This document shows positions 1 to 64,000 of a DNA stretch of 64,000 nucleotides, one piece after another. The stretch comes from an uncultured Actinomycetota bacterium. GTDB lineage: Bacteria > Actinomycetota > Geothermincolia > Geothermincolales > RBG-13-55-18. Every line of letters begins with the position of its first letter. Position 1 is the stretch's first letter. The stretch covers positions 9,586-73,585 of the forward strand of contig CAZEAU010000010.1 of the NCBI GenBank assembly GCA_964510515.1, given 5' to 3'. The notes under the pieces are model-generated. The model was given only the letters and a program-made list of their open reading frames with translations. It did not search any database and had not been told where the DNA came from. The position numbers were made by a program, and so were the translations under genes.

Positions 1-517
1 TGTGCATGCTCATGAAGGGCATGTCCAGGATGCGGGCCGCGTCCAGGGCGCGCTCCACGTTGCGCGGCAGGAAGGCACGGTATATCTCCTGCATACGCTT
101 GCCGATGAGGGCTTCCCCGATGTTTATGGGCACGCCGTGGCGGTACCATTCGTCCGCCTGCAGGGCCATGACCTTGTCCAGGTTGGTAAGGCCCTGGCCC
201 TCGGGATGGTGGCTGATGATGAGGTCCACGGCCTGGCCCTTTTCCCGCAGGCGGTCGGCCAGCAGCACCTCGGGGACCTCCATGTCCACCCCCACCAGCG
301 CCGACTTCACCTCCGTGGAGGGGTCGCCGACGAGGATGCGCGAGTCCGGGAAGGGGTTCTCCAGGCCGCTGACGTCAAAGTACTGCCTCTCTTTCTCCGG
401 CAGGCCCTCGTACTTCTCCTTGTTGCGGGCCAGCAGGCGTTTTATCTCCGCCTTGCCGCGGGGGTCCTTCTCTATGCCCATGCGCACGGCCAGCTTGTAG
501 ATCTCTCCCAGCTTCAA
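1..517 (-). CDS. Nif3-like (YqfO/YbgI family) metal-binding protein, partial (runs off window start)
   Basis: Not in the ORF track because it is truncated at the edge. The reverse complement from a TTG start at 517 is preceded by AGGAGG. The translation LKLGEIYKLAV...ILVGDPSTEVKSALVGVDMEVPEV...VDLIISHHPEG carries the NIF3 'LVGD...DLIITHHP' signature. Confidence 0.4.
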   Translation of the reverse strand, partial: MKLGEIYKLAVRMGIEKDPRGKAEIKRLLARNKEKYEGLPEKERQYFDVSGLENPFPDSRILVGDPSTEVKSALVGVDMEVPEVLLADRLREKGQAVDLIISHHPEGQGLTNLDKVMALQADEWYRHGVPINIGEALIGKRMQEIYRAFLPRNVERALDAARILDMPFMSMH

Positions 518-567
518 CTTGCTACCTCCTTGGGTCGAAGCCTCCTGTATCGGCGCGGCGGCACGGC

Positions 568-966
568 TCAGGAGGTGAATAATGTTCCCTGGTCGTAATC
601 GTCCCCCTCCCCCTCGCGGGAGAGGGCGCGCCTCGCGCGCATGATGAGGTCGTCGAGGTCCAGTCCCGTTTCCTCGCGTATGCTGCGCCGCAGTATGGGC
701 CCCACCCTCTCCATCTCGTGCATCACGCGCTCGAGCACCCCCGCCACCCGGGAGGCCTCGTATTCCTCGCGCGAGACGGCCAGGTCCTTGATGATGGCCT
801 CCTCGCTGCGGGACGCCACCACCGGCTCGGAGCGCCCTTCGACATGGACGTAGGTGCGCCGCGCCGGCCCCCTTTCATCCCCGATGGGCTCGAGGCCGAC
901 GATTTTGTCCGAGCGGTAATACTTGCCGTATCCCAGGGGGATGATCTCGTTCCTTCTAATCTCCAT
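568..966 (-). CDS. small conserved hypothetical protein, possibly DUF370/RemA-like
   Basis: Internal Met MEIRRNEIIPLGYGKYY...IVGLEPI...RRTYVHV...SEPVVASRSEEAI loosely matches the RemA pattern (IGFGN..IVSPES..GRRTRAVV..ILSAVQPETV). The first 38 codons of the track ORF look like a spurious extension. Confidence 0.3.
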   Translation of the reverse strand: MEIRRNEIIPLGYGKYYRSDKIVGLEPIGDERGPARRTYVHVEGRSEPVVASRSEEAIIKDLAVSREEYEASRVAGVLERVMHEMERVGPILRRSIREETGLDLDDLIMRARRALSREGEGDDYDQGTLFTS

Positions 967-1101
967 GTTCACCCCTTCCCGCACCCCTTCCCGCTTTCCC
1001 GGACAGCGGTGGGCCGGAAGCGGCCGCCGACGGGCCGCATCCGCCTCCGGCGATACCAGACATATTATATGGGTTTTCAAGCCCCCGGGGGTAGCGTTTC
1101 C

Positions 1102-2838
1102 TCACCCCTTCGCGCGCCCCTCCCACAACCAGGCCAGGAGCTCCTCCTCGCCTAAGGAGTTGAGCACGTCCCCCCGGCCCAGCCAGCCCCGCCTCGCCAT
1201 GGCCACCCCGTAGAGCATGAAGGCCAGGTGCTCGGGGCGGTGGGCGTCGGTGCCGATGGAGATCTTCACTCCCGCCTCCCTGGCCTCGGCGAGATGTTCG
1301 TCCCGGAGGTCGAGGCGGTCGGGGAAGGCGTTGAGCTCCAGCGCCGTACCGGTGTCGCGTGCCTCTCGCATGAGCGCTTGCAGATCCACATCGTAGGGCG
1401 GGCGCTGCCCCAGCAGCCGCCCCGTGGGGTGGGCGATGACCTTCACGTGGGGGTTGCGCATGGCGGCCACCATGCGGCGGGTGATGTGCGCGCGCTCCTG
1501 TTTGAAGCCTCCGTGTACGGAGGCAATGACCACGTCCAGCAGGGAGAGCATGCCGTCGTCGTAGTCGAGACCGCCCTCGTTGCCTATATTGAGCTCCGTC
1601 CCCGCCAGCAGGGTGACGGGCGATGTGCCGGAGGCGTTCATCTTCCTTATCTCCTCCACCTGCCTCTCCAGCCTCTCCCTCTCCAGGCCCCGCGCCACCT
1701 TCAGGTCAGCGGCGTGGTCGGTGATGGCCAGGTAGCGATAACCCAGCCTCTCCGCCGCCTCCCGCATCTCGGCCAGGGAGGCGGTGCCGTCGCTGGCGGC
1801 GGTATGCGCGTGCAGGTCTCCCCGGATGTCGCCGCGCGCGAGCAGCACGGGCAGGTCGCCGGAGAGGGCCGCCTCGACCTCGCCGCGGTTCTCCCTCATC
1901 TCCGGCGGCGGGCAGGCCATCCCCAAAGCCGCGTACACCCCCTCCTCCGTCTCGCCCGCGATGCGCCTGTCGCCGGACACGCGAAAGACGCCGTACTCGT
2001 TCACCTTCAGCCCCTTCTTCTTGGCAACCTCCCTCACCCGCACGTTATGGGACCGGGAGCCGGTGAAGTACTGCAGGGCGGCCCCGAACTCCGCCGGGAG
2101 GACCACCCTCAGGTCCACCTGCAGGCCGCCGCGGGTCAGCACCGAGCTTTTGGTGTCCCCGCGCAGCAGGACCCGGTCCACGTTGGGGAGGGTGCAGAAG
2201 GCGTCCATGACCGCGGCGGCGGCGTCCGACGCGACCAGGATATCAATATCGCCGACGGTCTCCTTCATGCGGCGCAGGCTTCCCGCCGGGGAGAGGACGA
2301 GGCCGGGCATCCTCTCCCGCATCATCTCCGCGATATCCTCCTGCAGGCGGTTGGCCTCGTGCAGCAGCAGGCGCCCCGAGGCCGCCTGCAGGTGCCCTAT
2401 GCCCTCGAGGATGTTCTTCTCCGCCTTGGGGCCGAGGCCGGGAAGTTCGGCGAGCAGGTGTTCGCGCGCGGCGGCGCGCAGCTCGTCGATGGTGCGCACC
2501 CCGAGTTCGTCGTAGATGAGCTTGACCCGCCGGGGGCCGAGACCGGGGACCTTGAGCAGGGAGATGAGCTCCAGCGGGACTTCCTTTTTGATCTCCTCGA
2601 GAGAGGATATCCGCCCCTCGCGCTTGAACTCGAGGATCTTCGCGGCCAGGGCCTCGCCTATGCCGGGATACTTACGCAGTTCTGCGGCCTCGTCCAGGAG
2701 CAGCATCTCCTCGCCGTGCGCCCTCACCACCTCGGCGGCGCGCTGGTAGGCGTTGACCTTGAAACGCACCTCGCCCTTTATCTCCGAGAGCTCAGCCAGG
2801 GTCTCGAAAGCCACGGCCAGCTCCTCGGCATCGCTCAC
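1102..2838 (-). CDS. polX: PolX-family DNA polymerase / 3'-5' exonuclease with C-terminal PHP domain
   Basis: N-terminal helix-hairpin-helix pol-beta-like region (MSDAEELAVAFETLAELSEIKGE...KVNAYQRAA) and PHP motifs (DLHAHTAASDG...AITDH). Length 578 aa. Confidence 0.85.
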   Translation of the reverse strand: MSDAEELAVAFETLAELSEIKGEVRFKVNAYQRAAEVVRAHGEEMLLLDEAAELRKYPGIGEALAAKILEFKREGRISSLEEIKKEVPLELISLLKVPGLGPRRVKLIYDELGVRTIDELRAAAREHLLAELPGLGPKAEKNILEGIGHLQAASGRLLLHEANRLQEDIAEMMRERMPGLVLSPAGSLRRMKETVGDIDILVASDAAAAVMDAFCTLPNVDRVLLRGDTKSSVLTRGGLQVDLRVVLPAEFGAALQYFTGSRSHNVRVREVAKKKGLKVNEYGVFRVSGDRRIAGETEEGVYAALGMACPPPEMRENRGEVEAALSGDLPVLLARGDIRGDLHAHTAASDGTASLAEMREAAERLGYRYLAITDHAADLKVARGLERERLERQVEEIRKMNASGTSPVTLLAGTELNIGNEGGLDYDDGMLSLLDVVIASVHGGFKQERAHITRRMVAAMRNPHVKVIAHPTGRLLGQRPPYDVDLQALMREARDTGTALELNAFPDRLDLRDEHLAEAREAGVKISIGTDAHRPEHLAFMLYGVAMARRGWLGRGDVLNSLGEEELLAWLWEGRAKG

Positions 2839-2994
2839 GACACCTCCACCTCCTCCCCTCCCCAGTATACCCGGATGGGGTCATGCCTTTATCTTTGGCG
2901 GCTCCGCTATCTTGCCTGTTCGCAGCGGGGGTTTTATCTCGGGCTTGCAAGACGTAGCCCCGCGGGAGCGGACATGCTCCCCGGGTGATGCAGG

Positions 2995-4371
2995 TCAAGT
3001 GACCCCATCCAGCCAGGCGCGGGCCTCGCGCAGGGCCTCATCGACCCTCCCGGGAGCGGTGCCGCCGGGCAGGTCCCTCGCCTCCACGCAGGCCTCCAGG
3101 GTGAGATGGCCGTATATGTCCTCCTCCACCAGCGGCTCCACGGCCTTGTACTCCTCGATCTCCAGGTCCTGCAGCGGGATGCCCCTCTGCAGGCAGGCGC
3201 GCACCAGCTTCCCCGCCGCCTCGTGCGCGCGCAGGAAGGGCACCCCCTTGCGCACCAGGTAGTCCGCGAGGTCGGTGGCGTTGGCGTATCCGACCCCGGC
3301 CAGCTCGCGCATGCGGCCGGGGCGGAAGGCCGCCGTGGCCAGGACGCGGGCGGTTATCTCGAGCATGGAGGAGAGCTGGTCCGTGGCGTCGAACGTCCCC
3401 TCCTTGTCCTCCTGCAGGTCGCGGTTGTAGGCCAGGGGGAGCCCCTTGAGCATGGTCATCGCCGCCACCAGGTGTCCGATCACCCGGCCCGACTTCCCCC
3501 TCACCAGCTCGGCCATGTCCGGGTTGGCCTTCTGGGGCATGATCGAGGAGCCGGTGGCATAGGCCTCGTCCAGGGCCAGGAAAGCGAAGGGGGGGCTGGA
3601 CCACAGCACCACCTCCTCCGCCAGGCGGCTGAGGTGCAGGGCGGTCACCGCGCAGGCGTAGAGGTGATCGGTGACGAAGTCGCGGTCCGACACCGCGTCC
3701 ATGGAGTTCGCGCTCACCTCCGCGAAGCCCAGCTCGTCGGCCATCCTCCGCCGGTCCAGGGGGAAGGTGACCCCCGCCAGCGCCCCGCTTCCCAGGGGGG
3801 AGCTGTCGAGGCGGCGGCGTGACTGCGCGAACCTCTCCGCGTCGCGCTTGAACATCTCGAAGTAGGCGAGCAGGTGATGGGAGAGCAGCACCGGCTGGGC
3901 CGGCTGCAGATGGGTGAAGCCGGGCATGATCACGCCCCGGCCCGCCTGCGCCTGTTCCAGCAGGGCGCGCATGAGCTCGAGCAGGCGCCGCTGGAGCTGA
4001 TCGCATGCGTCTTTGAGGAAGAGCCGCATGTCCGCCGCCACCTGGTCGTTGCGGCTGCGGCCCGCCCGCAGCCTGGCCCCGCTTTCCCCCACCCTCTCCA
4101 CCAGGGAGCGCTCCACCGCGCTGTGTATGTCCTCGTCATCGCGGAAGGGGAAGGACCCCTCCTCCATCTCCCGCCCCATCTCCCGCAGGGCGGAAACGAT
4201 CCTTTCCGCCTCCTCGGCGCTCAGCACGCCGCATCCCTCCAGGGCATGCGCGTGCGCCTCGCTCACGGCGAGATCATAGGGCGCCAGCCGCCGGTCGAAG
4301 GAGAGGGAGGCGCTGAAGGCGTGCGCGAGCCGCTCCGTCTCCTTCTCGAACCTGCCCCCCCATAGTCTCAT
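2995..4371 (-). CDS. argH: argininosuccinate lyase
   Basis: MRLWGGRFEKE... start and full-length 458-aa lyase-1/fumarase family signature, at the end of the arg operon. Confidence 0.95.
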   Translation of the reverse strand: MRLWGGRFEKETERLAHAFSASLSFDRRLAPYDLAVSEAHAHALEGCGVLSAEEAERIVSALREMGREMEEGSFPFRDDEDIHSAVERSLVERVGESGARLRAGRSRNDQVAADMRLFLKDACDQLQRRLLELMRALLEQAQAGRGVIMPGFTHLQPAQPVLLSHHLLAYFEMFKRDAERFAQSRRRLDSSPLGSGALAGVTFPLDRRRMADELGFAEVSANSMDAVSDRDFVTDHLYACAVTALHLSRLAEEVVLWSSPPFAFLALDEAYATGSSIMPQKANPDMAELVRGKSGRVIGHLVAAMTMLKGLPLAYNRDLQEDKEGTFDATDQLSSMLEITARVLATAAFRPGRMRELAGVGYANATDLADYLVRKGVPFLRAHEAAGKLVRACLQRGIPLQDLEIEEYKAVEPLVEEDIYGHLTLEACVEARDLPGGTAPGRVDEALREARAWLDGVT

Positions 4372-4468
4372 CTTCCCTCGCTTTCCTCGCGCCGTCTCGC
4401 TCCCCGCCCGGCCCCCGAAGCTTCCGCGCCATCCAGCGCGACCTCGACCCGTTCCTTTACGCGCGCAC

Positions 4469-5695
4469 TTATTCGCCCCCGCCTCCCTGCCTGATGCCCC
4501 AGACCTTGAGCGGCAGCCCCCACAGCTCGATGAAGCCCTCGCTGGAGCGGTGGCTGAACTCGTCGGCGCGGTCGTATGTCGCCAGGGAATACTCGTAGAG
4601 GGAGTACGGAGAGCGCCTGCCCACCACGCAGCATGTCCCCCGGTAGAGCTTGAGCCTCACCTCCCCGCTCACCTTCTCCTGGGTCGCCGTCATCGCCGCC
4701 TCAAGGGCGCTGCGCAGCGGATCGTACCACAGCCCGTAATAGACAAGTTCGGCGAACTTCGCCTCCAGCAGGGGCTTGAAGTGCATGGTCTCCCGGGTGA
4801 GGGTGAGCGACTCCAGGGCGCGGTGGGCCTCGATGAGGATGACGGCCGCCGGCGCCTCGTAGATCTCCCTGGACTTTATGCCCACCAGGCGGTTCTCCAC
4901 CATGTCGATGCGCCCGACCCCGTGCTCGCCGCCCAGCCGGTTGAGGCGCGCGATGAGCTCCACCAGTCCCAGCTCCTCGCCGTCCAGGGCCACCGGGCGG
5001 CCGGAGGAAAAGGAGATCTCCAGGTAAAGGGGCTCGTCCGGGCTCTCGGAGGGGGCCGCCGTCCACTCGTAGGCGTCTTCACGCGGCTCCGCCATGGGGT
5101 CCTCCAGCACCCCGGCCTCGCAGCTTCTGCCCCACAGGTTCTCGTCCACCGAATAGGGGGTCTCCAGCGTCACCGGCACGGGTATGTCGTGTTCCCGGGC
5201 ATAAGCCATCTCGTCCTCGCGCGACATGTTCCACTCCCTCAGGGGGGCGATTATCCTCAGCTCCGGGCCCAGGGCCATGGTGGTAAGGTCGAAGCGCACC
5301 TGGTCGTTGCCCTTCCCCGTGCAGCCGTGCGCGACCGCCGCCGCGCCGCGCCTCTCCGCCTCCTCCACCATCACCGCCGCGATGAGCGGACGTGCCAGCG
5401 CGGTAGCCAGGGGATATCGGCCCTCGTAGAGGGCGTTGGCGTGCAGGGCGGGGAGGACGAACTCCTCGGCGAACCGCTCCTTGAGGTCGAGGCAGACCGC
5501 GTCCACCGCGCCCACCTGCAGGGCCTTGCGGCGCATGGCCTCCATGTCTCCCGGCTGCCCGAGGTCGGCGGCCATCGCCACCACCCGCATGCCGTACCTG
5601 TCCTCGAGCCACTTGATGGCCACCGAGGTGTCGAGCCCGCCGCTGTAGGCGAGGATGACCGTTTCCTTCATGCTCACGCTCCGTTTCTTCTCCAT
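4469..5695 (-). CDS. argG: argininosuccinate synthase
   Basis: PP-loop AYSGGLDTS, 408 aa. Strong GGAGGGAGGG RBS before the first ATG; an alternative start lies at 5671. Confidence 0.95.
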   Translation of the reverse strand: MEKKRSVSMKETVILAYSGGLDTSVAIKWLEDRYGMRVVAMAADLGQPGDMEAMRRKALQVGAVDAVCLDLKERFAEEFVLPALHANALYEGRYPLATALARPLIAAVMVEEAERRGAAAVAHGCTGKGNDQVRFDLTTMALGPELRIIAPLREWNMSREDEMAYAREHDIPVPVTLETPYSVDENLWGRSCEAGVLEDPMAEPREDAYEWTAAPSESPDEPLYLEISFSSGRPVALDGEELGLVELIARLNRLGGEHGVGRIDMVENRLVGIKSREIYEAPAAVILIEAHRALESLTLTRETMHFKPLLEAKFAELVYYGLWYDPLRSALEAAMTATQEKVSGEVRLKLYRGTCCVVGRRSPYSLYEYSLATYDRADEFSHRSSEGFIELWGLPLKVWGIRQGGGGE

Positions 5696-5732
5696 GACGC
5701 CCTCCCTCCGCGGATGGCCCCCGCCGCCGCGG

Positions 5733-6188
5733 TCAGCCGGACATCCCGCGCAACTTCTCCACCAGCTCCCCGGCCTCGTGGCCCTCCCTCACCACCACCA
5801 GTATGGTATCGTCGCCGCCCACCGTGCCCGCCACTTCCTCCATGCTGTTGCGGTCGAGGATGGCGGCCATGGCCTGCGCGTTGCCGGGGGCCGTGCGCAT
5901 GATCACCATGTTGCCGCTGGCCTCCAGGCCGACGAGGTACTCCCTCAGCCCCCGCCTGAGCTCATCCGCGGCGGCGGGGGCCTTCACTTCCCCCGGGAAG
6001 GCATATACCGTGCCCCCGTCCGGGCCCGGCAGGCGCGCCGCCCCCATCTCCCTGAGGTCCCGGGATACCGTGGACTGATCGGCCTCGATACCCCGCTCCG
6101 CGAGCCGCTCCACCAGCTCGCGCTGATTGGCGGGGGGGCGAAAGGCGATGATTTCCCTGATCACATCCCTGCGGCGCCGTTTCTCCAT
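5733..6188 (-). CDS. argR: arginine repressor ArgR
   Basis: 151 aa with winged-helix N-terminus (ELVERLAERGIEADQSTVSRDLREMG) and C-terminal oligomerisation/arginine-binding domain. It is embedded between argF and argG. Confidence 0.9.
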   Translation of the reverse strand: MEKRRRRDVIREIIAFRPPANQRELVERLAERGIEADQSTVSRDLREMGAARLPGPDGGTVYAFPGEVKAPAAADELRRGLREYLVGLEASGNMVIMRTAPGNAQAMAAILDRNSMEEVAGTVGGDDTILVVVREGHEAGELVEKLRGMSG

Positions 6189-6203
6189 CCCGCGCCCTCC
6201 GCT

Positions 6204-7130
6204 TCACGCACCGGCCAGGAGGTCGAGCAGGGCCGCCTGCGCGTGCATCCTGTTCTCCGCCTGGTCCCACACCAGCGAGCGGGGTCCGTCCATCACCTCG
6301 CCGCTTATCTCCTCGCCGCGGTGGGCGGGGAGGCAGTGCATGACCACCGCTGCGGGGTCCGCCGCGGCCAGCCGCGCGGCGTCCAGCCGGAAGGGTTCGA
6401 GGTCGCGTTTTCTCCCCCCGTCCTCCTTCTGCCCCATGGAGGTCCAGACGTCGGTGTAGAGGATTTGCGCGCCCGCGGCCGCCTGCAGCGGGTCGTTCAC
6501 CACCCGCACCGCCTCCTCCCCCGCCAGCGCGCGCGCGCGCGCGACGATGCCCGCGTCGGGCTCATAACCCGGCGGGCATGCGCAGGTGAAGCTCATGCCC
6601 GCCAGCGCGCAGCCCAGGGCCAGGGAGTTGGCGACGTTGTTGCCGTCCCCCAGATAGGTCAGGCGCAGCCCTGTGAGCTCGCCGAAGCGCTCGCGTATGG
6701 TCATCAGGTCCGCCAGGATCTGGCAGGGGTGTTCCAGGTCCGTGAGGGCGTTGATCACCGGGACCTCCGCCCCCCGCGCCAGCTCCTCCACCTCGTCATG
6801 CCCGAAGGTGCGCAAGGCGATGGCGCAGGCGTAACGAGACAGCACCCTGCCGGTATCCGCTACCGTCTCTCCCCTGCCCAGCTGCAGCTCGGAGGCGTTG
6901 AGGGCCAGCGGGTGCCCGCCGAGATGAAAGACCGCCGCCTCGAAGGACACCCTGGTGCGCGTCGAGGGCTTCTGGAAGATAAGAGCCACCATCCTTCCCT
7001 CGAGACTGCGCCGTATCCCCCCCCCGGCCAGGGAGGCCTTGAACGCGTCGGCGCCGTCCAGGAGCGTGCGCAGCTCGCCGCGGTCGAGGTCGGCCACGCT
7101 CAGATAATCCCTGCCCTTCAAGCCCGCCAT
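6204..7130 (-). CDS. argF: ornithine carbamoyltransferase
   Basis: STRTR carbamoyl-phosphate motif, HCLP motif, ~308 aa from MAGLKGRDYL. The track ORF 6204..8084 is an N-terminal over-extension overlapping argD. Confidence 0.9.
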   Translation of the reverse strand: MAGLKGRDYLSVADLDRGELRTLLDGADAFKASLAGGGIRRSLEGRMVALIFQKPSTRTRVSFEAAVFHLGGHPLALNASELQLGRGETVADTGRVLSRYACAIALRTFGHDEVEELARGAEVPVINALTDLEHPCQILADLMTIRERFGELTGLRLTYLGDGNNVANSLALGCALAGMSFTCACPPGYEPDAGIVARARALAGEEAVRVVNDPLQAAAGAQILYTDVWTSMGQKEDGGRKRDLEPFRLDAARLAAADPAAVVMHCLPAHRGEEISGEVMDGPRSLVWDQAENRMHAQAALLDLLAGA

Positions 7131-8374
7131 GTCTCGTCCTTCACGCTCGTCTCGGGGCCCCCGCCGCCGGCGAGCGCCTCCCGCAGCGCCTCCAGCAGCC
7201 CATCCACCTCCCGGGTGGATACGGAGAGCGGGGGCAGGAAGCGCAGCACGGCCTCCCCGATGCTGTTGACCACGTACCCCTTGCGCAGACAGGAGAGCAC
7301 GATCTCCCTGGCACGCTCCTGCTTCAGCTCCACGGCCAGCAAAAGGCCCATGCCCCTCACCTCGTCCACGGCACCGCTCTCCTCCCCGAGCCCCTCCAGG
7401 CTCTCCCGGAAATATGCGCCCACCCGCGCCGCGTTCTCGATCAGCTTCTCGTCGCGCAGAACCGCCATCACCGCCAGGGCCGCCGCGCATGCCACCGGGT
7501 TCCCTCCGAAGGTGCTGCCGTGGTCCCCGGGCGAGAACCCCCGGGAGGCCTCCGCGCTCGCCAGCACCGCCCCGATGGGCAGTCCCCCCGCCAGCCCCTT
7601 GGCCACCGTCATCACGTCCGGGGTCACGCCGTAATGCTCGTGCGCGAAGAGGGCTCCCGTGCGCCCCATGCCCGTCTGCACCTCGTCCAGGATGAGCAGG
7701 GCTCCCTTCCTGCGGCAGATCTCGGCCGCACCCCTCAGGTATGCCGCCTCGCTCACGTAAACGCCCCCCTCGCCCTGTATGGGCTCGAGCAGGACGCAGC
7801 AGGTGCTCTCGTCCACCGCTTCCTCCAGGGCGTCCAGGTCGTTCAGGGGGACGTGCGCGAACCCGGGGGGCAGGGGGGAGAAAGGCTGCGTCTTGCCCGC
7901 CTGTCCGGTCGCCGCCAGCGCGGCGTAGGTGCGCCCGTGAAACGACTTCAGGGCCGAGACCACCTTGTGCCTGTCCTCGCGCCGCACCTCGCGCATGTAC
8001 TTGCGCGCCAGTTTGATCGCCGCCTCGTTGGCCTCGGTGCCGCTGTTGCAGAAAAAGACTCTGTCCGCGAAGGTGCATGCGCACAGCATCTCCGCCAGCT
8101 CGCCCTGCGGGCGCGTATAGTACAGGTTGCTGACGTGGATAAGCTGAGAGACCTGACGCGCCACCGCGGCGATGACCTCCGCGTGACAGTGCCCGGCCAC
8201 GCAGGCGCCGAGGCCGGATACGAAGTCTACGTACTCCTTGCCCGCATCGTCCCAGAGGCGCGTGCCGTGCCCGCGCACGAAGAGCACCGGCAGGCGGCTG
8301 TAATTGTGCATGAGAAAGGCCGCTTCCTGGCTGCGGGCCTTATCCAGATCATATTCCTTCACTGCGTCCTCCAT
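7118..8374 (-). CDS. argD: acetylornithine aminotransferase
   Basis: Class III PLP aminotransferase, 418 aa (LWDDAGKEYVDFVSGLGACVAGHCHAEV...). Overlaps the argF start by 13 nt. Confidence 0.9.
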   Translation of the reverse strand: MEDAVKEYDLDKARSQEAAFLMHNYSRLPVLFVRGHGTRLWDDAGKEYVDFVSGLGACVAGHCHAEVIAAVARQVSQLIHVSNLYYTRPQGELAEMLCACTFADRVFFCNSGTEANEAAIKLARKYMREVRREDRHKVVSALKSFHGRTYAALAATGQAGKTQPFSPLPPGFAHVPLNDLDALEEAVDESTCCVLLEPIQGEGGVYVSEAAYLRGAAEICRRKGALLILDEVQTGMGRTGALFAHEHYGVTPDVMTVAKGLAGGLPIGAVLASAEASRGFSPGDHGSTFGGNPVACAAALAVMAVLRDEKLIENAARVGAYFRESLEGLGEESGAVDEVRGMGLLLAVELKQERAREIVLSCLRKGYVVNSIGEAVLRFLPPLSVSTREVDGLLEALREALAGGGGPETSVKDETWRA

Positions 8375-8401
8375 CTCCTCCGCTCCCGCTGGCGCGCCGC
8401 G

Positions 8402-9274
8402 CTAGGCCCGCACCATGGTCCCTATGCCGGCATCGGTGTACAGCTCCAGGAGCAGGGCGTGTTCCACGGTTCCGTTGATGATATGGGCCCGCCTGACCCC
8501 CGAGCGCACGGCGTCCACGCAGCTCGAGAGCTTGGGCATCATGCCGCGGCTGAGCGCGCCCGAGGCCATGAGCTCCCCCGCCTCCCGCGGGGTCAGTTCG
8601 GGGATGAGGCTCATCCCGTCCTCCATGTCGCGGTATATGCCGTCCACGTCGGTGAGGTAGATGAGCTTGTCCGCGCCCAGGGCCTGCGCCAGCGACCCCG
8701 CCACCAGGTCGGCGTTGATATTGTAGCTCTGGCCTCCGCCGCCGGCCCCGATGCTCGCCACCACGGGGATGAACTCGTCCCGGATGAGGTTGTCGAGAAC
8801 CCTGGGGTTGACCGCCTCCACCTCGCCCACGAAACCCAGGTCCACCTCCTCGCCGTTTGCCGCGTGCATCCTGCGCCGCGCCGTGAGCAGGTTCCCGTCC
8901 TCGCCGCAAAGGCCCACGGCCATGTTGCCGTGCGCGTTCAGCAGGGAGACTACCTCCTTGTTCACCTTTCCCGCCAGGACCATCTTGGCCACCTCCATGG
9001 CCGCGGCATCGGTGACGCGGTGCCCGTCCACGAAGCACACCTCCAGGGAGAGGCGCTCCATGTACTGGGTGACCTGCGGGCCGCCGCCGTGCACGATCAC
9101 CGGGTTCAGGCCCACGTAGCGCATGAGCACGATGTCGGAGGCGAAGCTGCGCTTGAGCTCGTCGCTCTGCATGGCGCTGCCGCCGAATTTAACCACCACC
9201 GTCTTGCCGTAATGATCCTTGATGTAGGGGAGGGCCTCCACCAGCACCCTCGCCTTTTCATACGCTCTCTCCAT
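8402..9274 (-). CDS. argB: acetylglutamate kinase
   Basis: Amino-acid kinase family VVKFGGSAM...VIVHGGGPQ, ~290 aa from MERAYEKARVL. The track ORF 8402..10477 over-extends into argJ. Confidence 0.9.
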   Translation of the reverse strand: MERAYEKARVLVEALPYIKDHYGKTVVVKFGGSAMQSDELKRSFASDIVLMRYVGLNPVIVHGGGPQVTQYMERLSLEVCFVDGHRVTDAAAMEVAKMVLAGKVNKEVVSLLNAHGNMAVGLCGEDGNLLTARRRMHAANGEEVDLGFVGEVEAVNPRVLDNLIRDEFIPVVASIGAGGGGQSYNINADLVAGSLAQALGADKLIYLTDVDGIYRDMEDGMSLIPELTPREAGELMASGALSRGMMPKLSSCVDAVRSGVRRAHIINGTVEHALLLELYTDAGIGTMVRA

Positions 9275-9324
9275 GCCCCGCTTTCCTTCCCGCCGCGCCG
9301 GGGGGACTTCGCCGCCCCCCCGCT

Positions 9325-10506
<1,182 letters not shown>

Positions 10507-10516
10507 GCCCGCTCCC

Positions 10517-11554
10517 TCACGGAAATATCCCCGGGGCCCGCAGCCCCAGTTCCTCGTCCCATCCCCGCATGATGTTCATGCACTGCAGCGCCTGCCCCGA
10601 CGCTCCTTTGACCAGGTTATCTATGGCCGCGGCCACGCAGAGCATTCCCTTCTCCCGCTCCAGGTGCCTGCCCAGGTGGCAGTAGTTGCTCCCGCACACC
10701 GCTTTCGTCTCCGGGAAGACCCCGTCCTCAAGGATGACCACGAACGTGGAATCGGCGTAGAAACGGCGGTAGAGCGCATCCACCTCCTGCGCCGATGCAT
10801 CATCCCCGCAGCGCACGTAGCAGGTGGCCAGTATGCCGCGGCTCATGGGGGCAAGGTGGGGGACGAAGGTCAGCGCCACCCGCGCGCCCGCAAGAGCGGA
10901 GAGCGCCTCCTCCATCTCCGGGGTATGGCGGTGATTCCCCACGGCGTAGGGTTTCACGCTCCCCTCCGCCTGGGGAAAGTGAGCGGCCGGCGAGAGCGAG
11001 CGCCCCGCTCCGGACACCCCGGACTTGGCATCGATGACCGCGCCGTCCACTCCCGCCCACCCCGCGGCGGCAAGAGGCGCGAGAGCCAGGAGCGCCGCGG
11101 TGGGATAGCAGCCCGGCACGGCGATGAGCCTGGCCCCGGCTATCTCCCCGCGTTTTATCTCCGGCAGGCCGTAGACCGCCTCGGCCAGGAGGTGGGGCGA
11201 GGTGTGCTCCAAGCCGTAGCTGCGCGCGTATGCCCCGGCATCGTGCAGGCGGTAATCCGCCGAGAGGTCGATAACCTTCGCCCCCCCCTCCAGGAGCCGC
11301 GGCACCACGCGCATCGACTCGCCGTGCGGCAGGGCCACGAAGAAGAGGTCAGCCCGGGCCAGCGCCTCCCGCGCGTCGAAGGGCTGATAGCGCATCGTTC
11401 CATATCCATGCAGATTGGGGTAGAGCGCAGCCACCTTTTCTCCCGCATGGCTATGAGCGCTGACATAGACGGCCTCCGCCTCGGGGTGGCCACCCAACAG
11501 CCTCATCAACTCGGCGCCGGTATACCCCGACGCGCCCACTATCCCCACTTGCAT
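10517..11554 (-). CDS. argC: N-acetyl-gamma-glutamyl-phosphate reductase
   Basis: MQVGIVGASGYTGAEL... NAD-binding start, 345 aa, catalytic Cys region (VAVPGCYPTAALLALAPL). Confidence 0.9.
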   Translation of the reverse strand: MQVGIVGASGYTGAELMRLLGGHPEAEAVYVSAHSHAGEKVAALYPNLHGYGTMRYQPFDAREALARADLFFVALPHGESMRVVPRLLEGGAKVIDLSADYRLHDAGAYARSYGLEHTSPHLLAEAVYGLPEIKRGEIAGARLIAVPGCYPTAALLALAPLAAAGWAGVDGAVIDAKSGVSGAGRSLSPAAHFPQAEGSVKPYAVGNHRHTPEMEEALSALAGARVALTFVPHLAPMSRGILATCYVRCGDDASAQEVDALYRRFYADSTFVVILEDGVFPETKAVCGSNYCHLGRHLEREKGMLCVAAAIDNLVKGASGQALQCMNIMRGWDEELGLRAPGIFP

Positions 11555-11579
11555 GTCCTGTTCCTCACTTACTCAACAA

Positions 11580-11615
11580 CATAATATGCACATAATTGCA
11601 TATCTATGTAATGGA
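11580..11615 (-). promoter_or_regulatory. putative arg operon promoter with palindromic ARG-box-like operator (TATGCA-N6-TGCATA) upstream of argC
   Basis: AT-rich 87-nt gap between the holA stop and argC start. Perfect inverted repeat TATGCACATAATTGCATA at ~11585..11602, with TTGACT and -10-like hexamers on the minus strand and a GAGGAA RBS before ATG. Confidence 0.45.
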
Positions 11616-11641
11616 GTCAATGCCTTTCCAGCGCCTGCCGC

Positions 11642-12661
11642 TCAGTCGCCTCGCCACAGGGCGCGGGCCGCGAAATCCCTTCCCGCCGCCAGGGCCGACA
11701 GCCCCGATACCGCCGCCTCCGCGGCGAAGCCATCCTCCAGGGCGCCGGTCTTGACGCCTGCCTCCACCCCGACCAGCAGGGAGAGGGCCTCGCGCAGCGC
11801 CTCCTCGCTCAAGCGGGCCGACTGCGGCCTGAGCTTCTTGGCCACCATCCAGGCCTGGTTCTTCGCCAGCCCCAGGCGGTCGCTCATCTCCGCCTCGCGC
11901 AGGCCCTCCTCGCGCAGGGCGCGGTAGAGGAGCAGCAGGCGGAAGCGCCTGGCCAGGGCGCTGAGGACGAAGGTGGTCCTCTCTCCCTGCTGCAGCAGGC
12001 GCCGCAGCAGCTTCAGGGCCTGTTCGACATCGCCAAGGGCCACCCGGTCGACGAGCTCGAAGACCGACCTCTCGGCCGACGGCGTCACCAGCGGCACCAC
12101 ATCGCCCAGGTCCACCTCTTCTCCGCCCTCGTGATACAGGCTCACCTTCTCCACCGCGGCCTCGATGGCCAGGAGGTCGTCCCCCAGCGCTTCATGCATG
12201 TAGGCGATGGCCTTGCCCGAGACCTGCATCCCCCGCCGCTTGAAGCGTGTCCGTATCCACCCCGGTATCTGGCCCCTGCGCTTGCTCACCTCGCGCAATC
12301 CTCCCCTCTTCTCCACCGCCTTCACCAGCGGGGAGGCCGCCTTGAGGCCCACCGCAGCCAGGATGAGCGTGGAGGTCTCGGAGGGGTCCTCGAGGTAGCG
12401 CGCAAGCTTCTTAACCTCCGCGGCGCTGAGCTCCTGGGCCTCCTTGACGATCACCCACCTGCGCTCGGAGCCGAAGGGAAGCGTCTCCGCCGCCTGCAGG
12501 ATGTCGTCGATGGAGTCGCCGCCGGCCTCAAAGAGGTCCAGGTTGAACTCGGCCTCGCCGCTTTGAGCCACCCTGGCCCGCGCCTTCTTCAGCTCCTCCT
12601 CGACCAGGAAGCGGTGATTGCCGAAAATGAGATATACCACGCTTGCCGCGGGTTGATGCAT
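11642..12661 (-). CDS. holA: DNA polymerase III delta subunit
   Basis: 339 aa with the HolA family N-terminus (VYLIFGNHRFLVEEE...) and a conserved position downstream of comEC. Confidence 0.8.
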   Translation of the reverse strand: MHQPAASVVYLIFGNHRFLVEEELKKARARVAQSGEAEFNLDLFEAGGDSIDDILQAAETLPFGSERRWVIVKEAQELSAAEVKKLARYLEDPSETSTLILAAVGLKAASPLVKAVEKRGGLREVSKRRGQIPGWIRTRFKRRGMQVSGKAIAYMHEALGDDLLAIEAAVEKVSLYHEGGEEVDLGDVVPLVTPSAERSVFELVDRVALGDVEQALKLLRRLLQQGERTTFVLSALARRFRLLLLYRALREEGLREAEMSDRLGLAKNQAWMVAKKLRPQSARLSEEALREALSLLVGVEAGVKTGALEDGFAAEAAVSGLSALAAGRDFAARALWRGD

Positions 12662-12692
12662 AAGGATTCCTCCGCGAGACGGGGCGCGGCGC

Positions 12693-14960
12693 TCAGCGCC
12701 TATCGCACTCGACCCGGTAGCCGCCCTGCACTACACGGATTACTATATCACCGTGCATGTCGGTGCGGTAGACGGCGCAGCCCATGCGCTCGAGGAGGGC
12801 CAGCGTGTCGCGGGCGGGATGTCCGTAGGGGTTGTTCTCGCCCACGCTTATCACCGCGATGCCCGGGTCGGCCCGCAAAAAAAGCCTGCCGCTCTCCTCG
12901 CAGTACCCCCCGTGATGCGGCACCTTGAGTATGTCGCAGGCGATGTCCTCCTCTCCCTCCAGGAGCATCTCCTGGCCCAACTCGGCTATGTCACCGGTGA
13001 GGAGCATGCTGAACCCCGGCCCGGCGGCGCGCAGGACCAGGGAGTAATCGTTGACCGAGGCGTCCTCGGGCACCTCGCGCGGCGGCCCGTGGGCGACCAG
13101 GCTCAACTCCTCCAGCGCCAACACGTCTCCCACGCGCATGATCCTCACCTGCGCGCCCGTTTCCTCCGCCAGGGCTATCAGTTTTTCCGCCTGCACGCTG
13201 CTCCTGGTGCCTGGGTGGATAAGCATCCCCACCACGCAGTCCTCGAAGGCGCACTCCAGGCCCCCGATGTGGTCGGCGTCCGGGTGGCTCACGATCACGG
13301 CATCGATGCAGCGCACGCCGCGCGCGCGCAGGTCCTCCCGCAGCACCCTCACCTCCATCCCCCCGTCCACCAGCACCGTCGCTCCCGAGGACATCTGAAA
13401 GAGTATGGCGTCGCCCTGCCCGACGTCGATGACGGTGATGCGCGTCCCCCGCTCCGCCCCCCCTTTCAACAGCGACGCGGGCGTCCCCACCAACAGCGCG
13501 ATGGCGAGAAGGAGGGCCAGGGCGGCCCGCCCCCACCTGCGCGCCTTCCCCCGCGCCAGCAGCCCCGCGGCCAGGGCGGGGTAATAGGCGGCCATCCACA
13601 GGGGGGAGAGGGGATAGATGCGCAGCGCCGCCCAATGAGGCGAGGACAGCGCGCGCGCCACGGCGAGGACGCCGCGGGCGAGAAAACCCGCCGCGCTCAT
13701 CAGGGCCCCGGCGAGCGGCAGCCCCGCCGCGCCGAGCAGGCTGGAGAGCATGGAGAGGGCCATCACCGCCGGGACCAGCGGCAGCACCAGGAGATTGCTG
13801 AGCGGCGCGAGCAGCGATACCTCGCCGAAATGGTAGAGCAGGACAGGCGCCACCGCCATCTGCGCGGCCAGGGTGGCCGCCAGCAACTCCCTCAACCTCG
13901 AGGCGCGCGGCCCCCCCTTCCCGCCCAGGGGGCGGTAGAGCAGCGCCATGCCCAGGGCGGCGAGGAAGCAGAGCTGGAAGCTCACTCCCGAGGCCGCGGC
14001 CGCATCCTCCCACACCAGCAAGAACATCGCCAGTCCCATGGCGGGAAGGAGGTCGAAGTCCCGGCCCAGGAGATAGGCGGCCGCCGCCGCGAAGGCCACC
14101 ACGGCCGCCCTGATGATGGGCACGGAAAGACCTACGGCGAGCGCGTAGACGGCGATGACGGGCACCTGCAGGAGCATGACCCAGCGCGGCGGCAGGCGCG
14201 CCCTGCGCCCCAGCCAGACCAGGAAGGCGGCCAGGAAAGCCAGGTGCAGACCCGAGGCCGCGCAGAGATGGATGAGCCCGGTCATCCTGAAGGCCCTGAG
14301 GTCGCGCGCCTCCAGCAGGCGGTAATCCCCGAGGACCATGCCCTGGATGAGCCCCGCCGCCGCGGGATCACCCATGTTCTCCGCGCCGGCACGGAAGCTG
14401 GCGCGATAGGCCAGCGCCGCGCGCAGCAGCGGGTTGCGGGCATGGGAGATGACCTCCACCTCCTCGGCCAGCAGCGTCCCCCCCACCCCCCCTCTCTCCT
14501 GCGTGAAGACGAAGAGGCGCCCCCTGACCCGCAGCCGGTCGCCCCACCTCGGCGCCTCCGCGCCCTCCTTGCGCCGCATGAGGTAGCCGTCCCCGGCCCT
14601 GGCTCCCTCCCCACCCAGAACCTCCACTACCCGCAAAAGATCGACCGCGTCGTCGCGCCCGCCGCGGGAGCCGATGCCCACCTCCCCCAGCACCACCACC
14701 TCGCCCGCCGCTCCACCCCGGCCGCGCCAGGCCTCCGCCCGCGCGTGGCCGAGACACATGCCCGCGCAGAGAAAGGCCGTGCAGAGCAGCGCCCAGCGCG
14801 CCCCCCAGCCGCGGCGCCGCCATAAAGGCAGCAGGGCGAGCAGGGCGGCTGCGGCCAGGAGCGCCCACAGCGGGTGCGCCCCCGCTTTCCCCGCCACTCC
14901 TCCCACCGCCGCCGCGCAGGCTGGCACCAGCAGCCTGCCGCGGGCCGGAAAGGCGCTCAA
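12693..14960 (-). CDS. comEC: DNA internalisation competence protein ComEC/Rec2
   Basis: 755 aa polytopic membrane protein with a C-terminal metallo-beta-lactamase domain (VIVSHPDADHIGGL, HHG). Confidence 0.85.
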   Translation of the reverse strand: MSAFPARGRLLVPACAAAVGGVAGKAGAHPLWALLAAAALLALLPLWRRRGWGARWALLCTAFLCAGMCLGHARAEAWRGRGGAAGEVVVLGEVGIGSRGGRDDAVDLLRVVEVLGGEGARAGDGYLMRRKEGAEAPRWGDRLRVRGRLFVFTQERGGVGGTLLAEEVEVISHARNPLLRAALAYRASFRAGAENMGDPAAAGLIQGMVLGDYRLLEARDLRAFRMTGLIHLCAASGLHLAFLAAFLVWLGRRARLPPRWVMLLQVPVIAVYALAVGLSVPIIRAAVVAFAAAAAYLLGRDFDLLPAMGLAMFLLVWEDAAAASGVSFQLCFLAALGMALLYRPLGGKGGPRASRLRELLAATLAAQMAVAPVLLYHFGEVSLLAPLSNLLVLPLVPAVMALSMLSSLLGAAGLPLAGALMSAAGFLARGVLAVARALSSPHWAALRIYPLSPLWMAAYYPALAAGLLARGKARRWGRAALALLLAIALLVGTPASLLKGGAERGTRITVIDVGQGDAILFQMSSGATVLVDGGMEVRVLREDLRARGVRCIDAVIVSHPDADHIGGLECAFEDCVVGMLIHPGTRSSVQAEKLIALAEETGAQVRIMRVGDVLALEELSLVAHGPPREVPEDASVNDYSLVLRAAGPGFSMLLTGDIAELGQEMLLEGEEDIACDILKVPHHGGYCEESGRLFLRADPGIAVISVGENNPYGHPARDTLALLERMGCAVYRTDMHGDIVIRVVQGGYRVECDRR

Positions 14961-15052
14961 GTCCTCCCGGCGCCCCGCGCGGGCGCCGCAGCCGACCGCT
15001 CATCTGCCATGCGCGCCAAACCCCCCCCGGCCAGCCGCCCGAGCGGCCTCCT

Positions 15053-15664
15053 TCATATCTCCACCAGCTCGCGCAGCTCCTCGAACTTCTTGTTCCCTAT
15101 GCCCGACACCTTTTTCAGCTCGTCCACGCTGCGAAAACCGCCGTGCTTATCCCGGTAGGCCACTATGCGCCCCGCCAGCGTGGGCCCGATGCCGGGCAGT
15201 TCCTCCAGGCGCCTGGCATCGGCGGTGTTCAGGTTGACCCTCTTCTCCCCCGCGCCGCCGCCCGCGGGCGCCCCTCCCGCCTGCTCGCCCTCTCCCCGCC
15301 GCGCCACCGCTATCTTCTGCCCGTCCTGCACCGGCTGCGCGAGGTTGAGACCCTCCAGGTCCGCCTCGGGCAAGGGTCCACCCGCCGCCTCGATGGCGTC
15401 GATGACCCGGTCCCCGCGGGCGAGCAGGACGACGCCGGGATGGGCGACCGCCCCCGCCACGTGCACGGCCAGCTCCTGCGCCTCCTCCTCCCGCGCGCCC
15501 TCCCCTCCCTCCGCCGGCTGGAACTCCCCCGCCGGCCGGGAGGGCGGCCTGAGCAGCGCATAGGCCGCGACCAGGCCCAGCGCCGCCAGCAGCGCTATCA
15601 CGCCCAGCTGCCAGCGCGGCAGGCCGAAGAGCCTGTCCAGGAAATCGGATATCTTGTCCAGCAT
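15053..15664 (-). CDS. comEA: competence protein ComEA (membrane-anchored, tandem HhH DNA-binding)
   Basis: N-terminal TM segment, then C-terminal VNLNTADARRLEELPGIGPTLAGRIVAYRDKHGGFRSVDEL HhH motifs. Start taken at MLDKISDF; the upstream part of track ORF 15053..16009 overlaps leuS. Confidence 0.8.
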   Translation of the reverse strand: MLDKISDFLDRLFGLPRWQLGVIALLAALGLVAAYALLRPPSRPAGEFQPAEGGEGAREEEAQELAVHVAGAVAHPGVVLLARGDRVIDAIEAAGGPLPEADLEGLNLAQPVQDGQKIAVARRGEGEQAGGAPAGGGAGEKRVNLNTADARRLEELPGIGPTLAGRIVAYRDKHGGFRSVDELKKVSGIGNKKFEELRELVEI

Positions 15665-15741
15665 CTGCCCTTGTCCGGGTCCGTGGCGGCTTATGCCGCC
15701 TGCCGGTGCGTGGTTGGAGGCCTCCCGCCGCGCGGGGGGCT

Positions 15742-18219
15742 TCAGCGGATGACGATGTTGACCAGTTTGCCGGGTACGGTGATCACCCTGGCGACCTCCC
15801 GGCCCTCGATGAGGCCGCGGATGCGCGCGGAAGCCATGGCCAAATCCTCCATCTCCTCGCCGGAGATGCCGGCATCGGCCTCTATGCGCTCCCGCACCTT
15901 TCCGTTCACCTGCACCACCAGGGTGATGCGCTCGGCGCGGGCCAGTTCCTGGTCGAATTCCGGCCAGGGGCGCTCGTGCACGCTGTACTCCCCGCCCAGC
16001 TCCTCCCACAGCTCCTCGGCGATGAAGGGAGCGAAGGGGGCCAGGAGCAGCACCAGGACGCGTATGGCCTCGTGCCCCTCGAAGGTGTTGAAGGCATCGG
16101 GCGACTCCTCGATGACCTTATAGAGGGCGTTGGTGAACTCCATGATGGCCGCGATGGCGGTGTTAAAAGCGAAGCGGTCGATATCCTCCGTCACCTTCCT
16201 GATGGTGAAGTGGGTGAGAAAGGAGAGGCGCCGCAGCGCCCCGGAGTCCCCCGGCACGGGCTGGGTCTTGAAGGTCAGGATGCCCAGGTACCTGTCCACC
16301 AGGCGCCATACGCGGTGGAGGAAGCGGTGCGCGCCGTCTATCCCCGACTCGTTCCATTCCTTATCCGCCTCGGGGGGCCCGAGAAAGAGGATGAAGAGGC
16401 GCAGGGTGTCCGCCCCGTAGAGCTCGAAGAACTGCTCCGGGGTGATGACGTTGCCCTTGGACTTGCTCATCTTAGCCCCGCCCATGACCACCATGCCCTG
16501 GCAGAGCAGGTTGGTGAAGGGCTCGTCGAAATGCAGCAGCCCCAGATCCTTGAGTACCTTGGTGAAAAAGCGGGAGTAGAGCAGGTGCATGATGGCGTGC
16601 TCTATGCCTCCGATATACTGATCCACCGGGAGCCAGTAACGCACCGCGTCGGGGTCGAAAGGCCGCGTGTCCTCCCGCGGGCTGGCGTAACGGATATAGT
16701 ACCAGGAGGAATCGACGAAGGTGTCCATGGTGTCCGTCTCCCGCACCGCCGGGCCTGCACACGACGGGCAGGTGGTGTTGCGGAACTCCTGCGAGCGCTC
16801 GAGCGGCGAGGGGCCCTGGAAGATGAACTGCACGTCCTCGGGAAGGAGCACCGGCAGGTCGGCGTCGGGGACCGGCACCGTGCCGCATTCCTCGCAGTAA
16901 ACGACGGGGATGGGCACCCCCCAGTAACGCTGACGGGAGATGAGCCAATCGCGCAGGCGATAGTTTACCGTCTTCTTTCCCCAGCCCTTCTCCTCCAGGT
17001 AATCGGGAACCAGCTCCAGCCTGCCCCTCTCGCTGTCGCTGCCGTCGAAATGGGCGGAGTTCACCATGATGCCGGGGTCCGTGCGGGCCTCGCTCATGGC
17101 GTCTGCCCTCAGGTCCTCTCCCGGCGGCTGCACGACCACCCGTATGGGCAGGCCGTATTTGCGCGCGAACTCGAAGTCGCGCTGGTCGTGGGCGGGCACG
17201 GCCATGACCGCCCCGGTGCCGTACTCCATGAGCACGAAGTTGGCGACCCAGATGGGCACCTCCTCGCCGCTCACGGGGTTCACGGCGTAAGCCCCGGTGA
17301 AGACGCCTTCCTTCTCCGCCTCCATGGCCGTGCGCTCGATGTCGGAGACGCCGCGCAGCCGCTCGCGGAAGGCGGCAAGGTCCTTTTCATGCGGCGTGTC
17401 GCGGGTGAGCTCGTCGGCCAGGGGATGTTCCGGGGCGAGCAGGAAGAAGGTCACCCCCCACAGGGTGTCGGGCCGGGTGGTGAAGATGGGCATCTCCCTG
17501 CCCTCCCCGCCCAGGCGGAAGAGCACTTCGCATCCCTCGGAGCGCCCTATCCAGTTGCGCTGCATGGTGAGCACGCCTTCCGGCCACCCGGCGAGCTGCT
17601 CCATGTCCGTCAGCAGCCTCTCGGCATAAGCGGTGATGCGCAGGAACCACTGGCTCAACATCTTCTGCTTGACCGCGGTATCGCAGCGCTCGCAGCGGCC
17701 GTTCACGACCTGTTCGTTGGCGAGGACGGTGCGGCAGGAGGGGCACCAGTTGGCCCTGGCCTCGGCCTTGTAGGCCAGCCCTTTTTCGTAGAAGCGGAGG
17801 AAGAGCCATTGCGTCCAGCGGTAGTACTCGGGGGAGTTGGTGGCCAGCTCGCGCTCCCAGTCGTAGGAATAGCCCAGTCGCTGCAGGCCCTCCTTGAGCA
17901 GGGCGATGTTCTCGTGAGTGTGCCGGGCGGGATGCACCCCCGAGCGGATGGCGGCGTTTTCCGCCGGCAGCCCGAAGCCGTCCCAGCCCATGGGGTGAAG
18001 CACGTTCACCCCCCGGCGGCGCAGATAGCGCGCGAGCACGTCGCCGAGGTTATAGTTGGCCACGTGGCCGATATGGGCCGGGCCGGAGGGGTAGGGGAAC
18101 ATCACCAGCACGTACTTCTTCTCGCGTCCCGGCTCCTCCCGCACGGCGTAGAGGTCGTCCTCCTGCCAGCGGCGCCTCCATTTCCGCTCTATGGCGGTGA
18201 AATCGTACTTGCCTTCCAT
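15742..18219 (-). CDS. leuS: leucyl-tRNA synthetase
   Basis: 825 aa class I aaRS with HIGH (PSGPAHIGH) and KMSKS motifs. Confidence 0.95.
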
Positions 18220-18361
18220 GTTTTTCCCGTTCGCCGGGGAGCGCGCGCCCGCGGCGCCTTCCCGCTCCCGTTCATGCCTTCGACACGTATAAGTAACTTA
18301 ATTTATGCCCGCTCGCGGCGCAAGTCGGGCGCCGGTGCGCGCCGCGGCGCCGACGGCCGTG

Positions 18362-18390
18362 ATTATAATATAGTTATATAACATTGGCAA
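18362..18390 (-). promoter_or_regulatory. near-consensus sigma70-type promoter for leuS (TTGCCA-17-TATAAT on the minus strand)
   Basis: The reverse complement of 18362..18390 reads TTGCCA, a 17-nt spacer, then TATAAT. It sits in an AT-rich island ~140 nt upstream of the leuS ATG. Confidence 0.5.
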
Positions 18391-18458
18391 GTTGAAGGAC
18401 TGGCCTCTCCGCCCACGCTGGCATGCGGCCCCCCGCGGCTGCCCTGGAGAGCGCCCGC

Positions 18459-19436
18459 TCAGGGGGCAATCTCCCCCTCCCCGGCCCGCACCTCCACCAC
18501 CTCCCGCGGCGACAAGGGCTTTTTGCCCTTGCCGAAGACGCCGAGCAGGCGGGCCGCCTCCTTGAGATCCTTGCGGTTGGGCGAGGCGCCGCGCGGATAT
18601 GCGCGCAGGAGGGCCGTGGGGCCCGGCCGGTCCCTTTCCCTCAAAAGCATGTCGGTGGGAAGGGCGACCTCCTGCAAGCGGAGATTCTCCTCGTGGTTGC
18701 GCCCCAGCACGATGAGGGTGCTCGCGGCCCAGAAGACGCGTCCCCTCCTGATGGCCTGCGCATCCTCGCCGTCGAAGGACGGAACCCTGCGCATCAGCCC
18801 CCTCAGGCGTTCGCTGTAGGCGGCGTCGGTGAGCAGGCAGCCCCCCGCGGGGCTCTCGTACTCGCCGATTCCCCACTCCGCCGCCAGGTCCATCTGGCGG
18901 CGGCGCGAGCGCCCGGAGATGTCGAGCAGGCAGGAGCGCTCGACCCAGCCTTCGCGCTCGGGCACGGTTTCGGGGAGCAGGCGTGCGGAGAGCGGACGCA
19001 GCAGCAGGCCGCCCGCCCCCGAGGCCTTGGCCACCAGCTCCAGCGCCTGGCGGTTCTGGCTCTTGGGGCGCTCACCCAACACCTCTCCCGTGGCGATGAA
19101 ATCACAGCCCCGCTCCTCCAGCCTGTCCAGGGCCTCGCGCACCATGAGGGCATGGCAGTCTATGCACGGGTTGAGGTTCTTGCCGTAGCCGTAGCGCGGG
19201 CTCCTGAGCGTCTCCAGAAAGGGCGCGGTGATATCCACTACCTCCAGGTCCAGCCCCAGCGCCGCCGCGGCCTCGCGCGCCCTCGCGCTCGCGAAGAACG
19301 GCGAGGTGAAGGTGAGAGCGGACACCTGCAGGCCGCAGCGCCGCAGCAGCTCCGCCGCCAGCGCCGAATCGAGCCCGCCGGAGAACAGCAGCAGCGCTTT
19401 GCGCCTCTCGCCCGCTCCTCGCCTCGCCTCTCCCAT
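18459..19436 (-). CDS. ThiI-like PP-loop ATPase (tRNA/thiamine sulfurtransferase family), no obvious THUMP domain
   Basis: ALLLFSGGLDSALAA PP-loop followed by NPCIDCHALMVREALDRLEERGCDFIATGEVLGERPKSQ, which matches the ThiI adenylation-domain pattern. The track ORF extends to 19523 with an R/G-rich N-terminus, so the start is uncertain. Confidence 0.55.
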   Translation of the reverse strand: MGEARRGAGERRKALLLFSGGLDSALAAELLRRCGLQVSALTFTSPFFASARAREAAAALGLDLEVVDITAPFLETLRSPRYGYGKNLNPCIDCHALMVREALDRLEERGCDFIATGEVLGERPKSQNRQALELVAKASGAGGLLLRPLSARLLPETVPEREGWVERSCLLDISGRSRRRQMDLAAEWGIGEYESPAGGCLLTDAAYSERLRGLMRRVPSFDGEDAQAIRRGRVFWAASTLIVLGRNHEENLRLQEVALPTDMLLRERDRPGPTALLRAYPRGASPNRKDLKEAARLLGVFGKGKKPLSPREVVEVRAGEGEIAP

Positions 19437-19590
19437 GCCGCCCTCCCGGCCATCGCTTCCCGCTGCCGCCCGCAGGCGGCAGGCGCCGCGCGCATTCCAG
19501 CCGCTCCCCGCCTTTCGTGCCATCCCCGCCGCCCCCGCTGCCGCTTAAGTATACCCCGCCGCAAGACCGCCCCGCGCGCATGGAGGCCCG

Positions 19591-20739
19591 CTAAAGGGTG
19601 TCGTGAACCCTCCAGGCGATGAGCAGCAGGGGCACGGAGAGGAGGATCATGGCCACGGGGAGCCCATGTTTCTGGGCCAGGAAGCCGCCGGCGGCCGGGC
19701 CCAGCAGGTAGCCCATGGACCAGGCCATGTTGAAGAGGCCGAAGGCGGCACCGTACGCCTCCCCCCCCTCCTCCTCCCCGATGATATCCGCGATGAGGGG
19801 CAGGGTGGGGGTCTCGAAGACGGCTATGGTGACGCCGCAGACGGCAAACAGCGCCGCGACCAGGACCAGGTTGGGGGCGAGCACCAGGGAGGGGGCGGCC
19901 AGCGCGGTGGCGAACAGCCCCCAGGTCATCAGCCCTTTCTTGCCCACGCGGTCGGAGAGCCCTCCCACCACAGGGCTGGATACGGTGTAGGTGAAAACGG
20001 TGAGGGCGAAGAGCAGGCCGATGGCGCTGCTCCCCAGGCCCAGGTTCTTCTCCAGGTACACAGGGAAGAGCGGCTCCAGCACGCCCAGGCTCACCGTTCC
20101 CATCATCACCACGGCCAGGGCGAGCGCGACCCCGGGGTATGAGAGCACCTTTTTCGCCGTCCCGCCGTAGGCCGCGCCGGCCCGCCTTTCCGCCCGGGGC
20201 TCGCGGCCGCCGGCCAGGGCGAGCAGGGCCGTCGCCGCGCAAAAGGCCGCCACGCTGAGGAAGAGAGCGCGGTACCCGACCCAGTCGTAGAGGAGGCCCC
20301 CCAGCGCGGGACCGGCGACGGCCCCCGCCCCCATGGAGCCCATGACCAGCCCCATGCCCCTCCCCCTCTCCCCCGCGGGATAGGCCTCCGCGACCATGGC
20401 CAGCCCCACCGACCAGCCGGCCGCCGCCGTGACCCCGTCCAGAAAACGGGAGAGGAAGAGCGAAACATAGGAGGTCGAATAGGCGTAGAGGACGAAGGCA
20501 AGTGACATGGCCAGCATGCCGAAGACGAGGAAAGGGCGCCGCCCGAAGCGGTCCGAGACCATCCCGAAGGGCAGCGCAGCCACGATGTTCCCCAGGGCGT
20601 AGGAGGCGAAGAGCATGCCCAGGGCGAACTCCCCCGCGCCCAGCTCCCGCGCGTAAAGCGGCATCACCGGGACCACCACCCCGTAGCCCAGGCTGGCCAC
20701 GAAGATCACCATGCAGACCAGCGTCAGCGTTCTCTTCAC
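19591..20739 (-). CDS. MFS transporter
   Basis: 12-TM major facilitator pattern (LGYGVVVPVMPLYARELG...GMVSDRFGRRPF). GTG start with GGAGGAG RBS; the upstream 110 codons of the track ORF look spurious. Confidence 0.8.
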   Translation of the reverse strand: MKRTLTLVCMVIFVASLGYGVVVPVMPLYARELGAGEFALGMLFASYALGNIVAALPFGMVSDRFGRRPFLVFGMLAMSLAFVLYAYSTSYVSLFLSRFLDGVTAAAGWSVGLAMVAEAYPAGERGRGMGLVMGSMGAGAVAGPALGGLLYDWVGYRALFLSVAAFCAATALLALAGGREPRAERRAGAAYGGTAKKVLSYPGVALALAVVMMGTVSLGVLEPLFPVYLEKNLGLGSSAIGLLFALTVFTYTVSSPVVGGLSDRVGKKGLMTWGLFATALAAPSLVLAPNLVLVAALFAVCGVTIAVFETPTLPLIADIIGEEEGGEAYGAAFGLFNMAWSMGYLLGPAAGGFLAQKHGLPVAMILLSVPLLLIAWRVHDTL

Positions 20740-21049
20740 GCCCACTCCTCCCCGTGACTCCGGCCGCCCCGCCGCGTGCGCTGCGGCTATTCTATAACGC
20801 CGGCCCGGACAAAAATATAAGGATGGGGGGGCCGATCCGGATGCGCAACCACGCCGCGGGCCCGCACATCCGCCACGCCGCGGGTATGGGCGCGGGCGCG
20901 GGAGCAGGACATTTGCATCTCGACCGCTGCGACCTCCGGCCGCCCCCTCATCCGCGAGCGTCCCACGTGCTCCCTGTGCTCGGGCCATCATGCCCGCAAG
21001 CGGCCGGGCGGGCGCACCTCGCGGGCTTTCGCGCCTAAGGGTGTAAGAT

Positions 21050-21619
21050 ATGGGCATGGAGGTTGATCCCAAGCCGACGGATTTTGTAGATTATAAGGCG
21101 GTCTTCTCGCAGGCCCTCACCCTGGTGGGTAGGGGCGCCAGCGTTTCCGAAGCGCTCGAGTCCTGCCTCAAGCGGAGCTACCCCCTCACCTACACGGAGA
21201 TGCTCGCCGAGGCGAGGGGCATCGTCTCCCGCCTGCGGCGGGAACGGGAATGGGGCCCCCTGCGCACGCTGCGGGAGCTGGCGGACAAACCGGGGCTGGC
21301 CGACCGCATGCGCAGGCCCGCCGCGCAAGGCGCGGCCCCACCCGCACGCACGTCGCAGCGCCCCGACGCCATCGCCGATTTCCCCCGCATTTTCTTGCTC
21401 GCGCAGCAGCGGCGCCAGGCGGGTTTCTCCCTGGACGACTCCCTGGAGATGGCCGTGCGCGAGCTCTATCCCCATACCTATCGCAAGGTACTGGAGGCGG
21501 CGCGCTTCTACGTGGGCCTGGCGGCGCGCGTGCGCGGCGAACACGAGCTGCGCGCCCTGAGGGAGCTCGCGGAGGACCCGCGCATCTTCACTTCCCTGGA
21601 GGATTCGCCCACGGAATGA
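21050..21619 (+). CDS. hypothetical protein with internal tandem duplication (two ~75-aa helical repeats)
   Basis: Repeat 1 (...LESCLKRSYPLTYTEMLAEARGIVSRLRREREWGPLRTLRELADKP) and repeat 2 (...LEMAVRELYPHTYRKVLEAARFYVGLAARVRGEHELRALRELAEDP) are clearly homologous. No recognised family. Confidence 0.5.
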   Translation: MGMEVDPKPTDFVDYKAVFSQALTLVGRGASVSEALESCLKRSYPLTYTEMLAEARGIVSRLRREREWGPLRTLRELADKPGLADRMRRPAAQGAAPPARTSQRPDAIADFPRIFLLAQQRRQAGFSLDDSLEMAVRELYPHTYRKVLEAARFYVGLAARVRGEHELRALRELAEDPRIFTSLEDSPTE

Positions 21620-21703
21620 GGGGCGGAGGTGCCGGGCCGGGACGGAAGCGGCGCCGCGATGCCGCCGCCTGAAAACGGGCCGCCATGCTGTTATACTGTC
21701 GGC

Positions 21704-22147
21704 ATGGGCAAGGATACGGGCCGGGAGAGGGAATGGGGGCGCCGCCTGCTGGGCGTCCTGCTTGGCATCACCGGGCTGGGTACCGCCACCTTCTGGATCC
21801 TCTTCTTCTCGGGAAGGATCAAGGCCACGGAGACGGAACAGGACGAGGCTTTCGAGCGGTCTTTCCCGGTCGCCGACTCGTGGATGAGCGCCCTGTGCAT
21901 GCTTGCCGCCTGGCACCTGTGGCGGGGAGAGCGCGAGGGCGCTTTCCTGGGGACGGCGGCGGGGAGCTCGCTCGTCTTCCTGGCGCTGCTGGACATCCTC
22001 TATGGGCTGGAGAACCGCAAGTATTGGCCCCTGGACAGCGACCGCTCCACCATGCTGGCCATCCACCTCTGGGCCCTCGGCCTGGGCTGCACGACCATGG
22101 TGCGGCTGTGGAGGGATTACATGGCCGAGAGCGGCGGGCGCGCTTGA
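21704..22147 (+). CDS. hypothetical small integral membrane protein (about 4 TM helices)
   Basis: Hydrophobic stretches LLGVLLGITGLGTATFWILFF, WMSALCMLAAW, SLVFLALLDILYGL and LAIHLWALGLGCTTMV. Start uncertain: the track start is a GTG at 21629 and the first ATG is 21704. Confidence 0.35.
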   Translation: MGKDTGREREWGRRLLGVLLGITGLGTATFWILFFSGRIKATETEQDEAFERSFPVADSWMSALCMLAAWHLWRGEREGAFLGTAAGSSLVFLALLDILYGLENRKYWPLDSDRSTMLAIHLWALGLGCTTMVRLWRDYMAESGGRA

Positions 22148-22192
22148 CCCCTCCCCGCCGCCCTCCCCTTCAGCCGCACCATCCGCGCGGCA

Positions 22193-23485
22193 TCATTTCA
22201 TTGCGGTCGGCTTCTTCGCCGGCTTCGCGGCCGGCTTCTTGGCCTTCTTCGCGGCCGCCCCGGCCTTCGCCGCGGGCTTCCTCCCGCCAAGCGACCCCGC
22301 CGCCTTCTTCGCCGCCGACCCCGCCGCCTTCTTCGCGCGCTTCGGCTTCGCCTCCTTCTCCTCCAGCAGGCTACTGGCGGGCATGCCGCACACCTGCTTG
22401 CCGTCCCTGCCCTCGGGGCAGTGCTCGATGAGGAAGCGCGACACGGCGGGGGCCAGCTCCTTCTGAGAGCGGGAGCTGACATAGATGCCTATATGCCCGC
22501 CCGGAAAGCTGTACAGCGTCTTGTCCTCGCTGCCCACCAGGTCGTTTAAGGGTATGGAGGAGGCGGGCGGCACCAGGTGGTCCTCGGTGGCATAGATATT
22601 GAGCAGGGGCATGGTGATGTTCGCGAGGTCCACGCGCCGCTCCCCGATCATCAGCTCCCCTTTCACCAGCTTGTTCTCCTGGTAGAGGTCCTTGAGGAAC
22701 TTGCGATAAGCCTCGCCGGCCTGCGCCGGGCTGTCGAATATCCACTTCTCCATGCGCACGAAATTGGCCACCGTGGCCGGATCGTCCAGGTTGTCCATGA
22801 GGCCCACGTACTTATCCACCATGAGCTGGAAGGGCTTGAGCATGAGGAAACCCACGTTCATGAACTCGCCCGGGATGATGCCCATGGTGTCCACCATGTT
22901 GTCGATGTCCATGTGCTGGCTCCACACGTTGAGCAAGCCGTCCGTGGTCTGGAAATCCACCGGGGCGACCATGGTGATGAGGTTGCGTATCTTCTCCGGG
23001 TAGAGGGCGGAATAGATGATGCTGAAGGTCCCGCCCTGGCATACGCCGAGCAGGTTGATCTGTTCGCACCCGCTGCGCTCGCGCACGAAATCGACGCAGC
23101 CGTCGAGGTAGACGTCGATATAGTCCTCCATGGTGACGTAGCGGTCACCGTGGTCGGGATACCCCCAGTCGATGATATAGATGTCCAGCCCCTGGCCGAG
23201 CAGGTTGCGGATGAGGCTGCGGTCCGACTGCAGGTCCATCATGTACTGCCGGTTGACCAGGGCGTAGCAGATGAGGATGGGGGTGGGGCAGGCAAGAGCC
23301 TCGCCCGGGAGGTAGTGGTAGAGCTTCATCTTGTCCTCTTCGAAGACCAGCTCCTTGGGGGTCGGCTCCACCTCGACGTCGCTGATGGTGGTGAGTATCT
23401 CGGTGCCCTTGACCAGCTTGCGGTTTATGTCCTCCAGCTCCTGCACGAAGAAGCCGGGGTCCATGAATTCTCTCAGCATGCTCAT
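22193..23485 (-). CDS. phaC: class III poly(3-hydroxyalkanoate) synthase PhaC with a ~75-aa Lys/Ala/Pro-rich C-terminal tail
   Basis: Very close to Allochromatium-type PhaC (ICYALVNRQYMMDLQSDRS...DWGYPD...lipase box GVCQGG...MEKWIFDSPAQAGE...FPGGHIGIYVS). Starts at MSMLREF with a GGAGGAGGG RBS. The tail EKEAKPKRAKKAAGSAAKKAAGSLGGRKPAAKAGAAAKKAKKPAAKPAKKPTAMK is absent from canonical PhaC. Confidence 0.85.
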   Translation of the reverse strand: MSMLREFMDPGFFVQELEDINRKLVKGTEILTTISDVEVEPTPKELVFEEDKMKLYHYLPGEALACPTPILICYALVNRQYMMDLQSDRSLIRNLLGQGLDIYIIDWGYPDHGDRYVTMEDYIDVYLDGCVDFVRERSGCEQINLLGVCQGGTFSIIYSALYPEKIRNLITMVAPVDFQTTDGLLNVWSQHMDIDNMVDTMGIIPGEFMNVGFLMLKPFQLMVDKYVGLMDNLDDPATVANFVRMEKWIFDSPAQAGEAYRKFLKDLYQENKLVKGELMIGERRVDLANITMPLLNIYATEDHLVPPASSIPLNDLVGSEDKTLYSFPGGHIGIYVSSRSQKELAPAVSRFLIEHCPEGRDGKQVCGMPASSLLEEKEAKPKRAKKAAGSAAKKAAGSLGGRKPAAKAGAAAKKAKKPAAKPAKKPTAMK

Positions 23486-24600
23486 CCCTCCTCCCCCGCT
23501 CCCGTGAGCTCCTTGACCTCCGCCTTCAGCGCGCGCACATCGCGCTTCAGGCGGTCCACCGCCTTGTAGAGGTGGTCCATCTCCGAGCGGTTGGGAAAGG
23601 GCAGCTCCTTGGTGGCTTCCTCCACGTAGGCCTGGAAGTCGCGCCGGAACTGCATGCCCTTGTCCACGAGCTGTCCCTGCAGGCGGGAGAACTCCTCGGT
23701 ACGGAAGAGATCGATGTACAGCTCCTCGCTCGTCTCCCACCACAGGCGGTAGAGGTCGCGGAAGGACATGGGCTCCGCCGTGCCCTCCGCCTGCAGTGAG
23801 CCCAGTTTCCGCTGCAACACCTCGAATGACCTGGCGCCCGCCCCCTGCAGCGCGGCGTAGAACTCCGAGAGGACGATGTTGAACTCCGCGAGCGAGTCCA
23901 CGGTATAGCGCAGCTTCTCCGCCGCCTCACGGTAATAACCCATGGCCGGGGCGCGCAGCAGGCGGCCGAAGCTCTCCTCGTAGGCCTTCTTCCAGGCCCC
24001 GTAGGCCTCCACCGTGCCCTCGGGGGAGAGCTTCTCCATGCTCATGGCGCGGTCCACCATACGGCGTCCGTATTCGTACCAGGGCGACCACAGGTGCACG
24101 AGCAGCCCGGAGGCGAGGAGGGGGATCTCGCCGTCGTAGAGCTCGGCTATCCACTGCAGCTGGGGGGGCAGCGCGGGCGCGAACACCTTCTGCACGATCT
24201 CCCGGTACTGCCCCGACCACTTCTCCAGCACCTCTTTGACGGCGTTGAAATCGTACTCCCCGCCCTCGCCGGCGGCCTTGCGGTAGGCCTCGAACATCTC
24301 CACCCACATGGCATGGAGTCGCGCATACACGTCCGCGGCCTGAAACATCTTGGCGTACGCGTCCGGGCCGATGCCGCCCGCGGGCGGGGTGAACCTCGCC
24401 GTCATCTCCTGCACGGAATCCATCCACCTGCGGTAGAGCTCGCTGGCGTCGGGCTCCGGCCTGCCGTCCGGCCTCTCCCCTCCCTGGCCCCACCCTCCGG
24501 CCATACGCGTCCAGGCGTCCATCCATCCCTTGAACATCTCCGCCTGGGCTTCCTGCCACTTCTTCCACACATCCGAGTGGCTATCGGTCCTCTCCGGCAT
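23482..24600 (-). CDS. phaE: class III PHA synthase subunit PhaE
   Basis: 372 aa, Trp-rich. Conserved blocks versus A. vinosum PhaE (LRAPAMGYYREAAEKL..., ...FRTEEFSRLQGQLV..., ...FPNRSEMDHLYKAVDRLKRDVRALKAEVKEL). Its stop overlaps the phaC start (ATGA). Confidence 0.8.
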   Translation of the reverse strand: MPERTDSHSDVWKKWQEAQAEMFKGWMDAWTRMAGGWGQGGERPDGRPEPDASELYRRWMDSVQEMTARFTPPAGGIGPDAYAKMFQAADVYARLHAMWVEMFEAYRKAAGEGGEYDFNAVKEVLEKWSGQYREIVQKVFAPALPPQLQWIAELYDGEIPLLASGLLVHLWSPWYEYGRRMVDRAMSMEKLSPEGTVEAYGAWKKAYEESFGRLLRAPAMGYYREAAEKLRYTVDSLAEFNIVLSEFYAALQGAGARSFEVLQRKLGSLQAEGTAEPMSFRDLYRLWWETSEELYIDLFRTEEFSRLQGQLVDKGMQFRRDFQAYVEEATKELPFPNRSEMDHLYKAVDRLKRDVRALKAEVKELTGAGEEG

Positions 24601-24621
24601 GGGTCATCTCCTTCTACGCGC

Positions 24622-24891
24622 CTACTCCTTCGCCAGCAGCTCCTCCATCTTGCGCAACCCCTCCTCGAGGTTGCGGCGGAACTCCTCGCGTCCCTTGCGC
24701 ATGTTCTCCAGCCACTCCTGCAGGACCTTCTCTCCCTCCTTCTGGAGATCTCCGCCCTGGTCCAGCAGCGTCTTCCACAGTTTCTCCGTCTGCTCCTGCA
24801 CCGAATTCATGGCATCAAAGGACATGAGCATACCGGAGCGCATGCCCTCCAGGACCGTCTTCTGCATCGTCTTCGCATCCATCTCCCTCAC
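24622..24891 (-). CDS. phasin-like small coiled-coil protein (PHA granule-associated / regulator candidate)
   Basis: 89 aa, highly charged alpha-helical (EKLWKTLLDQGGDLQKEGEKVLQEWLENMRKGREEFRRNLEEGLRKMEELLAKE), 21 nt upstream of phaE. GTG start with G-rich RBS. Confidence 0.5.
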   Translation of the reverse strand: MREMDAKTMQKTVLEGMRSGMLMSFDAMNSVQEQTEKLWKTLLDQGGDLQKEGEKVLQEWLENMRKGREEFRRNLEEGLRKMEELLAKE

Positions 24892-25131
24892 CCCTTTCCC
24901 CGATCGAAGCCTGTTTTACTCTATGATTCCTTTCCGGGCCGGCCCGTAAACATCTTCGCTGGGCCCGTGCAGACGCATGCGCGCCCGCCCATCAGCATGC
25001 ATCGGCTCGGCACCCCTCCCCCTTCAACCCTCTCCCCCGCCGCCGCGCACGGGAGCGCATGCGCCGCGCCCGCGGTGTATAATCTTGACATCACCCCGTC
25101 GGCTTGGCACGGCTCGAACAGGAGGGAACGC

Positions 25132-26133
25132 ATGAACGGAGAAAACCTCTACGAGAAGCTGTCGGAACGCATACTCACCAAGGGGAGCAGGTTCGTGCCG
25201 GACCTCTTCCGCATGGTCGCCGACGAGGAGGAGGCGCGCATCATGCTCGCCACGCCCGGCACGGCGGAGGAGCTGGCCGCCAGGCTCGATTGCGCCGTGG
25301 GGGAGGTGGAGGAGAAGCTCGCCACGCTGTACCGCAAGGGGCTCATCTTCAAATCGGACAAGCCCCAGGGCACCCTGTACCGCATGGTGCGCGACATCAC
25401 CCAGTTCCACGACGCCACCATCCTCTGGGAGGGCGCAAGCCGGGAATACCTCGACCTCTGGAAGCGACAGACCCGGGAGGAGCTGCCCGCGTATATCAAC
25501 ATGGTGAGCATGATCGCCCCCAAGCCCTTCACCCGGGTGGTGCCCGTGAACCAGCCGGTGGAGGCGCGCCAGAGCATACTCGCCTTCGAGGACGTCGAGC
25601 GCATGCTGCGCGATGCGGGCAGGCTCGCGGTGGCCAGATGCACCTGCCGCCTCGTGGACGGTGCCTGCGGGAAGCCCCTCGAGGTATGCCTGCAGCTGGG
25701 CAGGGGGGCCGACTATGCCATCGACCGCGGCAGCGGCCGCGAGGTGACCTTTGAGGAAGCCCTGGATATCATCCACATGGCGGAGGAAGCGGGGCTGGTC
25801 CACGTGGCCATGAACAAGGCCTACGGCAGCAATATCATCTGCAACTGCTGCGGGGACTGCTGCATAGCCTTCGGGCTGCCCATACCCTCCAGCGCCATCG
25901 TCGACCCCAGCCGCTTCCTGGCGGTGGTGGACGGGGAGTCCTGCAACGGCTGCGCCACCTGCGTCGAGCGCTGCCTCTTCGAGGCCATCGCCATGGAGGA
26001 GCTCGGCGGGGGAGAGGTGGCTATGATCGCCGCGGAGAGATGCATGGGCTGCGGGCTCTGCCAGGTCACCTGCCCCGAGGAAGCCATCTCCATGCGGGCG
26101 GTACGCGAGGAGTCCTTCGTCCCCGACCTCTGA
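25132..26133 (+). CDS. 4Fe-4S ferredoxin-domain protein with additional Cys-rich motifs
   Basis: Starts MNGENLYEKL with an AGGAGGGA RBS. Two CX2CX2CX3C(P) motifs (CNGCATCVERC, CMGCGLCQVTCP), plus CTCRLVDGAC and CNCCGDCC clusters. The upstream half of track ORF 24094..26133 is antisense to phaE. Confidence 0.6.
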   Translation: MNGENLYEKLSERILTKGSRFVPDLFRMVADEEEARIMLATPGTAEELAARLDCAVGEVEEKLATLYRKGLIFKSDKPQGTLYRMVRDITQFHDATILWEGASREYLDLWKRQTREELPAYINMVSMIAPKPFTRVVPVNQPVEARQSILAFEDVERMLRDAGRLAVARCTCRLVDGACGKPLEVCLQLGRGADYAIDRGSGREVTFEEALDIIHMAEEAGLVHVAMNKAYGSNIICNCCGDCCIAFGLPIPSSAIVDPSRFLAVVDGESCNGCATCVERCLFEAIAMEELGGGEVAMIAAERCMGCGLCQVTCPEEAISMRAVREESFVPDL

Positions 26134-26277
26134 GCTCTTTGCGGCCCGGCCCTGTGGGTGCGGAGCGCGGGCTTGCGGCGGATATGCTGCCCGCGAAGGT
26201 CGCGTCAGGGCGAGGCGGCCGAGCCCGGGCAGCGGTCCATGTGCGGGCGCGGCACCCGGGCCTCCCCCCCTTCCCGC

Positions 26278-26383
26278 GGCGGCTCCCATGCGCGCCCCTC
26301 GCGTAAGCGGAACCTCCACTTCATCTCCTTTACGAGGCGGGCGAAATGGCGGCTCCCATGCGCGCCCCTCGCGTAAGCGGAAC
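26278..26383. repeat. perfect 36-bp direct repeat (2 copies, 34-bp spacer): GGCGGCTCCCATGCGCGCCCCTCGCGTAAGCGGAAC
   Basis: Copies at 26278..26313 and 26348..26383 are identical. They lie in the convergent intergenic region between the ferredoxin-like gene and the MaoC gene. Confidence 0.6.
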
Positions 26384-26411
26384 GGGCCCGCTGCAATGGG
26401 CGGACTTACGC

Positions 26412-26447
26412 ATAATTAAAAGAGGGCGGGGATATCCCCGCCCTCTT
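26412..26447 (-). terminator. Rho-independent terminator (perfect 13-bp stem AAGAGGGCGGGGA/TCCCCGCCCTCTT) after the MaoC/SDR operon; may act bidirectionally
   Basis: The hairpin at 26419..26447 is followed on the minus strand by TTTTAATTAT. It sits between convergent genes. Confidence 0.55.
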
Positions 26448-26461
26448 AACCCGTCGTTCGC

Positions 26462-27310
26462 CTATACGTTCAGCCACACCGCAGCATTGGTGATGCAGTA
26501 TTCCTCCGGGCGCTCCTTGGTGGTGCAGCGGAAGACGACCTTGTCGTCCGCCTCCTTCCACATCTGGGTGACGATGGTGTCTCCGGGCCACACCGGGCGG
26601 CTGAAACGGACCTTGATGGCCTTGAACTTGGCCGGGTCGTTGTCGCAGTACTGGCGCAGCACGGCGCGCCCCGCGAGTCCGAAGGTGCACAGCCCGTGCA
26701 GTATGGGACGGTCGAACCCGGCCATGGCCGAGAAGTTCGGGTCCACGTGCAGCGGGTTGTAGTCGCCGGAGAGGCGATAGATCATGGCCTGGGTGATGAG
26801 GGTGGGCGTCTCCACCACCGCGTCGGGGTCGCGCTCCGGGGGCTCGTTGCCCGGATCGGGTCCGCGCTCGCCGCCGAACCCTCCCTCGCCGCGGATGAAG
26901 CTGGAGAACTTGTTGTAGAAGACCACGTCCCCGGCCTCGTCGACGGTGTCGGCGTCCAGCTCGATCACGGCGCCCTTGGTCTTGTCCCACACCGCGGCTA
27001 TTTTCGGCTTGCTCGTGAGCTTGCCACTCGTGGGGATGGGCTTGCGAACCTCCAGGTACTGCTCGCCGTGAACCAGCATGACCAGGTTGATGTCCACCCC
27101 CTCCACCGCCACCAGGCCCATGAGGGCCGGGAAGGGCGGGACGACCCCGAAGGTGGGCAGGGCCATCAGGCCGTTCTCGTACACGAACTTGAGCTCGTCC
27201 GCTTCGTAGCCGGCTCCGATCCCCAGGGCGTAGAGGATAACGTCCCGGGTGGTGAAGTCGAAGTCGAGCGGCGGCAGCTCTTTTCCTACCACGGACAGAT
27301 CGATGGGCAT
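26462..27310 (-). CDS. MaoC-like (R)-specific enoyl-CoA hydratase (MFE-2 hydratase-2 domain; PhaJ-like)
   Basis: Double hot-dog fold, 282 aa, with the hydratase-2 motif region (YRLSGDYNPLHVDPNFSAMAGFDRPILHGLCTFG). Confidence 0.8.
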   Translation of the reverse strand: MPIDLSVVGKELPPLDFDFTTRDVILYALGIGAGYEADELKFVYENGLMALPTFGVVPPFPALMGLVAVEGVDINLVMLVHGEQYLEVRKPIPTSGKLTSKPKIAAVWDKTKGAVIELDADTVDEAGDVVFYNKFSSFIRGEGGFGGERGPDPGNEPPERDPDAVVETPTLITQAMIYRLSGDYNPLHVDPNFSAMAGFDRPILHGLCTFGLAGRAVLRQYCDNDPAKFKAIKVRFSRPVWPGDTIVTQMWKEADDKVVFRCTTKERPEEYCITNAAVWLNV

Positions 27311-27348
27311 CTTATCACCCCTTCATTCCGTAATGACGCTTGCGGCCA

Positions 27349-28263
27349 TCAGGTAAGGTTCATCTTGCCCAGGATGAGACCGGCGTGCTCGGTGGCGCCT
27401 CCCACCGTCTGGGCTCCCTCCAGGCTGGTTATCTTGTCGATGTTCTCGTCGATCATCTCCAGGGTGATGGGCTCCTTCTTGACGTCGAAGAGCACCCCCG
27501 GCCCCTCCATGAAGGCGGTGCGGCTGAAATAGCCTCCGCCGGCCACGAAGATGCACCCGGAGAAGCTGTTCTTCTCGGAGCAGGCCCAGCCGACGATGGG
27601 GGATACGTACTCAGGCTTGAGCACCTCCAGCATCTGCGGGGGCATCACCGTCGCGGTCATGCGCGTCCCGGCGACGGGGAGGATGGCGTTGGCCAGGATG
27701 TTATACTTGGCGCCCTCCTGCTTGAGGACGTGCATGAGTCCGACGATGCCCATCTTGGCCGCCCCGTAGTTGGCCTGCCCGAAGTTGCCGTATACGCCGG
27801 CCCCCGAGGTAGCGGCGATGATGCGGCCGTAGCTGTTCTCGCGCATGTGGGGGAAAGCGGCCTTGCAGCAGAAGAAGGTGCCGTTGAGGTGCACGGAGAT
27901 GACCTTCTCGTAGTCCTCCATCTCCATCTTGATGAAGCTCTTGTCGCGCAGGATGCCGGCATTGCTGATGAGGATGTCGATCTTGCCGAAAGAGTCCAGG
28001 GCCGTCTGGATGATGTTCGAGGCCCCTTCCCAGTCGGCGACGCTGTCGAAGTTGGGAACCGCCTCTCCCCCGGCGTCCTTGATCTCCTTACAGACCTCCT
28101 CCGCCGCGGTGTGCCCCGAGCCGGTGCCGTCGAAGGCGCCCCCCAGGTCGTTGACCACGACCTTGGCCCCGCGGCTGGCAAGGAGCAAGGCGTATTCCCT
28201 ACCCAGGCCGCCGCCGGCCCCGGTCACTACTGCGACGCGGTCATCGAATCTTACCTCCGCCAT
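27349..28263 (-). CDS. SDR-family (3R)-hydroxyacyl-CoA dehydrogenase (MFE-2 / HSD17B4 dehydrogenase-domain homologue)
   Basis: MAEVRFDDRVAVVTGAGGGLGREYALLLASRGAKVVVNDLGG...NAGILRD...YGRIIAATSGAGVYGNFGQANYGAAK aligns closely with the N-terminal dehydrogenase domain of peroxisomal multifunctional enzyme 2. AAGGAGAAGG RBS. Confidence 0.8.
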   Translation of the reverse strand: MAEVRFDDRVAVVTGAGGGLGREYALLLASRGAKVVVNDLGGAFDGTGSGHTAAEEVCKEIKDAGGEAVPNFDSVADWEGASNIIQTALDSFGKIDILISNAGILRDKSFIKMEMEDYEKVISVHLNGTFFCCKAAFPHMRENSYGRIIAATSGAGVYGNFGQANYGAAKMGIVGLMHVLKQEGAKYNILANAILPVAGTRMTATVMPPQMLEVLKPEYVSPIVGWACSEKNSFSGCIFVAGGGYFSRTAFMEGPGVLFDVKKEPITLEMIDENIDKITSLEGAQTVGGATEHAGLILGKMNLT

Positions 28264-28778
28264 AGACCTTCTCCTTTCCTTCCTCGGGGGTGCGCCCCCC
28301 ACGCTGTTTCCTGTCTCGCCTGCACCCAGCCCGCCATCGCGAGCAAGGCCGACGCTGAGTTGATGGCCCTGTTAGAACACGATACCCGCCGCCCGGGTGG
28401 CCCTATCATTATATACCCGATCCTACAACCCGATCCCGCCTGGCTTGCTTCCGCCGACGCCGCAAGCTCCCGCCCGGCTTTTCGATATTACCATATCGCT
28501 GGGGCAATATCATACCCGCTGCCTCCGCGGGCGCGCCGACCCGCGTTCACCGCGGGCGCCCCCCGCCGCATGATCGATACCCGGCCCGCCGAAACGGCGC
28601 CTGAGCCCTGCCTCCGGGGCAGATCCGCCTTGCGCGCTGCGACCATATCCGGGCCGGCCGCGGCGGCAGCGGGCCTGTCTTGCAGCGTCCTTATGCTTCA
28701 TAATGTCTGGGGCGCCTGCCTTCCCCGCCGGGAGAGGGTGGGCGCGGCAGACATCCGCCGCACACCCGGGAGGGAGAT

Positions 28779-30233
28779 ATGCCGGCCATGAAGGTCGTGG
28801 TCATCGGGTCCGGCCCGGGAGGGTCCGCGTGCGCGGCCCTCCTGGCGCATGCGGGCCACGAGGTCACGCTGCTGGAGAGAAACCCGTTTGCGGGAGGGAA
28901 ATGCTCCTCCCTGGCCCGCGGCGGCTACGCGCTCGACGGCGGCGTGCACATGTTCGGTCGCGGGCCGCGGGGCCCCTTTGGCGACATCGCCCGCATCCTC
29001 GGGGAGGGCCCGGAATGGTGCGCGACCACTCCCTCCTTCACCCTCAGCCTGTCGGGAAAGGGCCGGCTGGAGATGGCCTCCTCCATCCTCCATCCTCTCA
29101 ACGCGTTCAGCTTCCTCAAGGGGCGCCTCAGGGGATGGCAGAACATGGGCTGGGCGGCCACGGCCGCCCACGCCATGCGCTCTTTTGGGCCCGCCGCCCT
29201 GCTCTCCCTGCACAGGAAGCTCAACCACCGCCGCTATCCCCTCTACGGCGAGCTCCAGGACGTGAGCGTGCGGGATTTCATGCTGCGGGTCTCCGGCGCC
29301 GACGACTTTTTGCGCGCCTTCCACGCCCAGGCCATGCTGACCATGGCGCTCCCCTGGCACCGCGCCAGCATGGGCGAATTCGCCTATATCCTCGGCACCA
29401 CCATGCACGCATCCTATCTCTGCTATCCGCGCGGGGGGTGCGGAGCCATACCCGCATCCTTTTTGCGCGCGCTGGCCGGCAGGGGGGGCGTTGTCCGCCT
29501 TGGCTGCGAGGCGGCGAGGATAGAGGTCGAGGGGGGAGGGGTGCGGGGCGTCATCACCTGCGGGGGGGAGCACCTCCCCGCCGACGTGGTGGTCTCCAAT
29601 GCCGGGCTGCGCCGCAGCATCGAACTTGCCGGCCGGGACGCCTTTCCGCGCGATTACCTGGAGAGGGCGGACGCCATGCGCGACTCCGAGGCCTTCGTCG
29701 CCCTGAGGTTCACCCTGGAGCGCAAGCTCTCCTCCCTGCGCACCCCCTGCCTGCTGCACATGCCCTCCCTGCCCCCGCAGAGCATGTTCGACTACCTCGA
29801 GGACGGCAGCGTGCCCGAAGACCTCTTCCTGTTCGTCACCGCCCCCGGCAAATGGGACCCCGCCCTGGTCCCGCCGGGAGGGGACAGCCTCATCGTCGGG
29901 GTCCCCGCGCCCAGCCGGCTCGACCGCGGGGCGCAGTGCGCGGCGCTTCTGCACAGGGCGCAGGATATCGCCCTGGACCTCTTCCCCGAGATCGCCTCCT
30001 CGGCCTCGGGGGTGGAGAGAGTCCTCGGGGCCGACATCTCCGCTCTCAGCGGCAGGAACTCGGGCGACTGTATCGGCCTGGCCCAGGAGGTTGGACAGAG
30101 CGGCCGCCTGCGCCCCGCGGCGGACACTCCGCTGCGCGGACTGTACCTGGTGGGCGCGGATGCCGGCGGCCGTGGCATCGGCACCGAGATGGCTGCGGAC
30201 AGCGCGCTGCGCCTTTACCACCTGCTGAAATGA
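28779..30233 (+). CDS. FAD/NAD(P)-dependent oxidoreductase, phytoene-desaturase (CrtI)-like family
   Basis: Rossmann start VVVIGSGPGGSACAALLAHAGHEVTLLERNPFAGGKCSS and length 484 aa are typical of CrtI/retinol-saturase-like flavoproteins. GGGAGGGAG RBS. Confidence 0.7.
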   Translation: MPAMKVVVIGSGPGGSACAALLAHAGHEVTLLERNPFAGGKCSSLARGGYALDGGVHMFGRGPRGPFGDIARILGEGPEWCATTPSFTLSLSGKGRLEMASSILHPLNAFSFLKGRLRGWQNMGWAATAAHAMRSFGPAALLSLHRKLNHRRYPLYGELQDVSVRDFMLRVSGADDFLRAFHAQAMLTMALPWHRASMGEFAYILGTTMHASYLCYPRGGCGAIPASFLRALAGRGGVVRLGCEAARIEVEGGGVRGVITCGGEHLPADVVVSNAGLRRSIELAGRDAFPRDYLERADAMRDSEAFVALRFTLERKLSSLRTPCLLHMPSLPPQSMFDYLEDGSVPEDLFLFVTAPGKWDPALVPPGGDSLIVGVPAPSRLDRGAQCAALLHRAQDIALDLFPEIASSASGVERVLGADISALSGRNSGDCIGLAQEVGQSGRLRPAADTPLRGLYLVGADAGGRGIGTEMAADSALRLYHLLK

Positions 30234-30387
30234 GCCGATCCGGGCCCCCCTCCGCCCTTCGCGGGGACGCGGCCGCAGCCCGCCCGCTGACCGCGCCCCC
30301 CGCGCCCCCTTGCCCACCGCGCGGGGATGAACATAGAATCATACCCAGTGGCTGGCAAGGTCGGATTCTCTACGGAGGTATGCCTGC

Positions 30388-31110
30388 ATGGGTCTCTTCG
30401 ATCAGCCCCTGGCAGAGATCAGGGCCCGCATAGAGGGCTGGTACCGCGATGGGACGGCGAGGGAACTGCCCTTCACCCCGGTGCTGCCCCACGCGGGTGA
30501 TGCCCAGGTCATATTGAGCGAGGATACCGGCCTGGAGTTGGGGAACCCGGGCACGGCCTCGCGCTCACTGCTGCTTTGGGATGCGGAGGAAACCCTGCAT
30601 GACGGGCGCATCACCCTGGTGGGGCCCGATTTCACGCAGGCTCCCTCCTCCAGCCTGCCCTTCGCACAGGTGATCATAGTGAGCGGGGATTTCAGCGACG
30701 AGTACGACTGCTACCGCGACCTGCGTGATGCCATCTACAACGTGCGGCTGCGGGGCTTCATGACCCGCGTCTTTCCGGGGCGGCAGTCCATATGGTGCCG
30801 CATAAGCAGGGAGGCGCTGGCCGGCGGCTTCAGCGCTCAGCTCCTGGGCAGCGCCCTCATGCAGTCCCTCAAGGGACTCGACTTCGTGCGCGGCGTCGAG
30901 GTGCTCTTCGTCACCGCGGGCAAGGAAGAGGTGGACGGGCTCGCGAGCGCGGCGGACAAGGTCATGGACATCGTCGAAGCCCTGATCAAGATGTACGAGG
31001 AGATGAACTTCGACTGCGAGGAGTGCGAATACGTGGAAGTCTGTGACGAGGTGGTGGAATTGAGGCGTATACGCGAAAAGCTCCAGGCGAAGCGGGAAGG
31101 CGGCGGCTGA
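30388..31110 (+). CDS. hypothetical protein with C-terminal CxxCx5C motif, translationally coupled to the CooC-like ATPase
   Basis: 240 aa, no recognised family. C-terminus ...MNFDCEECEYVEVCDEVVEL. The stop lies 3 nt before the next start. Confidence 0.5.
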   Translation: MGLFDQPLAEIRARIEGWYRDGTARELPFTPVLPHAGDAQVILSEDTGLELGNPGTASRSLLLWDAEETLHDGRITLVGPDFTQAPSSSLPFAQVIIVSGDFSDEYDCYRDLRDAIYNVRLRGFMTRVFPGRQSIWCRISREALAGGFSAQLLGSALMQSLKGLDFVRGVEVLFVTAGKEEVDGLASAADKVMDIVEALIKMYEEMNFDCEECEYVEVCDEVVELRRIREKLQAKREGGG

Positions 31111-31113
31111 GCC

Positions 31114-31890
31114 ATGTCCGACGGGGATCGCGGCGGCGCGGGCAAGGTCATCGCCGTATGCGGCAAGGGCGGGGTCGGCAAGACGACCGTCTCCGCGCTG
31201 CTATCGCGCCTCCTGCGCGAGGAGCGGACCTCCCGGGCGCTGGTGGTCGACGCCGACCCGGCCATAGGGCTTGGTTTGGCCCTGAACCGTTTTCCCGAGC
31301 GCACGGTCAACGACGTCCGCAAGGAGATCATCACCGCGGTACGCGAGCGCTCCACCGACAGCCTGGACCTCGCCGCCTCCGTCGATTACAAGATGATGGA
31401 GATAGTCATGGACAGCGGGAACCTCGGCTTCCTCTCCGTGGGACGCCCCGAGGAGGAGGGTTGTTACTGCCAGCTCAACACCCTGCTCAGGGAGGCCATA
31501 GAGACCCTCTCCTCCCACTTCGACATCACCCTTATCGACGCGGAAGCCGGGGTGGAACAGGTGAACCGCCGCGTCATGCGCTCGGTTTCCCACCTGCTGC
31601 TGGTCAGCGATACCACCGTGAAAGCGCTGCGCGTCGCCGAGTCCATCGCCAAGGTGGCCGACGAGGCGGTCGATTACAGGCGTATCGGGCTCATCGTCAA
31701 CCGCGCCCGCGGCGGGGATGAGGCACGGCGCCTCGCCGCACAGGGGGAGCTGCCCTTGCTGGGCTGGATCCCGGAAGACGATACGGTGAGGGAATACGAC
31801 TCCGAGGCCCGGGGCTTTCTGGACATTCCCGCCTGCCCCGCCCTGGAAGCGGTGAGGGCGCAGATTCTCGAGGGCGGTTTCCTCTCCTAG
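31114..31890 (+). CDS. CooC/AcsF-type MinD-family P-loop ATPase (deviant Walker A, CxC metal motif)
   Basis: VIAVCGKGGVGKTT deviant Walker A and a conserved GCYC motif as in CO-dehydrogenase nickel-insertion ATPase CooC. 258 aa. Confidence 0.7.
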   Translation: MSDGDRGGAGKVIAVCGKGGVGKTTVSALLSRLLREERTSRALVVDADPAIGLGLALNRFPERTVNDVRKEIITAVRERSTDSLDLAASVDYKMMEIVMDSGNLGFLSVGRPEEEGCYCQLNTLLREAIETLSSHFDITLIDAEAGVEQVNRRVMRSVSHLLLVSDTTVKALRVAESIAKVADEAVDYRRIGLIVNRARGGDEARRLAAQGELPLLGWIPEDDTVREYDSEARGFLDIPACPALEAVRAQILEGGFLS

Positions 31891-31913
31891 GTGCCCGCGG
31901 CGGCCCGGGCGCG

Positions 31914-33749
31914 CTATCCCCCCCCGAGCCCCTCCAGCTCCATCTCGCGCAGGATCCTCTTGTTCACCTTGAAGACCTCGGTGAGCGGCATCTCGTCCAT
32001 GAAGATGATCGCCTTGGGCAGCGCGTACTTGGCCACCCTTCCCCGCAAATAGGTAAGGTAGTCCTCCTCGCTCACCCTCCCCTTGTATTCCTCCTTGAGC
32101 TGGATGAAGATCTTGATGCGCTCGCTGCCCTCCCTCTCGGGGTCGGGAACGCCGATGGCGGCGGCTACCTCCGTCGCCTCGTGGTCGTAGAGGATATCAT
32201 CGACCTCCCTGGTATAGACCTTGTAGCCGGAGACGATGACCATGTCCTTGGTGCGGTCCACGATGGAGAAATACCCGTTCTCGTCCATCTTGACCACGTC
32301 GCCGGTATGCACGAAGCCCTCGTCGTCAAGCCCCTTGCCCGGCTCCGGCCAGTACCCCAGCATGCGCTGGGGGCCGGAGAGCAGCATCTCCCCGAGCTTG
32401 CCCTCGGCTATCATCTCCCCAAACGGGACCGGAGCCCCCGAGTCCACCTCCACCACCTTGACCACGGTGTCCGGCACGGGGATGCCGATGGTGGCGCGCT
32501 TCTCCTCGCCCTTGATGCCGGAGCGCTTGCGGTTGTAGTCGGAGATCATGCCGAGGATGGTCAAGAACACCTTGCCGTAGAGCTTCGGCCCCAGCAGGCG
32601 CGCCTGCGCGTTCATGAAGGCCCGGCTTAAGGGGTTGAAGAGCAGCGCGTTCATGACCGGGACCATTTTGCGCCCGCCCATGGCGCGTATATTGGCGGAG
32701 ACGTTGAAGTGCGTGACCGGCGAGAGCTCGGAGAGGCCGTAGCCCTCGGACACGAACGTCTTGCTCTCCTGCTCGAACTTCTCCTGCACGTTGGGAGGGA
32801 GGGCCGCGGACCCCGAGATGCCGATGACCCGCGTGGCCTTGATGTCCTCCTCGAGCAGCTTCATGAACTGGGTGGGCACGCCGAACTGCAGCACCGGGTT
32901 GTGCTCGTGTATCATGCGCAGCATCCCCTTGGTATCGCGGGGGTCGGTGACGACGAGCAGCTTGTAGGCGCCGCTGATCATGGTGTGCATGATGCAGTGC
33001 CCGTAGCTGTGGAAGAAGGGCAGGCCGATGAGCACGGAGGTGTTGCCCTCGAGTATCTTGACGATGGGGCCGAAGACGGCGGGGTTCTGCAGGGCGTTGG
33101 CCACGATGTTGCGGTGGGTGAGCATGCACCCCTTGGGGAGCCCGGTGGTGCCCCCGGTGAAGAGCAGGGTCTCCAGGTCGCGGGAGGGGTCGAGGTCGAT
33201 GCGCGGGGCCCCGGGCTCGGCCTGGGCGATGATGTCGCTCAACCACATGGCGTCGGGCAATTCCTCGTGCCGGGGCGGCCGGTCGGAATAGTCCTCCACC
33301 CTGGTGACGATGATGTTCGGCTCGGCCATGTATTCGCGCAGCGATTCCGCCAGCGGAAGGTTCTCCTCCAGGCAGATGAGCGCCTCGGGCGTGCATTCCC
33401 GAAACTTGTGGGAAAGGGTGTCCAGGGGCTCGAGGAAGCTGCACGGCACGTGCACCGCGCCGGCCTTGGATATCCCGGCGTCAGCGATGATGAACTGCAC
33501 CGAGGTGGGCAGCAGGGTGGCCACCCTGCTGCCCTTCGTCACCCCCATGGAAGCCAGGGCGTTGGCCAGCCTTTCGGCATGGTCCTTGACCTCGGGATAG
33601 GAGATCTCCATGCCCAGTTGCACGCAGCCCATGCGCGGTTTCTCCTTCGCCGCCCGGTCCAGAAGGTAATGGCTGGGCTGGTGCGGATAAGGCTGTAGAG
33701 AACGCGGGATTCCGACGATCTTGTACTCCTTGAACCAGGGATAATCCAT
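31914..33749 (-). CDS. AMP-dependent acyl-CoA synthetase / long-chain fatty-acid--CoA ligase
   Basis: AMP-binding signature FTGGTTGLPKGCMLTHRNI, 611 aa from MDYPWFKEY. The first 35 codons of track ORF 31914..33854 look spurious. Confidence 0.8.
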   Translation of the reverse strand: MDYPWFKEYKIVGIPRSLQPYPHQPSHYLLDRAAKEKPRMGCVQLGMEISYPEVKDHAERLANALASMGVTKGSRVATLLPTSVQFIIADAGISKAGAVHVPCSFLEPLDTLSHKFRECTPEALICLEENLPLAESLREYMAEPNIIVTRVEDYSDRPPRHEELPDAMWLSDIIAQAEPGAPRIDLDPSRDLETLLFTGGTTGLPKGCMLTHRNIVANALQNPAVFGPIVKILEGNTSVLIGLPFFHSYGHCIMHTMISGAYKLLVVTDPRDTKGMLRMIHEHNPVLQFGVPTQFMKLLEEDIKATRVIGISGSAALPPNVQEKFEQESKTFVSEGYGLSELSPVTHFNVSANIRAMGGRKMVPVMNALLFNPLSRAFMNAQARLLGPKLYGKVFLTILGMISDYNRKRSGIKGEEKRATIGIPVPDTVVKVVEVDSGAPVPFGEMIAEGKLGEMLLSGPQRMLGYWPEPGKGLDDEGFVHTGDVVKMDENGYFSIVDRTKDMVIVSGYKVYTREVDDILYDHEATEVAAAIGVPDPEREGSERIKIFIQLKEEYKGRVSEEDYLTYLRGRVAKYALPKAIIFMDEMPLTEVFKVNKRILREMELEGLGGG

Positions 33750-34044
33750 GGACCCAACCCCCTTCTGCCGCTGGCCTTGGACCGATTTCGCCGAGACATA
33801 TATTATACCGCAATTGCATGTCTCGGATATAAGCGCAACGCGAAAATGGAGCACCGCAGACGCTCCGGCGCGGCGCCCTGCCGGTATGCGGCGGGCTTGG
33901 CCTGCCGCCTGGGAGCGGTGCCCTCAAGCCGCGAGCGGCGCGCAAGCGTCACGCCTTCCCGCCGCGGCCATGCGGGCAATATGGCGCAAGGGGGGAAGGG
34001 GCCGGGGTCGCCCGGCCCCTGCAGATATCCTGGCCCGGGGCGCC

Positions 34045-34527
34045 CTAGAGGACGCCGCCGATCCTCCCGATCTGGATGTGCACCTCTCCGTCCTCGTCGC
34101 TCACGGTCACGGTGACGATGGAGCCGTCGTCCATCTCCTTCATCCAGGTGGCCTCCCTGGCGGTCTCTTCCACGATGAGCGGGTCTCCCATCTTGCCATT
34201 GTAGAAGTCGACCACCTTGTCGAAGCCGTGCGTGGTGATAAACACCGCTCCCGCGGTCGTGAACTCGCCCTCGGGGCCGCTTCCCGACACCATGGCTCCG
34301 CTTCCCGGCACGAGTTCGGCGCCGGGGTAGATCGGGGCTCCCAGCTCTTTCTCGCTGGGGACCTTTTCGGAGTAATTGTAGCTGACGTCACCCTCCTCGG
34401 TCTTGTAGGTGACGGTGCCGCCGTCTTCCTCCACCTTCACCTCGCCAAGCGGGGTCTCAACCGTCTCTTTGTCGCCGCACCCGGCGCTCACGGCCAGGGC
34501 GAACGCCATGCTCAGCAGCAGCATCAT
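34045..34527 (-). CDS. hypothetical lipoprotein
   Basis: Signal peptide plus lipobox MMLLLSMAFALAVSAGC, then an acidic Thr/Glu-rich mature region. No family recognised. Confidence 0.45.
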   Translation of the reverse strand: MMLLLSMAFALAVSAGCGDKETVETPLGEVKVEEDGGTVTYKTEEGDVSYNYSEKVPSEKELGAPIYPGAELVPGSGAMVSGSGPEGEFTTAGAVFITTHGFDKVVDFYNGKMGDPLIVEETAREATWMKEMDDGSIVTVTVSDEDGEVHIQIGRIGGVL

Positions 34528-34621
34528 GACCAGTGCTTTCCTCAACTCTCTCCCTCCCTTCCTCGTTCCGGCTGCGTCTTGCGGGTCCATCCCGCACACA
34601 ACTTTCTCCCGTTACGCGATT

Positions 34622-34896
34622 ATTATACCCACGCGTGCGAGGTTGCAGCAGCCAAGCCCGCTCCCCCTGCTTCAGCTCCGCTATTATGCCCGCGCGTGCG
34701 GGGATGCAGCGCGGAGGAGCTCTTCGAGTGAGAGGCCCTGATGCCTTTATACCCACGCGTGCGGGGGTACAGCGTCGACCAGGCCCCAGAATGGCGGCCC
34801 TGGTGAATTATACCCACGCGGGCGGGGGTGCAGCTACGCGCAGGCAGTCTTGGATGCGAGGCAGGATATTATGCCCGCGCGGGCGGGGGTGCAGCG
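34622..34896 (+). CRISPR. orphan, degenerate type I-E-like CRISPR array (5 repeats of 28-29 nt, 4 spacers of 32-35 nt, period 61-63)
   Basis: Repeats at 34622, 34683, 34746, 34807 and 34868 follow ATTAT(A/G)CCC(A/G)CGCG(T/G)GCGGGG(A/G)T(G/A)CAGC. The consensus resembles the I-E repeat CCCCACGCGTGTGGGGATGGACCG. The leftmost copy is most degenerate. There are no cas genes in the window. Confidence 0.7.
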
Positions 34897-35052
34897 GTCC
34901 GGGAGCGCCGCTTCCACGCTTCCGGGCGCTCTTTCGCTTCCTTCAGGCCCAACCTCACGATTGAGCCCTTGCGCTTCGCCGCTCCCTCGCCTCCGCCGGG
35001 TTGGACAGGGGATTCTCACCCCCGGGCCGCCCGGCATGCCCGGCACGGCAAG

Positions 35053-35077
35053 AAAAAAACAGGGCCTTGCGGCCCTG
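35053..35077 (-). terminator. Rho-independent terminator downstream of tRNA-Ala
   Basis: Minus strand reads CAGGGCCGCAAGGCCCTG followed by TTTTTTT. Confidence 0.6.
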
Positions 35078-35084
35078 TTTATAT

Positions 35085-35161
35085 TGGTGGAGCCGATGGG
35101 ACTCGAACCCACGACCTCTACCATGCCAAGGTAGCGCTCTCCCAAGCTGAGCTACGGCCCC
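35085..35161 (-). tRNA. tRNA-Ala (anticodon GGC), CCA encoded
   Basis: The reverse complement GGGGCCGTAGCTCAGCTTGGGAGAGCGCTACCTTGGCATGGTAGAGGTCGTGGGTTCGAGTCCCATCGGCTCCACCA folds as a cloverleaf. G3:U70 identity pair; anticodon loop TTGGCAT. Confidence 0.9.
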
Positions 35162-35230
35162 TCGAAGACACCTTAAGCAGTATAAGGACTGGCGAATACA
35201 GCGTCAACGGCACGGAAGGCCGCGCGGCGC

Positions 35231-35671
35231 TCATATGCGCACGGCACCCTGGGGGTCCTCCAGCGCGTCCACGCAGGGCGCGTCCTTCCATAGCCTCTCT
35301 ATCTCGTAGTATTCGCGCTCTTCCTGGCGAAATATGTGCACGACGACGTCGATGTAGTCGAGCAGCACCCAGCGCCTGTGCTGCACGCCCTCGCGGCGGG
35401 CGGGCTTGACCCCCAGCGCGGCCAGCCGCTCCTCCACCGCCTCCTGTATGCTCCTCACCTGCCGGTCGGTGCCTCCGCTGCAGATGACGAAATAATCGGT
35501 TATGGCCATTACATCCCTCATATCGAGCACCAGGACATCGTGTGCTTTTTTGTCCAAAGCGACCTCAGCCGCCGCGATGGCGATCTTCCTGTTTTCCGCC
35601 GTTATGCACCTCCCATGACCTCCGCGTCCGTTTCGCCTGCGGGCGCGTCTTCGCGCGCATGACGTCCACAT
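35231..35671 (-). CDS. rsfS: ribosomal silencing factor RsfS (Iojap family)
   Basis: NRKIAIAAAEVALDKKAHDVLVLDMRDVMAITDYFVICSGGTDRQVRSI... matches RsfS. Start ambiguous: ATG at 35671, or GTG at 35698 adjacent to AGGAGG. Confidence 0.8.
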   Translation of the reverse strand: MWTSCARRRARRRNGRGGHGRCITAENRKIAIAAAEVALDKKAHDVLVLDMRDVMAITDYFVICSGGTDRQVRSIQEAVEERLAALGVKPARREGVQHRRWVLLDYIDVVVHIFRQEEREYYEIERLWKDAPCVDALEDPQGAVRI

Positions 35672-35768
35672 GCATAGACTATCATATCTCGCCCCCACCC
35701 TCCTGCTCCGCGCTCATCAGGCCAGGTCCCGGCCGGCGACGATGATTATCTGCGCTGCTCCGCGCTCA

Positions 35769-37061
35769 TCAGACCAGGTCCCGGCCGGCGACGATGATTA
35801 TCTGCGGCCCCGGGCCCGGCTCCGAGACCAGCTCGGCGATGGAGAGCAGCACCCCCAGGTAACGCGCGAAGGCCTCCGTCCTGGGGTCCTGGCTGCGGTA
35901 CTTTATGGTGCTCTTCTCGTGCGAGAAATCGTTGATCTCCTCTCCGTCCACGCTTATCTTGGCATTGCCGCCCGTGCCCGCCACCGGCACCCCCAGGGCG
36001 GCGAGGCGGTCGCCCAGCATCCTCCCCAGGTCGGGGACCCCGCAGCCGTTGAGCACCTCCACCGCGGGGACGGCCTTCACCGCCAGCCTGCCCTCCCCGA
36101 GGTCGGCGAAGGAGCGCAGCATGGACGCCAGGTAGTCCGCATCCCCCCGCGCCGAGCCGGCGCCCGGCTCGAGGCGGTACCCCCCGTCCAGCGCGGAGAG
36201 CACCACCGCCAGTGCTTCCGCCTCCACCTGCCCGCACGCGGAGAGAAAATCCGGCAGGTAAGCTTTCGTGCGCGCCAGCCGCGAGGAGAAGGACGCCCCT
36301 GCCTCGGGCTCGTCGCCGGCGAGCAGGTAGAGGATGAGCCTGTCGGCGTCCCTTATCTCCTGGCCCGAGAAGAGGAAGTCCGTCTCGCCGTTGAGGGGGC
36401 TTACGAGCACCGTTTCCTCCTCAAGGAGCACCGCCGGCGGCAACGTGCCCTGCAGCAGCTTGAGCGCCCCCCGGAAGTCAAGCAGCAGCAGGTAGTCGAC
36501 TTGCGTGCCCGCGAGATTGCTCACCGTGGAGCGCAGCAGGTCCTCGCCGCCTTCCTCGTACAGGGCGCGGCTGAGGTCGGTCTCTCCGCCCTCGGCATTG
36601 TAGGCCGCCGAGGTCTCCGGTATGAGATAGAGCTCGCCCCCACCCCCCTCGCGGTCGAAGGTCAGCAGCGCCAGGGCAAGGATGTCCCGCGCGGGCTCGC
36701 CCTTTACCTCGCCCGCGTACACCCCCAGCAGGATCGAGACCTCCCCCCCGAGCTCTCTCGCCTCCTGGGGATGGGTGAAGTACAGGTAAGCGGGCCCGCC
36801 CTCCTCCCCCACTCCCCCGGAGGCAAAACGTCCCTTCGCCCAGGTTGCGGCCTCGCGCACCACGTTGATATACGGAATGTCGAATACGGCCCCCGCGGCC
36901 AGCACGCACGCCAGCAGCAGCAGTATCGCCAAAACGATGCGGCGCTTCTTCCTCGCTTCCCTGCTCCGCCTCTTTTTCAAGCGCGAGAGCTTCTGCTTGT
37001 GCGAGGAAGGGGCCGCCGCCTCAGCGGGCCTATCCCCCTCGGCCGTTTTCTTTCCCCTCAA
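35769..37061 (-). CDS. LCP (LytR-CpsA-Psr) family cell-envelope protein with C-terminal LytR_C domain
   Basis: Basic cytoplasmic N-terminus and single TM, then the LCP core (...YLLLLDFRGALKLL...) and a C-terminal LytR_C-like region. The start overlaps the nadD stop (ATGA). Confidence 0.75.
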   Translation of the reverse strand: MRGKKTAEGDRPAEAAAPSSHKQKLSRLKKRRSREARKKRRIVLAILLLLACVLAAGAVFDIPYINVVREAATWAKGRFASGGVGEEGGPAYLYFTHPQEARELGGEVSILLGVYAGEVKGEPARDILALALLTFDREGGGGELYLIPETSAAYNAEGGETDLSRALYEEGGEDLLRSTVSNLAGTQVDYLLLLDFRGALKLLQGTLPPAVLLEEETVLVSPLNGETDFLFSGQEIRDADRLILYLLAGDEPEAGASFSSRLARTKAYLPDFLSACGQVEAEALAVVLSALDGGYRLEPGAGSARGDADYLASMLRSFADLGEGRLAVKAVPAVEVLNGCGVPDLGRMLGDRLAALGVPVAGTGGNAKISVDGEEINDFSHEKSTIKYRSQDPRTEAFARYLGVLLSIAELVSEPGPGPQIIIVAGRDLV

Positions 37062-37684
37062 AGGTAGAACCCGTTCTTCTCGATGAACGCCGCGACGCCC
37101 TCGGGGACCAGGTAGGTGATGGTCCTCCCCTCCTTCACCCGCGCCCTTATCTCCGTCGAGGAGACCTCCAGGGCGGGGATGTCCATCACCAGCACCCGGG
37201 GGGGCGCCCCTCCCCCGCCCGCGGCGGGGGGCAGGGCTCCTTCAAGGTCCGCGAGGTCGTAGCCCGGGCGGTTGGCCACGATAAAGACCGCCTCTCCCAG
37301 CAGCTCTTCCGGTTCTTTCCAGGAGAGTATCTCCAGCACGGCATCGGCCCCGGCGATGAAGAAGACCTCGCTGCCATGGCCATAGAGGCGCCGCATCTCG
37401 CGCATGGTGTCCACGGTGTAGGAAAACCCCGGGCGCTCTATCTCCATGCGCGACACCCGGAAGCGCGGGTTGGCAGCGGTGGCGATGACCGCCATGAGAT
37501 AGCGGCTCTCGGGGTCCAGGCGCTCGCGTTCCTCCTTGTGGGGCGGGTTACCGCTGGGCACGAACAGCACCTGGTCGAGCTGGAACCGAGTGCGGGCCTC
37601 CTCCGCGATGACCAGGTGGCCGACGTGGATGGGATCGAAGGTGCCCCCCATGATCCCTATGCGTTTCACCCGCATCCCGCCCAT
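37058..37684 (-). CDS. nadD: nicotinate-nucleotide adenylyltransferase
   Basis: GIMGGTFDPIHVGHL (H/TxGH) motif, 208 aa. Confidence 0.9.
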   Translation of the reverse strand: MGGMRVKRIGIMGGTFDPIHVGHLVIAEEARTRFQLDQVLFVPSGNPPHKEERERLDPESRYLMAVIATAANPRFRVSRMEIERPGFSYTVDTMREMRRLYGHGSEVFFIAGADAVLEILSWKEPEELLGEAVFIVANRPGYDLADLEGALPPAAGGGGAPPRVLVMDIPALEVSSTEIRARVKEGRTITYLVPEGVAAFIEKNGFYL

Positions 37685-37685
37685 C

Positions 37686-38933
37686 TCAGGGTCTCACCTG
37701 ACCGTCCCCGTAGATGACGAACTTGCTGGAGGTGAGCTCGCGCAGGGTCATGGGGCCGCGCGCGTGCAGCTTCTGGGTGGAGATGCCGATCTCCGCTCCC
37801 AGGCCGAACTGTCCCCCGTCGGTGAAGCGCGTCGACGCATTGACATAGACGTCGGCGGAATCCACCGCTGCGGCGAAGCGCCGTGCCGCGTGCAGGTCGC
37901 GGGTGACGATGGCGTCGGAGTGCTTGGATCCGTAGGTGTTGATGTGGGCGATGGCCTCCTCCAGCGACGCGACCACGCGCACGGCCAGGACCAGGTCCAG
38001 GTACTCCTCGTGCCAGTCCTCCTCCCTCGCCGCCTCGGCGCCCGGCAGGATGGCGCGCGTGCGCTCACAGCCGCGCAGCTCGACCCCGTGTTCCTCGAGG
38101 GCGCGCGCCGCGGCGGGCAGGAACTCCGCGGCCACCGCCTCGTGGACCAGCAGGGTCTCCATGGCATTGCACACGCCCGGCCGCTGCGTCTTGGCGTTGA
38201 CCGCAATGCGCTCCGCCGCCTCCAGGTCGGCGGCGGCGTCGACGTAGGTGTGGCAGTTCCCCACCCCCGTCTCGATCACCGCCACCGTGCTCTCCTCGAC
38301 CACGCTGCGTATGAGTCCGGCCCCGCCACGAGGGATGAGCACGTCCACGTACCCGCGCAGGCGCATGAGCTGCCTCGCCGTCTCGCGGTCGCTTCCCGGG
38401 ACCAGCTGAACGCATCCCGCGGGGAGCCCGGCACCTTCCGCCGCCCTGGCCAGTATCTCCGCCAGCAGGCGGTTCGAGAAAATGGCCGAGGAGCTGCCGC
38501 GCAGGATGACAGCGTTGCCGGATTTCACGCACAGCCCGGCGGCATCCACGGTGACGTTCGGCCGCGCCTCGTAGATGATGGCCACCACCCCCAAGGGGAC
38601 CCTTACCTTGCTTATCTCCAGGCCGTTGGGCAGCCTCCAGCCCTCCAGCACCTCGCCCACGGGGTCGGCGAGGGCGGCCACCTCGCGCAGCCCGGCGGCC
38701 ATCTCCTCGACCCTCTTCTCGTTCAGGGCCAGCCGATCCATGAGCGCAGCGCTGAGGCCGCTCTCGCGCCCGGCCTCGAGGTCCTCGAGGTTGGCGGCGA
38801 GTATCTCGCGCGTTCGCGAGACAAGCGCCCGCGCCATCCCCTCCAGGGCATTATTCTTGACCTCCGCCGTGGTCACGGCCAGCCCGAGCGAGGCCGCGCG
38901 TGCCCTCTTTCCCAGCTCTTCCATTGCCTTCAT
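37686..38933 (-). CDS. proA: gamma-glutamyl phosphate reductase
   Basis: Aldehyde dehydrogenase-like ProA family (…[30 protein letters not shown]…), ~415 aa from MKAMEELG. Confidence 0.9.
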
Positions 38934-39026
38934 TCCGCCCTCCCCACGCACATCCACGCACATCTTATCTCCTCACTGCCGCACGCCTGTCCTCGAAGCG
39001 TGACCGCCGCGGCGGCGGCGCCTCCC

Positions 39027-40163
39027 TCACCCCTCTTTTTCCACTATCACCAGGTGGTCGCGGTGGATGACCTCTTCGCAGCGCTCATGACCCAGCAGAC
39101 TGGCCGCCTCCGCGCTGCGCAAGCCCCTCACCTCGTCCAGCTCTCCCGCCGAGAGGGTGCAAAGGCCGCGCGCTATCCTCCGGCCCTCCTCGTCCGTGAC
39201 CTCCACGGCATCGCCGGCATTGAAGCTTCCCCTGCACTCGACCACCCCCGCGGGGAGCAGGCTCTTGCCGCCGTGCAATATGGCCTCCCGCGCTCCCGCG
39301 TCGATGACGATGGTCCCGCGTGGGCGCGTGCCGTACGCGATCCAGTGCTTCTGGTTGCGCAGCCTCTTCGAGCTGGGATGGAAATATGTGCCCAGCATAT
39401 CGCCCCGCATGAGCGTGGGGAGCACGCCGGGCTCATGCCCCGGGGCGACGAGCACCCCGATCCCGGAGGCGGTGGCGATGCGCGCCGCCTCCAGCTTGGC
39501 GCGCATCCCCCCCGAGGAATGCTCCTCCACCGTCCTGCCCGCCGACCTCATCATCTCCGAGGTTATCCTCTCCACCTCGCGGATGAGGCGGGCCTCGCGG
39601 TCCACCTTGGGGTCGGCGGTATAGAGGCCCCTGATATCGGAGAGCATTATCACCAGGTCCGCTTCGGTGAGCACCGCCACCAGCGCGGCGAGGCGGTCGT
39701 TGTCTCCGAAGCGTATCTCCTCCACCGCCACGGTGTCGTTCTCGTTGACCAGCGGCACCACGCCGAGCTCGAGCAGGCGGTCGAAGGTGTTGCGGGCATT
39801 GAGATATTGGCGGCGGTGGGAGAAATCATATTGGGTGAAGAGCACCTGGCCGACCCGGAGGCCGTGCTCGGCAAAAAGGCTGCTGTAGAGGTGCAGGAGG
39901 AGCCCCTGGCCCACCGACGACGACGCCTGCAGCGAGGGGATGTCGCGCGGGCGCTCGCTCAGCCCGAGCAGCTCGACCCCCGCCGCTATGGCCCCGGAGG
40001 ACACCAGGATCACCTCCCGTCCCTCGCCGCGCAGCGCAGCAATCTGCTCCACCAGCGACCTCATGTGCGCACGGTCGAGCCGCCCCGCGGCGTCGCTCAG
40101 GGTGTAGGTCCCCACCTTGACCACTATGCGCCCGGCCTCGCTGAACCTCTTTCTGGGACTCAA
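39027..40163 (-). CDS. proB: glutamate 5-kinase (with PUA domain)
   Basis: IVVKVGTYTL...VILVSSGAIAAG amino-acid kinase N-terminus and a C-terminal PUA region, 378 aa. Confidence 0.9.
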   Translation of the reverse strand: MSPRKRFSEAGRIVVKVGTYTLSDAAGRLDRAHMRSLVEQIAALRGEGREVILVSSGAIAAGVELLGLSERPRDIPSLQASSSVGQGLLLHLYSSLFAEHGLRVGQVLFTQYDFSHRRQYLNARNTFDRLLELGVVPLVNENDTVAVEEIRFGDNDRLAALVAVLTEADLVIMLSDIRGLYTADPKVDREARLIREVERITSEMMRSAGRTVEEHSSGGMRAKLEAARIATASGIGVLVAPGHEPGVLPTLMRGDMLGTYFHPSSKRLRNQKHWIAYGTRPRGTIVIDAGAREAILHGGKSLLPAGVVECRGSFNAGDAVEVTDEEGRRIARGLCTLSAGELDEVRGLRSAEAASLLGHERCEEVIHRDHLVIVEKEG

Positions 40164-40232
40164 ATCCCGCCATCTCCTCTCCGCATCCCCGGCGCCCGCC
40201 CCCCGCAGCGCGCACCTCTCTGCGCGCGCTGC

Positions 40233-41513
40233 CTATCTCTCGGGCATGAAGTCAAAAACGTAATCCGCGATGATCACCGCGTCGCCCTCGCGCGCTCCCT
40301 GTCTGAAGAGTTCGTCCTCCACCCCCATGCGCTTGAGCCGCTCCTGCACATAGGCCAGTGCCTGCGGGTTAGCCATGTCCACGGAGCGCAGCAGGCGCTC
40401 CACGCGTTCGCCGTCAACGTAGAAGCCCTCTTCCTCCCGCCGCACCCCGAAGGCCTGTTCCCGCAGAGGATCGAAGCTGTAGAGCGTGTGTCCCTCGCAG
40501 ACTCCCGGCTCCTCCATTCGCCTGGCCTCCTCCACCACCTCCGCCAGCCGCCAGGTGAGAGCCTTCACGCCCTCCCCGCTCACCGCCGACACGGCCATGA
40601 ACTCCCAGCCCCGTGCAGCGGCAGCCTCCCGTGCTTCCTCCACCCTCTCCGCGTCGGCGACATCGAGCTTATTGGCCGCGACCAGCTGCGGCCTCTCCAG
40701 CAGTGCGGGGTTATATGAAGCCAGTTCCCCGGCCACCACCTGCAGCGCCCGTGCCGGGGGACACGCGGCCGCCGGGGAGGCGTCCAGCAGGTGCAGGAGG
40801 ACCACCGTCCTCTCCACGTGGCGGAGAAATCTCAGGCCGAGTCCTTTCCCGGCGTGAGCCCCCTCGATCAGCCCGGGCAGGTCGGAGATGACGAAGCTCC
40901 TCTCATCGTCCATCCTCACCACCCCCAGCACCGGCTCGAGGGTGGTGAAGGGGTAGTCGGCTATGCGGGGACGGGCGGCGGAGACGCGCGAGATAAGGGT
41001 GGACTTCCCCGCATTGGGAAAACCCACCACGCCGACGTCGGCGAGCAGCTTGAGCTCGAGCAGGACCTTTCTCTCTTCTCCCGGCTCCCCGCGCTCGGCG
41101 AAGTCCGGCGCGCGGCGCGCCGGGGTGGCGAAGGAAGCGTTTCCCCTCCCCCCCCTGCCGCCGCGCGCGATGACCGCCTCCATGTCCGGCCGCGTGAGGT
41201 CGGCCAGCAGCTTGCCCTGCTCGTCCCTGACCTGCGTCCCCACCGGCACGCGCAGCACCAGGCCGCTGCCCGCGGCGCCGTGGCGGTTGTTGGCGGCGCC
41301 GCTGCCGCCGCGGCCGGCGCGGTAATGGCGCCGGCGCTTGTATTCGACCAGGGTATTCACCCCCGTCGAGGCGCGCAGCACCACCGAGCCCCCCCTGGCT
41401 CCGTCCCCGCCGTCGGGTCCGCCCAGGGGGCGGAACCTCTCGCGGAGAAAGCTGGCGCAGCCAGCTCCTCCGTCCCCACCGCGCGCGCATATCTCCACTT
41501 CGTCGATGAACAT
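40233..41513 (-). CDS. obg: GTPase Obg/CgtA
   Basis: MFIDEVEI..GGDGG glycine-rich Obg fold, G domain GFPNAGKSTL, C-terminal extension. 426 aa. Confidence 0.9.
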   Translation of the reverse strand: MFIDEVEICARGGDGGAGCASFLRERFRPLGGPDGGDGARGGSVVLRASTGVNTLVEYKRRRHYRAGRGGSGAANNRHGAAGSGLVLRVPVGTQVRDEQGKLLADLTRPDMEAVIARGGRGGRGNASFATPARRAPDFAERGEPGEERKVLLELKLLADVGVVGFPNAGKSTLISRVSAARPRIADYPFTTLEPVLGVVRMDDERSFVISDLPGLIEGAHAGKGLGLRFLRHVERTVVLLHLLDASPAAACPPARALQVVAGELASYNPALLERPQLVAANKLDVADAERVEEAREAAAARGWEFMAVSAVSGEGVKALTWRLAEVVEEARRMEEPGVCEGHTLYSFDPLREQAFGVRREEEGFYVDGERVERLLRSVDMANPQALAYVQERLKRMGVEDELFRQGAREGDAVIIADYVFDFMPER

Positions 41514-41573
41514 GGGCCTTCTCCCTGCCGAGCCCGCCCCGCTTCCGCCGCCGCGGTCGCCGCCAGAAGCGTT

Positions 41574-41600
41574 AATAAAAAGTCCCGGTCATGCCGGGAC
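41574..41600 (-). terminator. Rho-independent terminator after rplU-rpmA
   Basis: Minus strand reads GTCCCGGCATGACCGGGAC (7-bp stem) followed by TTTTTATT, immediately downstream of the rpmA stop. Confidence 0.6.
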
Positions 41601-41636
41601 CTTGCGCTCAAAACGGACCACGGCGGACCGGGATGT

Positions 41637-41891
41637 CTATTCCTGCGGCAACACGCTCACAAAACGCCTGTCGCCGCTGCTGTGATACTTTACGTAACCG
41701 TCCACCTTGGCGAAGAGGGTGAAATCCCTTCCCAACCCCACGTTATCGCCCGGCTTCAGCCTGGTTCCGCGCTGGCGCACCAGGATAGACCCCCCGGTCA
41801 CATACTGGCCGCCGAAACTCTTGACCCCCAGGCGCTTGGAATGGCTGTCCCGCCCGTTGCGGGAACTTCCCACGCCTTTTTTACTCGCCAT
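41637..41891 (-). CDS. rpmA: 50S ribosomal protein L27
   Basis: [24 protein letters not shown]... Begins directly at the mature ASKKG motif, with no Firmicute-type propeptide. Confidence 0.95.
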
Positions 41892-41915
41892 ACGCCATCA
41901 CCTCTCCGCAAACGT

Positions 41916-42287
41916 TCAGCCGGTCTCGACCCCCGCCTCCGGCTCCTCCGTCTCCTTCTTTGCCTTCGCCGCTCGCGGCCCGCCGCTTATCCGGTCCACC
42001 CTGACCTCGGTGAACCGCTGGCGGTGACCCTGCTTGCGGCGGTATCCCTTCTTGGGCTTGTATTTGAAGACGATGATCTTCGCGCCCTTGCCCTGACGGG
42101 TGACCGTCCCCTCGACCTTGACCTTGGCCGCCTCCGGTCCGGCGAGCACATTGCCCTCGCCGCCGGCCAGGAGTACGCGCTCAAACACCACCTTGTCCCC
42201 CTCGGGGACATCGAGTTTCTCCACCCGGATAAGAGAGCCCTTCTCCACGCGGTACTGCTTTCCGCCCGTCTCGATCACTGCGTACAT
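41916..42287 (-). CDS. rplU: 50S ribosomal protein L21
   Basis: [17 protein letters not shown]... GGAGGT RBS; the track ORF starts 4 codons upstream. Confidence 0.9.
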
Positions 42288-42408
42288 GCTTACCTCCACG
42301 GCTATTTTACCACAGCTTGAAACACTAACACGGCCTGAAGGGCCTGTAAAGGAATGCCGGGGGGCCGCCCGGGTCCAGGCGGCCCCCCCATGATGCCTTC
42401 AACCGTCC

Positions 42409-44247
42409 CTATCTCACGCAGCCCTCCGCGAAGTACCAGTCGACGGCGGGCTGGTTAGACCCGATGGCATTGTTGCCGTCGCTTATGCCGCGGAAGTTGA
42501 AATACTGGGCCAGCTCGACCACGATGGGGGAGGAGGAAACGACCTTCGTGCTCACCTCGGTATCCTGCAGCTGCGGGATGTCGTTGACGTGCACGGTGTA
42601 GCGGGAATGGGGCCTCATCTCCACCTTGCGGCCGACCGTCACCCCGTCCGAGCGCATGAAGAGGATGTCCACGCTGGCGACCTCGTCGCCGGGGTTGAGG
42701 AAGAGCACGTATTCGTCGAACTCCCCCCCCGTATAGCCCTCGGCCAGGTACCACTGCCGATTGGGCTCCGGGGCGCCTATGCTGGCATGTCCCCCCTTGC
42801 GGCCCTGGTAGTCGAAGTACATGGAGCGCTCCGCGACGATGGGAAGGTCGGAGTCGACGCGCACGGATACCTCCGTCGCCTCCAGGCCCGGCAGCGTGTC
42901 CACGTGCACGCTGTGGCGCCTGCGCCCGGGCACGCTCACCTGGTGGGAGCTTATCGCGCCGTCCGGCTTCATGAAGCTCAGGGTGACCGTGGCCGTGCCG
43001 TCGTTGGGGTTCTGCAGAAGCACCCAGGTGTCGAAGGACTCCCCGGTGTAGCCCTCGGCGAAGAACCACGTATTCGAGGTGGAGCTGGCGCCGATGGAGC
43101 CGTGCCCCCCGTCCTTGCCGCCGTAATTGAAGTACATCGCCCGCTCCGCCACCACGGGGATATCGCTGAAGACCTGGGTGGAGACATCGCAGGCTTCGAG
43201 GCCCGGCACCTCGTCCACGTGCACGCTGTGGCGAGAGCGCGGCGGGATGCTCGCCTGCCTGGTGATCACCCCCCCGTCCGCACGCATGAAGCTCAGGGTG
43301 ACGTTGGCGGTGGCATGATTGGGGTTCTGCAGAAGCACCCAGGTGTCGAAGGAGGCCCCGGTGTAGCCCTCGGCGAAGAACCACGTCTTGGAGGGCGCGT
43401 CGGTGCCGATGGAATCGGAACCGCCCTTGCGGCCTTTATACCTGAAGTACATGGCGCGCTCGGCCAGTACCGGGGTATCGCTTCTGACGTGGGCCGAGAA
43501 GGATCCGCAGCCCACGGTCTCTCGCACCGGCACCGTGAAGCGGCTGTTGGCGCCCACGCTGTAGGCGAAGCTCCGGCTCGAGCCGTCATCCCCCTGAAAG
43601 GTCACCTCGACCTGCGCCTCCCGCTCGCTCGGGTTCATGACCAGGAGATAGGCGTCGAAGCTGTCGCAGGCGGGCGCCGGGGGCGGAGCCGCGGCCGGGG
43701 CCGCGGCGGGGACGGGCGCGCGGTCCGCGCTGGCGGGGAGGGAGGAGAAGGCCATGAACTCCTGCGTCACGTACAGGGTGTTGCCGCCCTTGATCACCCC
43801 TATCCCGATGCAGTTGAACTCGCGCCGCAGGATGTTAGCCCGGTGCGAGGGGCTGTTCATGAGCGCATTGAAGGCCACCTCTACGCTGGGGGCCTTGGCG
43901 ATGTTCTCGCCGGCGAGGTTCCAACCCGTGATGCCGCGTGCCGAGATGCGCTGCTGCAGGGTCCCCGACACGGGGGAGACGTGAGCAAAGAACTTGTGCT
44001 CATACATCTCGTTGCAGTAGTCGCGTGCCATGTCCGTGAGCCGCTGCTCCGCGCTCAGGAGGGGCAGCCCCGCCCCGTTGCGGGCCTGGTTCACAAGCTG
44101 CAGCATGCAGGCCTCCTCGGCCGAGGCGTTCACCGCTGCCTGCGCCGTGCCCCCGGCCATCGGCAAAGGGTGCATGAGGGCCAGGGCGAGGACGGTCACG
44201 GTCAAGACCGCCGCCGCATCTTTCTGCCACCGAGCGAGTCCTCTCAT
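42409..44247 (-). CDS. secreted CAP/SCP (YkwD-like) domain protein followed by four ~110-aa tandem repeats of an uncharacterised domain
   Basis: Sec signal MRGLARWQKDAAAVLTVTVLALALMHPLPMAGGTAQA. CAP domain (LQLVNQARNGAGLPLL...FFAHVSPVSG...GENIAKAP...SPSHRANIL...YVTQEF). Four repeats with the conserved pattern VLAERAMYF-Y-G-KGG--SIG-----WFFAEGYTG-SFDTWVLLQNPN...RHSVHVD--PGLEA-EVS; the last is truncated. Confidence 0.7.
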   Translation of the reverse strand: MRGLARWQKDAAAVLTVTVLALALMHPLPMAGGTAQAAVNASAEEACMLQLVNQARNGAGLPLLSAEQRLTDMARDYCNEMYEHKFFAHVSPVSGTLQQRISARGITGWNLAGENIAKAPSVEVAFNALMNSPSHRANILRREFNCIGIGVIKGGNTLYVTQEFMAFSSLPASADRAPVPAAAPAAAPPPAPACDSFDAYLLVMNPSEREAQVEVTFQGDDGSSRSFAYSVGANSRFTVPVRETVGCGSFSAHVRSDTPVLAERAMYFRYKGRKGGSDSIGTDAPSKTWFFAEGYTGASFDTWVLLQNPNHATANVTLSFMRADGGVITRQASIPPRSRHSVHVDEVPGLEACDVSTQVFSDIPVVAERAMYFNYGGKDGGHGSIGASSTSNTWFFAEGYTGESFDTWVLLQNPNDGTATVTLSFMKPDGAISSHQVSVPGRRRHSVHVDTLPGLEATEVSVRVDSDLPIVAERSMYFDYQGRKGGHASIGAPEPNRQWYLAEGYTGGEFDEYVLFLNPGDEVASVDILFMRSDGVTVGRKVEMRPHSRYTVHVNDIPQLQDTEVSTKVVSSSPIVVELAQYFNFRGISDGNNAIGSNQPAVDWYFAEGCVR

Positions 44248-44319
44248 CTTGTCTCCCCCCTCTTGTCCCCGAGGTCTGGCGGCAAGCCCTCCGCATCGTC
44301 CGCCCGCTTCGTGTGCCTG

Positions 44320-44355
44320 AAAACAAAACGCCCTTTCCACCGCGGTGGAAAGGGC
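44320..44355 (-). terminator. Rho-independent terminator / leader hairpin ~85 nt upstream of the CAP-repeat gene start
   Basis: Perfect 12-bp inverted repeat GCCCTTTCCACC-GC-GGTGGAAAGGGC followed on the minus strand by GTTTTGTTTT. Confidence 0.5.
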
Positions 44356-44740
44356 GTCGCTTTCGGCGGCAGCCTGGCTGTCCTAGCCGCTTACGCGACC
44401 TTAGACCCATGGCTTTGCGCCCTCTCCTTTCGGAAGAGTTTGCCTTTATCACCTGAGGTATATTTGATTCTCAAGGTCTGCATATCCTATCGACATCCGG
44501 CGGGCGATGCTTGAGCCCTTCCCCACCCCCCGGCCTTGGCGCGGGACTCGCGGCGCAAAAGCCTAAAGTCAAGGGGGATGGATGCCGATAGTTAAATTGC
44601 CAAAAATCTACGCCGAACGAGTTTTGGTCATGGCCGGGAAGCCTGCCCGCTTCCCGGTCTCCCTTCTGTGGAAGTCTTCGCCCCGCGCGGGCGGCAGCAT
44701 TCGCGCGCGCTCCCATCCCCGCCCGCTGACCGCCGGCGCA

Positions 44741-45397
44741 TCACAGGGGCTCGCTGGCCAGCAGCCGGGAGACGACCACGATACGCTGAGCCGCGCTGTA
44801 CCAGGGATGGCAGGCGGTGAGCGTCAGCCTGGCCTCGTCCCCCTGCTCCAGCACGGTGAGGTCTTCGGGCCGCACTATGCGCTGCTCGCACACGGAATAG
44901 ACATGGCGGTGGGAGGCGGTGACGAGGGCGACCTCGTCCCCCTGCTCCAGCTGCTCGATATGGCGAAAGGGCGCGCCGTAGGTCGTGCGGTGTCCGGATA
45001 TCACGCAGTTGCCGTGCTGACCGGGGTATGCGGTGCCGGGTATGTGTCCGGGGCCGCGTTTGAGGTTGACCGTGTCATCCAGCCCCGCGAGCTGGACCAC
45101 GATGGCGTCCAGCCCGATGTCGGGCGCCATTATCCGGGCCACGCCGCCGCCGATAGAGACGTTTCCCTGCTCGGATGAGGCCGGGTTATCCTCCCAGCGC
45201 CGCATCAATTCCTGTTGCGCGGCCGCGGCGCGGCGGTCGGTGAGGTGGATGTAGAGGTAGCTCCCCGCCAGCGGGAGCAGACCCAGGAAGGTCAGAGAGA
45301 GGCCGGCGATGATGAGCACCCTCCCCCGGCGGCGGCGCTTTCCCTCCACCCCGGCACTTCCCTCCCCCGCCGCCGCCCGCGCGCCCTCGCCCGGCAT
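44741..45397 (-). CDS. sortase-family transpeptidase (class E-like)
   Basis: N-terminal membrane anchor and a catalytic region with His (ISGHRTTYG) and the TLTACHP Cys motif. 218 aa. Confidence 0.75.
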   Translation of the reverse strand: MPGEGARAAAGEGSAGVEGKRRRRGRVLIIAGLSLTFLGLLPLAGSYLYIHLTDRRAAAAQQELMRRWEDNPASSEQGNVSIGGGVARIMAPDIGLDAIVVQLAGLDDTVNLKRGPGHIPGTAYPGQHGNCVISGHRTTYGAPFRHIEQLEQGDEVALVTASHRHVYSVCEQRIVRPEDLTVLEQGDEARLTLTACHPWYSAAQRIVVVSRLLASEPL

Positions 45398-45413
45398 CGC
45401 CTCTCCTCACCGC

Positions 45414-46691
45414 CTAGGGATCGCGGAAAACGATGCCCCGCCCATGGCATACCGGGCAGGTCTCCCCGAAGGCCTCGATGAGGCCTTCGGACACGTTCTT
45501 GCGTGTCATCTCCACCAGGCCCAGCCTGGTCAGCTCGACCACGTAGGTCTTGGTGCGGTCTTTTTCCAGTTCCTGGTTAAGTGCTTTGAGCACCGCGCGG
45601 CGGTTCTTGGCCTCGTTCATGTCGATGAAATCGATGATTATCATCCCCCCGATGTCCCGCAGGCGCAGCTGGCGCACCACCTCGGTCACCGCCTCGATAT
45701 TGGTGCGCAGGACGGTCTCCTCCAGGGACTTGTTGCCCACGTATCTGCCGGTGTTGACGTCGATGGCCGTGAGCGCCTCGGTGGAGTCGATGACGATGGA
45801 CCCGCCCGAGGGCAATGGCACGCTGCGGCTGAGCGCGTCCCTGATCTGGCGATTGATGTCCAGCGCCTCGAAAACCTTGGTCTCATCCGCGTAGCGCACC
45901 ACGCGCTCCACAAGGGCGGGAGCCACCAGCCTGAGGTAATGCTTGATGCGGCGGAAAGAACGGGAGGAATCGACCAGGATGCGCTCGTAGCTGGCGTCCA
46001 TGATGTCCCGCACCACCTTCAGCTCCAGCTCCGGTTCCTGGTGGAGGGGGGCGGGGGCCCGCTTCTTCTCCGCCGCCCGGTGCACCTGCCTCCACACCTT
46101 GTTGAGATAGACGAGGCTTTTTCTCAGCTCCGCCGCATCGGCGTCCTTCGCCGCCGTGCGCACGATGACGCCGACGTCCTTGGGACGCACTTCCTCCACC
46201 ACCTTGCGCAGGCGCGCCCGCTCCTCCTCGCTCAACCTGTGCGAGACGCCCACCGTGGTCACCTGGGGGAGCAGCACCAGGTACCTCCCGGCGAGGGAGA
46301 TGTAGGTGGTGAGGCGGGCTCCCTTGCTCCCCATGGGGTCCTTGGTCACCTGGACCATGACCTCCTGGCCCTGCTTGAGGATCTTGGTTATGTCCCGGCG
46401 CTGGCGCGGGCCGTCCACGAAGATGTCACCCACGTAGAGCAGGGCGTTGCGGTTGTGGCCGATGTCGAGGAAGGCCGCCTCCATGCCCGGCAGGACGTTC
46501 TGCACGCGCCCCTTGTAAATGTCTCCCACGATGGAGCGCCGATCCTCGTTGCTCACCAGTATCTCCTGCAGCACGCCGTCCTCCAGCACCGCCACCCTGG
46601 TCTCGTGCTGATAGGCGGCCACCACGATCTCCTTTTTGGCCGCGGGCGGCCTGGCCGGCCTGCGCGGCCTTCTTCTCCTTCTCTCAGCCAT
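45414..46691 (-). CDS. rng: ribonuclease E/G family (RNase G-like catalytic domain)
   Basis: S1 domain followed by the RNase E/G catalytic core (...IVIDSTEALTAIDVNTGRYVG...), 425 aa. Confidence 0.8.
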   Translation of the reverse strand: MAERRRRRPRRPARPPAAKKEIVVAAYQHETRVAVLEDGVLQEILVSNEDRRSIVGDIYKGRVQNVLPGMEAAFLDIGHNRNALLYVGDIFVDGPRQRRDITKILKQGQEVMVQVTKDPMGSKGARLTTYISLAGRYLVLLPQVTTVGVSHRLSEEERARLRKVVEEVRPKDVGVIVRTAAKDADAAELRKSLVYLNKVWRQVHRAAEKKRAPAPLHQEPELELKVVRDIMDASYERILVDSSRSFRRIKHYLRLVAPALVERVVRYADETKVFEALDINRQIRDALSRSVPLPSGGSIVIDSTEALTAIDVNTGRYVGNKSLEETVLRTNIEAVTEVVRQLRLRDIGGMIIIDFIDMNEAKNRRAVLKALNQELEKDRTKTYVVELTRLGLVEMTRKNVSEGLIEAFGETCPVCHGRGIVFRDP

Positions 46692-46775
46692 CTCTTATCC
46701 GGGACCTTTCTCCATCGCCATCTCTCCCCCCGTGGAATCCAGGACCTGTCGGCGGCCGCACCCGCCTATGCCTGA

Positions 46776-47369
46776 TCATGGCCATTCCTCATCCCTCATC
46801 TCTTTCACTTCACCACTCGCTCCGTCGTAGAAGAATACGCTCCCCGCTGCATCCTCGAAAACCTCGTGCGGCGAGGCGTAAAGGCCCATCCTGGTCACGC
46901 CGGCGTGACGCGAGAGCGGGCGCACCGCCGCGGCGAACGCCTCCAGGGCATCCTTGAGGCGCCCCTGCCTCTCGCCGCTCAAGGGCAACAGCAGGAAAGC
47001 GGTCCCCTCCGCATCCTCGAGGCGGAAGAGCCCGTAACGAGCCCAGCGCGACAGCTTGGGCATGGTGGGCGCGAGCAGCTGCGTCCCGCCGACCTCCAGC
47101 CCTTGCGGCAGCACCCCGTTCATCCTCTCCTCCAGCCCCGCCAGGTCCGCTCCCTCCTCCACCGCCACCTCCAGGTATTCCGCCTCGGCGGCCACCCCCA
47201 GGGGCAGCGCCGGGGAGAAGCTCATGCGCGGCCTGGGGCTGAACCCCGCGGAGAAGACCAGCGGGATGCCGCTGCGCCGCAGGGCCATCTCCATGGCGCG
47301 CACCGTCTCGCGGTGCGAGAGGTAGGCGGCGTCACCCTCCTTGCGGTATCTGAGCAGCAGCCTCCTCAT
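46776..47369 (-). CDS. radical-SAM-linked protein (DUF2344 / TIGR03936-like)
   Basis: MRRLLLRYRKEGDAAYLSHRETVRAMEMALRRSGIPLVFSAGFSPRPRMSFSPALPLG... matches the DUF2344 pattern. Its start overlaps the upstream radical SAM stop (ATGA). The upstream 155 codons of the track ORF look spurious. Confidence 0.7.
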   Translation of the reverse strand: MRRLLLRYRKEGDAAYLSHRETVRAMEMALRRSGIPLVFSAGFSPRPRMSFSPALPLGVAAEAEYLEVAVEEGADLAGLEERMNGVLPQGLEVGGTQLLAPTMPKLSRWARYGLFRLEDAEGTAFLLLPLSGERQGRLKDALEAFAAAVRPLSRHAGVTRMGLYASPHEVFEDAAGSVFFYDGASGEVKEMRDEEWP

Positions 47370-49225
47370 CCCTCCGCCCCTCGTGCCAGCCGTACCACCG
47401 TCTCCGCATCGTCGCATGCGCCGCAGTGCGAACACTCGCCGAAGCGGCAGTCGGGCGTCTCCTCGCCCCGCAAGGCCTTGCCGTATTCCTCCCAGAGGAA
47501 ATCCCTGTCCACTCCGGCGTGGAGGTGGTCCCAGGGCAGCACCTCCGCGCGGGCCCTCTCCCTCTCCACGTACCAGGCGGGGTCGAGGCCGCGGGAGAGC
47601 AGCGCATCCCTCCATCTTTCCCAGGAGAAAAACTCGCTCCAGCCGTCCAGGCACCCCTCCCGTGCCGCGGCGACCACGGCGGGAAAGAGCCGGCGGTCTC
47701 CGCGCGAGAGCACGCCCTCGAGATAGCTCATCTCGCGCCTGTGCCACCTCAGGGTAACGCCGCGCAGGCGCAGCCCTTGCTTGAGGATGGAGTGGCGCCT
47801 GGCTATCTCGGCCAGAGACATCTGTCGCGACCACTGCAGCGGGGTATGGGCCTTGGGCACGAAGGTGGACACGCTGACCGCGAGGCGCAGGCCCTTGGCC
47901 GGCCCTCCCTCCGCCCCCTCGCGCATGATGCGCCTCACCAGAGCGCAGATCTTCTCCACGTCGTCTTCGCTCTCGCCCGGGAGGCCCACCATGAAATAGA
48001 GTTTAATCTTTCTCCAGCCCTGGCGATAGGCCGCGGCCACCGCGGCGAGGAGGTCCTCGTCCCTGACCCCCTTGTTCACCACCTTGCGCAGGCGCTCCGA
48101 GGCCGTCTCCGGCGCGAAGGTCAACCCCGTGCGCTTGACCTTGCGCAGGCGGGCCGCCAGCTCCACCGAGAAGGTATCCGTGCGCAGCGAGGGCAGCGAT
48201 ACCGCGATGTGCCGCTCCTCCATCTCCTCGCTGAGGGTGCCCGCGAGCGAGAGGATGCGGCTGTAATCGGCGCTGTTCAGCGAGGCCAGCGAGATCTCGT
48301 CGCAGCCGGTGTTGTTCACCAGCTCCCACGCCCATCCGCGCAAGCGCTCTTCCGACCTCTCCCGCACCGGGCGGTAAAGCATGCCCGCCTGGCAGAAACG
48401 GCAGCCGCGCGTGCACCCCCTGAATATCTCCAGGCTGCAGCGGTCATGGACGGGCTCGATGAGCGCTATCACCGGGCGGCAGGACGGGCGCCGGCGGTCG
48501 AGGTCCGTGAGCAGGCGTTTGCGCACCGGCCAGGGGGCGCCGGGCGCGGGCTCGATGGCCTCCACTTCGCCGCCGGGCAGGTAGGTGACGCGATAGAGGG
48601 AGGGGACGTAGATTCCCGCGATGGAGGCGCACTCGCGCCGCAGGGCGGCGCGGTCTCCGCCTCCCTTTTTCTTCCATGACTTCACCACATCGAGCAGTTC
48701 GTGGATGACCTCCTCCCCCTCCCCGAGCACGAGGAGGTCGAACAGCTCCGCCAGCGGCTCGGGGTTGAACGCGCCCGGCCCTCCCCCCACCACCAGCGGC
48801 ATCCCGCTGCCGCGCTGCGAGGCCGCGAGGGGAATGGCGGCGAGGGCGAGCACGCGCACCACGTTGGCATAAGTCAGCTCGTGCTGCAGGGTCATGCCCA
48901 GGATATCGAACTCGCTCAGCGGCACGCGGCTCTCCAGCCCGAAGAGGGAGACGGCGCGTTGCGTCATCCGCTCCTGCATATCCACCCAGGGCAGATAAGC
49001 GCGGTCGGCCATGGCGTCTTCGCGGGCGTTTATCTCCTCGTAGAGTATGGAGAGGCCGGGGTAGGACATGCCGATCTCGTAGGCATCGGGGTAGACGAGC
49101 GCACAGGTGACCTCCGCGCCGGAAAAGGACTTGCGGCACGCGTTCACCTCGATGCCGAGATAGCGGCCGGGTCGGGATACCCCCGCCAGTTCCTCGCTCA
49201 GGAACGATGCCGTTTTCTCGCGCAA
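47366..49225 (-). CDS. radical SAM family protein (TIGR03960-like, B12-binding-like N-domain)
   Basis: 619 aa with a CRFCQ-type radical SAM cysteine cluster (FRGCTRGCRFCQAGM). TTG start with GGAGGA RBS. Confidence 0.75.
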   Translation of the reverse strand: MREKTASFLSEELAGVSRPGRYLGIEVNACRKSFSGAEVTCALVYPDAYEIGMSYPGLSILYEEINAREDAMADRAYLPWVDMQERMTQRAVSLFGLESRVPLSEFDILGMTLQHELTYANVVRVLALAAIPLAASQRGSGMPLVVGGGPGAFNPEPLAELFDLLVLGEGEEVIHELLDVVKSWKKKGGGDRAALRRECASIAGIYVPSLYRVTYLPGGEVEAIEPAPGAPWPVRKRLLTDLDRRRPSCRPVIALIEPVHDRCSLEIFRGCTRGCRFCQAGMLYRPVRERSEERLRGWAWELVNNTGCDEISLASLNSADYSRILSLAGTLSEEMEERHIAVSLPSLRTDTFSVELAARLRKVKRTGLTFAPETASERLRKVVNKGVRDEDLLAAVAAAYRQGWRKIKLYFMVGLPGESEDDVEKICALVRRIMREGAEGGPAKGLRLAVSVSTFVPKAHTPLQWSRQMSLAEIARRHSILKQGLRLRGVTLRWHRREMSYLEGVLSRGDRRLFPAVVAAAREGCLDGWSEFFSWERWRDALLSRGLDPAWYVERERARAEVLPWDHLHAGVDRDFLWEEYGKALRGEETPDCRFGECSHCGACDDAETVVRLARGAEG

Positions 49226-49237
49226 ATTTCTTCCTCC

Positions 49238-49266
49238 ACAAAACCGAAGGCGGCACGAAGCCGCCT
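49238..49266 (-). terminator. Rho-independent terminator after ftsZ, abutting the RBS of the radical SAM gene
   Basis: Minus strand reads AGGCGGCTTCGTGCCGCCT followed by TCGGTTTTGTGG. The T-tract runs into the GGAGGA RBS of the downstream gene. Confidence 0.5.
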
Positions 49267-49333
49267 CACAACCATATCATCCGGCCCGGGGGCCGTTCCA
49301 GGGGCATGGCCCGTTCCCGCCGCCCGCCGCGCC

Positions 49334-50395
49334 TTACTTGTTGCGCAGAAAGACCGGGATGTCCAGGTCCTCAGATTCGAAGACCGCGGTCTTCTCGGGT
49401 GACGTCTCCGGCTTTGCCGCCCGCCGCCCCGACCTCTGCGGGATGGTGCCGAACTCGAACCCGGTGGCGATCACCGTGACCTTGAGTTCGTCGCCCAGCG
49501 AATCGTCGATAACCGCGCCGAAGATGATGTTGGCATCCGGGTCGGCCACGCTGGCGATGATCTCCGCCGCCTCGTTGACCTCGAAGAGGCCGAGGTCGGT
49601 CCCGCCCGAGATGTTGAGCAGGATCCCCTTGGCGCCCTCGATGGAGGCCTCGAGCAGCGGGCTGGAGATGGCCGTCCTCGCCGCCTCCGAGGCGCGGTTC
49701 TCGCCCGCGCCCACCCCGATGCCCATGAGCGCCGAACCCGCGCTGGACATGATGGTGCGCACATCGGCGAAGTCCAGGTTGATCAGGCCGGGCACGGTGA
49801 TGAGGTCGGTTATGCCCTGCACCCCCTGGCGCAGGATGTCGTCGGCCATGCGGAAGGCGTTGAGGATGGAGGTCTTCTGCTCCGCCACCTCCAGGAGGCG
49901 GTCGTTGGGGATGATGATCAGGGTGTCCACCTTCTCGCGCAGCTTGTCGATCCCCTCCTCCGCCTGCTGGGCCCGCTTGCGGCCCTCGAAGGAGAACGGG
50001 CGGGTGACCACGCCTATGGTCAGCGCACCCTGCTCCTTGGCGATCTCGGCGACGATGGGGGATGCCCCGGTCCCGGTTCCCCCTCCCTTGCCGGCGGTGA
50101 TAAAGACCATGTCCGCGCCCTTGATGGACTCCCCCACCGCCTCCCGGTTCTCCATTGCCGCCTGCTCGCCGACCTCCGGATTGGAGCCTGCCCCCAATCC
50201 GCGGGTGATGTTGCCGCCGATGTACACCTTGACATCGGCGTCGGACATAAGGAGGGCTTGCGCGTCGGTGTTGATGGCCACGAACTCCACTCCCTTGAGC
50301 CCTGCATCGATCATGCGGTTGATGGCGTTCGTGCCACCGCCTCCCACACCGACGACCTTTATCACCGCCAGGTAATTGGTTGCGGTCTCCGGCAT
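49334..50395 (-). CDS. ftsZ: cell division protein FtsZ
   Basis: [17 protein letters not shown] tubulin signature. AAGGAGGG RBS 8 nt before the ATG at 50395; the track ORF adds 18 upstream codons. Confidence 0.95.
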
Positions 50396-50831
50396 TTCCA
50401 GTCCCTCCTTTATCCTTTGCCCCTGTGAAAAAATCGTTGAGGCTAGCACTCCATTCTTAAACCATCACTTTAGAGTTTTCGCGAAGGGCTCGACTGCGAC
50501 CCCTTCCGCCTAACCCTAGTTTACGACAACGCGTTCCCCGACTCCTTCCCTTCGGCTCCATTCCTTCATACTTTTTCCAGCTGGCGCGAAGCGCACGCCG
50601 CCCTCCGCCCCCCCCGGAGGGGGAGCGCGAGGGAAAGTCGGCCGCCAACGCCCCCTCGATTCCGCTCGCCCAGCCCTGCGCCGGCGCCGGCTGCCTCCCG
50701 AACGCGGCCCGGGGCGGCGTCTCCAGTCCTCGCTCTGGATTATTATACCTTAACGGAAACATTATACTTGCAAAACAGCCTGAATGTTAAGTCTCGATGT
50801 ATATCGGCGGAAACGCCTGCCGCCGGGGCGC

Positions 50832-51800
50832 TCAGGGGGAGGGCTTGATCACCGCATGCTCGGGGAGGGAAACGTCTATATATTCCACCGCCCCGTAGCG
50901 CGGGAGCAGGACGCCCAGCGCCATGAGGGTTACGGCGTTCTTGCGCGAGAGGTCGTCGGCCTCGCCGTAGATGACCAGCGCACCGTTCGCCTCCAGGTAA
51001 AGCCCATGTGCGTGCCTCATCCCCACCACCTGCGTCCGCTCCCTCAGGGGGGCGGGAAGGCTTCCCAGAAGGGAGGTCACCATGGCGAAATCCAGGCCGC
51101 TCACCCTGTTTCCCGGCAGCAGCAGGGGAAGCTGCAGGTCCCTGATCTCCACCAGGCCCGGCGGCATCTCGTCCACGCTCGCGAGCACCACCCCGCCCTG
51201 GTCCACGAGCAGGAACCTGCCGCCCTGGACGATGACCCCGCTCGGGCGCCGTTCGCTCACCTTCAGCACCACGGTGCCGGGAAAGCGCCTCCGCACCTCC
51301 ACGGCGGCCAGGCAAGGCTCGGAGAGCAGCGCTTTTTCTACCGCCTTGACGTTCATCTTCAGCAGGTGGGTCTGCGGGGTTATCCCGGAGAGGGCGCGCA
51401 GGTATTCCTCGCTCAGGGCGCTCGCCCCCCTCACCTCGACGTGTTTCACGTTGAGGACCCCGGTCCCGGTGTAGGTCCAGAGCAGGGCCGCGAGGGAGAG
51501 GACGAGCAGGCCCCCCAGGAGCGCGGTGCGCACGGGCCCCGGGCCGCCCGCGGCCTTGTCGCGGCCCCGCGCAGCCCGCCGCCGCTCCGGCTGCGGCCTC
51601 TCCCCCGCGCGCGAGGCCTTCGCCTCCGCCTCCACGGCGCGGCCTTTCCGCCCGCGCGCGCTCCGCCCGGTGCCCCGCGGCGCTTGCGCTCGCCTTCGCG
51701 CATCCGCGGCCCGCCTCGCGCGCTTTGCGGCCTTGGCCCGGGGGCGGGCGCGCGAGGCCTTCGCCTCCGCCGCGCCGGACCTCTCCCTTTCCCCTTCCAT
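50832..51800 (-). CDS. ftsQ: cell division protein FtsQ/DivIB (POTRA domain) with long basic N-terminal tail
   Basis: TM segment LLGGLLVLSLAALLW and POTRA (VLNVKHVEVRGASALSEEYL...). Start uncertain: ATG at 51800 with GGGAGG, or ATG at 51899 overlapping ddl. The track ORF to 52202 overlaps ddl. Confidence 0.65.
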   Translation of the reverse strand: MEGERERSGAAEAKASRARPRAKAAKRARRAADARRRAQAPRGTGRSARGRKGRAVEAEAKASRAGERPQPERRRAARGRDKAAGGPGPVRTALLGGLLVLSLAALLWTYTGTGVLNVKHVEVRGASALSEEYLRALSGITPQTHLLKMNVKAVEKALLSEPCLAAVEVRRRFPGTVVLKVSERRPSGVIVQGGRFLLVDQGGVVLASVDEMPPGLVEIRDLQLPLLLPGNRVSGLDFAMVTSLLGSLPAPLRERTQVVGMRHAHGLYLEANGALVIYGEADDLSRKNAVTLMALGVLLPRYGAVEYIDVSLPEHAVIKPSP

Positions 51801-51883
51801 GTCCGCAGCTTTTTCCTCCCTGCCGCCGGGTGCAGGCGCGGCACCCCTCCCCCCGGCGCGCGCGCCTCCCCGCTCCCGCCCCC

Positions 51884-52852
51884 TCAGCCACCGCGGCATC
51901 TCGCGCCCCGCCCGACCTTGAGCGCGGCGGTGGCGAGGACCATCTCCACCACCTCCGCGAAAGAATAACCCGCGGCCGCGGCGGCCTTCGGAATGAGGCT
52001 GAGCGCGGTCATGCCCGGTATGGTGTTGATCTCGAGGCAGTAAGGCCTGCCCTGCGCGTCGAGCATGAAGTCCACGCGTGAGAGGCCCTCGCAGCCCAGG
52101 GCGTCGTGGGCGGCGAGCGAGAGGTCCTGCAGCTCCCGTGCCGACGCCTCCGGGATGTGCGCGGGGACGATGTATTCGGTCATGCCGCGGGTGTACTTGC
52201 ACTCGTAGTCGTAGTAATCCTTGCTGGGCCGCACCTCGAGCACGGGGAGCACGGCCGGCTCCCCCCCCAGCAGCCCCACCGTCACCTCCCTGCCGTCGAT
52301 ATAGCGCTCCACCATCACCAGCCGGTCGTAAAGGTGTGCCTCCTCGATGGCGCGCGCCAGTTCCTCCCGGCCGTGCACCCGGCTCGCGCCCGCCGATGAG
52401 CCCTCGCAGTTCGGCTTGACCATGCAGGGGAAGCCGAGGTCCCGCGCTATACCCTCCGCCACCGCCCCCGCGCCGAGGCGCGCCGTTTCCTCCGCGGTCA
52501 CCATCACGTCGTCGGCCACGGGTATGCGGTGGGAACGCATTATCCGCTTGCTCATGTGCTTGTTCATGGCCACGGCGCTGGACATCACCCCCGAGCCCGT
52601 ATAGGGGATGCCGAGGAGCTCCAGCAGCCCCTGCACCGTGCCGTCCTCCCCCAGGCGCCCGTGCAGCATGATGAAGACGGCGTCGACGCGGTCGCGCAGG
52701 GACGCGACCTGCTCGACCACCGCCTCCCCCACATCGACCTCGCGCACCTCGTGGCCCAGTTCGGCCAGCGCCGCGGCCACGGCCGCTCCCGAGAGCAACG
52801 ATACCTCCCTCTCCACGGAGAGCCCCCCCATGAGAACAGCTACCCGGCTCAC
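51884..52852 (-). CDS. ddl: D-alanine--D-alanine ligase
   Basis: ATP-grasp ddl family (VAVLMGGLSVEREVSLLSG...MVKPNCEGSS...). The GTG start overlaps the murB stop (GTGA); an alternative ATG lies at 52831. The track ORF to 53470 is an over-extension. Confidence 0.85.
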   Translation of the reverse strand: MSRVAVLMGGLSVEREVSLLSGAAVAAALAELGHEVREVDVGEAVVEQVASLRDRVDAVFIMLHGRLGEDGTVQGLLELLGIPYTGSGVMSSAVAMNKHMSKRIMRSHRIPVADDVMVTAEETARLGAGAVAEGIARDLGFPCMVKPNCEGSSAGASRVHGREELARAIEEAHLYDRLVMVERYIDGREVTVGLLGGEPAVLPVLEVRPSKDYYDYECKYTRGMTEYIVPAHIPEASARELQDLSLAAHDALGCEGLSRVDFMLDAQGRPYCLEINTIPGMTALSLIPKAAAAAGYSFAEVVEMVLATAALKVGRGARCRGG

Positions 52853-53787
52853 GGCCGCTCTTCTCCCCTCATCCCCACCAGCCTGATCTCCTCCTCCAGC
52901 TCGATGCCCTCCACCCTCGCCACCTCGTCCCTGACCCGCCTCATGAGCTCGAACACCTCGCGGGCGCTCGCCCCCCCCAGGTTGACGATGAAGTTGGCGT
53001 GCTTGTGCGAGACCATGGCCCTCCCGACCCGGGTCCCCTTGAGGCCGCAGCGGTCGATGAGCTCCCCGGCGGACGTCCCCTGAGGGTTGCGGAAAACGCT
53101 GCCCGCGGATCTTTGCCTCAATGGTTGGTTCTCCCTGCGCCACGCCATGACCTCCCCGCGGCGGGACGCGAGCTCGCCCCTCCCCGCCCGCCGCAAGCGC
53201 AACCTGGAGGCGTAAACGACGTCGCCCTCCCGCAGCGCGCTCTCGCGGTATCCGAAGGCCATGGCCCCGCGGTCGAGCTTCCTGACCGCCACGCCCCGAT
53301 CGCTCACGCTCATGACCTCCACCTCCAGCACCAGCTCGCCGATGCTGGACCCCATGGCCCCGGCGTTCATGCATATGGCGCCGCCGACGCTTCCCGGTAT
53401 CCCGGCCAGATCCTCCAGGCCCCCCATCTCCATATCGATGGCCCAGTCTATAGCCCGCTTGAGCCCGCACCCTGCCTCAACGTAAACCTCATCTTTACTC
53501 TTTCTGGTTATCCGTTTCAGCCCCTCGCCGACCACGGCCACCACCCCGTCAAAGCCGCGGTCGGAGACGAGAAGGTTGGATCCCCCTCCCATCACCAGCA
53601 GGTCCGCACCGGTCTGCGCCACGGCCTCCAGGAGCATGCAGAGGTCGTCCATACCCGAGGGCACCGCCAGCAGCGCCGCGGGCCCCCCGATGGCGAAGGT
53701 CGTGAAACGCGCCAGCGGCACGCCCTCCATGAGGGTCCCGGCGAACCCGGCACGCAGCCTTTCCCGCATCCCCTCCCGCCAGGTCAT
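52849..53787 (-). CDS. murB: UDP-N-acetylenolpyruvoylglucosamine reductase
   Basis: FAD-binding PCMH domain (FTTFAIGGPAALLAVPSGMDDL...LVMGGGSNLL) and the MurB C-terminal domain. The start at MTWREG overlaps the murC stop (ATGA). Confidence 0.85.
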   Translation of the reverse strand: MTWREGMRERLRAGFAGTLMEGVPLARFTTFAIGGPAALLAVPSGMDDLCMLLEAVAQTGADLLVMGGGSNLLVSDRGFDGVVAVVGEGLKRITRKSKDEVYVEAGCGLKRAIDWAIDMEMGGLEDLAGIPGSVGGAICMNAGAMGSSIGELVLEVEVMSVSDRGVAVRKLDRGAMAFGYRESALREGDVVYASRLRLRRAGRGELASRRGEVMAWRRENQPLRQRSAGSVFRNPQGTSAGELIDRCGLKGTRVGRAMVSHKHANFIVNLGGASAREVFELMRRVRDEVARVEGIELEEEIRLVGMRGEERP

Positions 53788-55196
53788 GCCCCCGCGCCCC
53801 CCATCCTCCCCGCGCCCTCGCTCCGCTCCCCCCTCAGTATCCCTGCCACCTCCCCGGCACACTGCGTTATGTCGCCCGCCCCCATGGTCAGCACCAGGTC
53901 GCCCCCGCGCACAAAGCTCGCCACCCCCGCTCCCAGCTGGGAGCGGCGCGGTATGTACATCACCTGTTTGCGGGGATCCGCCTCCAGCAGCGCGTCCACA
54001 ATGAGCTTCCCGCTCACCCCCGGCACGGGGTCCTCGCCCGCCGCATAGACATCGGTGACGATGACCAGGTCGGCCTGCAGCAACGCCTCCGCGGAGTCAC
54101 GCCACAGGGCGGCGGTGCGCGAATAGCGGTGGGGCTGGAAGACGCAGACCACGCGCTTTGCCCCCTCGCAGGCGGCGGCCATCAGCGTGGTCCGCACCTC
54201 CGAGGGGTGATGGGCATAGTCGTCGATGAGCCTCACACCCGCGACCTCGTCCACGAACTGATAGCGGCGCTGCACCCCCTTGAAGGCCGCCAGCGCGCGG
54301 GCCGCCGGCGCGAAGTCCACGCCGATGGACAGGGTGAGGGCCAGGGCCGCCATGGCGTTGTGCACGTTGTGGCGCCCCGGTATGCTCAGCCTGACCTCGC
54401 CCAGCGTCTCCTCGCCCCGCTGCACCCGGAAGGCGCTTCCACCCGGGAAGAGGTCCACGTCCACGGCGCGGTAATCGTTGCCCGCAGCCTCGCCGAAGGA
54501 GACCTCCCGGGCCGCCCCCTGCCCCCGCAGCGCCGCCGACCCCCGGTCGTCCCCCGAGAAGACCAGCATGCCGCCGGGGGGGAGCAGGGAGACGAAGCGG
54601 CGGAAATATTCGTGCACCTCCTCGCCGTCACGGAAGAAGTCCAGATGGTCCTCCTCGATATTGGTGACGATGGCCGCCCACGGGCGCAGGAGCAAAAAGG
54701 AGCCGTCGCTCTCGTCCGCCTCGGCGATGATGTGCTCGCCGCTGCCGGCGTGGGCGTTGCTGCCCACGTCGTTGAGTTCGCCGCCGACGACGTAGGTGGG
54801 GTCCAGGCCCGCCTCGCGCATGATCATGGCCGCCATGGAGGTCGTGGTCGTCTTGCCGTGGGTGCCGGCCACGGCGATGCCCTTGCCCTCGCCCATGATC
54901 ATGCCCAGCATGGCCGCGCGCGGGATCACCTCCACCCCCAACTCCCGTGCCCGTGCCAGCTCGCGGTTCCTCTCCGGGATGGCCGACGACACCACCAGCA
55001 TATCCGCCCCCTCCACGTTGCGGGCGTCGTGGCCGATATGTATGCGGGCGCCCATCTGCATCAGGCGCCTGGTGTTGCGCGATTCCTTGAGGTCCGAGCC
55101 GCTGACCCTTATCCCCCTGGCCAGCAGGACCACGGCTATGGCGCTCATGCCCGCCCCGCCTATGCCCAGCAGGTGCACCGCTTTGTCTCTATCCAC
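53784..55196 (-). CDS. murC: UDP-N-acetylmuramate--L-alanine ligase
   Basis: HLLGIGGAGMSAIA Mur ligase N-terminus and GTHGKTTTTSM P-loop, 470 aa. Confidence 0.9.
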   Translation of the reverse strand: MDRDKAVHLLGIGGAGMSAIAVVLLARGIRVSGSDLKESRNTRRLMQMGARIHIGHDARNVEGADMLVVSSAIPERNRELARARELGVEVIPRAAMLGMIMGEGKGIAVAGTHGKTTTTSMAAMIMREAGLDPTYVVGGELNDVGSNAHAGSGEHIIAEADESDGSFLLLRPWAAIVTNIEEDHLDFFRDGEEVHEYFRRFVSLLPPGGMLVFSGDDRGSAALRGQGAAREVSFGEAAGNDYRAVDVDLFPGGSAFRVQRGEETLGEVRLSIPGRHNVHNAMAALALTLSIGVDFAPAARALAAFKGVQRRYQFVDEVAGVRLIDDYAHHPSEVRTTLMAAACEGAKRVVCVFQPHRYSRTAALWRDSAEALLQADLVIVTDVYAAGEDPVPGVSGKLIVDALLEADPRKQVMYIPRRSQLGAGVASFVRGGDLVLTMGAGDITQCAGEVAGILRGERSEGAGRMGGAGA

Positions 55197-55205
55197 ATCT
55201 GCCTC

Positions 55206-56297
55206 CTATGCCCGGGAAAGCACCACTTCCGCCAGCCTGGCGGCCGCGTCGGGCCTGCCCAGCCCGCGGGCCGCCTCCCGCATCTCCTCCAGCCTGCCCT
55301 CGTCCTGCAGCAATGTGTCCACCTCGGCGACCAGGCGCCGGCCGTCGAGCGCCCCGTCATCCAGCACCAGCGCCGCCCCCGCCGCGGCCAGCACCTCGGC
55401 GTTGGCGTCCTGATGCGCCGCGGTGGCATGCGGGTAGGGCACGAGGATGGACGGGCACCCCGCCGCCGCCAGCTCGGAGATGGTCGCGGCGCCGGCGCGG
55501 CACACCACCAGGTCCGCCGCCGCGTAGAGGAGGTCCATGCGCTCCACGAACTGCATGGGGCGGTAGATGAAGGGCGCCGGCTCGTGCTTCCCCGCCGCGG
55601 CCATGAACTCCCCGAACTTGTCCCGGCCCACGGCATGCAGGAGCTGCATGTCCCGCCGCCCCCCCCACCTGGGGAGCGCCCCCAACACCGCACGGTTAAG
55701 GGACGCCGCCCCCTGGCTTCCGCCCACCACCGCCAGGGTCTTGCGCCCGCTCTGCAGGGAAAAGGCCCGCAGCGCCTCCTCGCGCGCCTGCGGGCGCGGC
55801 GGCCTGAGCAGCGGGTTCCCCGTCACCACCGCTTTCCTCGCCCAGCCGCGGCGGCCCTCCAGGGTGCGGGAAAAGGCGACCGCGATGGCGCTCGCCGCCG
55901 GCGCGAGCAGGCGGTTGGCCAGCCCGGGGATGACGTTCTGCTCCTGCAGCACGAGCGGGACGCGCAGGCTCAGTGCGGCCAGCGCCCCGGGGACGCTGGC
56001 ATAGCCCCCGAAGGCCACCGCCACCGCGGGCCTGTCCCCCCTCATCTCCCGCCGGCAGTGCGCGCATGCCCGGCACACCTCCGCCAGCGCCTTGAGGTTG
56101 GAGGCATCCAGGCGGCGCACCAGGCCGCTGGCCTCGACGGGGACGACCTTCTTCCCTTCCAGCAGGGCGCTCGACGGCGACTTGCGGTTGAGATAGAGGG
56201 CGACCTCTACGCCTTCACGCGATGCGAGCTCCTCTGCCAACGCGAGCAGGGGGTGGAGATGGCCTCCGGTCCCTCCTCCGCATATCGCCACCTTCAC
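55206..56297 (-). CDS. murG: UDP-GlcNAc:undecaprenyl-PP-MurNAc-pentapeptide GlcNAc transferase
   Basis: GT28 family (VAICGGGTGGHLHPLLALAEEL). Preferred GTG start at 56297 with GGAGGAG RBS; the track start at 56315 has none. Either start overlaps the ftsW 3' end. Confidence 0.85.
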   Translation of the reverse strand: MKVAICGGGTGGHLHPLLALAEELASREGVEVALYLNRKSPSSALLEGKKVVPVEASGLVRRLDASNLKALAEVCRACAHCRREMRGDRPAVAVAFGGYASVPGALAALSLRVPLVLQEQNVIPGLANRLLAPAASAIAVAFSRTLEGRRGWARKAVVTGNPLLRPPRPQAREEALRAFSLQSGRKTLAVVGGSQGAASLNRAVLGALPRWGGRRDMQLLHAVGRDKFGEFMAAAGKHEPAPFIYRPMQFVERMDLLYAAADLVVCRAGAATISELAAAGCPSILVPYPHATAAHQDANAEVLAAAGAALVLDDGALDGRRLVAEVDTLLQDEGRLEEMREAARGLGRPDAAARLAEVVLSRA

Positions 56298-57558
56298 GCT
56301 TTCTCCTCCCATCATGTGCGGCGGGCGCCCCGCCCTCGTGGCGGGAGACGTTTATGAGTATACCTGCGAGGCACATGCAAATCACCAGCGAAGAACCGCC
56401 GTAACTGAAAAAGGGCAGGGTGATGCCGGTGATGGGCAGCACCCCGCAGGCCGCCCCCATGTTTATCACCGCCTGCACCCCCAGCATGCAGGCGATGCCC
56501 ATGGCCAGGATGCGCCCGAGCCGGTCGGGCGCGTTGCGGGCGATCCTGAAACCGAGCCAGAGGAAGAGCGCGAACAGCGCCAGCACCGAGAGGGTCCCCA
56601 AAAGCCCCGCCTCCTCACCGATGATGGAGAAGATGAAGTCGGTGTGGGCGTTGGGCAGGTAGAAGAATTTCTGGCGGCTCATGCCCAGGCCCAGGCCGCT
56701 GACGTTGCCGGAACCGAGGGCGATCATGGACTGGATGATGTGAAAGCCCCCCTCGCGCGGAGCGTTCCAGGGGTCGAGAAAGGCGAAGAAGCGTGCCTTG
56801 CGGTACGCGGAGATGAAGATGAAGAGGAGGGTGGCGGAGGCGCCCCCCAGCGTCAGCAGGGCCATCTTGGGCAGCGGGGCCCCGGCCAGCCAGAGCACCG
56901 CGCATACGGAGACGGCGATGACGATGGCGCTCCCCAGGTCCGGCTCCAGGAGGATCAGCAGGCAGGCCAGGGCGGTGGCCGCGAGCACGGGCACGATGAC
57001 CCCTCGCCAGCTCCCCAGCTTGCCTTCGCGCCGGCTGTAGATGTGCGCGGCGAAGAGAAGCAGTGCCAGCTTGGCTATCTCCGAGGGCTGCACCACGATG
57101 GGGCCGAGGACCAGCGACCTCCTGCTCCCGTAGACCTCGGCACCGAGGATGGGCACCGCCGCCAGGGCCAGCAGGGCCACGCCCACGAGCAGCGGCGAGC
57201 AGGCAGCCAGGCGATGATAGTCCGTATAGGCCATGGCCAGCAGGGCCACCGCCCCCACCCCGAACCAGATGGCCTGGCGCAGGAGGAAATAATAGCTGGA
57301 GCCGTGGGCATGCAGGGCGAGACCGGAACTGGCGGAGAAGATCATCACCATGCCGTAGAGGAACATGATCAGGGTCACGCCCAACACGGCGTAACCGGTG
57401 GGCGTGAGCCCCTCGGCGGTGTCTCTCGCCGCCCTCCCCCTCGACGCGGGTACCGCCCGCAGGGCGCTCTTGTCCCGCCTGCGGCGCGCCTCCACCAGCG
57501 CCCGCGGCGGCTGCTTGCCCCTGGCGGCGGAGTTCTTCGACGCGGCTTTCTCAGCCAT
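56215..57558 (-). CDS. ftsW: cell division / peptidoglycan glycosyltransferase FtsW (SEDS family)
   Basis: 10-TM SEDS protein with conserved LQPSEIAKLALLLF and FIFSIIGEE motifs. The low-complexity C-terminal 30 aa overlap murG. Confidence 0.85.
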   Translation of the reverse strand: MAEKAASKNSAARGKQPPRALVEARRRRDKSALRAVPASRGRAARDTAEGLTPTGYAVLGVTLIMFLYGMVMIFSASSGLALHAHGSSYYFLLRQAIWFGVGAVALLAMAYTDYHRLAACSPLLVGVALLALAAVPILGAEVYGSRRSLVLGPIVVQPSEIAKLALLLFAAHIYSRREGKLGSWRGVIVPVLAATALACLLILLEPDLGSAIVIAVSVCAVLWLAGAPLPKMALLTLGGASATLLFIFISAYRKARFFAFLDPWNAPREGGFHIIQSMIALGSGNVSGLGLGMSRQKFFYLPNAHTDFIFSIIGEEAGLLGTLSVLALFALFLWLGFRIARNAPDRLGRILAMGIACMLGVQAVINMGAACGVLPITGITLPFFSYGGSSLVICMCLAGILINVSRHEGGAPAAHDGRRKREGGDMRRRDRRPSPPPARVGRGARIA

Positions 57559-58975
57559 GGCCGCCCCTCCCCCCGCCGTAGGCCCTGACCAGCGACTGGA
57601 AATGTCTTCCCCTTTGCCGGAAGTCGGTATAGCGGTCGAAGGAGGCGCAGGCGGGGGTGAAGAGGACCACGTCGCCGGCCCGCAGCACTTGCGGCAGATG
57701 GGCGAAGACCTCCTCGAGCCCGGGGAGGGAACGCACCTCGAGGCGGACCTGCGCCCGCTCCAGCTCCTGCGCCATCTCCCCCGCGGCCTCGCCCACCAGG
57801 TACACGGCGCGCACCTCTCCCCGCCCGCCGCGCCTTCCCAGCTCGGCCGCCAGCGGCGCGAAGCTCAGCCCCTTGTTCCTCCCCCCCAGGATGACCACCA
57901 GCGGCCCCGGGAACGCCTGCAGGGCGCGCAGCGCCGCATGCGGGTTGGTGGCCTTGGAATCGTCGTAGAAACGCACCCCCCCGGCCTCCCCCACCAGCTG
58001 CAGGCGGTGGGGCAGGCCGCGAAAGCCGCGCAGGGCCTCCCCCGCCGCCGCGGGCTCGATGCCCAGGGACACGAGCACCGCCGCCGCGGCCATGGTGTTC
58101 TCCAGGTTATGCCATCCAGGCAGCGGGAGGTCCTCGGCGCGCAACACCTGCCGCGCGCCGGCGCGCGGGTCGCGGCAGAAGACCGCCCCCTCGCGCGCGA
58201 ATACCTCCGCCTCCTCGCGCGGTGCGCGCGAGAAGTAGAGCACCCGCGAGGGCGCGGATGCACTGGCGCGCACGCAGAGCGGGTCGTCCAGGTTGCATAC
58301 CGCCACCTCGCGCGGCCCCTGCCGGGCCCAGATACGGCTCTTCGCCGCCACGTAGTCCTCCAGGTCATGATGCCAGTCGAAATGGTCCTCGGCTATGTTG
58401 AGCAGCACCGCGACCTCGGGCCGGAAGTCCAGCGTATAAGCGAGCTGGAAGCTCGACACCTCCGCCACCAGCAGCGCCCCTTGCGCCGCCTCTTCCACCG
58501 CCCTGACCAGGGGGTACCCGATATTGCCCGCCGCGACCGCGGGCCTGCCCAGGCGCTCGCACGCCCAGGCGATCATGCTCACGGTGGTGGTCTTGCCGTT
58601 GGTGCCGGTCACCGCCACCAGCGGGCCGCGCGCCAGCCTCCAGGCCAGCTCCACCTCGCTCCACACCGCCACGCCCCTCTCCCCGGCCCGGCGCAGGAGG
58701 GGCAGCCGCGGGGGAACGCCCGGGCTCACCACCACCAGGTCCTTCCCCTCCAGCAGGGAGGGGTGGTGGTGGCCGAGGGCGCTTCCCGCCCCGCGCTCCT
58801 CCAGCTCCGCGGCGGCGGCCCTCGCCGCGTCCGCCCGCGAGATGTCGTTCACCGTGACCTCGACCCCCTCGCGCAGGAGCCTGTCCGCGGCGGCGCGGCC
58901 CGAGACGCCCAGCCCCAGCACCAGCGCCGAGGTGACGCCCTGCAGTCCCGGCCCGATCCCCTCAGGCATGCGCAA
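57551..58975 (-). CDS. murD: UDP-N-acetylmuramoylalanine--D-glutamate ligase
   Basis: VLGLGVSG Rossmann-like N-terminus and GTNGKTTT P-loop, 474 aa. Confidence 0.9.
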   Translation of the reverse strand: MRMPEGIGPGLQGVTSALVLGLGVSGRAAADRLLREGVEVTVNDISRADAARAAAAELEERGAGSALGHHHPSLLEGKDLVVVSPGVPPRLPLLRRAGERGVAVWSEVELAWRLARGPLVAVTGTNGKTTTVSMIAWACERLGRPAVAAGNIGYPLVRAVEEAAQGALLVAEVSSFQLAYTLDFRPEVAVLLNIAEDHFDWHHDLEDYVAAKSRIWARQGPREVAVCNLDDPLCVRASASAPSRVLYFSRAPREEAEVFAREGAVFCRDPRAGARQVLRAEDLPLPGWHNLENTMAAAAVLVSLGIEPAAAGEALRGFRGLPHRLQLVGEAGGVRFYDDSKATNPHAALRALQAFPGPLVVILGGRNKGLSFAPLAAELGRRGGRGEVRAVYLVGEAAGEMAQELERAQVRLEVRSLPGLEEVFAHLPQVLRAGDVVLFTPACASFDRYTDFRQRGRHFQSLVRAYGGGRGGHG

Positions 58976-59053
58976 CGCCCGCTCCCCCCCGGGAGGGGGC
59001 GGCGCCCGCCGCCCCAGCCCGGAACGCCCGCGGCGGCGTGTCTGCCGCCACGG

Positions 59054-60073
59054 CTACTTGCCCCCCACGTAATTGATATAGAAGATGATGAAGCCCGTGC
59101 CCACGAAAAAGCCCCCCACTATCCACAGCCTGATCAGGGTGGTCACCTCCGACCAACCCTTGAGCTCGAAGTGATGGTGCAGGGGCGCCATGCGGAAGAC
59201 CCGCCTGCCGGTGGCCTTGTACACCAGCACCTGCACGGCTACGGAGACGGTCTCGAGCACGAAGAGCCCTCCCAGCAGGAGCAGGAGCAGCTCGGTCTTG
59301 GAGAGCATGGCCACCGTGGCCAGGCTGCAGCCCAGGGCCAGGGAGCCCGTGTCCCCCATGAAGATATATGCGGGGGGGGAGTTCCACCATAAAAAACCGA
59401 TGCAGCTGCCCATGAGCGCCCCGCAGAAGATGGCCATGTCCAGGGACCCCTGCACGTGAGGGTAGAGGAACTGGTGGTTGCGGAACTGGGTGAAGGTGAT
59501 GAGGATATAGGCCGTCATGACCAGGATGGTCGCCCCCGAGGCCAGCCCGTCGAGCCCGTCGGTGAGGTTGACCGCGTTGGCGGCGCCGACGACCATGAGG
59601 AAGACCAGCAGGTAATACAGGGGGCCGAGGTCGCAGATGACCGCGTCGGAGCGGAACCAGTAGAGCTTGGTGTCCACCCCGAAATGCTGCGTGGCCAGAT
59701 AGGCCAGGGCGATGGAAAGCGCCAGCTGCCAGACGATCTTGCTCCTCCCCTTGAGCCCGAGGGAGCGCGCGTAGTGGAGCTTGGTGTAATCGTCGGCGAA
59801 GCCCAGCAGCCCTCCTCCCAGCAGGGCCAGCCCCAGGGCGAAACCCGTGCCGCCCTGCAGCTTCTGCGCCCACCACAGGAAGGCCGCCAGGGTGGAGAGG
59901 ACGATGAGCGCGCCCCCCATGGTGGGCGTCCCTTCCTTGGCCAGATGGGCCTGCGGTCCGTCCTCGCGTATGAACTGGCCGATGCCGCGCCGCCTCAGCC
60001 AGCTCACCAGCAGCGGCATGAAGAGTATGCATATGATGAGTCCGGTCAGCAACGCGGCCAGTACCCGCAGCAA
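59054..60073 (-). CDS. mraY: phospho-N-acetylmuramoyl-pentapeptide transferase
   Basis: 10-TM MraY with DD and DGLDGLA motifs, 339 aa. The overlapping track ORF 58962..60032 is in the wrong frame. Confidence 0.95.
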   Translation of the reverse strand: MLRVLAALLTGLIICILFMPLLVSWLRRRGIGQFIREDGPQAHLAKEGTPTMGGALIVLSTLAAFLWWAQKLQGGTGFALGLALLGGGLLGFADDYTKLHYARSLGLKGRSKIVWQLALSIALAYLATQHFGVDTKLYWFRSDAVICDLGPLYYLLVFLMVVGAANAVNLTDGLDGLASGATILVMTAYILITFTQFRNHQFLYPHVQGSLDMAIFCGALMGSCIGFLWWNSPPAYIFMGDTGSLALGCSLATVAMLSKTELLLLLLGGLFVLETVSVAVQVLVYKATGRRVFRMAPLHHHFELKGWSEVTTLIRLWIVGGFFVGTGFIIFYINYVGGK

Positions 60074-60149
60074 TCTGTATTCCTCCTCGCCTGTCGCCGC
60101 CGAGGCCGGCTGCCCGGCCGTGCCGGCGACTCCTCCGGGCGACCGTCCT

Positions 60150-61550
60150 CTAGGCCACCAGGTTTACCAGGCGCTCCAGGCCCAGAAAACGAGAGCCCTT
60201 GATGAGAACCACGTCGCCGGGCTCGATGATGGCGCGCAGGATCTCCGCCGCCCTGTCCACGCTGTCCGCGCTGAAGACGCTGCCGCGCGGCAGGCCTTTC
60301 TCCCGGGCTGCCTGCGCCGTGCGGCGTGACTTCCTGCCCACGGTAACCAGAATATCGGTGCCGCAGTCAACGGCCATCTCCCCCACTTCCTGGTGGGCCT
60401 GCTCGGAAACCGGCCCCAGTTCACCCATGTCCCCGAGCACGGCGATGGCCCTCTTCTCGCGGGAGATGTCCCCCAGGGCCATCAGGGCGGAGCGCATGGA
60501 GACCGGGTTGGCGTTGTAGGCATCGTTGATGATGGTGATCTCTTGCGGTCTTGTGATCATTTCCATCCTCCATCCTGTCGTCTTGGCCGATGCGATCCCC
60601 TCGGCAATGTTTTCCATATCAACCCCCATGATCTTTCCAACCGCCGCGGCCGCCAGCGCGTTGTGGACGTTGTGGCGACCGGGCAACGGCACGGCGATTC
60701 TCTTCACACCACCTCCTTTCGACCTCAAGGTGAAGGCTACCTTCCCATATTCATCCACGCGCTCGTCTTCGGCCCGCAGGTCGGCGGAGCGCGACCTTCC
60801 AAAGCAGAGCAGCGGGCACCGGCACATGGCGCGCAGCTCGCTCGCATAGTCGTCGTCGGCGTTGATCACCGCCCGGCCGTCACGAGGAAGCGCGCGCAGC
60901 AGCTCGCCCTTCGCCCCGGCCAGGTTGTCGCGGGTGCGGAAGTACTGCATGTGCGTCCAGCCCACGTTGGTGACCACCCCGATCTCCGGGCGGGCAAAGG
61001 AGCACAAGGCCGCGATCTGGCCCACCCCGCGCGAACCCATCTCCAGGACCAGGTGGCGAGTGTCCGGCTCCAGCGCGAGCAGGGTGAGGGGCACGCCGAC
61101 CTCGTTGTTGAAGCTGTCCCGCGAGGCCACCGTGCTCCCCGCGCGCTCCAGCACGGCGGCGGTGAAGTCCTTGGTCAGGGTCTTGCCGGTGGAGCCGGTT
61201 ATCCCCACTACCCGGGCCTCGCTCACATCCCGCTGGCGGGCGGCCAGCCTGGCCATGGCCCTCATGGTGCCGCGCACGCGCAGCACCGCGGCCCCCCTGG
61301 CGCGCGCCTCGTCCAGGACCTGGGGGGTGATGCGCTCCACCACCAGCGCGGCCGCGCCCTTCTCCAGGGCCACCGGCAAAAAATCGTGCGCGTCGTACCG
61401 CCTCCCCTTGAGGGCGAAGAATACCGCCCCCCTCTGCATGGCGCGCGTATCCGTCGCCACCTCCGCCACGCGGGCCGCGCCGTCCCCTCCCGCCCAGAGC
61501 ACGGAGGCACCCACGGCGCGCGCTATTTCCTCCACGCTCATGGGTATCAT
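60150..61550 (-). CDS. murF: UDP-MurNAc-tripeptide--D-alanyl-D-alanine ligase
   Basis: Mur ligase GITGSTGKT P-loop, 466 aa. The start overlaps the murE stop. Confidence 0.9.
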   Translation of the reverse strand: MIPMSVEEIARAVGASVLWAGGDGAARVAEVATDTRAMQRGAVFFALKGRRYDAHDFLPVALEKGAAALVVERITPQVLDEARARGAAVLRVRGTMRAMARLAARQRDVSEARVVGITGSTGKTLTKDFTAAVLERAGSTVASRDSFNNEVGVPLTLLALEPDTRHLVLEMGSRGVGQIAALCSFARPEIGVVTNVGWTHMQYFRTRDNLAGAKGELLRALPRDGRAVINADDDYASELRAMCRCPLLCFGRSRSADLRAEDERVDEYGKVAFTLRSKGGGVKRIAVPLPGRHNVHNALAAAAVGKIMGVDMENIAEGIASAKTTGWRMEMITRPQEITIINDAYNANPVSMRSALMALGDISREKRAIAVLGDMGELGPVSEQAHQEVGEMAVDCGTDILVTVGRKSRRTAQAAREKGLPRGSVFSADSVDRAAEILRAIIEPGDVVLIKGSRFLGLERLVNLVA

Positions 61551-63040
61551 CTCTTGCCCATCCTCTCGCGCAGCGCCGCCCTGGCCTCGTCGACGTCGTC
61601 GAAGGGGAGCACGCGGTCCGAGAAGATCTGGCCTTTCTCGTGCCCCTTGCCCGCGATGACCACCACGTCTCCCTCGGCGGCCTCGGCGATGGCGGCCCGG
61701 ATGGCGTCCCGGCGGTCGGCGATGACCACGTAAGGAGACCCGCCGGCGCCGCGTGCCCCCTCCTCGATATCGGAGATGATGGCCATGGGGCCTTCGCTGC
61801 GCGGGTTGTCCGAGGTGATGACGGCGAGGTCGGAGGCCTCCACCGCGATGGCGCCCATGATCGGGCGCTTGGCGCGGTCGCGGTCCCCTCCACAGCCGAA
61901 AACGGCGATGACCCGGCGGCGCGTGGTCTCCCTCGCCGCCTCCAGCACGCGGCGCAGGGAATCGGGGCTATGGGCGTAATCGACCAGGACCGCGAACTGC
62001 TGGCCTTCCTCCACCGACTGGAACCTTCCCGGCACCCCGCCGCAGGAGAGGATGGCGGCAAGGGAGGTCTCCTCATCCAGGCCCAGGGCTATGCACGCGC
62101 CCAGCGAGGCCAGGATGTTGTGGAGGTTGAAGCGGCCGGTGAGGGCCGTCTTCCCCTCCCAGCGGCGCCCCCGGTAGGAGACCTCGACCCGGCTCTCCTT
62201 CAGGCCGGCCTCCAGGAGAGCCCCCGCAAGGTCGGCCTCCCGCGAGGTGCCGTAGGTGAGCAGCGTGCCCGCCGCCGCCTCGGCCAGCCGCCTGCCGCGG
62301 GAGTCGTCTATGTTGACCACCGCCGCGCGCGCCCCCAGACCGCCTCGCGAGGTCGCGGTAAAAAGCCTCTCCTTGGCGCGGAAGTACTCCTCCATGTCGG
62401 GGTGAAAGTCCAGGTGGTCCTGGCTGAGGTTGGTGAACACGCCGACCTCGAAAGCGCAGCCGTCCACGCGCCGCAGGGCCAGGGCATGCGACGACACCTC
62501 CATGGCCGCCACCGCGCAGCCCGCGTCCACCATGTCCGCGAGTATCTCCTGCAGGTCGGCGGATTCCGGGGTGGTTCTTCCCAGCGGAACCTCCCGCCCG
62601 GCCACGCGGCAGACGACGGTGCCGATGAGCCCGCAGGCCCTCCCGGCCCGGGCCGCGGCCGCCTCTATGAGGTGGGTGGTGGTGGTCTTGCCGTTGGTCC
62701 CGGTCACGCCGACCAGCTTGAGCTTTCCGCTGGGGTGGCCGTGGAAACGGTCGCTGAGCAGCGCCAGGGCCAGGCGCGTGTCCGGCGCCGTCAACACCGC
62801 GACGTGCGCGGGCAGGCCCGGGGGCAAGCCGCGGCCCGCTTCCGCCACCACCGCCGCCGCGCCCCTCGCCGCCGCCTCCCCGATATGGAGATGTCCGTCG
62901 GTCACGTGTCCGCGCACGGCCACGAAGAGGTCTCCGGCCTCGACCCGCCGCGAATGATAGGCGATGCCGCTTACCTCCACGTCGCCGCCTCTCTCGCGCC
63001 GCAGGGCCTCCAGGCCCGCGGTGAGCGTGCTCAACCTCAT
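61547..63040 (-). CDS. murE: UDP-MurNAc-L-alanyl-D-glutamate--2,6-diaminopimelate (or L-Lys) ligase
   Basis: GVTGTNGKTTTT P-loop, ~497 aa from MRLSTLTAGL. The start overlaps the ftsI stop (ATGA); the upstream 87 codons of the track ORF look spurious. Confidence 0.9.
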   Translation of the reverse strand: MRLSTLTAGLEALRRERGGDVEVSGIAYHSRRVEAGDLFVAVRGHVTDGHLHIGEAAARGAAAVVAEAGRGLPPGLPAHVAVLTAPDTRLALALLSDRFHGHPSGKLKLVGVTGTNGKTTTTHLIEAAAARAGRACGLIGTVVCRVAGREVPLGRTTPESADLQEILADMVDAGCAVAAMEVSSHALALRRVDGCAFEVGVFTNLSQDHLDFHPDMEEYFRAKERLFTATSRGGLGARAAVVNIDDSRGRRLAEAAAGTLLTYGTSREADLAGALLEAGLKESRVEVSYRGRRWEGKTALTGRFNLHNILASLGACIALGLDEETSLAAILSCGGVPGRFQSVEEGQQFAVLVDYAHSPDSLRRVLEAARETTRRRVIAVFGCGGDRDRAKRPIMGAIAVEASDLAVITSDNPRSEGPMAIISDIEEGARGAGGSPYVVIADRRDAIRAAIAEAAEGDVVVIAGKGHEKGQIFSDRVLPFDDVDEARAALRERMGKR

Positions 63041-64000
63041 TGCGCCACCACCTTGTCCCCGGTGTTCACCTTCTCCAGGCTGGGGACCACCTGGAGCTGC
63101 TGCAGGGAAAACTCCATCACCTGGGAAAAACACGGTGCCGCGGCGAGCCCCCCGTACATGGTGTCCGGCTCGTCCAGGGCGATAACGCATACCAGGCGCG
63201 GGTTCTCCAGCGGCGCCAGGCCCGCGAAGGTGGCCACGTAAGCCTCGCGGTATCCGCCCGCGGGATCCGGTTTCATGGCCGTCCCCGTCTTGCCGCCGCA
63301 ATTATATAGAGTCATGGCGGCGCGCGTTCCCGTGCCCACCCTCACCGCTTCCCCCAGGATGTGGCGCAGGGATGCCGCCCCGTTCGCGGAGATGATCGGC
63401 TCTCTCTCCGCGACCTCCACCTCCTCCGCCCGGTTGCCCGCATGCAGTCTGCGCAGCAGGAAATGGGGCTGGACCGTGCTCCCGCCGTTGCCCACCGCGG
63501 CGGTGAGCACGGCGATCTGCAGGGGGGTCACCGAGATCCCCTGCCCGATGGCGATGGTCGGAAGGGAGGTGAGGGACCACTCCTCCAGGTCCAGCACCAG
63601 GCCCGCGCTCTCGCCGGGGAAATCCACTCCCGTCAACTCGCCCAGCCCGCTGAGGGCGATGTACTCGCTCAGGGCCTCCTCGCCCAGGGCCTGGGCGGTC
63701 TTGATGGTGCCGATGTTGGAGGAGTAGGCGATGACCTCGGCAAAGGTGAGGTCGCACTTCTCCATGGGGTGGTCGTCGGTGAACTCGTAGTCCGCGACCT
63801 GCAGGCTCCGGGGCACGTTGATCACCGACCCCGGGGTCACCACCTTCTCCTGCAGGGCGGCCATGGCGGTGAGTATCTTGAGCACCGACCCGGGCTCGAA
63901 GGCGTCGGTGATGGGCTGGGCCCGGGTGACCCCCGCGGGGACCTCGGGGAAGAGGTTGAGGTCGAAGTCCGGTATCACCGCCATGGCCAGTATCTCGCCG
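63037..64000 (-). CDS. ftsI: penicillin-binding protein (FtsI/PBP2B-class transpeptidase), C-terminal part; gene continues beyond window end
   Basis: Transpeptidase motifs SxxK region (FEPGSVLKILT), SSN (AYSSNIG) and KTGT (GGKTGTA). The head of the dcw cluster. Confidence 0.85.
   Translation of the reverse strand, partial: GEILAMAVIPDFDLNLFPEVPAGVTRAQPITDAFEPGSVLKILTAMAALQEKVVTPGSVINVPRSLQVADYEFTDDHPMEKCDLTFAEVIAYSSNIGTIKTAQALGEEALSEYIALSGLGELTGVDFPGESAGLVLDLEEWSLTSLPTIAIGQGISVTPLQIAVLTAAVGNGGSTVQPHFLLRRLHAGNRAEEVEVAEREPIISANGAASLRHILGEAVRVGTGTRAAMTLYNCGGKTGTAMKPDPAGGYREAYVATFAGLAPLENPRLVCVIALDEPDTMYGGLAAAPCFSQVMEFSLQQLQVVPSLEKVNTGDKVVAQ

Follow-up and report, generated by a model that had tools for sequence, protein, structure and literature searches.

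The locus described here raises the question of whether a PHA synthase could carry, on its own catalytic subunit, the means of attaching PHA granules to the nucleoid. To our knowledge, granule positioning and inheritance are understood only in a handful of model organisms with class I or II synthases, which rely on the separate adaptors PhaM, PhaF and PhaH. Our literature search found no report of lysine-rich tails in class III PhaC or PhaE and none of PHA in Geothermincolia. The locus lies within a 64-kb stretch of DNA (the window) from a genome of the Geothermincolia / Ca. Solincola type, which agrees with the Actinomycetota-like origin given in the preliminary description. The three genes which that description had placed at 22193-24891 were recovered from both ORFs and gene calls, all on the minus strand. 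The features of the locus were as follows:

24622..24882, minus strand: small ORF of 86 aa counted from ATG; acidic, helical, phasin-like and syntenic upstream of phaE
23482..24600, minus strand: phaE, class III synthase subunit E of 372 aa, with a PF09712 match
23486-23494, minus strand: Shine-Dalgarno-like GGAGGAGGG run directly upstream of the phaC start
23482..23485, minus strand: ATGA overlap of the phaE stop (TGA) and the phaC start (ATG), read from the sequence
22193..23485, minus strand: phaC, class III, 430 aa, with a TIGR01836 match
22424..23485, minus strand: catalytic core of phaC (alpha/beta hydrolase by TIGR01836 and AF2), residues 1-354
22385..22423, minus strand: PhaC linker HCPEGRDGKQVCG, residues 355-367, a clade-specific two-cysteine motif
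22196..22384, minus strand: PhaC polycationic tail, residues 368-430, K/A/P-rich, predicted disordered with low pLDDT
22193-22195, minus strand: phaC stop codon
26462..27310, minus strand: MFE-2-type hydratase 2 / MaoC (PF22622, 140 bits; PF01575, 112.8 bits)
27349..28302, minus strand: short-chain dehydrogenase (SDR), MFE-2 dehydrogenase-like / PhaB-like (PF00106, 151.5 bits)

The best explanation for positions 22193-24891 is a predicted functional class III PHA synthase operon with a phasin-like gene, phaE and phaC. PhaC matched TIGR01836 with 512.1 bits (cutoff 365.3) at residues 13-354, corresponding to profile positions 8-349 of 350, and the class I and class II synthase models scored far under their cutoffs. 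PhaE matched Pfam PF09712 with 136.9 bits (cutoff 25.7) over the entire profile (positions 1-311 of 311) and NCBIfam TIGR01834 with 107 bits, under the cutoff of 154.95; judged by these scores, it is a divergent family member. The PF09712 protein adjoining phaC upstream indicated a class III synthase and not a class IV PhaC/PhaR pair. Together, the two family matches and the overlap bore out the earlier identification of a genuine class III phaE-phaC pair joined by ATGA, and the phaC start at this overlap was also chosen in gene calls on independent assemblies. The class had been regarded as unusual for Actinomycetota, which was not upheld: class III synthases are not rare in deep actinobacterial lineages, with further examples in Thermoleophilia, in Gaiellales and in other MAGs.

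The catalytic core of PhaC comprised approximately 355 aa without the long N-terminal domain of classes I and II. The lipase box was GVCQGG, with the codon of Cys149 at 23039-23041, and Cys149, Asp302 and His331 were invariant in 72 aligned homologues. These three residues occupy identical positions in the PhaC of Allochromatium vinosum. As far as about residue 355, most of the AF2 model had a pLDDT above 90, and the best Foldseek matches were catalytic domains of class I PHA synthases. The PhaEC of A. vinosum and Thiocystis is likewise a two-subunit enzyme with adjacent phaE and phaC, a core of ~355 residues and a GxCxG lipase box, and the core of the window PhaC was 54-56% identical to relatives in Thiocystis, Halochromatium and Ectothiorhodospira.

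The 86-aa ORF was also found at the same position by independent gene calls, and would be 3 residues longer if the upstream GTG at 24891 were used as the start. It was kept upstream of phaE in six relatives with 51-83% identity. The phasin label that it had been given is weakly supported, with all family matches sub-threshold: PF05597 scored 21.4 bits (cutoff 28.8), and PF09602 PhaP_Bmeg matched four of the six orthologues with an E-value of ~2e-3. A comparison of this ORF with the C-terminus of PhaE showed no meaningful similarity. Among the neighbouring genes, the MaoC/MFE-2 hydratase resembles R-specific enoyl-CoA hydratases and is likely a supplier of (R)-3-hydroxyacyl-CoA, and the SDR may have a monomer-supply role. 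Both genes are consistent with a supply of short-chain (R)-3-hydroxyacyl-CoA for the predicted polymerisation.

The TIGR01836 profile ended at residue 354 of PhaC and thus left 76 residues (355-430) beyond the family profile. This matched the earlier estimates of a core end near residue 355 and of a tail of ~75 residues; the tail was real, in frame and conserved, with tailed orthologues. Its absence from Chromatiaceae-type PhaC was likewise confirmed, as these proteins stop 1-3 residues past the core. Residues 355-430 contained 18 K, 3 R, 20 A and 7 P with a net charge of +16 and a pI of 10.4, while residues 375-430 (56 residues) contained 17 K, 19 A and 5 P with the same net charge and a pI of 10.8. 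The cysteine-containing linker comes after the last helix of the core and leads into a tail of about 55-60 residues, in which the basic tract spanned approximately residues 377-430. The pLDDT of the AF2 model dropped from 85 to 60 across the linker (residues 355-367) and was below 50 at residues 386-417. The linker motif, [RH]-C-P-x-G-R-D-G-x-Q-V-C-G, was kept in about 30 of the closest orthologues. Of the short peptide units, the window tail had one AAKP, one PAKK, two KPAA and three AKKA.

A basic C-terminal tail was present in 104 of 119 PhaC homologues from several phyla and GC contents. Such tails were also found in low-GC Bacillota, Nitrospirota, Syntrophales and Gallionellaceae and are therefore not a GC artefact. 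Each of the 32 orthologues whose cores reached 88% identity or more had a tail of at least 40 residues with a net charge of at least +8. Overall, orthologous tails had 29-76 residues and a net charge of +5 to +23, and tail length over the wider homologue set ranged from 12 to more than 100 residues. In the closest orthologues the tail was ~40% identical compared to 91% for the core, some orthologous tails had clean 8-residue repeats, and near-identical orthologues differed in repeat number (e.g., 3 versus 5 SKAKKPAA units). Charge and composition are therefore retained while tail sequence and repeat number turn over fast. At least one close relative can do without the tail: the PhaC of Ca. Solincola quzhuomuensis ended in RCPR, and no ORF made up for the loss, which was counted against a tethering role.

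Long tails that appeared in tblastn rows from Thermoleophilia, Lysobacteraceae, Thioalkalivibrio and Competibacter, where the apparent matches reached query residues 400-429, were rejected, as the alignments ran through stop codons in GC-rich DNA and the PhaC of these rows is tail-less. Inspection of these false rows brought to light tails on PhaE.

The tail was found on one subunit or the other according to clade. Among 64 surveyed loci, 17 had a tail on PhaC only (18 loci with the window), 26 on PhaE only and none on both. The remaining 21 were tail-less on both subunits, which was also counted against a tethering role. In the other deep clade, PhaC was tail-less and PhaE had an A/K/P-rich basic tail past the end of PF09712 (e.g., loci L012, L028, L055 and L070), and in the Chromatiaceae-type clade basic or Ala/Pro-rich tails were on PhaE and not on PhaC. 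A Fisher test for exclusivity of the two states produced p = 2.5e-5, a value that is not independent evidence and that was obtained with crude thresholds for tail calling. In a neighbour-joining tree, both states followed one deep split with at least seven changes each, so the complementarity largely tracks this single split of the PhaC tree and represents few independent events. At the same C-terminal position, PhaC of four homologues (P0130, P0150, P0165 and P0189) had an HHH_5 domain above the Pfam cutoff, and one Chromatiaceae PhaE had an HhH-like end with 25.2 bits. By analogy with known tethers, the clade-wise tails on PhaC or PhaE and the HhH alternatives favour a nucleoid tether in cis.

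The preliminary description had compared the tail with those of histone H1, AlgP, PhaF and PhaM. The likeness held for composition and not for homology: the window tail had no match at E ≤ 10 in Pfam and NCBIfam, including PF07382 HC2, NF038052 and NF038053, none among the chains of the PDB sequences and none among 5.8 billion proteins. Orthologous tails scored weakly and sub-threshold against the HC2 and H1-like models (24.8 bits versus 40, and 20.8 versus 80). As the tail-only searches were empty, no claim of homology to H1, AlgP, PhaF or PhaM is possible, and as the window tail matches no DNA-binding family, the case for a tether is built on analogy and on the composition of the tail. The window PhaC contained neither a PF05597 nor a TIGR01837 domain; its tail is joined to the catalytic core and not to an N-terminal domain of the PhaF or PhaM type.

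Among published granule tethers, PhaM and PhaF have histone-like tails, and PhaH positions granules on the nucleoid through an HhH (PMC13052382). PhaM of Cupriavidus necator and PhaF of Pseudomonas putida resemble the window PhaC in having a K/A/P-rich disordered C-terminal tail on a granule protein. However, they act in trans as a separate adaptor or phasin, whereas the window tail is fused to the catalytic subunit, has no sequence homology to theirs and contains few canonical AAKP/PAKKA units. We propose that the tailed PhaC would work like PhaF or PhaM without being a member of either family. To call this an undescribed architecture, as was done earlier, is too strong. It is preceded by the class I PhaC2 of Cobetia/Halomonas, whose HC2-like, AAKP-bearing C-terminus has been suggested in silico to stand in for PhaM as the nucleoid anchor (PMC8686332), and by the class III PhaC of haloarchaea, which ends in an HhH domain for DNA binding (10.1101/693432, PMC12028471). 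PhaC2 is likewise a synthase with its own low-complexity HC2- or H1-like C-terminus, but it is a single-subunit class I enzyme of Gammaproteobacteria with a much longer, predicted-coiled extension, whereas the window PhaC is a two-subunit class III enzyme of Actinomycetota with a short tail predicted to be purely disordered. The haloarchaeal PhaC (HHH_5 in P0150, P0165 and P0189) and the Caulobacter HhH phasin PhaH likewise have a non-specific DNA-binding module. In the haloarchaeal PhaC this module is a folded HhH behind an acidic linker, unlike the polycationic disordered tail of the window, and may be a solution compatible with high salt. Within the same phylum, actinobacterial Ku, HupB and TopA have a similar K/A/P low-complexity tail in cis on a functional core, and the PAKKA-type tail of Mycobacterium smegmatis Ku modulates DNA binding (PMC3553676). 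The cores of these proteins are DNA enzymes or binders, whereas the window PhaC has a polyester synthase core, for which no nucleic-acid function is known.

We put at about even the chance that the PhaC tail anchors PHA granules to the nucleoid in cis without a separate adaptor, with DNA as the probable ligand and a probable effect on granule positioning. Besides the tail distribution, the HhH alternatives and the known tethers, the points taken to favour DNA were the DNA-modulating Ku tail, the weak HC2 and H1-like scores of orthologous tails, and the clustering of strict K/A/P-rich segments at PhaC and PhaE C-termini across 80 phaC loci. In such a mechanism, the growing polyester chain would be covalently held by PhaC and the synthase would stay on the granule surface. 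With several PhaC copies per PhaEC complex, the granule would display several polycationic tails, each able to contact the phosphate backbone of the chromosome whatever the DNA sequence. As a result of this binding, nascent granules would be tied to the nucleoid, spaced apart and inherited by both daughter cells. The synthase would then do in cis what PhaM and PhaF, with their histone-like tails, and PhaH, with its HhH, do in trans. More tentatively, and with a somewhat lower probability, self-tethering may be a general class III design in which, for most lineages, a K/A/P tail or an HhH, placed on PhaC or PhaE by clade, would couple the initiation and inheritance of granules directly to the nucleoid without an adaptor of the PhaM, PhaF or PhaH type. 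Under this reading, rapid changes in how many repeats the tail has could adjust the number and size of the granules.

Other roles of the tail were considered less probable. Instead of acting on DNA, the tail might work inside the PhaEC complex or at the surface of the granule, which we regard as somewhat unlikely. The +16 tail would then fold back on, or bridge, the acidic PhaC and PhaE cores and may tune oligomerisation, lag phase, activation, or granule packing and coalescence. The PhaEC core is indeed very acidic (the PhaC core has a net charge of -23 and a pI of 4.55; PhaE has a net charge of -13 and ends in ...KELTGAGEEG without a basic tail), which would allow the tail to act inside the complex, and either subunit of the one complex can bear it. 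PhaM is both an activator of PhaC1 and a tether (PMC13052382), and the C-terminal extension of haloarchaeal PhaC was reported as necessary for full activity (10.1101/693432). However, a role within the complex leaves unexplained the HhH alternative at the same site, including the acidic haloarchaeal-type tails of opposite charge, and the wide range of tail lengths argues against specific docking. Disordered tails of this polycationic kind have other ligands too, namely polyphosphate in the case of AlgP, RNA, and acidic lipids, which was counted against DNA as the ligand. That the window tail binds such a polyanion, and links granules to polyphosphate granules, RNA or anionic membrane lipids, is unlikely. 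The tail is purely electrostatic and low-complexity with no specific DNA-binding fold, and AlgP, which has a similar tail, has been described as a tether of polyphosphate granules (PMC13052382); yet the HhH substitutions at the tail site point to double-stranded DNA, and the published PHB-granule tethers of like composition bind DNA (PMC13052382).

It is improbable that the tail is a neutral low-complexity expansion with no specific function, one that arose when short GC-rich repeats in the 3' end of the gene slipped during replication. Such an origin would fit the imperfect tandem repeats of 12 and 24 nt in the tail DNA (2-4.6 copies), the variable repeat number among near-identical orthologues, the rapid turnover of tail sequence and the loss of the tail without replacement in relative L001. 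Against it, net positive charge was kept in the 104 tailed homologues across phyla and GC contents, every one of the 32 close orthologues had a long basic tail, and no tail in the close clade was acidic. In addition, no locus had tails on both subunits. Strict K/A/P-rich segments within 3 kb around 80 phaC loci were almost only at the C-termini of PhaC and PhaE, and the PhaC tail was the sole K/A/P-rich stretch in any frame of the window. Finally, an artefactual tail, as the preliminary description had considered, is hardly credible, whether it came from a frameshift, from faulty assembly or from loss of a stop codon, or is really a separate downstream gene. One homologue (P0055) had a frameshifted-looking tail, and for 22 of the 32 orthologues the basic tract opened with a conserved K-M-K that might be the remnant of an initiator codon. 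However, this Met is absent from the window, and its ATG had a Shine-Dalgarno-like context in relatives L085 and L086 but not in L087. An identical 430-aa PhaC was present on three contigs, in two independent Logan assemblies and an NCBI record, the in-frame GC3 pattern continued unbroken through the tail (0.947 compared to 0.901 in the core), and in-frame tails were found in dozens of orthologues. No K-rich ORF followed phaC in the tail-less relatives L001 and L084, and none of the relatives examined encoded the tail as an ORF of its own.

If the class III tether does sit on the enzyme, the minimal granule-organising system would be the synthase alone, and the long-noted, unexplained C-terminal extensions of PhaC and PhaE would gain a function. 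Changing tail length or swapping tails would then offer engineers a simple way to control how many granules production strains form and how large these become. A tail that acts inside the complex would instead be relevant to the lag phase of class III enzymes and to what PhaE does, which is poorly understood. A tether in cis would also be a further case of polycationic low-complexity tails that are repeatedly recruited as portable nucleoid anchors.

The PHA synthase operon consisted of three co-oriented genes on the minus strand between positions 22193 and 24891 of the window, the latter being the position of an upstream GTG that the preliminary description had taken as the gene end:

24622-24882, minus strand, small ORF, 86 aa from ATG
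23482-24600, minus strand, phaE, 372 aa
22193-23485, minus strand, phaC, 430 aa

The stop of phaE and the start of phaC shared an ATGA at 23482-23485, with a GGAGGAGGG run directly upstream of this overlap, and the same gene boundaries were picked by gene callers on independent assemblies. The gene of the 86-aa protein was kept upstream of phaE in relatives, and its product is provisionally named phasin-like because its matches with two phasin families were all sub-threshold. PhaC matched the class III PhaC model NCBIfam TIGR01836 at residues 13-354 with 512 bits (cutoff 365) and scored far under the cutoffs of the class I and II models. Its lipase box was GVCQGG, and Cys149, Asp302 and His331 were invariant in a 72-sequence alignment; the catalytic residues of A. 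vinosum PhaC carry the same three numbers. The AlphaFold2 model produced from this alignment had a mean pLDDT of 85.5 and was confident up to the terminal helix 338-355. Its top structural matches were the class I PHA synthases of A. caviae, C. necator and Chromobacterium, and no class III PHA synthase structure was found in the PDB. PhaE passed Pfam PF09712 at 136.9 bits and missed the TIGR01834 cutoff (107 bits, cutoff 155), so it appears to be a divergent member. The nearest homologues were labelled Actinomycetota, Candidatus Solincola or Geothermincolia, and the NCBI annotation of these proteins is already class III PhaC.

PhaC residues 355-430 lay outside the family profile and consisted of the linker HCPEGRDGKQVCG followed by MPASSLLEEKEAKPKRAKKAAGSAAKKAAGSLGGRKPAAKAGAAAKKAKKPAAKPAKKPTAMK. 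The final 56 residues contained 17 K, 19 A and 5 P, with a net charge of +16 and a pI of 10.8, while the PhaC core and PhaE had net charges of -23 and -13, respectively. Residues 386-417 had pLDDT below 50. A search in every frame of the 64-kb window showed no other K/A/P-rich stretch. The tail was confirmed as genuine: an NCBI record and the independent Logan assemblies SRR17676820 and SRR17676816 all contained an identical 430-aa protein, and third-position GC in the annotated frame was 0.947 for the tail vs 0.901 for the core. An assembly or frameshift artefact, which the preliminary description had named as a case against its claim, is therefore extremely improbable. Separately, the last 75 residues of the homologue P0055 (440 aa, ENA) resembled an out-of-frame tail of the type in homologue P0003, with a net charge of +2 and an Arg/Glu/Gly-rich composition; this C-terminus probably reflects a frameshift introduced when the metagenome contig was sequenced or assembled.

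The tail had also been likened to those of H1, AlgP, PhaF and PhaM, and this likeness was upheld for composition but not for homology. No match of the window's tail was found in Pfam and NCBIfam (E ≤ 10), among PDB chains or in a 5.8-billion-protein database, orthologous tails gave only sub-threshold matches with HC2 and H1-like DNA-binding-protein models, and canonical AAKP or PAKKA units in the window's tail were few. The tail thus belongs to none of those families.

A basic C-terminal tail (at least 10 residues with a net charge of at least +4) was present in 104/119 homologues, and a long one (at least 40 residues, at least +8) in all 32 homologues with at least 88% core identity. Mean identity in the close group was 91% for the core and approximately 40% for the tail, and the net charge of close orthologues' tails stayed between +5 and +23. 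Near-identical proteins differed in repeat number (e.g. 3 vs 5 SKAKKPAA units), and the tail DNA of the window contained imperfect 12- and 24-nt tandem repeats. Conservation in charge with divergence in sequence and repeat number suggests a disordered region selected for composition, not sequence. The tail can be lost. PhaC of Ca. Solincola quzhuomuensis (loci L001/L003, 1762-2832; 86% core identity) was tail-less, ending in RCPR, and only 16 nt separated its gene from the conserved membrane-protein gene that converges on it; another relative had a PhaC with a short acidic end. No K-rich ORF was found downstream of phaC in either relative, which argues against the tail being a separate downstream ORF, the other case raised against the preliminary claim. 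Because such a close relative has a tail-less PhaC, the tail is either dispensable or, in Ca. Solincola quzhuomuensis, compensated elsewhere in the genome.

Two further features were observed at the junction of core and tail. Linker residues 355-367 (22385-22423) carried a clade-specific two-cysteine motif, [RH]-C-P-x-G-R-D-G-x-Q-V-C-G, kept in about 30 close orthologues, which may form a disulfide, bind a metal or act as a hinge. In addition, Lys-Met-Lys (AAG ATG AAR) opened the basic tract in 22/32 closest orthologues (P0003-P0025), and a Shine-Dalgarno-like AGGAG or GGGGAG was upstream in two of three loci (L085:~2600, L086 and L087). Possible readings are an internal start or what is left of a small gene that became fused; the window's own tail lacked the Met.

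The survey of 80 GTDB species representatives with class III loci showed long A/K/P(V) PhaC tails in Gallionellaceae and Nitrosomonadales also, and short basic ones in Nitrospirota, Bacillota and Syntrophales. PhaCs of Chromatiaceae, Ectothiorhodospiraceae, Lysobacterales and many others ended 1-3 residues past the core. Other deep actinobacterial lineages also contained class III synthases. In many loci with a tail-less PhaC, a basic A/K/P-rich tail of up to about 110 residues and a net charge of up to +23 followed the end of the PF09712 domain of PhaE:

L012:2689-2949, PhaE tail, deltaproteobacterial MAG, ~110 residues, verified
L028:2688-2930, PhaE tail, actinobacterial MAG, verified
L055:2786-2986, PhaE tail, Micavibrio, verified
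L070:936-1085, PhaE tail, Caldilineaceae, verified
L040, L065 and L054, PhaE tail with tail-less PhaC

Among the 64 loci in which phaC and phaE were both readable, the tail was on PhaC only in 17, on PhaE only in 26, on neither in 21 and on both in none. The nominal Fisher p-value for this exclusivity is not independent evidence, because in a neighbour-joining tree of the cores the two tail states for the most part tracked a single deep split, each having changed at least 7 times. Even so, none of the 64 loci departed from the rule of no more than one tail per complex. Strict K/A/P-rich segments within 3 kb of the surveyed loci were confined almost entirely to the C-termini of PhaC or PhaE. 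Long PhaC tails suggested by tblastn in the GC-rich loci L007, L040, L065, L060 and L049 were rejected, as the matches crossed stop codons; automated surveys of low-complexity extensions should guard against such matches.

In distant class III PhaCs the C-terminal position of the tail was occupied by a helix-hairpin-helix (HhH) domain. HHH_5 was over the Pfam cutoff in P0130 (28.3 bits), P0150, P0165 and P0189 and sub-threshold in P0124 (24.1 bits) and P0166, and PhaE of L078 (Chromatiaceae MAG) ended in an HhH-like motif (25.2 bits). Two papers hold that the HhH domain on PhaC is restricted to haloarchaea or does not occur in bacteria. P0130 and P0124 were non-halophile-looking class III PhaCs. 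The 186-aa PhaC tail of L051 (uncultured Cytophagaceae MAG) contained a GIGP-type motif akin to HhH, as judged by eye.

An MFE-2-type hydratase/MaoC gene and an SDR gene were close to the operon and plausibly supply monomer. Other neighbouring genes were:

21050-21619, plus strand, 189-aa protein adjoining the membrane-protein gene
21704-22147, plus strand, predicted multi-pass membrane protein, 147 aa, convergent to phaC
25132-26133, plus strand, 4Fe-4S dicluster protein, 333 aa, divergent from the PHA operon, syntenic in relatives
30388-31110 and 31114-31890, plus strand, CdhC-like CODH/ACS beta-subunit fragment and CooC/ParA-type P-loop ATPase

The dicluster, CdhC-like and CooC/ParA-type genes are consistent with a Wood-Ljungdahl-type anaerobe. 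The 147-aa and 189-aa proteins had no Pfam match, and the membrane-protein gene held the same position in all Solincola-type loci examined. Several relatives had an unannotated small ORF between it and phaC (L084:3721-4164, L085:3002-3364, L087:3044-3373), encoding 109-147 aa with repeated S-G-x-[IV]-A-[VI]-G units, which was absent from this position in the window.

In published granule-positioning proteins one end attaches to the granule and the other binds DNA non-specifically, by a histone-like tail in PhaM and PhaF and by an HhH in PhaH (PMC13052382). PAKKA-type tails that modulate DNA binding are known on Ku in Actinomycetota (PMC3553676). Because the C-termini of class III synthase subunits repeatedly bear one or other of two chemically different non-specific DNA-binding devices, basic tail or HhH, DNA would be the most economical common ligand, and a folded HhH may stand in for a purely electrostatic tail where salt would screen the latter. 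The favoured reading, given about an even chance, is that the tail is a cis nucleoid tether. PhaC would be kept on the granule by its covalently bound polymer, several tails per PhaEC complex would bind the chromosome, and this binding would space the granules and partition them at division. An intracomplex or activation role, to which the +16 tail beside a -36 PhaEC core lends itself, is considerably less probable, and binding of polyP, RNA or lipid is slightly more doubtful again. A neutral repeat expansion is improbable.

The preliminary description had called a synthase with its own fused tail an undescribed architecture, which was too strong. Class I PhaC2 of Cobetia and Halomonas was found in silico to have its own HC2-like, AAKP-bearing C-terminus, proposed as a nucleoid anchor in place of PhaM (PMC8686332), and papers of 2019 and 2025 recorded HhH on haloarchaeal class III PhaC, calling its function 'not known' (10.1101/693432, PMC12028471). 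Within the incomplete literature coverage, no report was found on lysine-rich tails of class III PhaC or PhaE or on PHA in Geothermincolia. The chief value of the finding lies in a broader hypothesis that can be tested: class III synthases in general would carry a tether of their own, on one subunit or the other.

Follow-up and report, generated by a model that had tools for sequence, protein, structure and literature searches.

The window, i.e. the whole 64-kb stretch of DNA that was analysed, carries between positions 22193 and 34600 a block of PHA and acyl-CoA genes. The true reading frames were picked by third-position GC content (GC3), and every gene of the original prediction was found where it had been placed. 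The block is organized in five separate transcription units of alternating orientation, each with its own terminator and promoter-like sites. It fills the gap between two housekeeping strings, obg-proB-proA-nadD-rsfS-tRNA-Ala and leuS-comEC-holA. The annotated flanks contain argH/G/R/D/J/C, holA, comEC and leuS on one side, and rsfS, nadD, proA, proB, obg, L21, RNase E/G, ftsZ and the mur genes on the other. The claim that everything outside the block is core housekeeping holds for these annotated flanks, but fails for the 4-kb stretch from leuS to phaC, which encodes a ThiI-like protein, an MFS protein and two hypothetical proteins.

The pha operon lies on the reverse strand and comprises the genes of a small phasin-like protein (24622-24882, 86 residues) and of the two subunits of a class III PHA synthase, phaE (23482-24600, 372 residues) and phaC (22193-23485, 430 residues). 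The phasin-like protein matches the Phasin family PF05597 weakly and under the cut-off (E 2.7e-4), and its gene is kept at the same position in the relatives L004, L005, L006 and L173 with 61-77% identity. PhaE, the second subunit, scores 136.9 bits against PF09712 and 107 bits, under the cut-off, against TIGR01834; its identity to any outgroup is about 26% at most. The catalytic subunit PhaC scores 512 bits against TIGR01836, the class III PhaC model (cut-off 365). The PhaC box reads G-V-C149-Q-G-G (GVCQGG) and both D302 and H331 are found; we take Cys149, Asp302 and His331 to be the positions of the Allochromatium vinosum enzyme. The PhaC of Ca. Solincola MAGs are 77-87% identical to that of the window, and the nearest PhaC outside the Solincola-like clade, from Bacillota MAGs, is 65% identical. 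The locus resembles class III loci of the A. vinosum type in its two-subunit PhaE/PhaC synthase, in the translational coupling of the two genes (the phaE stop and the phaC start overlap by 4 bp) and in the small phasin-like gene upstream. It differs from them in its host, an uncultured and presumably anaerobic actinobacterium, and in the Ala/Lys-rich C-terminal tail of PhaC (72 residues, including 20 Ala and 18 Lys). Many class III loci also carry an SDR directly after phaC, whereas the window has no adjacent thiolase or PhaB-type reductase.

A forward-strand gene (25132-26133), which diverges from the pha operon and converges on maoC, encodes a 333-residue protein with a winged helix, a Cys-rich region and two [4Fe-4S] motifs (Fer4 families). 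Sixteen of its cysteines are invariant in an alignment of 43 sequences. The AF2 model has a pLDDT of 81, and the Foldseek matches are at domain level only, the N-terminus being MarR/ArsR/TrmB-like and the C-terminus resembling an HdrA-like ferredoxin domain. The gene adjoins maoC in L004, L006, L088, L096 and L173, and its product is a possible redox-responsive regulator.

The next two genes, both on the reverse strand, form one operon that encodes an SDR (27349-28263, 304 residues) and MaoC (26462-27310, 282 residues); a terminator-like hairpin lies 3' of maoC on the same strand (26420-26447, a 12-bp stem with 9 GC pairs and then a T-rich tail). MaoC is a two-domain (R)-specific enoyl-CoA hydratase-2, with 140 bits against PF22622, 113 bits against PF01575 and the hydratase-2 motif YRLSGDYNPLHVDPNFS. 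Its best solved structure is the human MFE-2 hydratase (1s9c, 1.9e-79). The SDR, a putative (3R)-hydroxyacyl-CoA dehydrogenase of the MFE-2/HSD17B4 type, contains the motifs TGxxxGxG, NAG and YxxxK, and its best solved structures are MFE-2 dehydrogenases (2et6, 5.5e-136; 1zbq, 5.6e-88; 1gz6, 7e-88). The earlier reading of the pair as a split MFE-2 is upheld. Split counterparts are known in actinobacteria, e.g. Hsd4A/Hsd4B of Mycobacterium. MaoC would interconvert 2-enoyl-CoA and (R)-3-hydroxyacyl-CoA, and the SDR would interconvert (R)-3-hydroxyacyl-CoA and 3-ketoacyl-CoA. The likeness to the peroxisomal MFE-2 (HSD17B4) extends to both halves. On the other hand, the window enzymes are separate polypeptides from a two-gene operon, lack an SCP2 domain and are placed among PHA and acyl-CoA genes; their stereospecificity and chain length are putative.

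On the forward strand follow a FAD protein of the CrtI/amine-oxidase family (28779-30233, 484 residues, PF01593) and a pair of genes that is the most unusual and still uncharacterised, nickel-enzyme-like part of the block. The flavoprotein scores 112 bits against TIGR02734, under its cut-off of 238, and has orthologues in L088, L164, L173, L176 and L179. The pair starts with a stand-alone acetyl-CoA synthase (ACS) middle-domain protein (CdhC-like, 30388-31110, 240 residues), and 3 bp after it starts the gene of a CooC/AcsF-type P-loop ATPase (31114-31890, 258 residues). The earlier call of a CooC-like ATPase stands, its best solved structure being CooC1 (3kje, 9.8e-13, with the CYC (CxC) motif aligned), and the partner then described as unknown now matches the Pfam family CdhC (PF03598, 42.5 bits). 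The partner aligns with AcsB residues ~328-460, its AF2 model has a pLDDT of 90, and Foldseek against the PDB returns ACS chains only (23 matches, TM ~0.6). Its family comprises 167 representative clusters (E<=1e-30), and in all of the best 150 of these 167 the length is ~100-310 residues. The pair thus resembles the ACS middle domain (AcsB/CdhC) in the predicted fold of the partner, and the CooC/AcsF nickel-insertion ATPases in a deviant Walker A (GKGGVGKT) and a CxC metal motif (C117-Y-C119). It differs from those systems in that both CODH and the A-cluster domain are lacking, and in that the partner has its own cysteine set, C210-x2-C213-x5-C219, which is invariant, plus C137, present in at least 90% of the sequences. 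The genes associated with the pair across lineages are those of HGD-D/BcrAD_BadFG, not those of the Wood-Ljungdahl pathway. In relatives it usually lies beside ATP-dependent radical-enzyme genes (HGD-D and BcrAD), and in five of five distant lineages it stands at the end of an operon with three HGD-D genes and two BcrAD genes. These radical-enzyme genes are absent from the window, where the pair appears to be the remainder of a larger operon of the HGD-D/BcrAD type.

The last two genes of the block are on the reverse strand and encode a long acyl-CoA synthetase (FadD, 31914-33749, 611 residues, PF00501 and PF13193) and a lipoprotein (34045-34530). FadD matches PF00501 in two stretches (228 bits) and has an internal insertion. 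The lipoprotein has a signal peptide and the lipobox VSAGC and matched no Pfam family; orthologues with 42-64% identity occupy the same place in relatives. FadD adjoins the lipoprotein gene in all clade relatives and is the anchor gene of the locus. Beyond it, both boundary features of the original prediction were recovered. A degenerate orphan CRISPR-like mini-array (34622-34895, reverse strand) has five repeats of 28 nt, separated by four spacers of 33-35 nt, with a repeat spacing of 61/63/61/61 nt. The repeats are partly palindromic, each has 1-3 mismatches from the consensus (27-nt core), and their form, GCTGCACCCCCGC..GCGGG.ATAAT, is presumably type I-E-like. The window showed no cas genes, the array had no match among the Rfam CRISPR families, and IMG/VR yielded no protospacers for three of its spacers. 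The tRNA-Ala(GGC) gene (35085-35161, reverse strand) faces the block with its 3' end, and has a promoter-like site at 35207-35179 and a terminator at 35080-35057.

The gene order is widely shared among relatives, all of them MAGs or metagenome contigs in which some mis-binning or mis-assembly is possible. L173 carries the whole block in the same order and orientation, with identities of 81% for PhaC, 76% for the Fe-S protein, 88% for MaoC, 83% for the SDR, 70% for the CrtI-like protein, 71% for the CdhC-like protein, 76% for the CooC-like ATPase and 76% for FadD. The junction rsfS-tRNA-Ala(GGC)-lipoprotein-FadD-CooC-like-CdhC-like is shared with L084, L088, L090/91 and L176, and L099 and L114 have it as far as FadD, where their contigs end. 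The opposite side, from PhaC to leuS, is kept in L005 and L006 (Ca. Solincola quzhuomuensis and sediminis). Loci of Ca. Solincola relatives with the same order have 54-67% GC; that of L006 has 53.6%, against ~68% in the window. Identities are 52-80% in the flanks and 58-91% in the block for L088, and 68-80% and 61-83%, respectively, for L084, so that divergence of the flank proteins keeps pace with that of the block proteins in the same relatives. In composition, GC3 is 0.894 in the block vs 0.882 in the flanks (p=0.20), and codon bias gives p=0.06. The total GC of the block is ~3.6 points below the flanks, a deficit due to codon positions 1 and 2, i.e. to amino-acid composition.

These data bear on how the block came to its place. 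The original prediction described an accessory island inserted at tRNA-Ala. In its recent form, this genome or very close relatives would have gained the 12-kb block horizontally, with integration at the tRNA 3' end and the CRISPR remnant included. As in tRNA-targeted integrative islands, one edge is marked by a tRNA gene, here with the degenerate array, and the gene content downstream varies at deep levels; the lower total GC and the restriction of the array to the window, all relatives' loci lacking it, point the same way. However, the junction and order are kept in at least eight independent relatives with proteins 50-90% identical, including all close relatives open to examination, and close relatives do not differ in having or lacking the block. 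GC3 and codon bias equal those of the flanks, block and flank proteins co-diverge, no integrase or transposase occurs among the block genes or the annotated flanking genes, and no tRNA-derived direct (att) repeat was found. Because the order is conserved and silent-site composition does not differ, the test named in the prediction itself, the island reading is not supported; a recent gain in this genome is refuted by synteny and GC3 and is extremely improbable. The array, an orphan peculiar to this lineage, sits in the spacer between the tRNA and lipoprotein genes and is not an island scar. An older event, ameliorated since, is a different matter: the common ancestor of the Solincola-like clade would have acquired the block, wholly or in part (e.g. 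phaEC or the acyl-CoA genes), on the downstream side of tRNA-Ala(GGC), with vertical descent and gain or loss of modules thereafter. The tRNA follows rsfS in L084, L088, L090/91, L099, L114 and L176, and also in the more distant Actinomycetota L174 and L175 (NadD 60-62%), where it lies 1-3 kb downstream and is followed by unrelated genes. Presence of the block at this place therefore characterises the Solincola-like clade. The older event also agrees with the CdhC-like/CooC-like pair lying elsewhere in one of these two distant genomes (L168), inside an HGD-D/BcrAD operon, with the outgroup identities of PhaC and PhaE, and with the few genes that separate rsfS from leuS-comEC-holA in many Actinomycetota. 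Against it, no mobility genes or att sites are left, ordinary rearrangement downstream of the tRNA accounts for the same data, and the case depends on two distant genomes with leuS out of reach in both; we regard it as rather unlikely. The block is probably a vertically inherited, clade-typical neighbourhood of a Ca. Solincola-like actinobacterium (Geothermincolaceae) and not a recently acquired island. This vertical inheritance applies within the Solincola-like clade, whose ancestor may have assembled or acquired the block.

Three modules or more make up the neighbourhood, and relatives gain and lose them independently. The pha operon would be one, its synthase polymerising short (R)-3-hydroxyacyl-CoA; lipoprotein-FadD together with SDR-MaoC beside the winged-helix/Fe-S protein would be the stable backbone; and the CrtI-like flavoprotein followed by the CdhC-like/CooC-like pair would be the third. 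A cassette of HGD-D, BcrAD, AIM24, PrcB and ACAD genes is variably present. This mosaic bears on the fatty-acid-to-PHA channelling proposed earlier, since the genes could be unrelated neighbours: FadD and SDR-MaoC, with the relatives' ACAD, HGD-D/BcrAD and CdhC-like/CooC-like genes, would degrade carboxylic acids anaerobically by (R)-specific beta-oxidation, and pha would merely be adjacent, with monomers from enzymes encoded elsewhere. In L096 other genes replace the pha trio while FadD-AIM24-PrcB-SDR-MaoC-FeS is kept. Between the CrtI-like and CdhC-like genes, L164 has ACAD and two HGD-D genes, and L089, L091 and L092 have two BcrAD and two HGD-D genes; the CdhC-like operon of L168 is linked to ACAD, thiolases and a thioesterase. 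The position of SDR-MaoC-FeS-FadD beside ACAD and radical-enzyme genes in relatives points to a role in catabolism that has nothing to do with PHA, and the separate transcription units agree with it. No acyl-CoA dehydrogenase, thiolase or depolymerase gene was found within the 64-kb window, and none of the 77 other best PhaC loci pairs PhaC with MaoC or an MFE-2-type SDR. On the other hand, FeS-MaoC-SDR is the direct neighbour of pha in four or more deep lineages (the window, L173, L004 and L006), the canonical PhaB-type reductase that lies immediately downstream of phaC in many other class III loci is missing here, and the (R)-3-hydroxyacyl-CoA made or used by the MFE-2 pair is the exact substrate of PhaC. 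We regard mere adjacency as less likely than not; the proposed channelling is plausible.

Comparable arrangements are known. In Aeromonas caviae, phaP-phaC-phaJ are clustered (as cited in PMC4823750), and in Haloferax mediterranei a PHA-granule-associated MaoC-type R-hydratase, PhaJ1, links PHA mobilisation to beta-oxidation (PMC4823750). The window shares with these clusters a MaoC-type (R)-specific hydratase encoded beside PHA synthase genes, and with it a path that joins enoyl-CoA to (R)-3-hydroxyacyl-CoA and could serve PHA synthesis or mobilisation. It differs in that maoC forms an operon with an HSD17B4-type dehydrogenase, transcribed apart from pha, in that a relative lacking pha (L096) still has the hydratase, and in that the hydratase is a two-domain eukaryote-like hydratase-2 (PF22622 and PF01575), whereas the PhaJ of A. 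caviae is a single hot-dog fold. Judged by gene adjacency only, the (R)-specific enzymes could plausibly be coupled to PHA. In that case SDR-MaoC would connect PHA with acyl-CoA metabolism in the way that PhaB and PhaJ do: with acyl-CoA supplied by FadD, the pair would turn 3-ketoacyl-CoA or enoyl-CoA into (R)-3-hydroxyacyl-CoA for PhaEC, and would draw the latter off when PHA is mobilised.

The interval considered here runs from leuS (15742-18219, minus strand) on its left to rsfS (35231-35590, minus strand) on its right. The GC content of the window is approximately 68%, because of which spurious ORFs are plentiful, and the real reading frames were picked by third-position GC (GC3). Past leuS lie the genes of a ThiI-like protein, an MFS transporter and two hypothetical proteins (18.4-22.1 kb), followed by a block of five transcription units. 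The genes of this block listed in the original prediction are all present, with family scores, motifs and best solved structures in agreement, and the annotated flanks are housekeeping genes, as it had stated. The kinds of protein encoded (class III PHA synthase, split MFE-2, CooC-type ATPase) are already known.

In a comparison with one genome per species, the best matches of PhaC are an "uncultured actinobacterium" MAG (87%), Ca. Solincola quzhuomuensis (86%) and Ca. Solincola sediminis (78%), followed by a Clostridiales MAG (65%). Ca. Solincola is placed in the Actinomycetota, class Ca. Geothermincolia, family Ca. Geothermincolaceae. The Solincola-like clade is uncultured and presumably anaerobic; none of the papers retrieved on Geothermincolia deals with PHA. 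Identical proteins are carried by the Logan assemblies SRR8925752 and SRR17676810-20.

The block had been taken for an acquired island inserted at a tRNA gene. For this genome a recent island is not supported, and synteny, co-divergence, composition and the search for hallmark genes all speak against it. A Pfam and NCBIfam scan of all block genes and 30 flanking genes, covering the window except for a few gaps poor in genes and the right end from 55.2 to 64 kb with its seven predicted genes, contained no integrase, recombinase or transposase. There is no tRNA-derived direct repeat, as no 12-mer of the tRNA gene recurs anywhere in the window, and the recurring 12-mers of 35040-35180 belong only to the terminator stem, with matches at 5.5 kb and 42.8 kb. 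Silent sites and codon usage are not deviant: GC3 is 0.894 in the block versus 0.882 in the flanks (p=0.20), and the codon bias (Karlin B) is 0.26 versus 0.22, which is not significant (p=0.06). Only GC1 (0.63 versus 0.70) and GC2 (0.42 versus 0.48) differ, and the total GC of the block, 3.6 points below that of the flanks, therefore reflects its amino-acid composition. Within one relative, moreover, the block proteins match those of the window about as closely as the flank proteins do (flanks 68-80% and block 61-83% in locus L084; 52-80% and 58-91% in L088).

The L-numbers denote loci fetched from other genomes and metagenome contigs, Solincola-like relatives among them. The block is found at the same site in L084, L088, L090/91, L099, L114, L173, L176, L005 and L006. 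In L173, a JGI metagenome contig with a GC content of 60%, the whole block is present with order and orientation unchanged (hyp-hyp-PhaC-PhaE-phasin-FeS-MaoC-SDR-(PrcB_C)-CrtI-(AIM24)-CdhC-like-CooC-like-FadD). The right side is read as Obg-ProB-ProA-NadD-LytR_C-RsfS-tRNA-Ala(GGC)-lipoprotein-FadD-CooC-like-CdhC-like in L084, L088, L090/91 and L176, and in the same order up to FadD, where the contigs end, in L099 and L114. The left side (phasin-PhaE-PhaC-...-hyp-ThiI-like-LeuS) is present in L005 and L006, of which L006 reaches FadD on one side and a ComEC-like gene past leuS on the other. The L006 locus has a GC content of only 53.6%, so that the gene order outlasted a large shift in base composition. 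Among the loci compared, the block is absent from the site only in L174 and L175, from more distant Actinomycetota (NadD 60-62%), where tRNA-Ala(GGC) lies within 1-3 kb after rsfS with unrelated genes around and after it. Carrying the block at this site is accordingly a derived trait that members of the Solincola-like clade share, and its acquisition, or its assembly downstream of the tRNA, would at most be an ancient event at the level of the clade. The island call was attractive but wrong and is hereby corrected. The case also shows how an island can be mimicked by a tRNA gene, the remains of a CRISPR array and a lowered total GC that stems from amino-acid composition.

The two boundary elements themselves are real. 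tRNA-Ala(GGC) (35085-35161, minus strand), with its own promoter-like site and terminator, follows a CRISPR-like array at 34622-34895, in which four spacers of 33-35 nt separate five repeats of 28 nt, with a repeat spacing of 61/63/61/61 nt. This layout agrees with that of CRISPR arrays (at least three direct repeats of 23-47 nt and unique spacers of similar length), and each repeat differs from the consensus by 1-3 mismatches, in keeping with the degenerate array of the original prediction. No cas domain occurs among the annotated genes of the window, no Rfam CRISPR-DR family matches at E<=1 within 34000-36000, and spacers S2-S4, searched as 20-21-mers, have no match in IMG/VR, a result that is uninformative by itself. 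Together with the diverged repeats, these results are consistent with an orphan remnant. The repeats are missing from the tRNA-to-lipoprotein spacers of L084, L088 and L099, from the rsfS-to-lipoprotein stretch of L135 and from every other fetched locus; the array is thus a lineage-specific orphan of the tRNA-lipoprotein spacer, found in this genome only.

Other elements were observed beyond rsfS. At 35703-35806, a 52-bp tandem duplication (98% identity, 2.0 copies) of the end of the LytR_C gene, on its 3' side, extends into the spacer before rsfS; it could be either real or an assembly artefact. A c-di-GMP-I riboswitch (44365-44454, minus strand; RF01051, 78 bits against a gathering score of 35) lies directly upstream of the gene of a secreted CAP/DUF5719 protein (42409-44340, minus strand), with a sortase gene nearby (44741-45397).

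The PHA operon comprises phaC (22193-23485), phaE (23482-24600) and a phasin-like ORF (24622-24882), all on the minus strand. PhaC scores 512 bits with the class III model TIGR01836 (cut-off 365) and retains the catalytic residues Cys149, within GVCQGG, Asp302 and His331. The adjacent PhaE is recognized by PF09712 (136.9 bits, cut-off 25.7) and remains below the cut-off of NCBIfam TIGR01834 (107 bits versus 155), and is therefore a divergent PhaE. The phasin-like ORF has weak matches (PF05597, 21.4 bits, cut-off 28.8; TIGR01837, 19.9 bits, cut-off 94.7), its position and size fit a phasin, and the gene is kept in relatives. As judged from these sequences, the class III synthase operon is shown to be catalytically intact, and the putative substrate of PhaEC is, as for a class III synthase, short-chain (R)-3-hydroxyacyl-CoA. 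PhaC also ends in a tail of 72 residues (359-430; 22193-22408) with 20 Ala and 18 Lys in AKKPAAK-like runs; L004 has part of it and L005 none, and in L006 a Ser/Pro/Glu-rich tail takes its place. The tail is similar to those of PhaF and PhaM, which are histone-H1-like and bind DNA, and might tether granules to the nucleoid. On the leuS side of the operon, the hypothetical protein at 21050-21619 (plus strand) has no Pfam family and is internally duplicated, with two similar halves of about 90 residues ending in ...LRALRELAEDP...; its gene is conserved in L005 and L006, where it adjoins the ThiI-like gene, and is found also in L096 and L173.

The maoC (26462-27310, minus strand) and SDR (27349-28263, minus strand) genes form an operon that codes for both halves of an MFE-2 with intact catalytic motifs, which bears out the split enzyme proposed earlier. 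MaoC is a two-domain hydratase-2 (PF22622 and PF01575) with the motif YRLSGDYNPLHVDPNFS, and its best solved relative is the hydratase-2 of human MFE-2 (1s9c, 1.9e-79). Among solved structures, the SDR comes closest to (3R)-hydroxyacyl-CoA dehydrogenase domains from MFE-2 (2et6, 5.5e-136; 1zbq, 5.6e-88), and its TGxxxGxG, NAG and YxxxK motifs are all present.

Next to maoC, the convergent gene at 25132-26133 (plus strand) encodes an Fe-S protein; a strong hairpin terminator (26420-26447) separates the two. In this protein a winged helix at the N-terminus is followed by a centre rich in Cys and, at the C-terminus, a 2x[4Fe-4S] domain; 16 Cys are invariant. Structure searches returned no full-length analogue, only matches to the ferredoxin domain and weak MarR/ArsR/TrmB-like matches to the winged helix, and Desulfatibacillum is among the organisms with full-length homologues, which are about 50% identical. 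That the protein may be a redox-responsive regulator is a reasonable guess.

Many class III loci have a PhaB-type reductase gene after phaC. Since none is placed there in the window, the SDR is proposed to act as 3-ketoacyl-CoA reductase as well as (R)-3-hydroxyacyl-CoA dehydrogenase, and MaoC as a PhaJ-type hydratase. The intermediate common to the MFE-2 pair, to the route through the acyl-CoA synthetase FadD (31914-33749, minus strand) and to PhaC would be (R)-3-hydroxyacyl-CoA, the substrate of PhaC, and the SDR and MaoC together could link the synthesis and mobilisation of PHA with acyl-CoA metabolism. A precedent for a MaoC-type hydratase connecting PHA and beta-oxidation is the granule-associated PhaJ1 of Haloferax mediterranei, which links PHA mobilisation to beta-oxidation (PMC4823750).

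The coupling of the MFE-2 pair to PHA is plausible and reasonable to infer, at about even odds, and several observations speak against a dedicated channel from fatty acids to PHA. The annotated genes of the window include no thiolase or acyl-CoA dehydrogenase domain, and tblastn of the whole window revealed no homologue of the acyl-CoA dehydrogenase of L164. The block is divided into five transcription units, and L096 keeps SDR-MaoC-FeS-FadD without pha. At the site between the Fe-S and response-regulator genes, L006 carries phasin-PhaE-PhaC (8553-12414), whereas L096 carries a lipoprotein and a PNP_UDP_1-like nucleosidase (6923-9533), so that the pha cassette is polymorphic, present or absent, among members of the clade. 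The pairwise identities of MaoC, SDR and FeS resolve L096, L006, L004 and the window group as four deep lineages; pha is present in three of the four, so that its loss in L096 is the parsimonious reading. In relatives, moreover, the neighbours of the SDR-MaoC-FeS-FadD genes include an acyl-CoA dehydrogenase and radical enzymes, an indication that some carboxylic acid is catabolised by this pathway.

The neighbourhood is thus modular within the Solincola-like clade, with a hot spot of gene content between the SDR gene and that of the CdhC-like protein, a stand-alone ACS middle domain. L089, L090/91 and L092 carry here two BcrAD_BadFG ATPases, two HGD-D subunits, an AIM24-like protein and a PrcB_C lipoprotein; L115 has two BcrAD genes before its contig end, L164 two HGD-D genes and an acyl-CoA dehydrogenase, L088 and L176 one BcrAD gene, and L173 and L084 AIM24 only (the L084 contig ends just past it). 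The window has only the CrtI-family flavoprotein (28779-30233, plus strand), and L006 and L096 lack the CrtI, CdhC-like and CooC-like genes altogether. No remnants of PrcB_C, AIM24, BcrAD, HGD-D or ACAD were detected in the whole window (tblastn, E<=1), and the sole remains in this interval are short conserved promoter/leader patches; the HGD-D/BcrAD genes next to the CdhC-like/CooC-like pair are lost from the window. In L173 (14167-15636) gene calling splits the CrtI-family gene into two ORFs of 119 and 367 residues; it may be frameshifted or a pseudogene, a hint that some lineages can do without the flavoprotein.

The pair consists of the CdhC-like protein of 240 residues (30388-31110, plus strand) and the CooC-like ATPase (31114-31890, plus strand); FadD and then a lipoprotein (34045-34530, minus strand) follow. 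The ATPase, whose best solved relative is CooC1 (3kje), combines a GKGGVGKT deviant Walker A with C117-Y-C119, aligned with the CYC of 3kje, and was therefore correctly called CooC-like. The CdhC-like protein corresponds only to the ACS middle domain (Moorella AcsB residues ~328-460; CdhC 15-169). In the PDB, all 23 matches to its confident model (pLDDT 90) at E<=5e-6 are ACS chains, with a TM of ~0.6 over the query and ~0.2 when normalised to the target. C210-x2-C213-x5-C219 is invariant, and C137 is found in at least 90% of sequences. The C-terminal A-cluster domain is missing, and no CODH or ACS genes occur among the neighbours of the ATPase at the loci examined; a role in a Wood-Ljungdahl ACS was rejected on these two counts. 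A paper on an isoprene reductase deals with a GltD-like enzyme accompanied by HypA/HypB and has no bearing on the pair.

The profile search with the CdhC-like protein retrieved 720 representative clusters (50% identity) at E<=1e-3 and about 170 (167) at E<=1e-30; among the matches listed, the best 150 clusters are all of ~100-310 residues. A CooC-type ATPase partners the family member in every locus examined. The ATPase is surrounded in the window by the middle-domain protein, FadD and CrtI, and in other lineages by HGD-D/BcrAD genes. Two or three HGD-D and two BcrAD_BadFG genes lie beside the pair in L089 (5800-10230), L091 (13441-17694), L092 (7880-12260), L165 (2229-7887), L168 (2378-7974), L177 (2416-8000) and L178 (2275-7993), and HGD-D without the two BcrAD_BadFG genes in L164 (7380-9904). 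These genes indicate a system of the benzoyl-CoA reductase, 2-hydroxyacyl-CoA dehydratase or double-cubane type. In all five of the more distant lineages examined (L165-167, L168, L177, L178) the pair comes last in an operon that also has three HGD-D and two BcrAD_BadFG genes, with two or three unannotated genes upstream.

The window, L173, L084 and L179 keep the pair without HGD-D/BcrAD genes. The CdhC-like gene is preceded by a promoter-like TTGCCC-18-TAGAAT site (30310-30339), the sequence of which is kept in L173 and L179 despite a different upstream gene; the pair would be transcribed from this conserved site of its own. The pair is intact in a relative of 96% identity, where the dN/dS of the CdhC-like gene, 0.48 on only 19 substitutions, is too noisy to call relaxed selection. 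It is possible, if rather doubtful, that the pair is an undescribed accessory system of ATP-dependent HGD-D/BcrAD enzymes in anaerobic Actinomycetota, either a metallocluster/nickel maturation factor or a CoA-ester-binding subunit, which here outlived the loss of the catalytic genes and was maybe recruited to FadD/CrtI/PHA acyl-CoA metabolism. To assign it a function for BCR/HAD-type enzymes, be it in the maturation of a metallocluster or in the binding of CoA esters, is speculative.

In the Solincola-like clade a class III PHA synthase is encoded next to a split MFE-2 of eukaryote-like type, which suggests a possible route with the MFE-2 dehydrogenase and hydratase in place of the usual PhaB and PhaJ. 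The small ACS-middle-domain proteins constitute a sizeable uncharacterised family that, with its CooC-type ATPase, is tightly linked to operons of ATP-dependent radical enzymes, and this link is a lead for enzymologists of benzoyl-CoA reductases, 2-hydroxyacyl-CoA dehydratases and double-cubane proteins.

Follow-up and report, generated by a model that had tools for sequence, protein, structure and literature searches.

Described systems and the gene pair

To our knowledge, acetyl-CoA synthase (ACS) and the ATPases of the CooC/AcsF group are known only from CO and acetyl-CoA metabolism. CooC1 of Carboxydothermus hydrogenoformans (PDB 3kje) is the nickel chaperone for the C-cluster of CO dehydrogenase (CODH). 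AcsF (CooC2) is described as inserting nickel into the A-cluster of ACS in an ATP-dependent manner (Gregg et al. 2016, as cited in PMC10134865), and in M. maripaludis a second CooC paralog, which carries a CxC motif and is also named CooC2, is encoded beside a small protein, DUF166, in a pair that adjoins the CODH/ACS operon and is cofit with CODH/ACS (bioRxiv 10.1101/2024.03.05.583561). Our full-text searches of the literature found no description of a module that combines an ACS fragment with a CooC ATPase.

The pair of genes considered here lies on the forward strand of a 64,000-nucleotide stretch of DNA, all of which we refer to as the window. A gene for a 240-amino-acid protein (30388..31110) is followed on the same strand, 3 nt past its stop codon, by a gene for a 258-amino-acid ATPase of the CooC/AcsF type (31114..31890), the junction reading TGA-GCC-ATG. 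The upstream protein is a truncated ACS/CdhC paralog, made up of an A2 domain and a short tri-cysteine tail, and we call it mini-ACS. Both ORFs are real genes, since their GC3 is of the coding type (0.84 for mini-ACS and 0.86 for the ATPase), each has hundreds of homologs, and the dN/dS of the pair, at 0.13–0.26, indicates purifying selection. An earlier note, made from the sequence alone, had described an ATPase coupled to a 240-amino-acid protein across a 3-nt gap; both ORFs and their spacing were reproduced, and the motifs it listed (CGKGGVGKTT, GCYC, and a C-terminal cysteine motif) were all located in the translations.

The arrangement resembles that of AcsF and AcsB/CdhC in that a CooC-type ATPase, with its deviant Walker A and CxC motifs, is encoded beside an ACS-family protein, one that has retained A2 as well as a CxxC, the second cysteine of which bridges the cubane to nickel in ACS. 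It differs in that mini-ACS is without A1, most of A3, the fourth cubane cysteine, and the Cys-Gly-Cys nickel site, and in that the context of the pair is an operon of HGD-D (the benzoyl-CoA-reductase/2-hydroxyacyl-CoA-dehydratase family) and BcrAD genes or, in the window, a set of acyl-CoA and PHA genes. The M. maripaludis pair likewise sets a CooC paralog beside a small protein, which is DUF166 there and an ACS fragment here; the surrounding operon in our case is of the HGD-D/BcrAD type.

A truncated ACS beside a CooC-type ATPase

The 240-amino-acid protein had been thought to belong to no recognizable family, a view that did not survive comparison. Pfam CdhC (PF03598) matches it at E = 7.7e-11 with 42.5 bits, above the gathering score of 24; its best PDB sequence matches are ACS/CdhC chains; its AF2 model (pLDDT 88.8) retrieves only ACS structures in Foldseek (E ~1e-10); and hhalign against genuine CdhC gives a probability of 98.5%, with the CxxC aligned. 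The earlier note had named placement of the partner in a known family of CODH maturation as an outcome that would count against its reading; the protein instead derives from ACS. That the protein is a fragment can be seen from the equivalogs for full-length ACS (TIGR00316, NF003379, and NF040764), against which it scores 34–48 bits where the cut-offs are 356–800, the NCBIfam matches falling on the A2 region.

The A2-like domain, corresponding to the middle, CoA-binding domain of ACS, spans residues 41–177 (30508..30918, forward strand) and aligns with residues 333–482 of M. thermoacetica AcsB, 279–449 of C. autoethanogenum ACS, and 17–184 of archaeal CdhC. In the alignment to 6ytt_A, Trp136 (30793..30795, forward strand) pairs with Trp405, the residue that in ACS stacks on the adenine of acetyl-CoA (bioRxiv 10.1101/2024.08.05.606187), and it is at least 95% conserved among 82 members of the mini-ACS family. 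Arg383 and His386 (C. autoethanogenum numbering), which the same bioRxiv paper proposes for acetyl transfer, are not kept, being replaced in mini-ACS by L112 and A115 in an assignment that depends on the alignment.

The tail carries the tri-cysteine motif C210-x2-C213-x5-C219 (31015..31044, forward strand), which lies within NFDCEECEYVEVCDE (residues 207–221). Each of the three cysteines is present in 82 of 82 mini-ACS sequences, and D209 and E214 beside them are conserved as well. When mini-ACS is aligned with CdhC, C210 and C213 fall on its first CxxC (FYGCTLCQSF), and to judge from this the mini-ACS CxxC derives from the start of the [4Fe-4S] cubane motif of the A-cluster. The complete set of A-cluster ligands (C-x2-C-x8-C-x9-C plus Cys-Gly-Cys) is absent from mini-ACS, only the first CxxC being alignable: the third cysteine stands at x5 spacing, and the protein, which stops at residue 240, 21 residues past C219, is too short to contain a fourth cubane cysteine or the SCGC nickel motif. 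Beyond the CxxC the tail has no detectable sequence similarity to the A3 domain of ACS; the last 78 amino acids give only chance matches in the PDB, and the model there has a confidence of only ~66–76.

By sequence, the earlier assignment of the ATPase to the CooC type stands. Its top sequence match in the PDB is CooC1 (3kje), which matches residues 13–224 at E = 1e-12 (MinD, 3e-11) with the Walker A and CxC motifs aligned and a fold TM of 0.72, although identity in the structural alignment is low, at ~22%. The deviant Walker A motif GKGGVGKT, with its signature lysine, occupies residues 17–24 (31162..31185, forward strand) within CGKGGVGKTT (residues 16–25) and is invariant or at least 95% conserved in the alignments (A2, A4, and the 65-sequence set). 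The metal motif Cys117-Tyr-Cys119 (31462..31470, forward strand) lies in the sequence GCYC (residues 116–119), which aligns with QCYC of 3kje, placing the two cysteines on Cys112 and Cys114 of CooC1; C117 is kept in 64 of 65 ATPase orthologs and C119 in all 65, so that the CxC signature, the loss of which on careful alignment would have pointed to a generic ParA/Mrp protein, is retained. A CxC is typical of the nickel- or zinc-binding CooC proteins, whereas the cysteine spacing of NifH differs and Mrp has CxxC. Database models and folds are less discriminating. Pfam matches are to CbiA/AAA_31, there is no CooC-specific model among the Pfam or NCBIfam results, and the MinD/ParA models of NCBIfam fall far under their cut-offs (MinD, 63 bits against 201); by Foldseek comparison of the model, which does not separate the subfamilies, the ATPase could not be told apart from NifH, BchL, MinD, or FleN. 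Orthologs of the ATPase carry the JGI label "CO dehydrogenase maturation factor."

Conservation of the pair and its operon

Mini-ACS and the CooC-type ATPase are a conserved module. A CooC-like gene lies directly 3′ of mini-ACS in 74 of the 76 loci that have enough downstream sequence, the exceptions being L092 and L093, and in the reverse direction the ATPase orthologs P0352 and P0386 adjoin a mini-ACS. The pair is present in Actinomycetota, Bacillota, and Thermodesulfobacteriota, every locus coming from a MAG; the mini-ACS family comprises at least 161 sequence clusters at 50% identity from three or more phyla, and its habitats are anoxic (digesters, peat, sediments, and hot springs).

Usually the pair forms the 3′ end of an operon of 10–11 genes, tightly packed and often with overlapping start and stop codons, that also encodes two acyl-CoA dehydrogenases, three helical proteins, two or three HGD-D subunits, and two BcrAD ATPases. 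Genes for both HGD-D and BcrAD proteins are found no more than 9 kb from the pair in 55 of the 62 loci with at least 5 kb of upstream sequence, and this holds across phyla. None of the HGD-D/BcrAD proteins reaches a curated NCBIfam cut-off; their predicted assembly is an ATP-dependent enzyme of the benzoyl-CoA-reductase/2-hydroxyacyl-CoA-dehydratase family. The ancestral operon of the pair resembles class I (Bzd/Bcr-type) benzoyl-CoA reductases, 2-hydroxyacyl-CoA dehydratases with their activators, and double-cubane cluster proteins in having BzdN/DCCP/HadC-like and HadB-like HGD-D proteins together with two BzdQ/BcrA/D-like ATPases; in the literature searched, no BCR or HAD system was described with an ACS fragment and a CooC ATPase. 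The three helical proteins match nothing in Pfam or NCBIfam even at E = 5, and the canonical operons annotated with Pfam contain no ferredoxin gene.

The window departs from these systems in having no such HGD-D or BcrAD genes of its own. In its clade the enzyme genes were lost stepwise, from two HGD-D and two BcrAD genes to one BcrAD gene to none, and the pair is intact and under purifying selection where they are gone, at a dN/dS of ~0.15–0.2. Since no HGD-D or BcrAD gene is within reach of the pair in the window or in three sister species, the module must also work without a neighboring partner. A promoter-like site (TTGCCC-18-TAGAAT, 30310-30339, forward strand), detected by a consensus scan and by reading the sequence alone, and a putative ribosome-binding site read in the same manner upstream of the mini-ACS gene (GGAGG, 30374-30378, forward strand) suggest that the pair forms its own transcription unit here; they do not count as evidence of function.

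Proposed function and alternatives

By analogy with AcsF, we suggest that mini-ACS acquires a metal or Fe-S site through maturation by the ATPase and that it is an accessory to acyl-CoA radical enzymes, a proposal to which we give about an even chance of being correct. A dimer of the ATPase would spend ATP to load or assemble a site on the tri-cysteine motif, much as AcsF does on ACS, and what is installed might be nickel, an Fe-S cluster that leaves one coordination position free, or both. Mini-ACS is predicted to bind a CoA moiety still, and as an accessory subunit it might act as an electron carrier or in the handling of CoA esters; in the present genome, the genes for the partner enzyme would lie away from this site. 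Counting against the proposal are the replacement of Arg383 and His386, the dissimilarity of the tail to A3, the failure of fold comparison to set the ATPase apart from its relatives, the lack of neighboring HGD-D/BcrAD genes in the window and its three sister species, and the two loci at which the ATPase does not follow mini-ACS. The idea in the earlier note that the upstream protein is a client or adaptor of the ATPase is strengthened in this respect, in that an ACS-type protein is a natural client for AcsF/CooC, and client or partner now seems its likely role.

A stripped-down ACS domain has been taken, along with an ATPase of the maturase type, into another, widespread operon, and the module hints that ATP-dependent radical acyl-CoA enzymes have a metallocofactor or an accessory subunit not recognized so far. 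There is also a practical side: automatic annotation as "CO dehydrogenase/acetyl-CoA synthase beta subunit" or "CO dehydrogenase maturation factor" can falsely imply carbon fixation or CO oxidation in MAGs. At 240 and 258 amino acids, the pair should be tractable for learning how CooC-type ATPases recognize their clients.

The ATPase could instead be an ATP-driven redox or cluster carrier, in the manner of NifH, BchL, or Mrp, and no metal insertase at all: an Fe-S cluster would be held between its two CxC motifs, and electrons or the cluster itself would go on to the tri-cysteine motif, with mini-ACS replacing ferredoxin as the donor to BcrAD. The ATPase model has BchL and NifH among its nearest structural neighbors, the lack of a ferredoxin gene in the canonical operons would be accounted for, and the three cysteines with D209 and E214 could hold a [4Fe-4S] or [3Fe-4S] cluster. 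We nevertheless think this unlikely, given that the sequence of the ATPase is closest to CooC1, that its CxC is found neither in NifH nor in Mrp, and that ATP-coupled electron transfer is already provided for in the operon by two BcrAD ATPases.

Somewhat less probable still is that the pair serves a canonical CODH/ACS encoded elsewhere, in which case mini-ACS, together with a second CooC paralog, would deliver nickel as an adaptor or serve in assembly. Mini-ACS has its own origin in ACS, CooC2 and DUF166 of M. maripaludis, which are needed for CODH/ACS function, offer a precedent (bioRxiv 10.1101/2024.03.05.583561), and the Wood-Ljungdahl pathway is reported for the closest named genus to the window's relatives, Candidatus Solincola (PMC12917137; PMC7325909). 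The last report also bears on the description of the ATPase as an orphan. Within the window that description holds, a Pfam scan of all large coding ORFs having found no cooS or full acsB in the 64 kb, but orphan status applies to this site only. A cooS or acsB gene hidden in the window was considered and rejected on the Pfam scan together with a negative tblastn search, in which the A3 (A-cluster) region of ACS matched nothing in the window or within ~10 kb of the pair at 94 related loci. Those surroundings argue against service to CODH/ACS, as do the annotated loci, which contain no CODH Pfam family, and the embedding of the pair in HGD-D/BcrAD operons across phyla, often with start and stop codons that overlap. 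No genes for a CODH, a corrinoid protein, or a methyltransferase occur near the pair, and what the ATPase locus is associated with is the truncated ACS paralog, not cooS or acsB/cdhC. In the same way, unlike CooC1, the ATPase has no cooS nearby, and its ortholog group is tied to mini-ACS and not to CODH.

A bolder reading, which we regard as a long shot, is that the two proteins together form a split, A-cluster-like Ni-Fe-S site, mini-ACS contributing the CxxC...C and a CoA surface and the CooC-like dimer contributing a Cys-x-Cys in the place of the Cys-Gly-Cys of ACS. If this were true, the product of the HGD-D/BcrAD operons would be the first radical enzyme of the benzoyl-CoA-reductase/dehydratase family to depend on nickel or to be organometallic, and syntrophs and subsurface Actinomycetota could have new acyl-CoA chemistry at C-C or C-S bonds.

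The stepwise disappearance of neighboring genes in the clade raises the question of whether the pair has become a functionless relic in decay after loss of the operon. We judge this very improbable and reject it on dN/dS, which is 0.13–0.2 even between species that all lack neighboring HGD-D/BcrAD genes; moreover, both ORFs are intact, all family-invariant residues are kept, and the promoter-like and ribosome-binding sites are in place upstream. Least credible of all is the earlier proposal that the pair positions PHA granules in the style of ParA/MinD, by analogy to McdA/McdB, which drew on PhaC/PhaE genes 6–8 kb upstream in the window and would fit the weak MinD/ParA-family matches and a distant PDB match to McdA (E = 4e-4). 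It is not supported: the MinD scores are far below cut-off, the CxC metal motif is invariant among the orthologs, the partner has the folded A2 domain of ACS and invariant cysteines where McdB-type adaptors are disordered, and the pair is tied to HGD-D/BcrAD operons over three phyla, Bacillota and Thermodesulfobacteriota among them. PhaC and PhaE genes stand near the pair in the window and at the clade loci L007 and L008, these being the only loci examined that far upstream.

Mini-ACS and its partner ATPase

The 240-aa ORF at 30388-31110 (+), here called mini-ACS, and the 258-aa ATPase ORF at 31114-31890 (+) are separated by a single codon (TGA-GCC-ATG), and their GC3 values (0.84 and 0.86, respectively, in a genome of 67-70% GC) follow the codon-position pattern of real genes; a promoter-like site (30310-30339) and a GGAGG (30374-30378) lie 5' of the first. 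An earlier note had recorded both ORFs, the ATPase motifs CGKGGVGKTT (residues 16-25) and GCYC (residues 116-119), and NFDCEECEYVEVCDE at the tri-Cys region of mini-ACS (residues 207-221), and all are present. Its view that mini-ACS belongs to no recognizable family did not survive the HMM search: Pfam CdhC (PF03598) matches residues 41-177 above the gathering score (E = 7.7e-11), ACS/CdhC chains are the only matches in a PDB sequence search, and the AlphaFold model (pLDDT 88.8) retrieves only ACS structures in Foldseek (E ~1e-10), followed by a gap before noise. NCBIfam alignments fall on the middle (A2) domain, at positions 18-184 in archaeal CdhC and 308-464 in bacterial AcsB, with scores far under the full-length cut-offs.

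Compared profile to profile with genuine CdhC N-terminal fragments carrying the A-cluster motif (...VFYGCTLCQSFAPTSVCVITPDRIALCG...SCGC), the mini-ACS family matches with 98.5% probability, and C210 and C213 pair with the CxxC that opens that motif. The third cysteine stands at x5 spacing, not x8, and the protein ends 21 residues further on, which leaves it with neither a fourth cubane cysteine nor the Cys-Gly-Cys nickel site; the C-terminal tail alone has no detectable similarity to the A-cluster domain (A3). C210, C213 and C219 are invariant across 82 family members from several phyla, in which conservation is 95% or more at W64, Y106, R127, W136, R138, E205, D209, E214 and Y215. The residue aligned with W136 in Clostridium autoethanogenum ACS is Trp405, which stacks on adenine in the acetyl-CoA complex, and A2 is the main acetyl-CoA binding domain of that enzyme (bioRxiv 10.1101/2024.08.05.606187). 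Where ACS has Arg383 and His386, proposed to act in acetyl transfer, mini-ACS has L112 and A115 in the alignment. Since the tryptophan is kept while the acetyl-transfer residues, the fourth cubane ligand and the nickel site are missing, mini-ACS looks like a CoA-binding A2 module joined to a putative three-cysteine metal site, and not like a working ACS.

The earlier note's assignment of the ATPase to the CooC type is supported by sequence. Among PDB sequences it matches CooC1 best (3kje; E = 1e-12), with Walker A and CxC aligned, and the cysteines of the CxC are kept in 64 (C117) and 65 (C119) of 65 orthologs. A rival reading makes it a NifH/Mrp-like redox or cluster-carrier ATPase; in Foldseek the model (pLDDT 87.5; m73b337f49de5) has BchL, FleN, FlhG and NifH as top neighbors and CooC1 twelfth, and by fold it is not separable among CooC1, BchL, NifH, FleN and MinD. 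Because fold alone cannot discriminate, our classification of the ATPase as CooC/AcsF-type rests on sequence and the CxC. JGI labels its orthologs "CO dehydrogenase maturation factor," and automatic annotation calls mini-ACS an ACS beta subunit and its partner a CODH maturation factor; such ACS/CODH-type labels could mislead metabolic reconstruction from MAGs.

Conserved pairing and operon context

The mini-ACS family comprises at least 161 clusters at 50% identity (E < 1e-30), all of about 230-280 aa. A scan of species-representative genomes yielded 80 loci (L numbers below), every one in a MAG, from Actinomycetota (Candidatus Solincola, Geothermincola, Anoxymicrobiaceae), Bacillota, Thermodesulfobacteriota (Smithella, Syntrophaceae, Desulfobacteraceae) and a few others. 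Mapping of synteny by tblastn and precomputed Pfam annotation places a CooC-like gene directly 3' of mini-ACS in 74 of the 76 loci with room for one; the exceptions are L092, where a 500-aa ORF (10813-12315) occupies the expected place, and L093. In L056 the order is mini-ACS, BcrAD, BcrAD, CooC-like.

Genes for both HGD-D and BcrAD proteins lie within 9 kb in 55 of the 62 loci having at least 5 kb upstream. The canonical operon, its genes tightly packed and overlapping, runs ACAD, ACAD, three proteins of ~240, ~200 and ~500 aa without Pfam or NCBIfam match, HGD-D, HGD-D, an optional third HGD-D, BcrAD, BcrAD, mini-ACS and CooC-like; no ferredoxin gene occurs in the Pfam-annotated canonical operons. 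The HGD-D/BcrAD proteins are similar to BzdN, the double-cubane protein, HadB/C and BzdQ/BcrA/D, and none reaches a curated cut-off. The operon encodes an uncharacterized ATP-dependent member of the benzoyl-CoA-reductase/dehydratase family. The two halves of the pair come from known families; their combination and context are new, and a full-text literature search found no description of a mini-ACS plus CooC-like module.

The three unmatched proteins are conserved, all-helical and cysteine-free (e.g., L011:1379-2104, 2101-2706 and 2713-4197; also in L009, L014, L029-L048, L071-L091 and L095). The two small ones are paralogs sharing the motif LDPE..WEDPE..P...N, and DFG and HxG motifs are conserved in the large one. 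A second HGD-D, HGD-D, BcrAD set occurs in Thermodesulfobacteriota (Smithella, Desulfobacteraceae and relatives), immediately 3' of the CooC-like gene and at ~+1.5 to +6.5 kb relative to the start of mini-ACS (L062, L068, L073-L075, L077, L079, L080, L082, L084, L085, L087 and L090), so that the pair is flanked by two BCR/HAD-like enzyme sets.

Gene loss in the window's clade

Among the actinobacterial relatives of the window (mini-ACS at least 66% identical), the HGD-D/BcrAD neighborhood of the pair has eroded stepwise. In L025-L028 the pair follows AIM24, two HGD-D genes and two BcrAD genes; in L015 there is a single BcrAD gene beside two HGD-D genes; L006 has two HGD-D genes and no detectable BcrAD gene; L017, L019, L021 and L023 have one BcrAD gene only; and L016, L018 and L022 have neither. 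In the window a CrtI/phytoene-desaturase-family FAD oxidoreductase gene (28779-30233, +; 112 bits against a family cut-off of 238) stands directly 5' of the pair (region 28779-31890), a position kept across the clade (dN/dS ~0.25). The MaoC, SDR, CrtI-like and acyl-CoA-ligase genes remain syntenic through the series.

Both genes of the pair are under purifying selection, with dN/dS of 0.13-0.26 (rough values, dS being near saturation) even between species that all lack the neighboring genes. These values lead us to reject a functionless relic; the pair is maintained, not decaying. Presumably its partner is encoded elsewhere in the genome or is one of the other local acyl-CoA enzymes.

Candidate roles of the pair

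AcsF and its client ACS offer an analogy, on which the ATPase would load or assemble a metal site at the three cysteines of mini-ACS. Nickel and an Fe-S cluster that has an open coordination position, alone or together, are both possible there. Mini-ACS may in turn bind the CoA moiety of a substrate or partner and serve the HGD-D/BcrAD enzyme, either as an electron carrier or as an accessory that handles CoA esters. We would give this chain, taken whole, an even chance of being correct.

The pair could alternatively be a helper for a canonical CODH/ACS encoded elsewhere. The Wood-Ljungdahl pathway is reported for Candidatus Solincola, the named genus nearest the window's relatives (PMC12917137, PMC7325909), and CooC2 with DUF166 provides a precedent for such helpers (bioRxiv 10.1101/2024.03.05.583561). 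As the earlier note had it, the window holds no cooS or full acsB/cdhC in a Pfam scan that took in essentially all of its large coding ORFs, and no tblastn match to the ACS A3 region. PHA-granule positioning, the same note's alternative, is rejected; the ATPase scores far under the cut-offs of the MinD and ParA models.

Besides the order CrtI-like gene, pair and convergent acyl-CoA ligase, the Pfam scan found arginine biosynthesis genes, ComEC, LeuRS, an MFS transporter, class III PHA synthase PhaC/PhaE, a ferredoxin-domain protein, a MaoC hydratase, an SDR, RsfS, NadD, ProA/ProB, Obg, L21, RNase G, a radical-SAM protein and a dcw/FtsZ cluster. The phaC and phaE genes (22193-24600, -) overlap as called, and a long ORF on the opposite strand (24094-26133, +) has 4Fe-4S dicluster domains at its C-terminus only; since the L007 homolog has 333 aa, the true start of this ferredoxin-like gene is probably near 25130. 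At 26462-28302 (-) a MaoC-type hydratase gene (MFE-2 hydratase-2 N-terminal domain plus MaoC domain) adjoins the SDR gene. Together the two resemble a split multifunctional beta-oxidation enzyme and could supply (R)-3-hydroxyacyl-CoA to the neighboring PHA synthase.

Follow-up and report, generated by a model that had tools for sequence, protein, structure and literature searches.

Isolated CRISPR arrays are frequent and tend to be set aside as debris; as a CRISPR relic, the array described here would be an ordinary one. It is noteworthy because its repeat and a conserved element, putatively part of the promoter of the neighbouring gene, occupy the same six bases. The overlap prompts one to ask if a working promoter can be copied by CRISPR adaptation, or if adaptation can be tolerated on top of it. 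It also offers a way to ask how an isolated array originates, i.e. by off-target integration (which, into native DNA, has to date been demonstrated mostly in engineered E. coli) or by the loss of a once complete locus. The array was analysed within a 64-kb stretch of DNA (G+C content 68%) from an uncultured Actinomycetota bacterium; this whole stretch is referred to as the window and all positions are those of the window unless a contig is named.

Anatomy and surroundings of the array

The array (34622–34896) consists of five 29-nt direct repeats with start-to-start distances of 61, 63, 61 and 61 nt, interrupted by four unique spacers of 32, 34, 32 and 32 nt. It thereby bears out the initial annotation, which had described five repeats of 61–63-nt periodicity with four unique spacers between a lipoprotein gene and a tRNA-Ala gene. 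The arrangement fits the pattern by which CRISPR arrays are recognized, three or more direct repeats of 23–50 nt set at regular intervals by unique spacers that are similarly long. The features of the region are given below; haplotypes A and B are the two array versions compared further on.

34045–34545, minus strand: lipoprotein gene (166 aa, TTG start at 34545, signal peptide, lipobox ...AVSAGC)
34546–34621, minus strand: 5' UTR of the lipoprotein gene (76 nt); the sole possible CRISPR leader if the array is read on the plus strand
34622–34627, minus strand: TATAAT hexamer in R1, 76 nt upstream of the lipoprotein TTG start
34622–34650, plus strand: repeat R1, ATTATACCCACGCGTGCGAGGTTGCAGCA; adjoins the lipoprotein gene side; changes G19A, G22T and A29
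34651–34682, plus strand: spacer S1 (32 nt)
34683–34711, plus strand: repeat R2, ATTATGCCCGCGCGTGCGGGGATGCAGCG; perfect 5-bp stem; the copy nearest to canonical I-E repeats (19/29)
34712–34745, plus strand: spacer S2 (34 nt); identical in haplotype B
34746–34774, plus strand: repeat R3, TTTATACCCACGCGTGCGGGGGTACAGCG; same sequence in both haplotypes
34775–34806, plus strand: spacer S3 (32 nt); identical in haplotype B
34807–34835, plus strand: repeat R4, ATTATACCCACGCGGGCGGGGGTGCAGCT
34836–34867, plus strand: spacer S4 (32 nt); haplotype A only
34868–34896, plus strand: repeat R5, ATTATGCCCGCGCGGGCGGGGGTGCAGCG; tRNA side, probably the trailer-end repeat; A6G, A10G and T15G in both haplotypes
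34897–35056, no strand assigned: GC-rich stretch between R5 and the terminator (160 nt); would be the trailer in a plus-strand reading of the array; no repeat copies
35057–35080, minus strand: intrinsic terminator of tRNA-Ala
35085–35161, minus strand: tRNA-Ala(GGC)
35207–35179, minus strand: promoter-like site upstream of tRNA-Ala

A search with the 27-nt repeat core allowing up to three mismatches returned five matches in the 64-kb window against 0.00 expected (100 shuffles). No further copy in the window, even a weak one, emerged from this search or from a profile of all the repeat variants, and the spacers resemble neither one another nor other window sequence. Dispersal of the repeat as a REP/MITE-like family had been named at the outset as the observation that would speak against a CRISPR array; in the window the repeat is not dispersed. 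A protein-coding tandem repeat was ruled out since 61 is not divisible by 3. The consensus of the repeat (ATTATACCC...) over both array versions is ATTATACCCACGCGTGCGGGGGTGCAGCG, with variable positions 1, 6, 10, 15, 19, 22, 24 and 29. The initial annotation was right that several repeats carry point changes, but the leftmost copy is not clearly the most mutated, as it had stated (two or three changes in R1, three each in R2 and R5). Its description of the array as directly abutting tRNA-Ala and its terminator had to be corrected, as the end of R5 lies 160 nt from the terminator stem and 188 nt from the tRNA.

Two minor features were seen in the GC-rich stretch: a sequence at 35017–35037 (CACCCCCGGGCCGCCCGGCAT) that resembles the repeat core in inverted orientation with 71% complementarity and, within 34906–34995, a 19-nt direct repeat with copies 71 nt apart (CGCCGCTTCCACGCTTCCG and CGCCGCTCCCTCGCCTCCG). 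The repeat profile gives no score to either, and both may be chance occurrences in GC-rich DNA.

The lipoprotein gene is preceded by the Shine–Dalgarno sequence AGGGAGGGAGAG (GGAGG); its product matched no Pfam family, and homologues were found only in uncultured Actinomycetota. The 76-nt candidate leader contains no predicted promoter of its own. No second copy of the tRNA 3' end, which would mark an old integrated element, is present in the window.

Some 50 open reading frames were picked by codon-position G+C and scanned against Pfam, and those without a match were also examined with PADLOC. No cas gene was found among these ~50 genes across the 64-kb window, and none lies within 30 kb of the array on either side, as the initial annotation had stated; a Csa3 match (14.8 bits) on an Fe–S protein was judged to be noise. 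All scanned genes that could be assigned are core genes, comprising the murE-to-ftsZ division cluster, RNase G, rplU-rpmA-obg-proB-proA-nadD, a LytR_C protein, rsfS, an arginine operon, leuS, comEC, holA and PHA synthase.

Similarity to type I-E arrays

Read on the plus strand, the repeat unit is composed of a 6-nt flank, a 15-nt stem-loop (CCCRC-GCGK-GCGGG) and an 8-nt flank, (G/A)TGCAGCG. In type I-E systems Cas6e cuts behind a hairpin whose 3' base is 8 nt away from the end of the repeat; the hairpin of the window repeat ends in the same place, and the 8-nt 5' handle of a crRNA from this locus would be GUGCAGCG/AUGCAGCG. In-frame comparison with the I-E repeats of E. coli K-12 (GAGTTCCCCGCGCCAGCGGGGATAAACCG) and of two Streptomyces arrays (NZ_CP030864 and NZ_CP108991; CTGCTCCCCGCACGCGCGGGGATGACCCC) gave 15–19 identities out of 29 on the plus strand and 5–10 out of 29 on the minus strand. 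At least 17 identities are reached by a fraction of 6e-4 (E. coli) to 1.7e-3 (Streptomyces) of all window 29-mers and 19 identities by 2e-5 to 1e-4, so that the likeness is real yet by itself not overwhelming. A BLAST search of the array against 72,556 plasmids matched little besides the repeats of Streptomyces arrays; both of those inspected adjoin operons annotated as cas3-casA-casB-cas7e-cas5e-cas6e, and at one of the two loci cas1e-cas2e are present as well.

The base at the end of the repeat differs from one following spacer to the next: A precedes S1 in both of its versions, G precedes S2, S3 and Snew (the spacer private to haplotype B) and T precedes S4, which makes G the base for three of the five distinct spacers. 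This fits the rule that the last repeat base in type I-E is derived from the PAM. An Rfam search of the array matched no CRISPR family; this result says nothing, since no CRISPR match was obtained for a genuine Streptomyces I-E array either. Type I-C was considered since the minus strand resembles ...CGCGTGGATTGAAAC, but was rejected on the 32-nt length of the I-C repeat and its period of ~67 nt.

With the I-E arrays, the window array thus shares the 29-nt repeat, the ~32-nt spacers and the 61-nt period, a GC stem with a 4-nt loop ending 8 nt before the repeat end, and the spacer-dependent last base. The proposal in the initial annotation that the repeat core is close to the I-E family is upheld by this architecture, the hairpin position, the 15–19/29 identity and the BLAST result. 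Unlike the I-E arrays, the locus has no nearby cas genes, its 5' flank is ATTATA rather than GAGTT or CTGCT, position 6 breaks the outermost stem pair, an A·C mismatch occurs in the stem of most copies, the repeats are heterogeneous, and there is no AT-rich leader with its own promoter. The leaders of the Streptomyces arrays showed no similarity to the stretch beside R1.

The orientation of the array was judged from several features, which do not all agree. In gapped BLAST and profile alignments the Streptomyces repeat aligns better in antisense, with an identical ACGC loop, 21 matches in 26 positions and a frame shifted by 2–3 nt. The stem mutations (A10 in six copies and A19 in R1) produce mismatches in a plus-strand RNA and G·U wobbles in a minus-strand RNA, so that 38 of 45 inner-stem cells are paired on the plus strand compared with 45 of 45 on the minus strand; the three outer pairs show the opposite trend (25/27 on the plus strand, 11/27 on the minus strand). 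We somewhat favour the plus strand as the orientation of the array, on account of the frame and of a last base that is mostly G. Folding of the whole region was uninformative (z about −1.2 on both strands).

Two array versions among related strains

Exact-sequence look-ups yielded seven short metagenome contigs from the same species-level lineage. Two array haplotypes were distinguished. Haplotype A comprises the window and contigs from SRR11702764, SRR17676810, SRR17676816, SRR17676818 and DRR835046 and reads, from the lipoprotein side, R1-S1-R2-S2-R3-S3-R4-S4-R5; haplotype B was found in two ENA assemblies, one of which is contig L007, and reads R1'-Snew-R2'-S2-R3'-S3-R4'-S1*-R5'. S2 and S3 are common to both haplotypes, while S4 is private to A and Snew to B. 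S1 occupies opposite ends of the array in the two haplotypes, the version in B (S1*) carrying three substitutions and being 2 nt shorter. Both S1 and S1* stand between a repeat that ends in A and a following repeat that carries G6 and G10; the shared neighbouring repeats point to a recombination between repeats, which would account for the placement of S1 better than independent acquisition.

Both haplotypes retain exactly five repeats. The spacer content differs between these close strains and the repeats and flanks stay (93–97% identical); the lipoprotein coding sequence is 97.0% identical between haplotypes (with differences at 11 of its 167 third codon positions), and identity is 94.7% in the UTR and 93.5% in the trailer. 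Spacer turnover between strains with a 97%-identical lipoprotein gene is typical of CRISPR and of no other class of repeat. Within a haplotype, the samples are identical wherever their contigs overlap, haplotype A being represented by five independent samples and haplotype B by two, and no sample has an extra spacer at either end, such as an active array would gain at its leader end. Growth is not polarized towards a leader end: the haplotypes differ at both ends of the array and share its middle.

R1, R2 and R4 each differ between the haplotypes at two or three positions. A 116-nt block that comprises S2, R3 and S3 together with the last bases of R2 and the first of R4 (34705–34820, corresponding to L007 1003–1118) is 100% identical, the flanking UTR and trailer and the third codon positions differ by 5–6.5% and S1 differs at three of 30 positions. 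At 6% divergence, identity over 116 nt has P ~1e-3 in a test that was chosen post hoc. The block could be a recent recombination tract or could reflect selection on its spacers. As a separate observation, three independent Logan assemblies of haplotype A (L018, L019 and L022) begin 6 nt inside S2 and a fourth (L020) begins at S2; this nearly coincident break at the R3/S2 boundary may indicate co-existing variants upstream of S2 or merely low coverage.

In haplotype B a Phage_integrase-family gene (L007 1–597) adjoins a 45-nt copy of the 3' part of tRNA-Ala (L007 ~697–741), which spans the anticodon loop to CCA and corresponds to window positions 35085–35129. An integrase gene beside a partial tRNA copy identifies tRNA-Ala(GGC) as the attachment site of an integrative element in haplotype B. 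The element is absent from the window, and the array lies outside it. In more distant relatives, with lipoproteins 72% and 63% identical, other genes are found upstream and there are no repeats.

The repeats differ pairwise by 2–6 of 29 positions (mean 4.4 in haplotype A and 3.4 in haplotype B). An A·C stem mismatch on the plus strand is present in six of the nine distinct copies over both haplotypes; of the five window copies three have a stem mismatch, and R2 and R5 keep a perfect hairpin. The repeat homogeneity of I-E arrays, which copying of the first repeat maintains, is lacking in the window array; in the Streptomyces array accompanied by cas1e and cas2e (NZ_CP030864.1) 29 of 33 repeats are identical. 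The second Streptomyces array (NZ_CP108991.1 81,350–84,550), where no cas1 or cas2 is annotated between cas6e and the array, is as ragged as the window array, only 14 of its 38 repeats matching the reference exactly and many having 2–7 mismatches. The comparison of these two Streptomyces arrays gives an anecdotal link between the loss of adaptation genes and repeat decay.

Targets for the spacers were sought as the initial annotation had proposed, and none was found for any of them in phage or plasmid sequence. In IMG/VR the five distinct spacers gave no exact match of 24–30 nt, and BLAST searches against phage and plasmid collections gave no match; viruses of this uncultured lineage are probably not represented in any of these collections, so that the negative result is weak evidence. 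The window and all fetched loci, including the two I-E cas operons, contain no spacer match; a 16-nt match of S1* in argD (7316–7331) does not extend and was judged to be due to chance. The window repeat was found in no other array in JGI metagenome contigs, 185,579 species genomes or IMG/VR. A degenerate repeat pattern gave five single chance matches and no arrays in the JGI contigs, and a gapped two-repeat pattern gave one chance match over the 185,579 species genomes, a Phycisphaerales terminator.

The putative promoter in the repeat and the origin of the array

The hexamer at the start of the repeat is TATAAT when read on the minus strand. The copy in R1 is placed as a putative −10 box of the lipoprotein gene, an assignment that is based on its position and conservation. 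In the array-less relatives L008 and L010 a TATAAT is present at the matching site, 79 nt before the lipoprotein start codon. When the window, L007, L008 and L010 are aligned, ATAAT is invariant and the UTR, the Shine–Dalgarno GGAGG and the TTG start are conserved. TATAAT occurs 12 times in the window compared with 2.1 occurrences expected from base composition, several of them just upstream of gene starts (other minus-strand hexamers begin, for example, at 63306, 50766, 50747, 28413, 21095 and 18367). From this enrichment and these positions the hexamer behaves as the −10 consensus of the organism, which suggests a −10 box that is unusually consensus-like for an actinobacterium of 68% G+C. 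A sigma-70 scan called no promoter at the R1 hexamer because there is no −35 element; promoters with a −10 element alone are usual in Actinobacteria.

A perfect TATAAT is kept in R1/R1' and R4/R4', and the other copies read CATAAT, TATAAA, CATAAA or CATAAG. This looks like selection on the gene-adjacent box and drift in most other copies. The box would be ancestral and lies inside the duplicated unit, even R5 having ATTATG, so that the simplest history is growth in place from a founder repeat that contained the box; the distribution of the box suggests that the array grew on a promoter. Alternatively, the relatives may have lost an old array apart from the first bases of R1, a history that needs more events. 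By MAFFT and profile comparison, the 23 nt upstream of the L008 box are not recognizably related to the repeat. A founder or solitary repeat had been suspected there by eye (TTGCA followed by a GC-rich stretch) and was discarded, as neither MAFFT nor the repeat profile supported it.

Growth in place has a precedent in neo-CRISPR arrays, which arise by off-target Cas1–Cas2 integration (Nivala, Shipman & Church, 2018, Nat Microbiol; through 10.1101/148544 and PMC7054753). As in such arrays, the window repeat contains a native, putatively functional element (the −10 box), and in-place seeding on a genomic pseudo-repeat predicts what is seen in the array-less relatives, namely a native box at the same place. 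It differs in that the window repeat is far nearer to the canonical I-E repeat than an arbitrary genomic sequence would be, and the founder sequence is not recognizable in L008 beyond the −10 box. It is possible, though we hold it only tentatively, that a I-E Cas1–Cas2 integrated ectopically at a repeat-like GC palindrome including the −10 box, giving a natural neo-CRISPR of five promoter copies of which the gene-side copy still acts as a promoter. Each acquisition would then have copied the promoter core; R1 would have been regenerated with each acquisition if the leader is on the lipoprotein side and left untouched if it is on the tRNA side. The two frozen haplotypes, one with an integrase in the adjacent tRNA-Ala, provide a small natural comparison for the promoter question.

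Another parallel is found in type II-C arrays (Neisseria and Campylobacter), in which a −10 box lies at one end of each repeat; promoters embedded in the repeats of these arrays have reportedly been described (Zhang et al., 2013, Mol Cell). The window array resembles them in having such a box, in some form, at one end of every repeat. Type II-C repeats are 36 nt long and their promoters drive crRNA synthesis, whereas the window boxes face the lipoprotein gene, away from the probable crRNA strand, and most of the copies are degenerate.

Taken as a whole, the locus is probably a vestigial orphan I-E array whose R1 overlaps the lipoprotein promoter. A I-E Cas1–Cas2 integrase would have inserted fragments of ~33 nt and duplicated the repeat each time; what is left would be an array with drifted repeats, spacers frozen in two strain-specific versions and no cas genes within 30 kb, which probably no longer confers immunity. 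Selection for the promoter would keep R1 intact, and the box copies in most other repeats would have lost key bases. The array is regarded as a relic because of the absence of cas genes from the 64 kb, the heterogeneous repeats, the stem mismatches and the frozen spacers, and of the three readings offered in the initial annotation (decay after cas loss, a remote active array and co-option) decay is accordingly the best supported, the ragged repeats and static spacers adding to the lack of cas genes in the window. The identical S2-R3-S3 block counts against neutral decay and could reflect selection on the spacers. Isolated arrays are the subject of Shmakov et al. (2020, CRISPR J), and orphan I-F CRISPR4 arrays of E. 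coli carry anti-cas spacers and have been shown to function once cas genes arrive (Almendros et al., 2016); both papers are as cited in PMC8616872. Like orphan arrays, the window array is small, far from cas genes and constant within lineages, and is plausibly what remained when cas genes were lost; the E. coli arrays as cited there have anti-cas spacers, whereas the window spacers have no target in the collections searched.

The principal rival to a vestigial array is an active one served by a distant I-E cas operon, its spacers being used for interference. Type I-E is the prevailing CRISPR type in Actinomycetota, which would suit such an array, as would the perfect hairpins of R2 and R5 and the S2-R3-S3 block, which is free of substitutions between haplotypes whose flanks differ by 5–6.5%; moreover, cas-isolated arrays are common and some are functional (PMC8616872). 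We nevertheless consider it unlikely, given the heterogeneity of the repeats with a stem mismatch in three of the five window copies, the constancy of each haplotype across independent samples, a repeat that recurs in no other array of the species genomes, JGI metagenomes and IMG/VR, spacers without a target in the collections searched, and a candidate leader that is a conserved 5' UTR on the opposite strand with no evident promoter. A domesticated regulatory region, in which the five −10 boxes act as tandem promoters or a long structured 5' region controls the lipoprotein gene and the array persists for this role, is more doubtful still. It would explain why a TATAAT-like hexamer faces the lipoprotein gene in every repeat and is perfect in R1 and R4 of both haplotypes, why the inner hairpin pairs in 45 of 45 cells on minus-strand RNA, the strand of the lipoprotein gene, and why there are exactly five repeats in both haplotypes, and the repeat-embedded promoters said to exist in type II-C would be a parallel. 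If all boxes were selected, the loss of key −10 positions in R2, R3, R5, R2', R3' and R5' would be unexpected; relatives manage with one box and no array, no more than two or three independent mutations underlie the pairing pattern on the minus strand, and the whole region folds in an ordinary way. Least probable by a wide measure is an origin outside CRISPR, by chance or as another interspersed repeat (REP/BIME, iterons or operator sites): GC-rich palindromes are common in this genome, single window 29-mers reach 18–21 identities to I-E repeats by chance and Rfam reports no CRISPR family, itself uninformative, but five copies in the same orientation with a strict 61-nt period, unique spacers of I-E length and no occurrence elsewhere in the window speak against it, as does the exchange of spacers from strain to strain with the repeats retained.

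Two further groups of genes were recorded in the window. A c-di-GMP-I riboswitch (Rfam RF01051, 78 bits) at 44365–44454 on the minus strand lies directly upstream of a gene for a secreted CAP/DUF5719 protein (643 aa, 42409–44340, minus strand) and also adjoins a sortase gene. Near the array, a CdhC-like fragment (CO dehydrogenase/acetyl-CoA synthase beta; 30388–31110, plus strand) is followed by a CooC-type ATPase gene (31114–31890, plus strand); both are kept in the relatives L008 and L010 and hint at an Actinomycetota lineage of Wood–Ljungdahl type.
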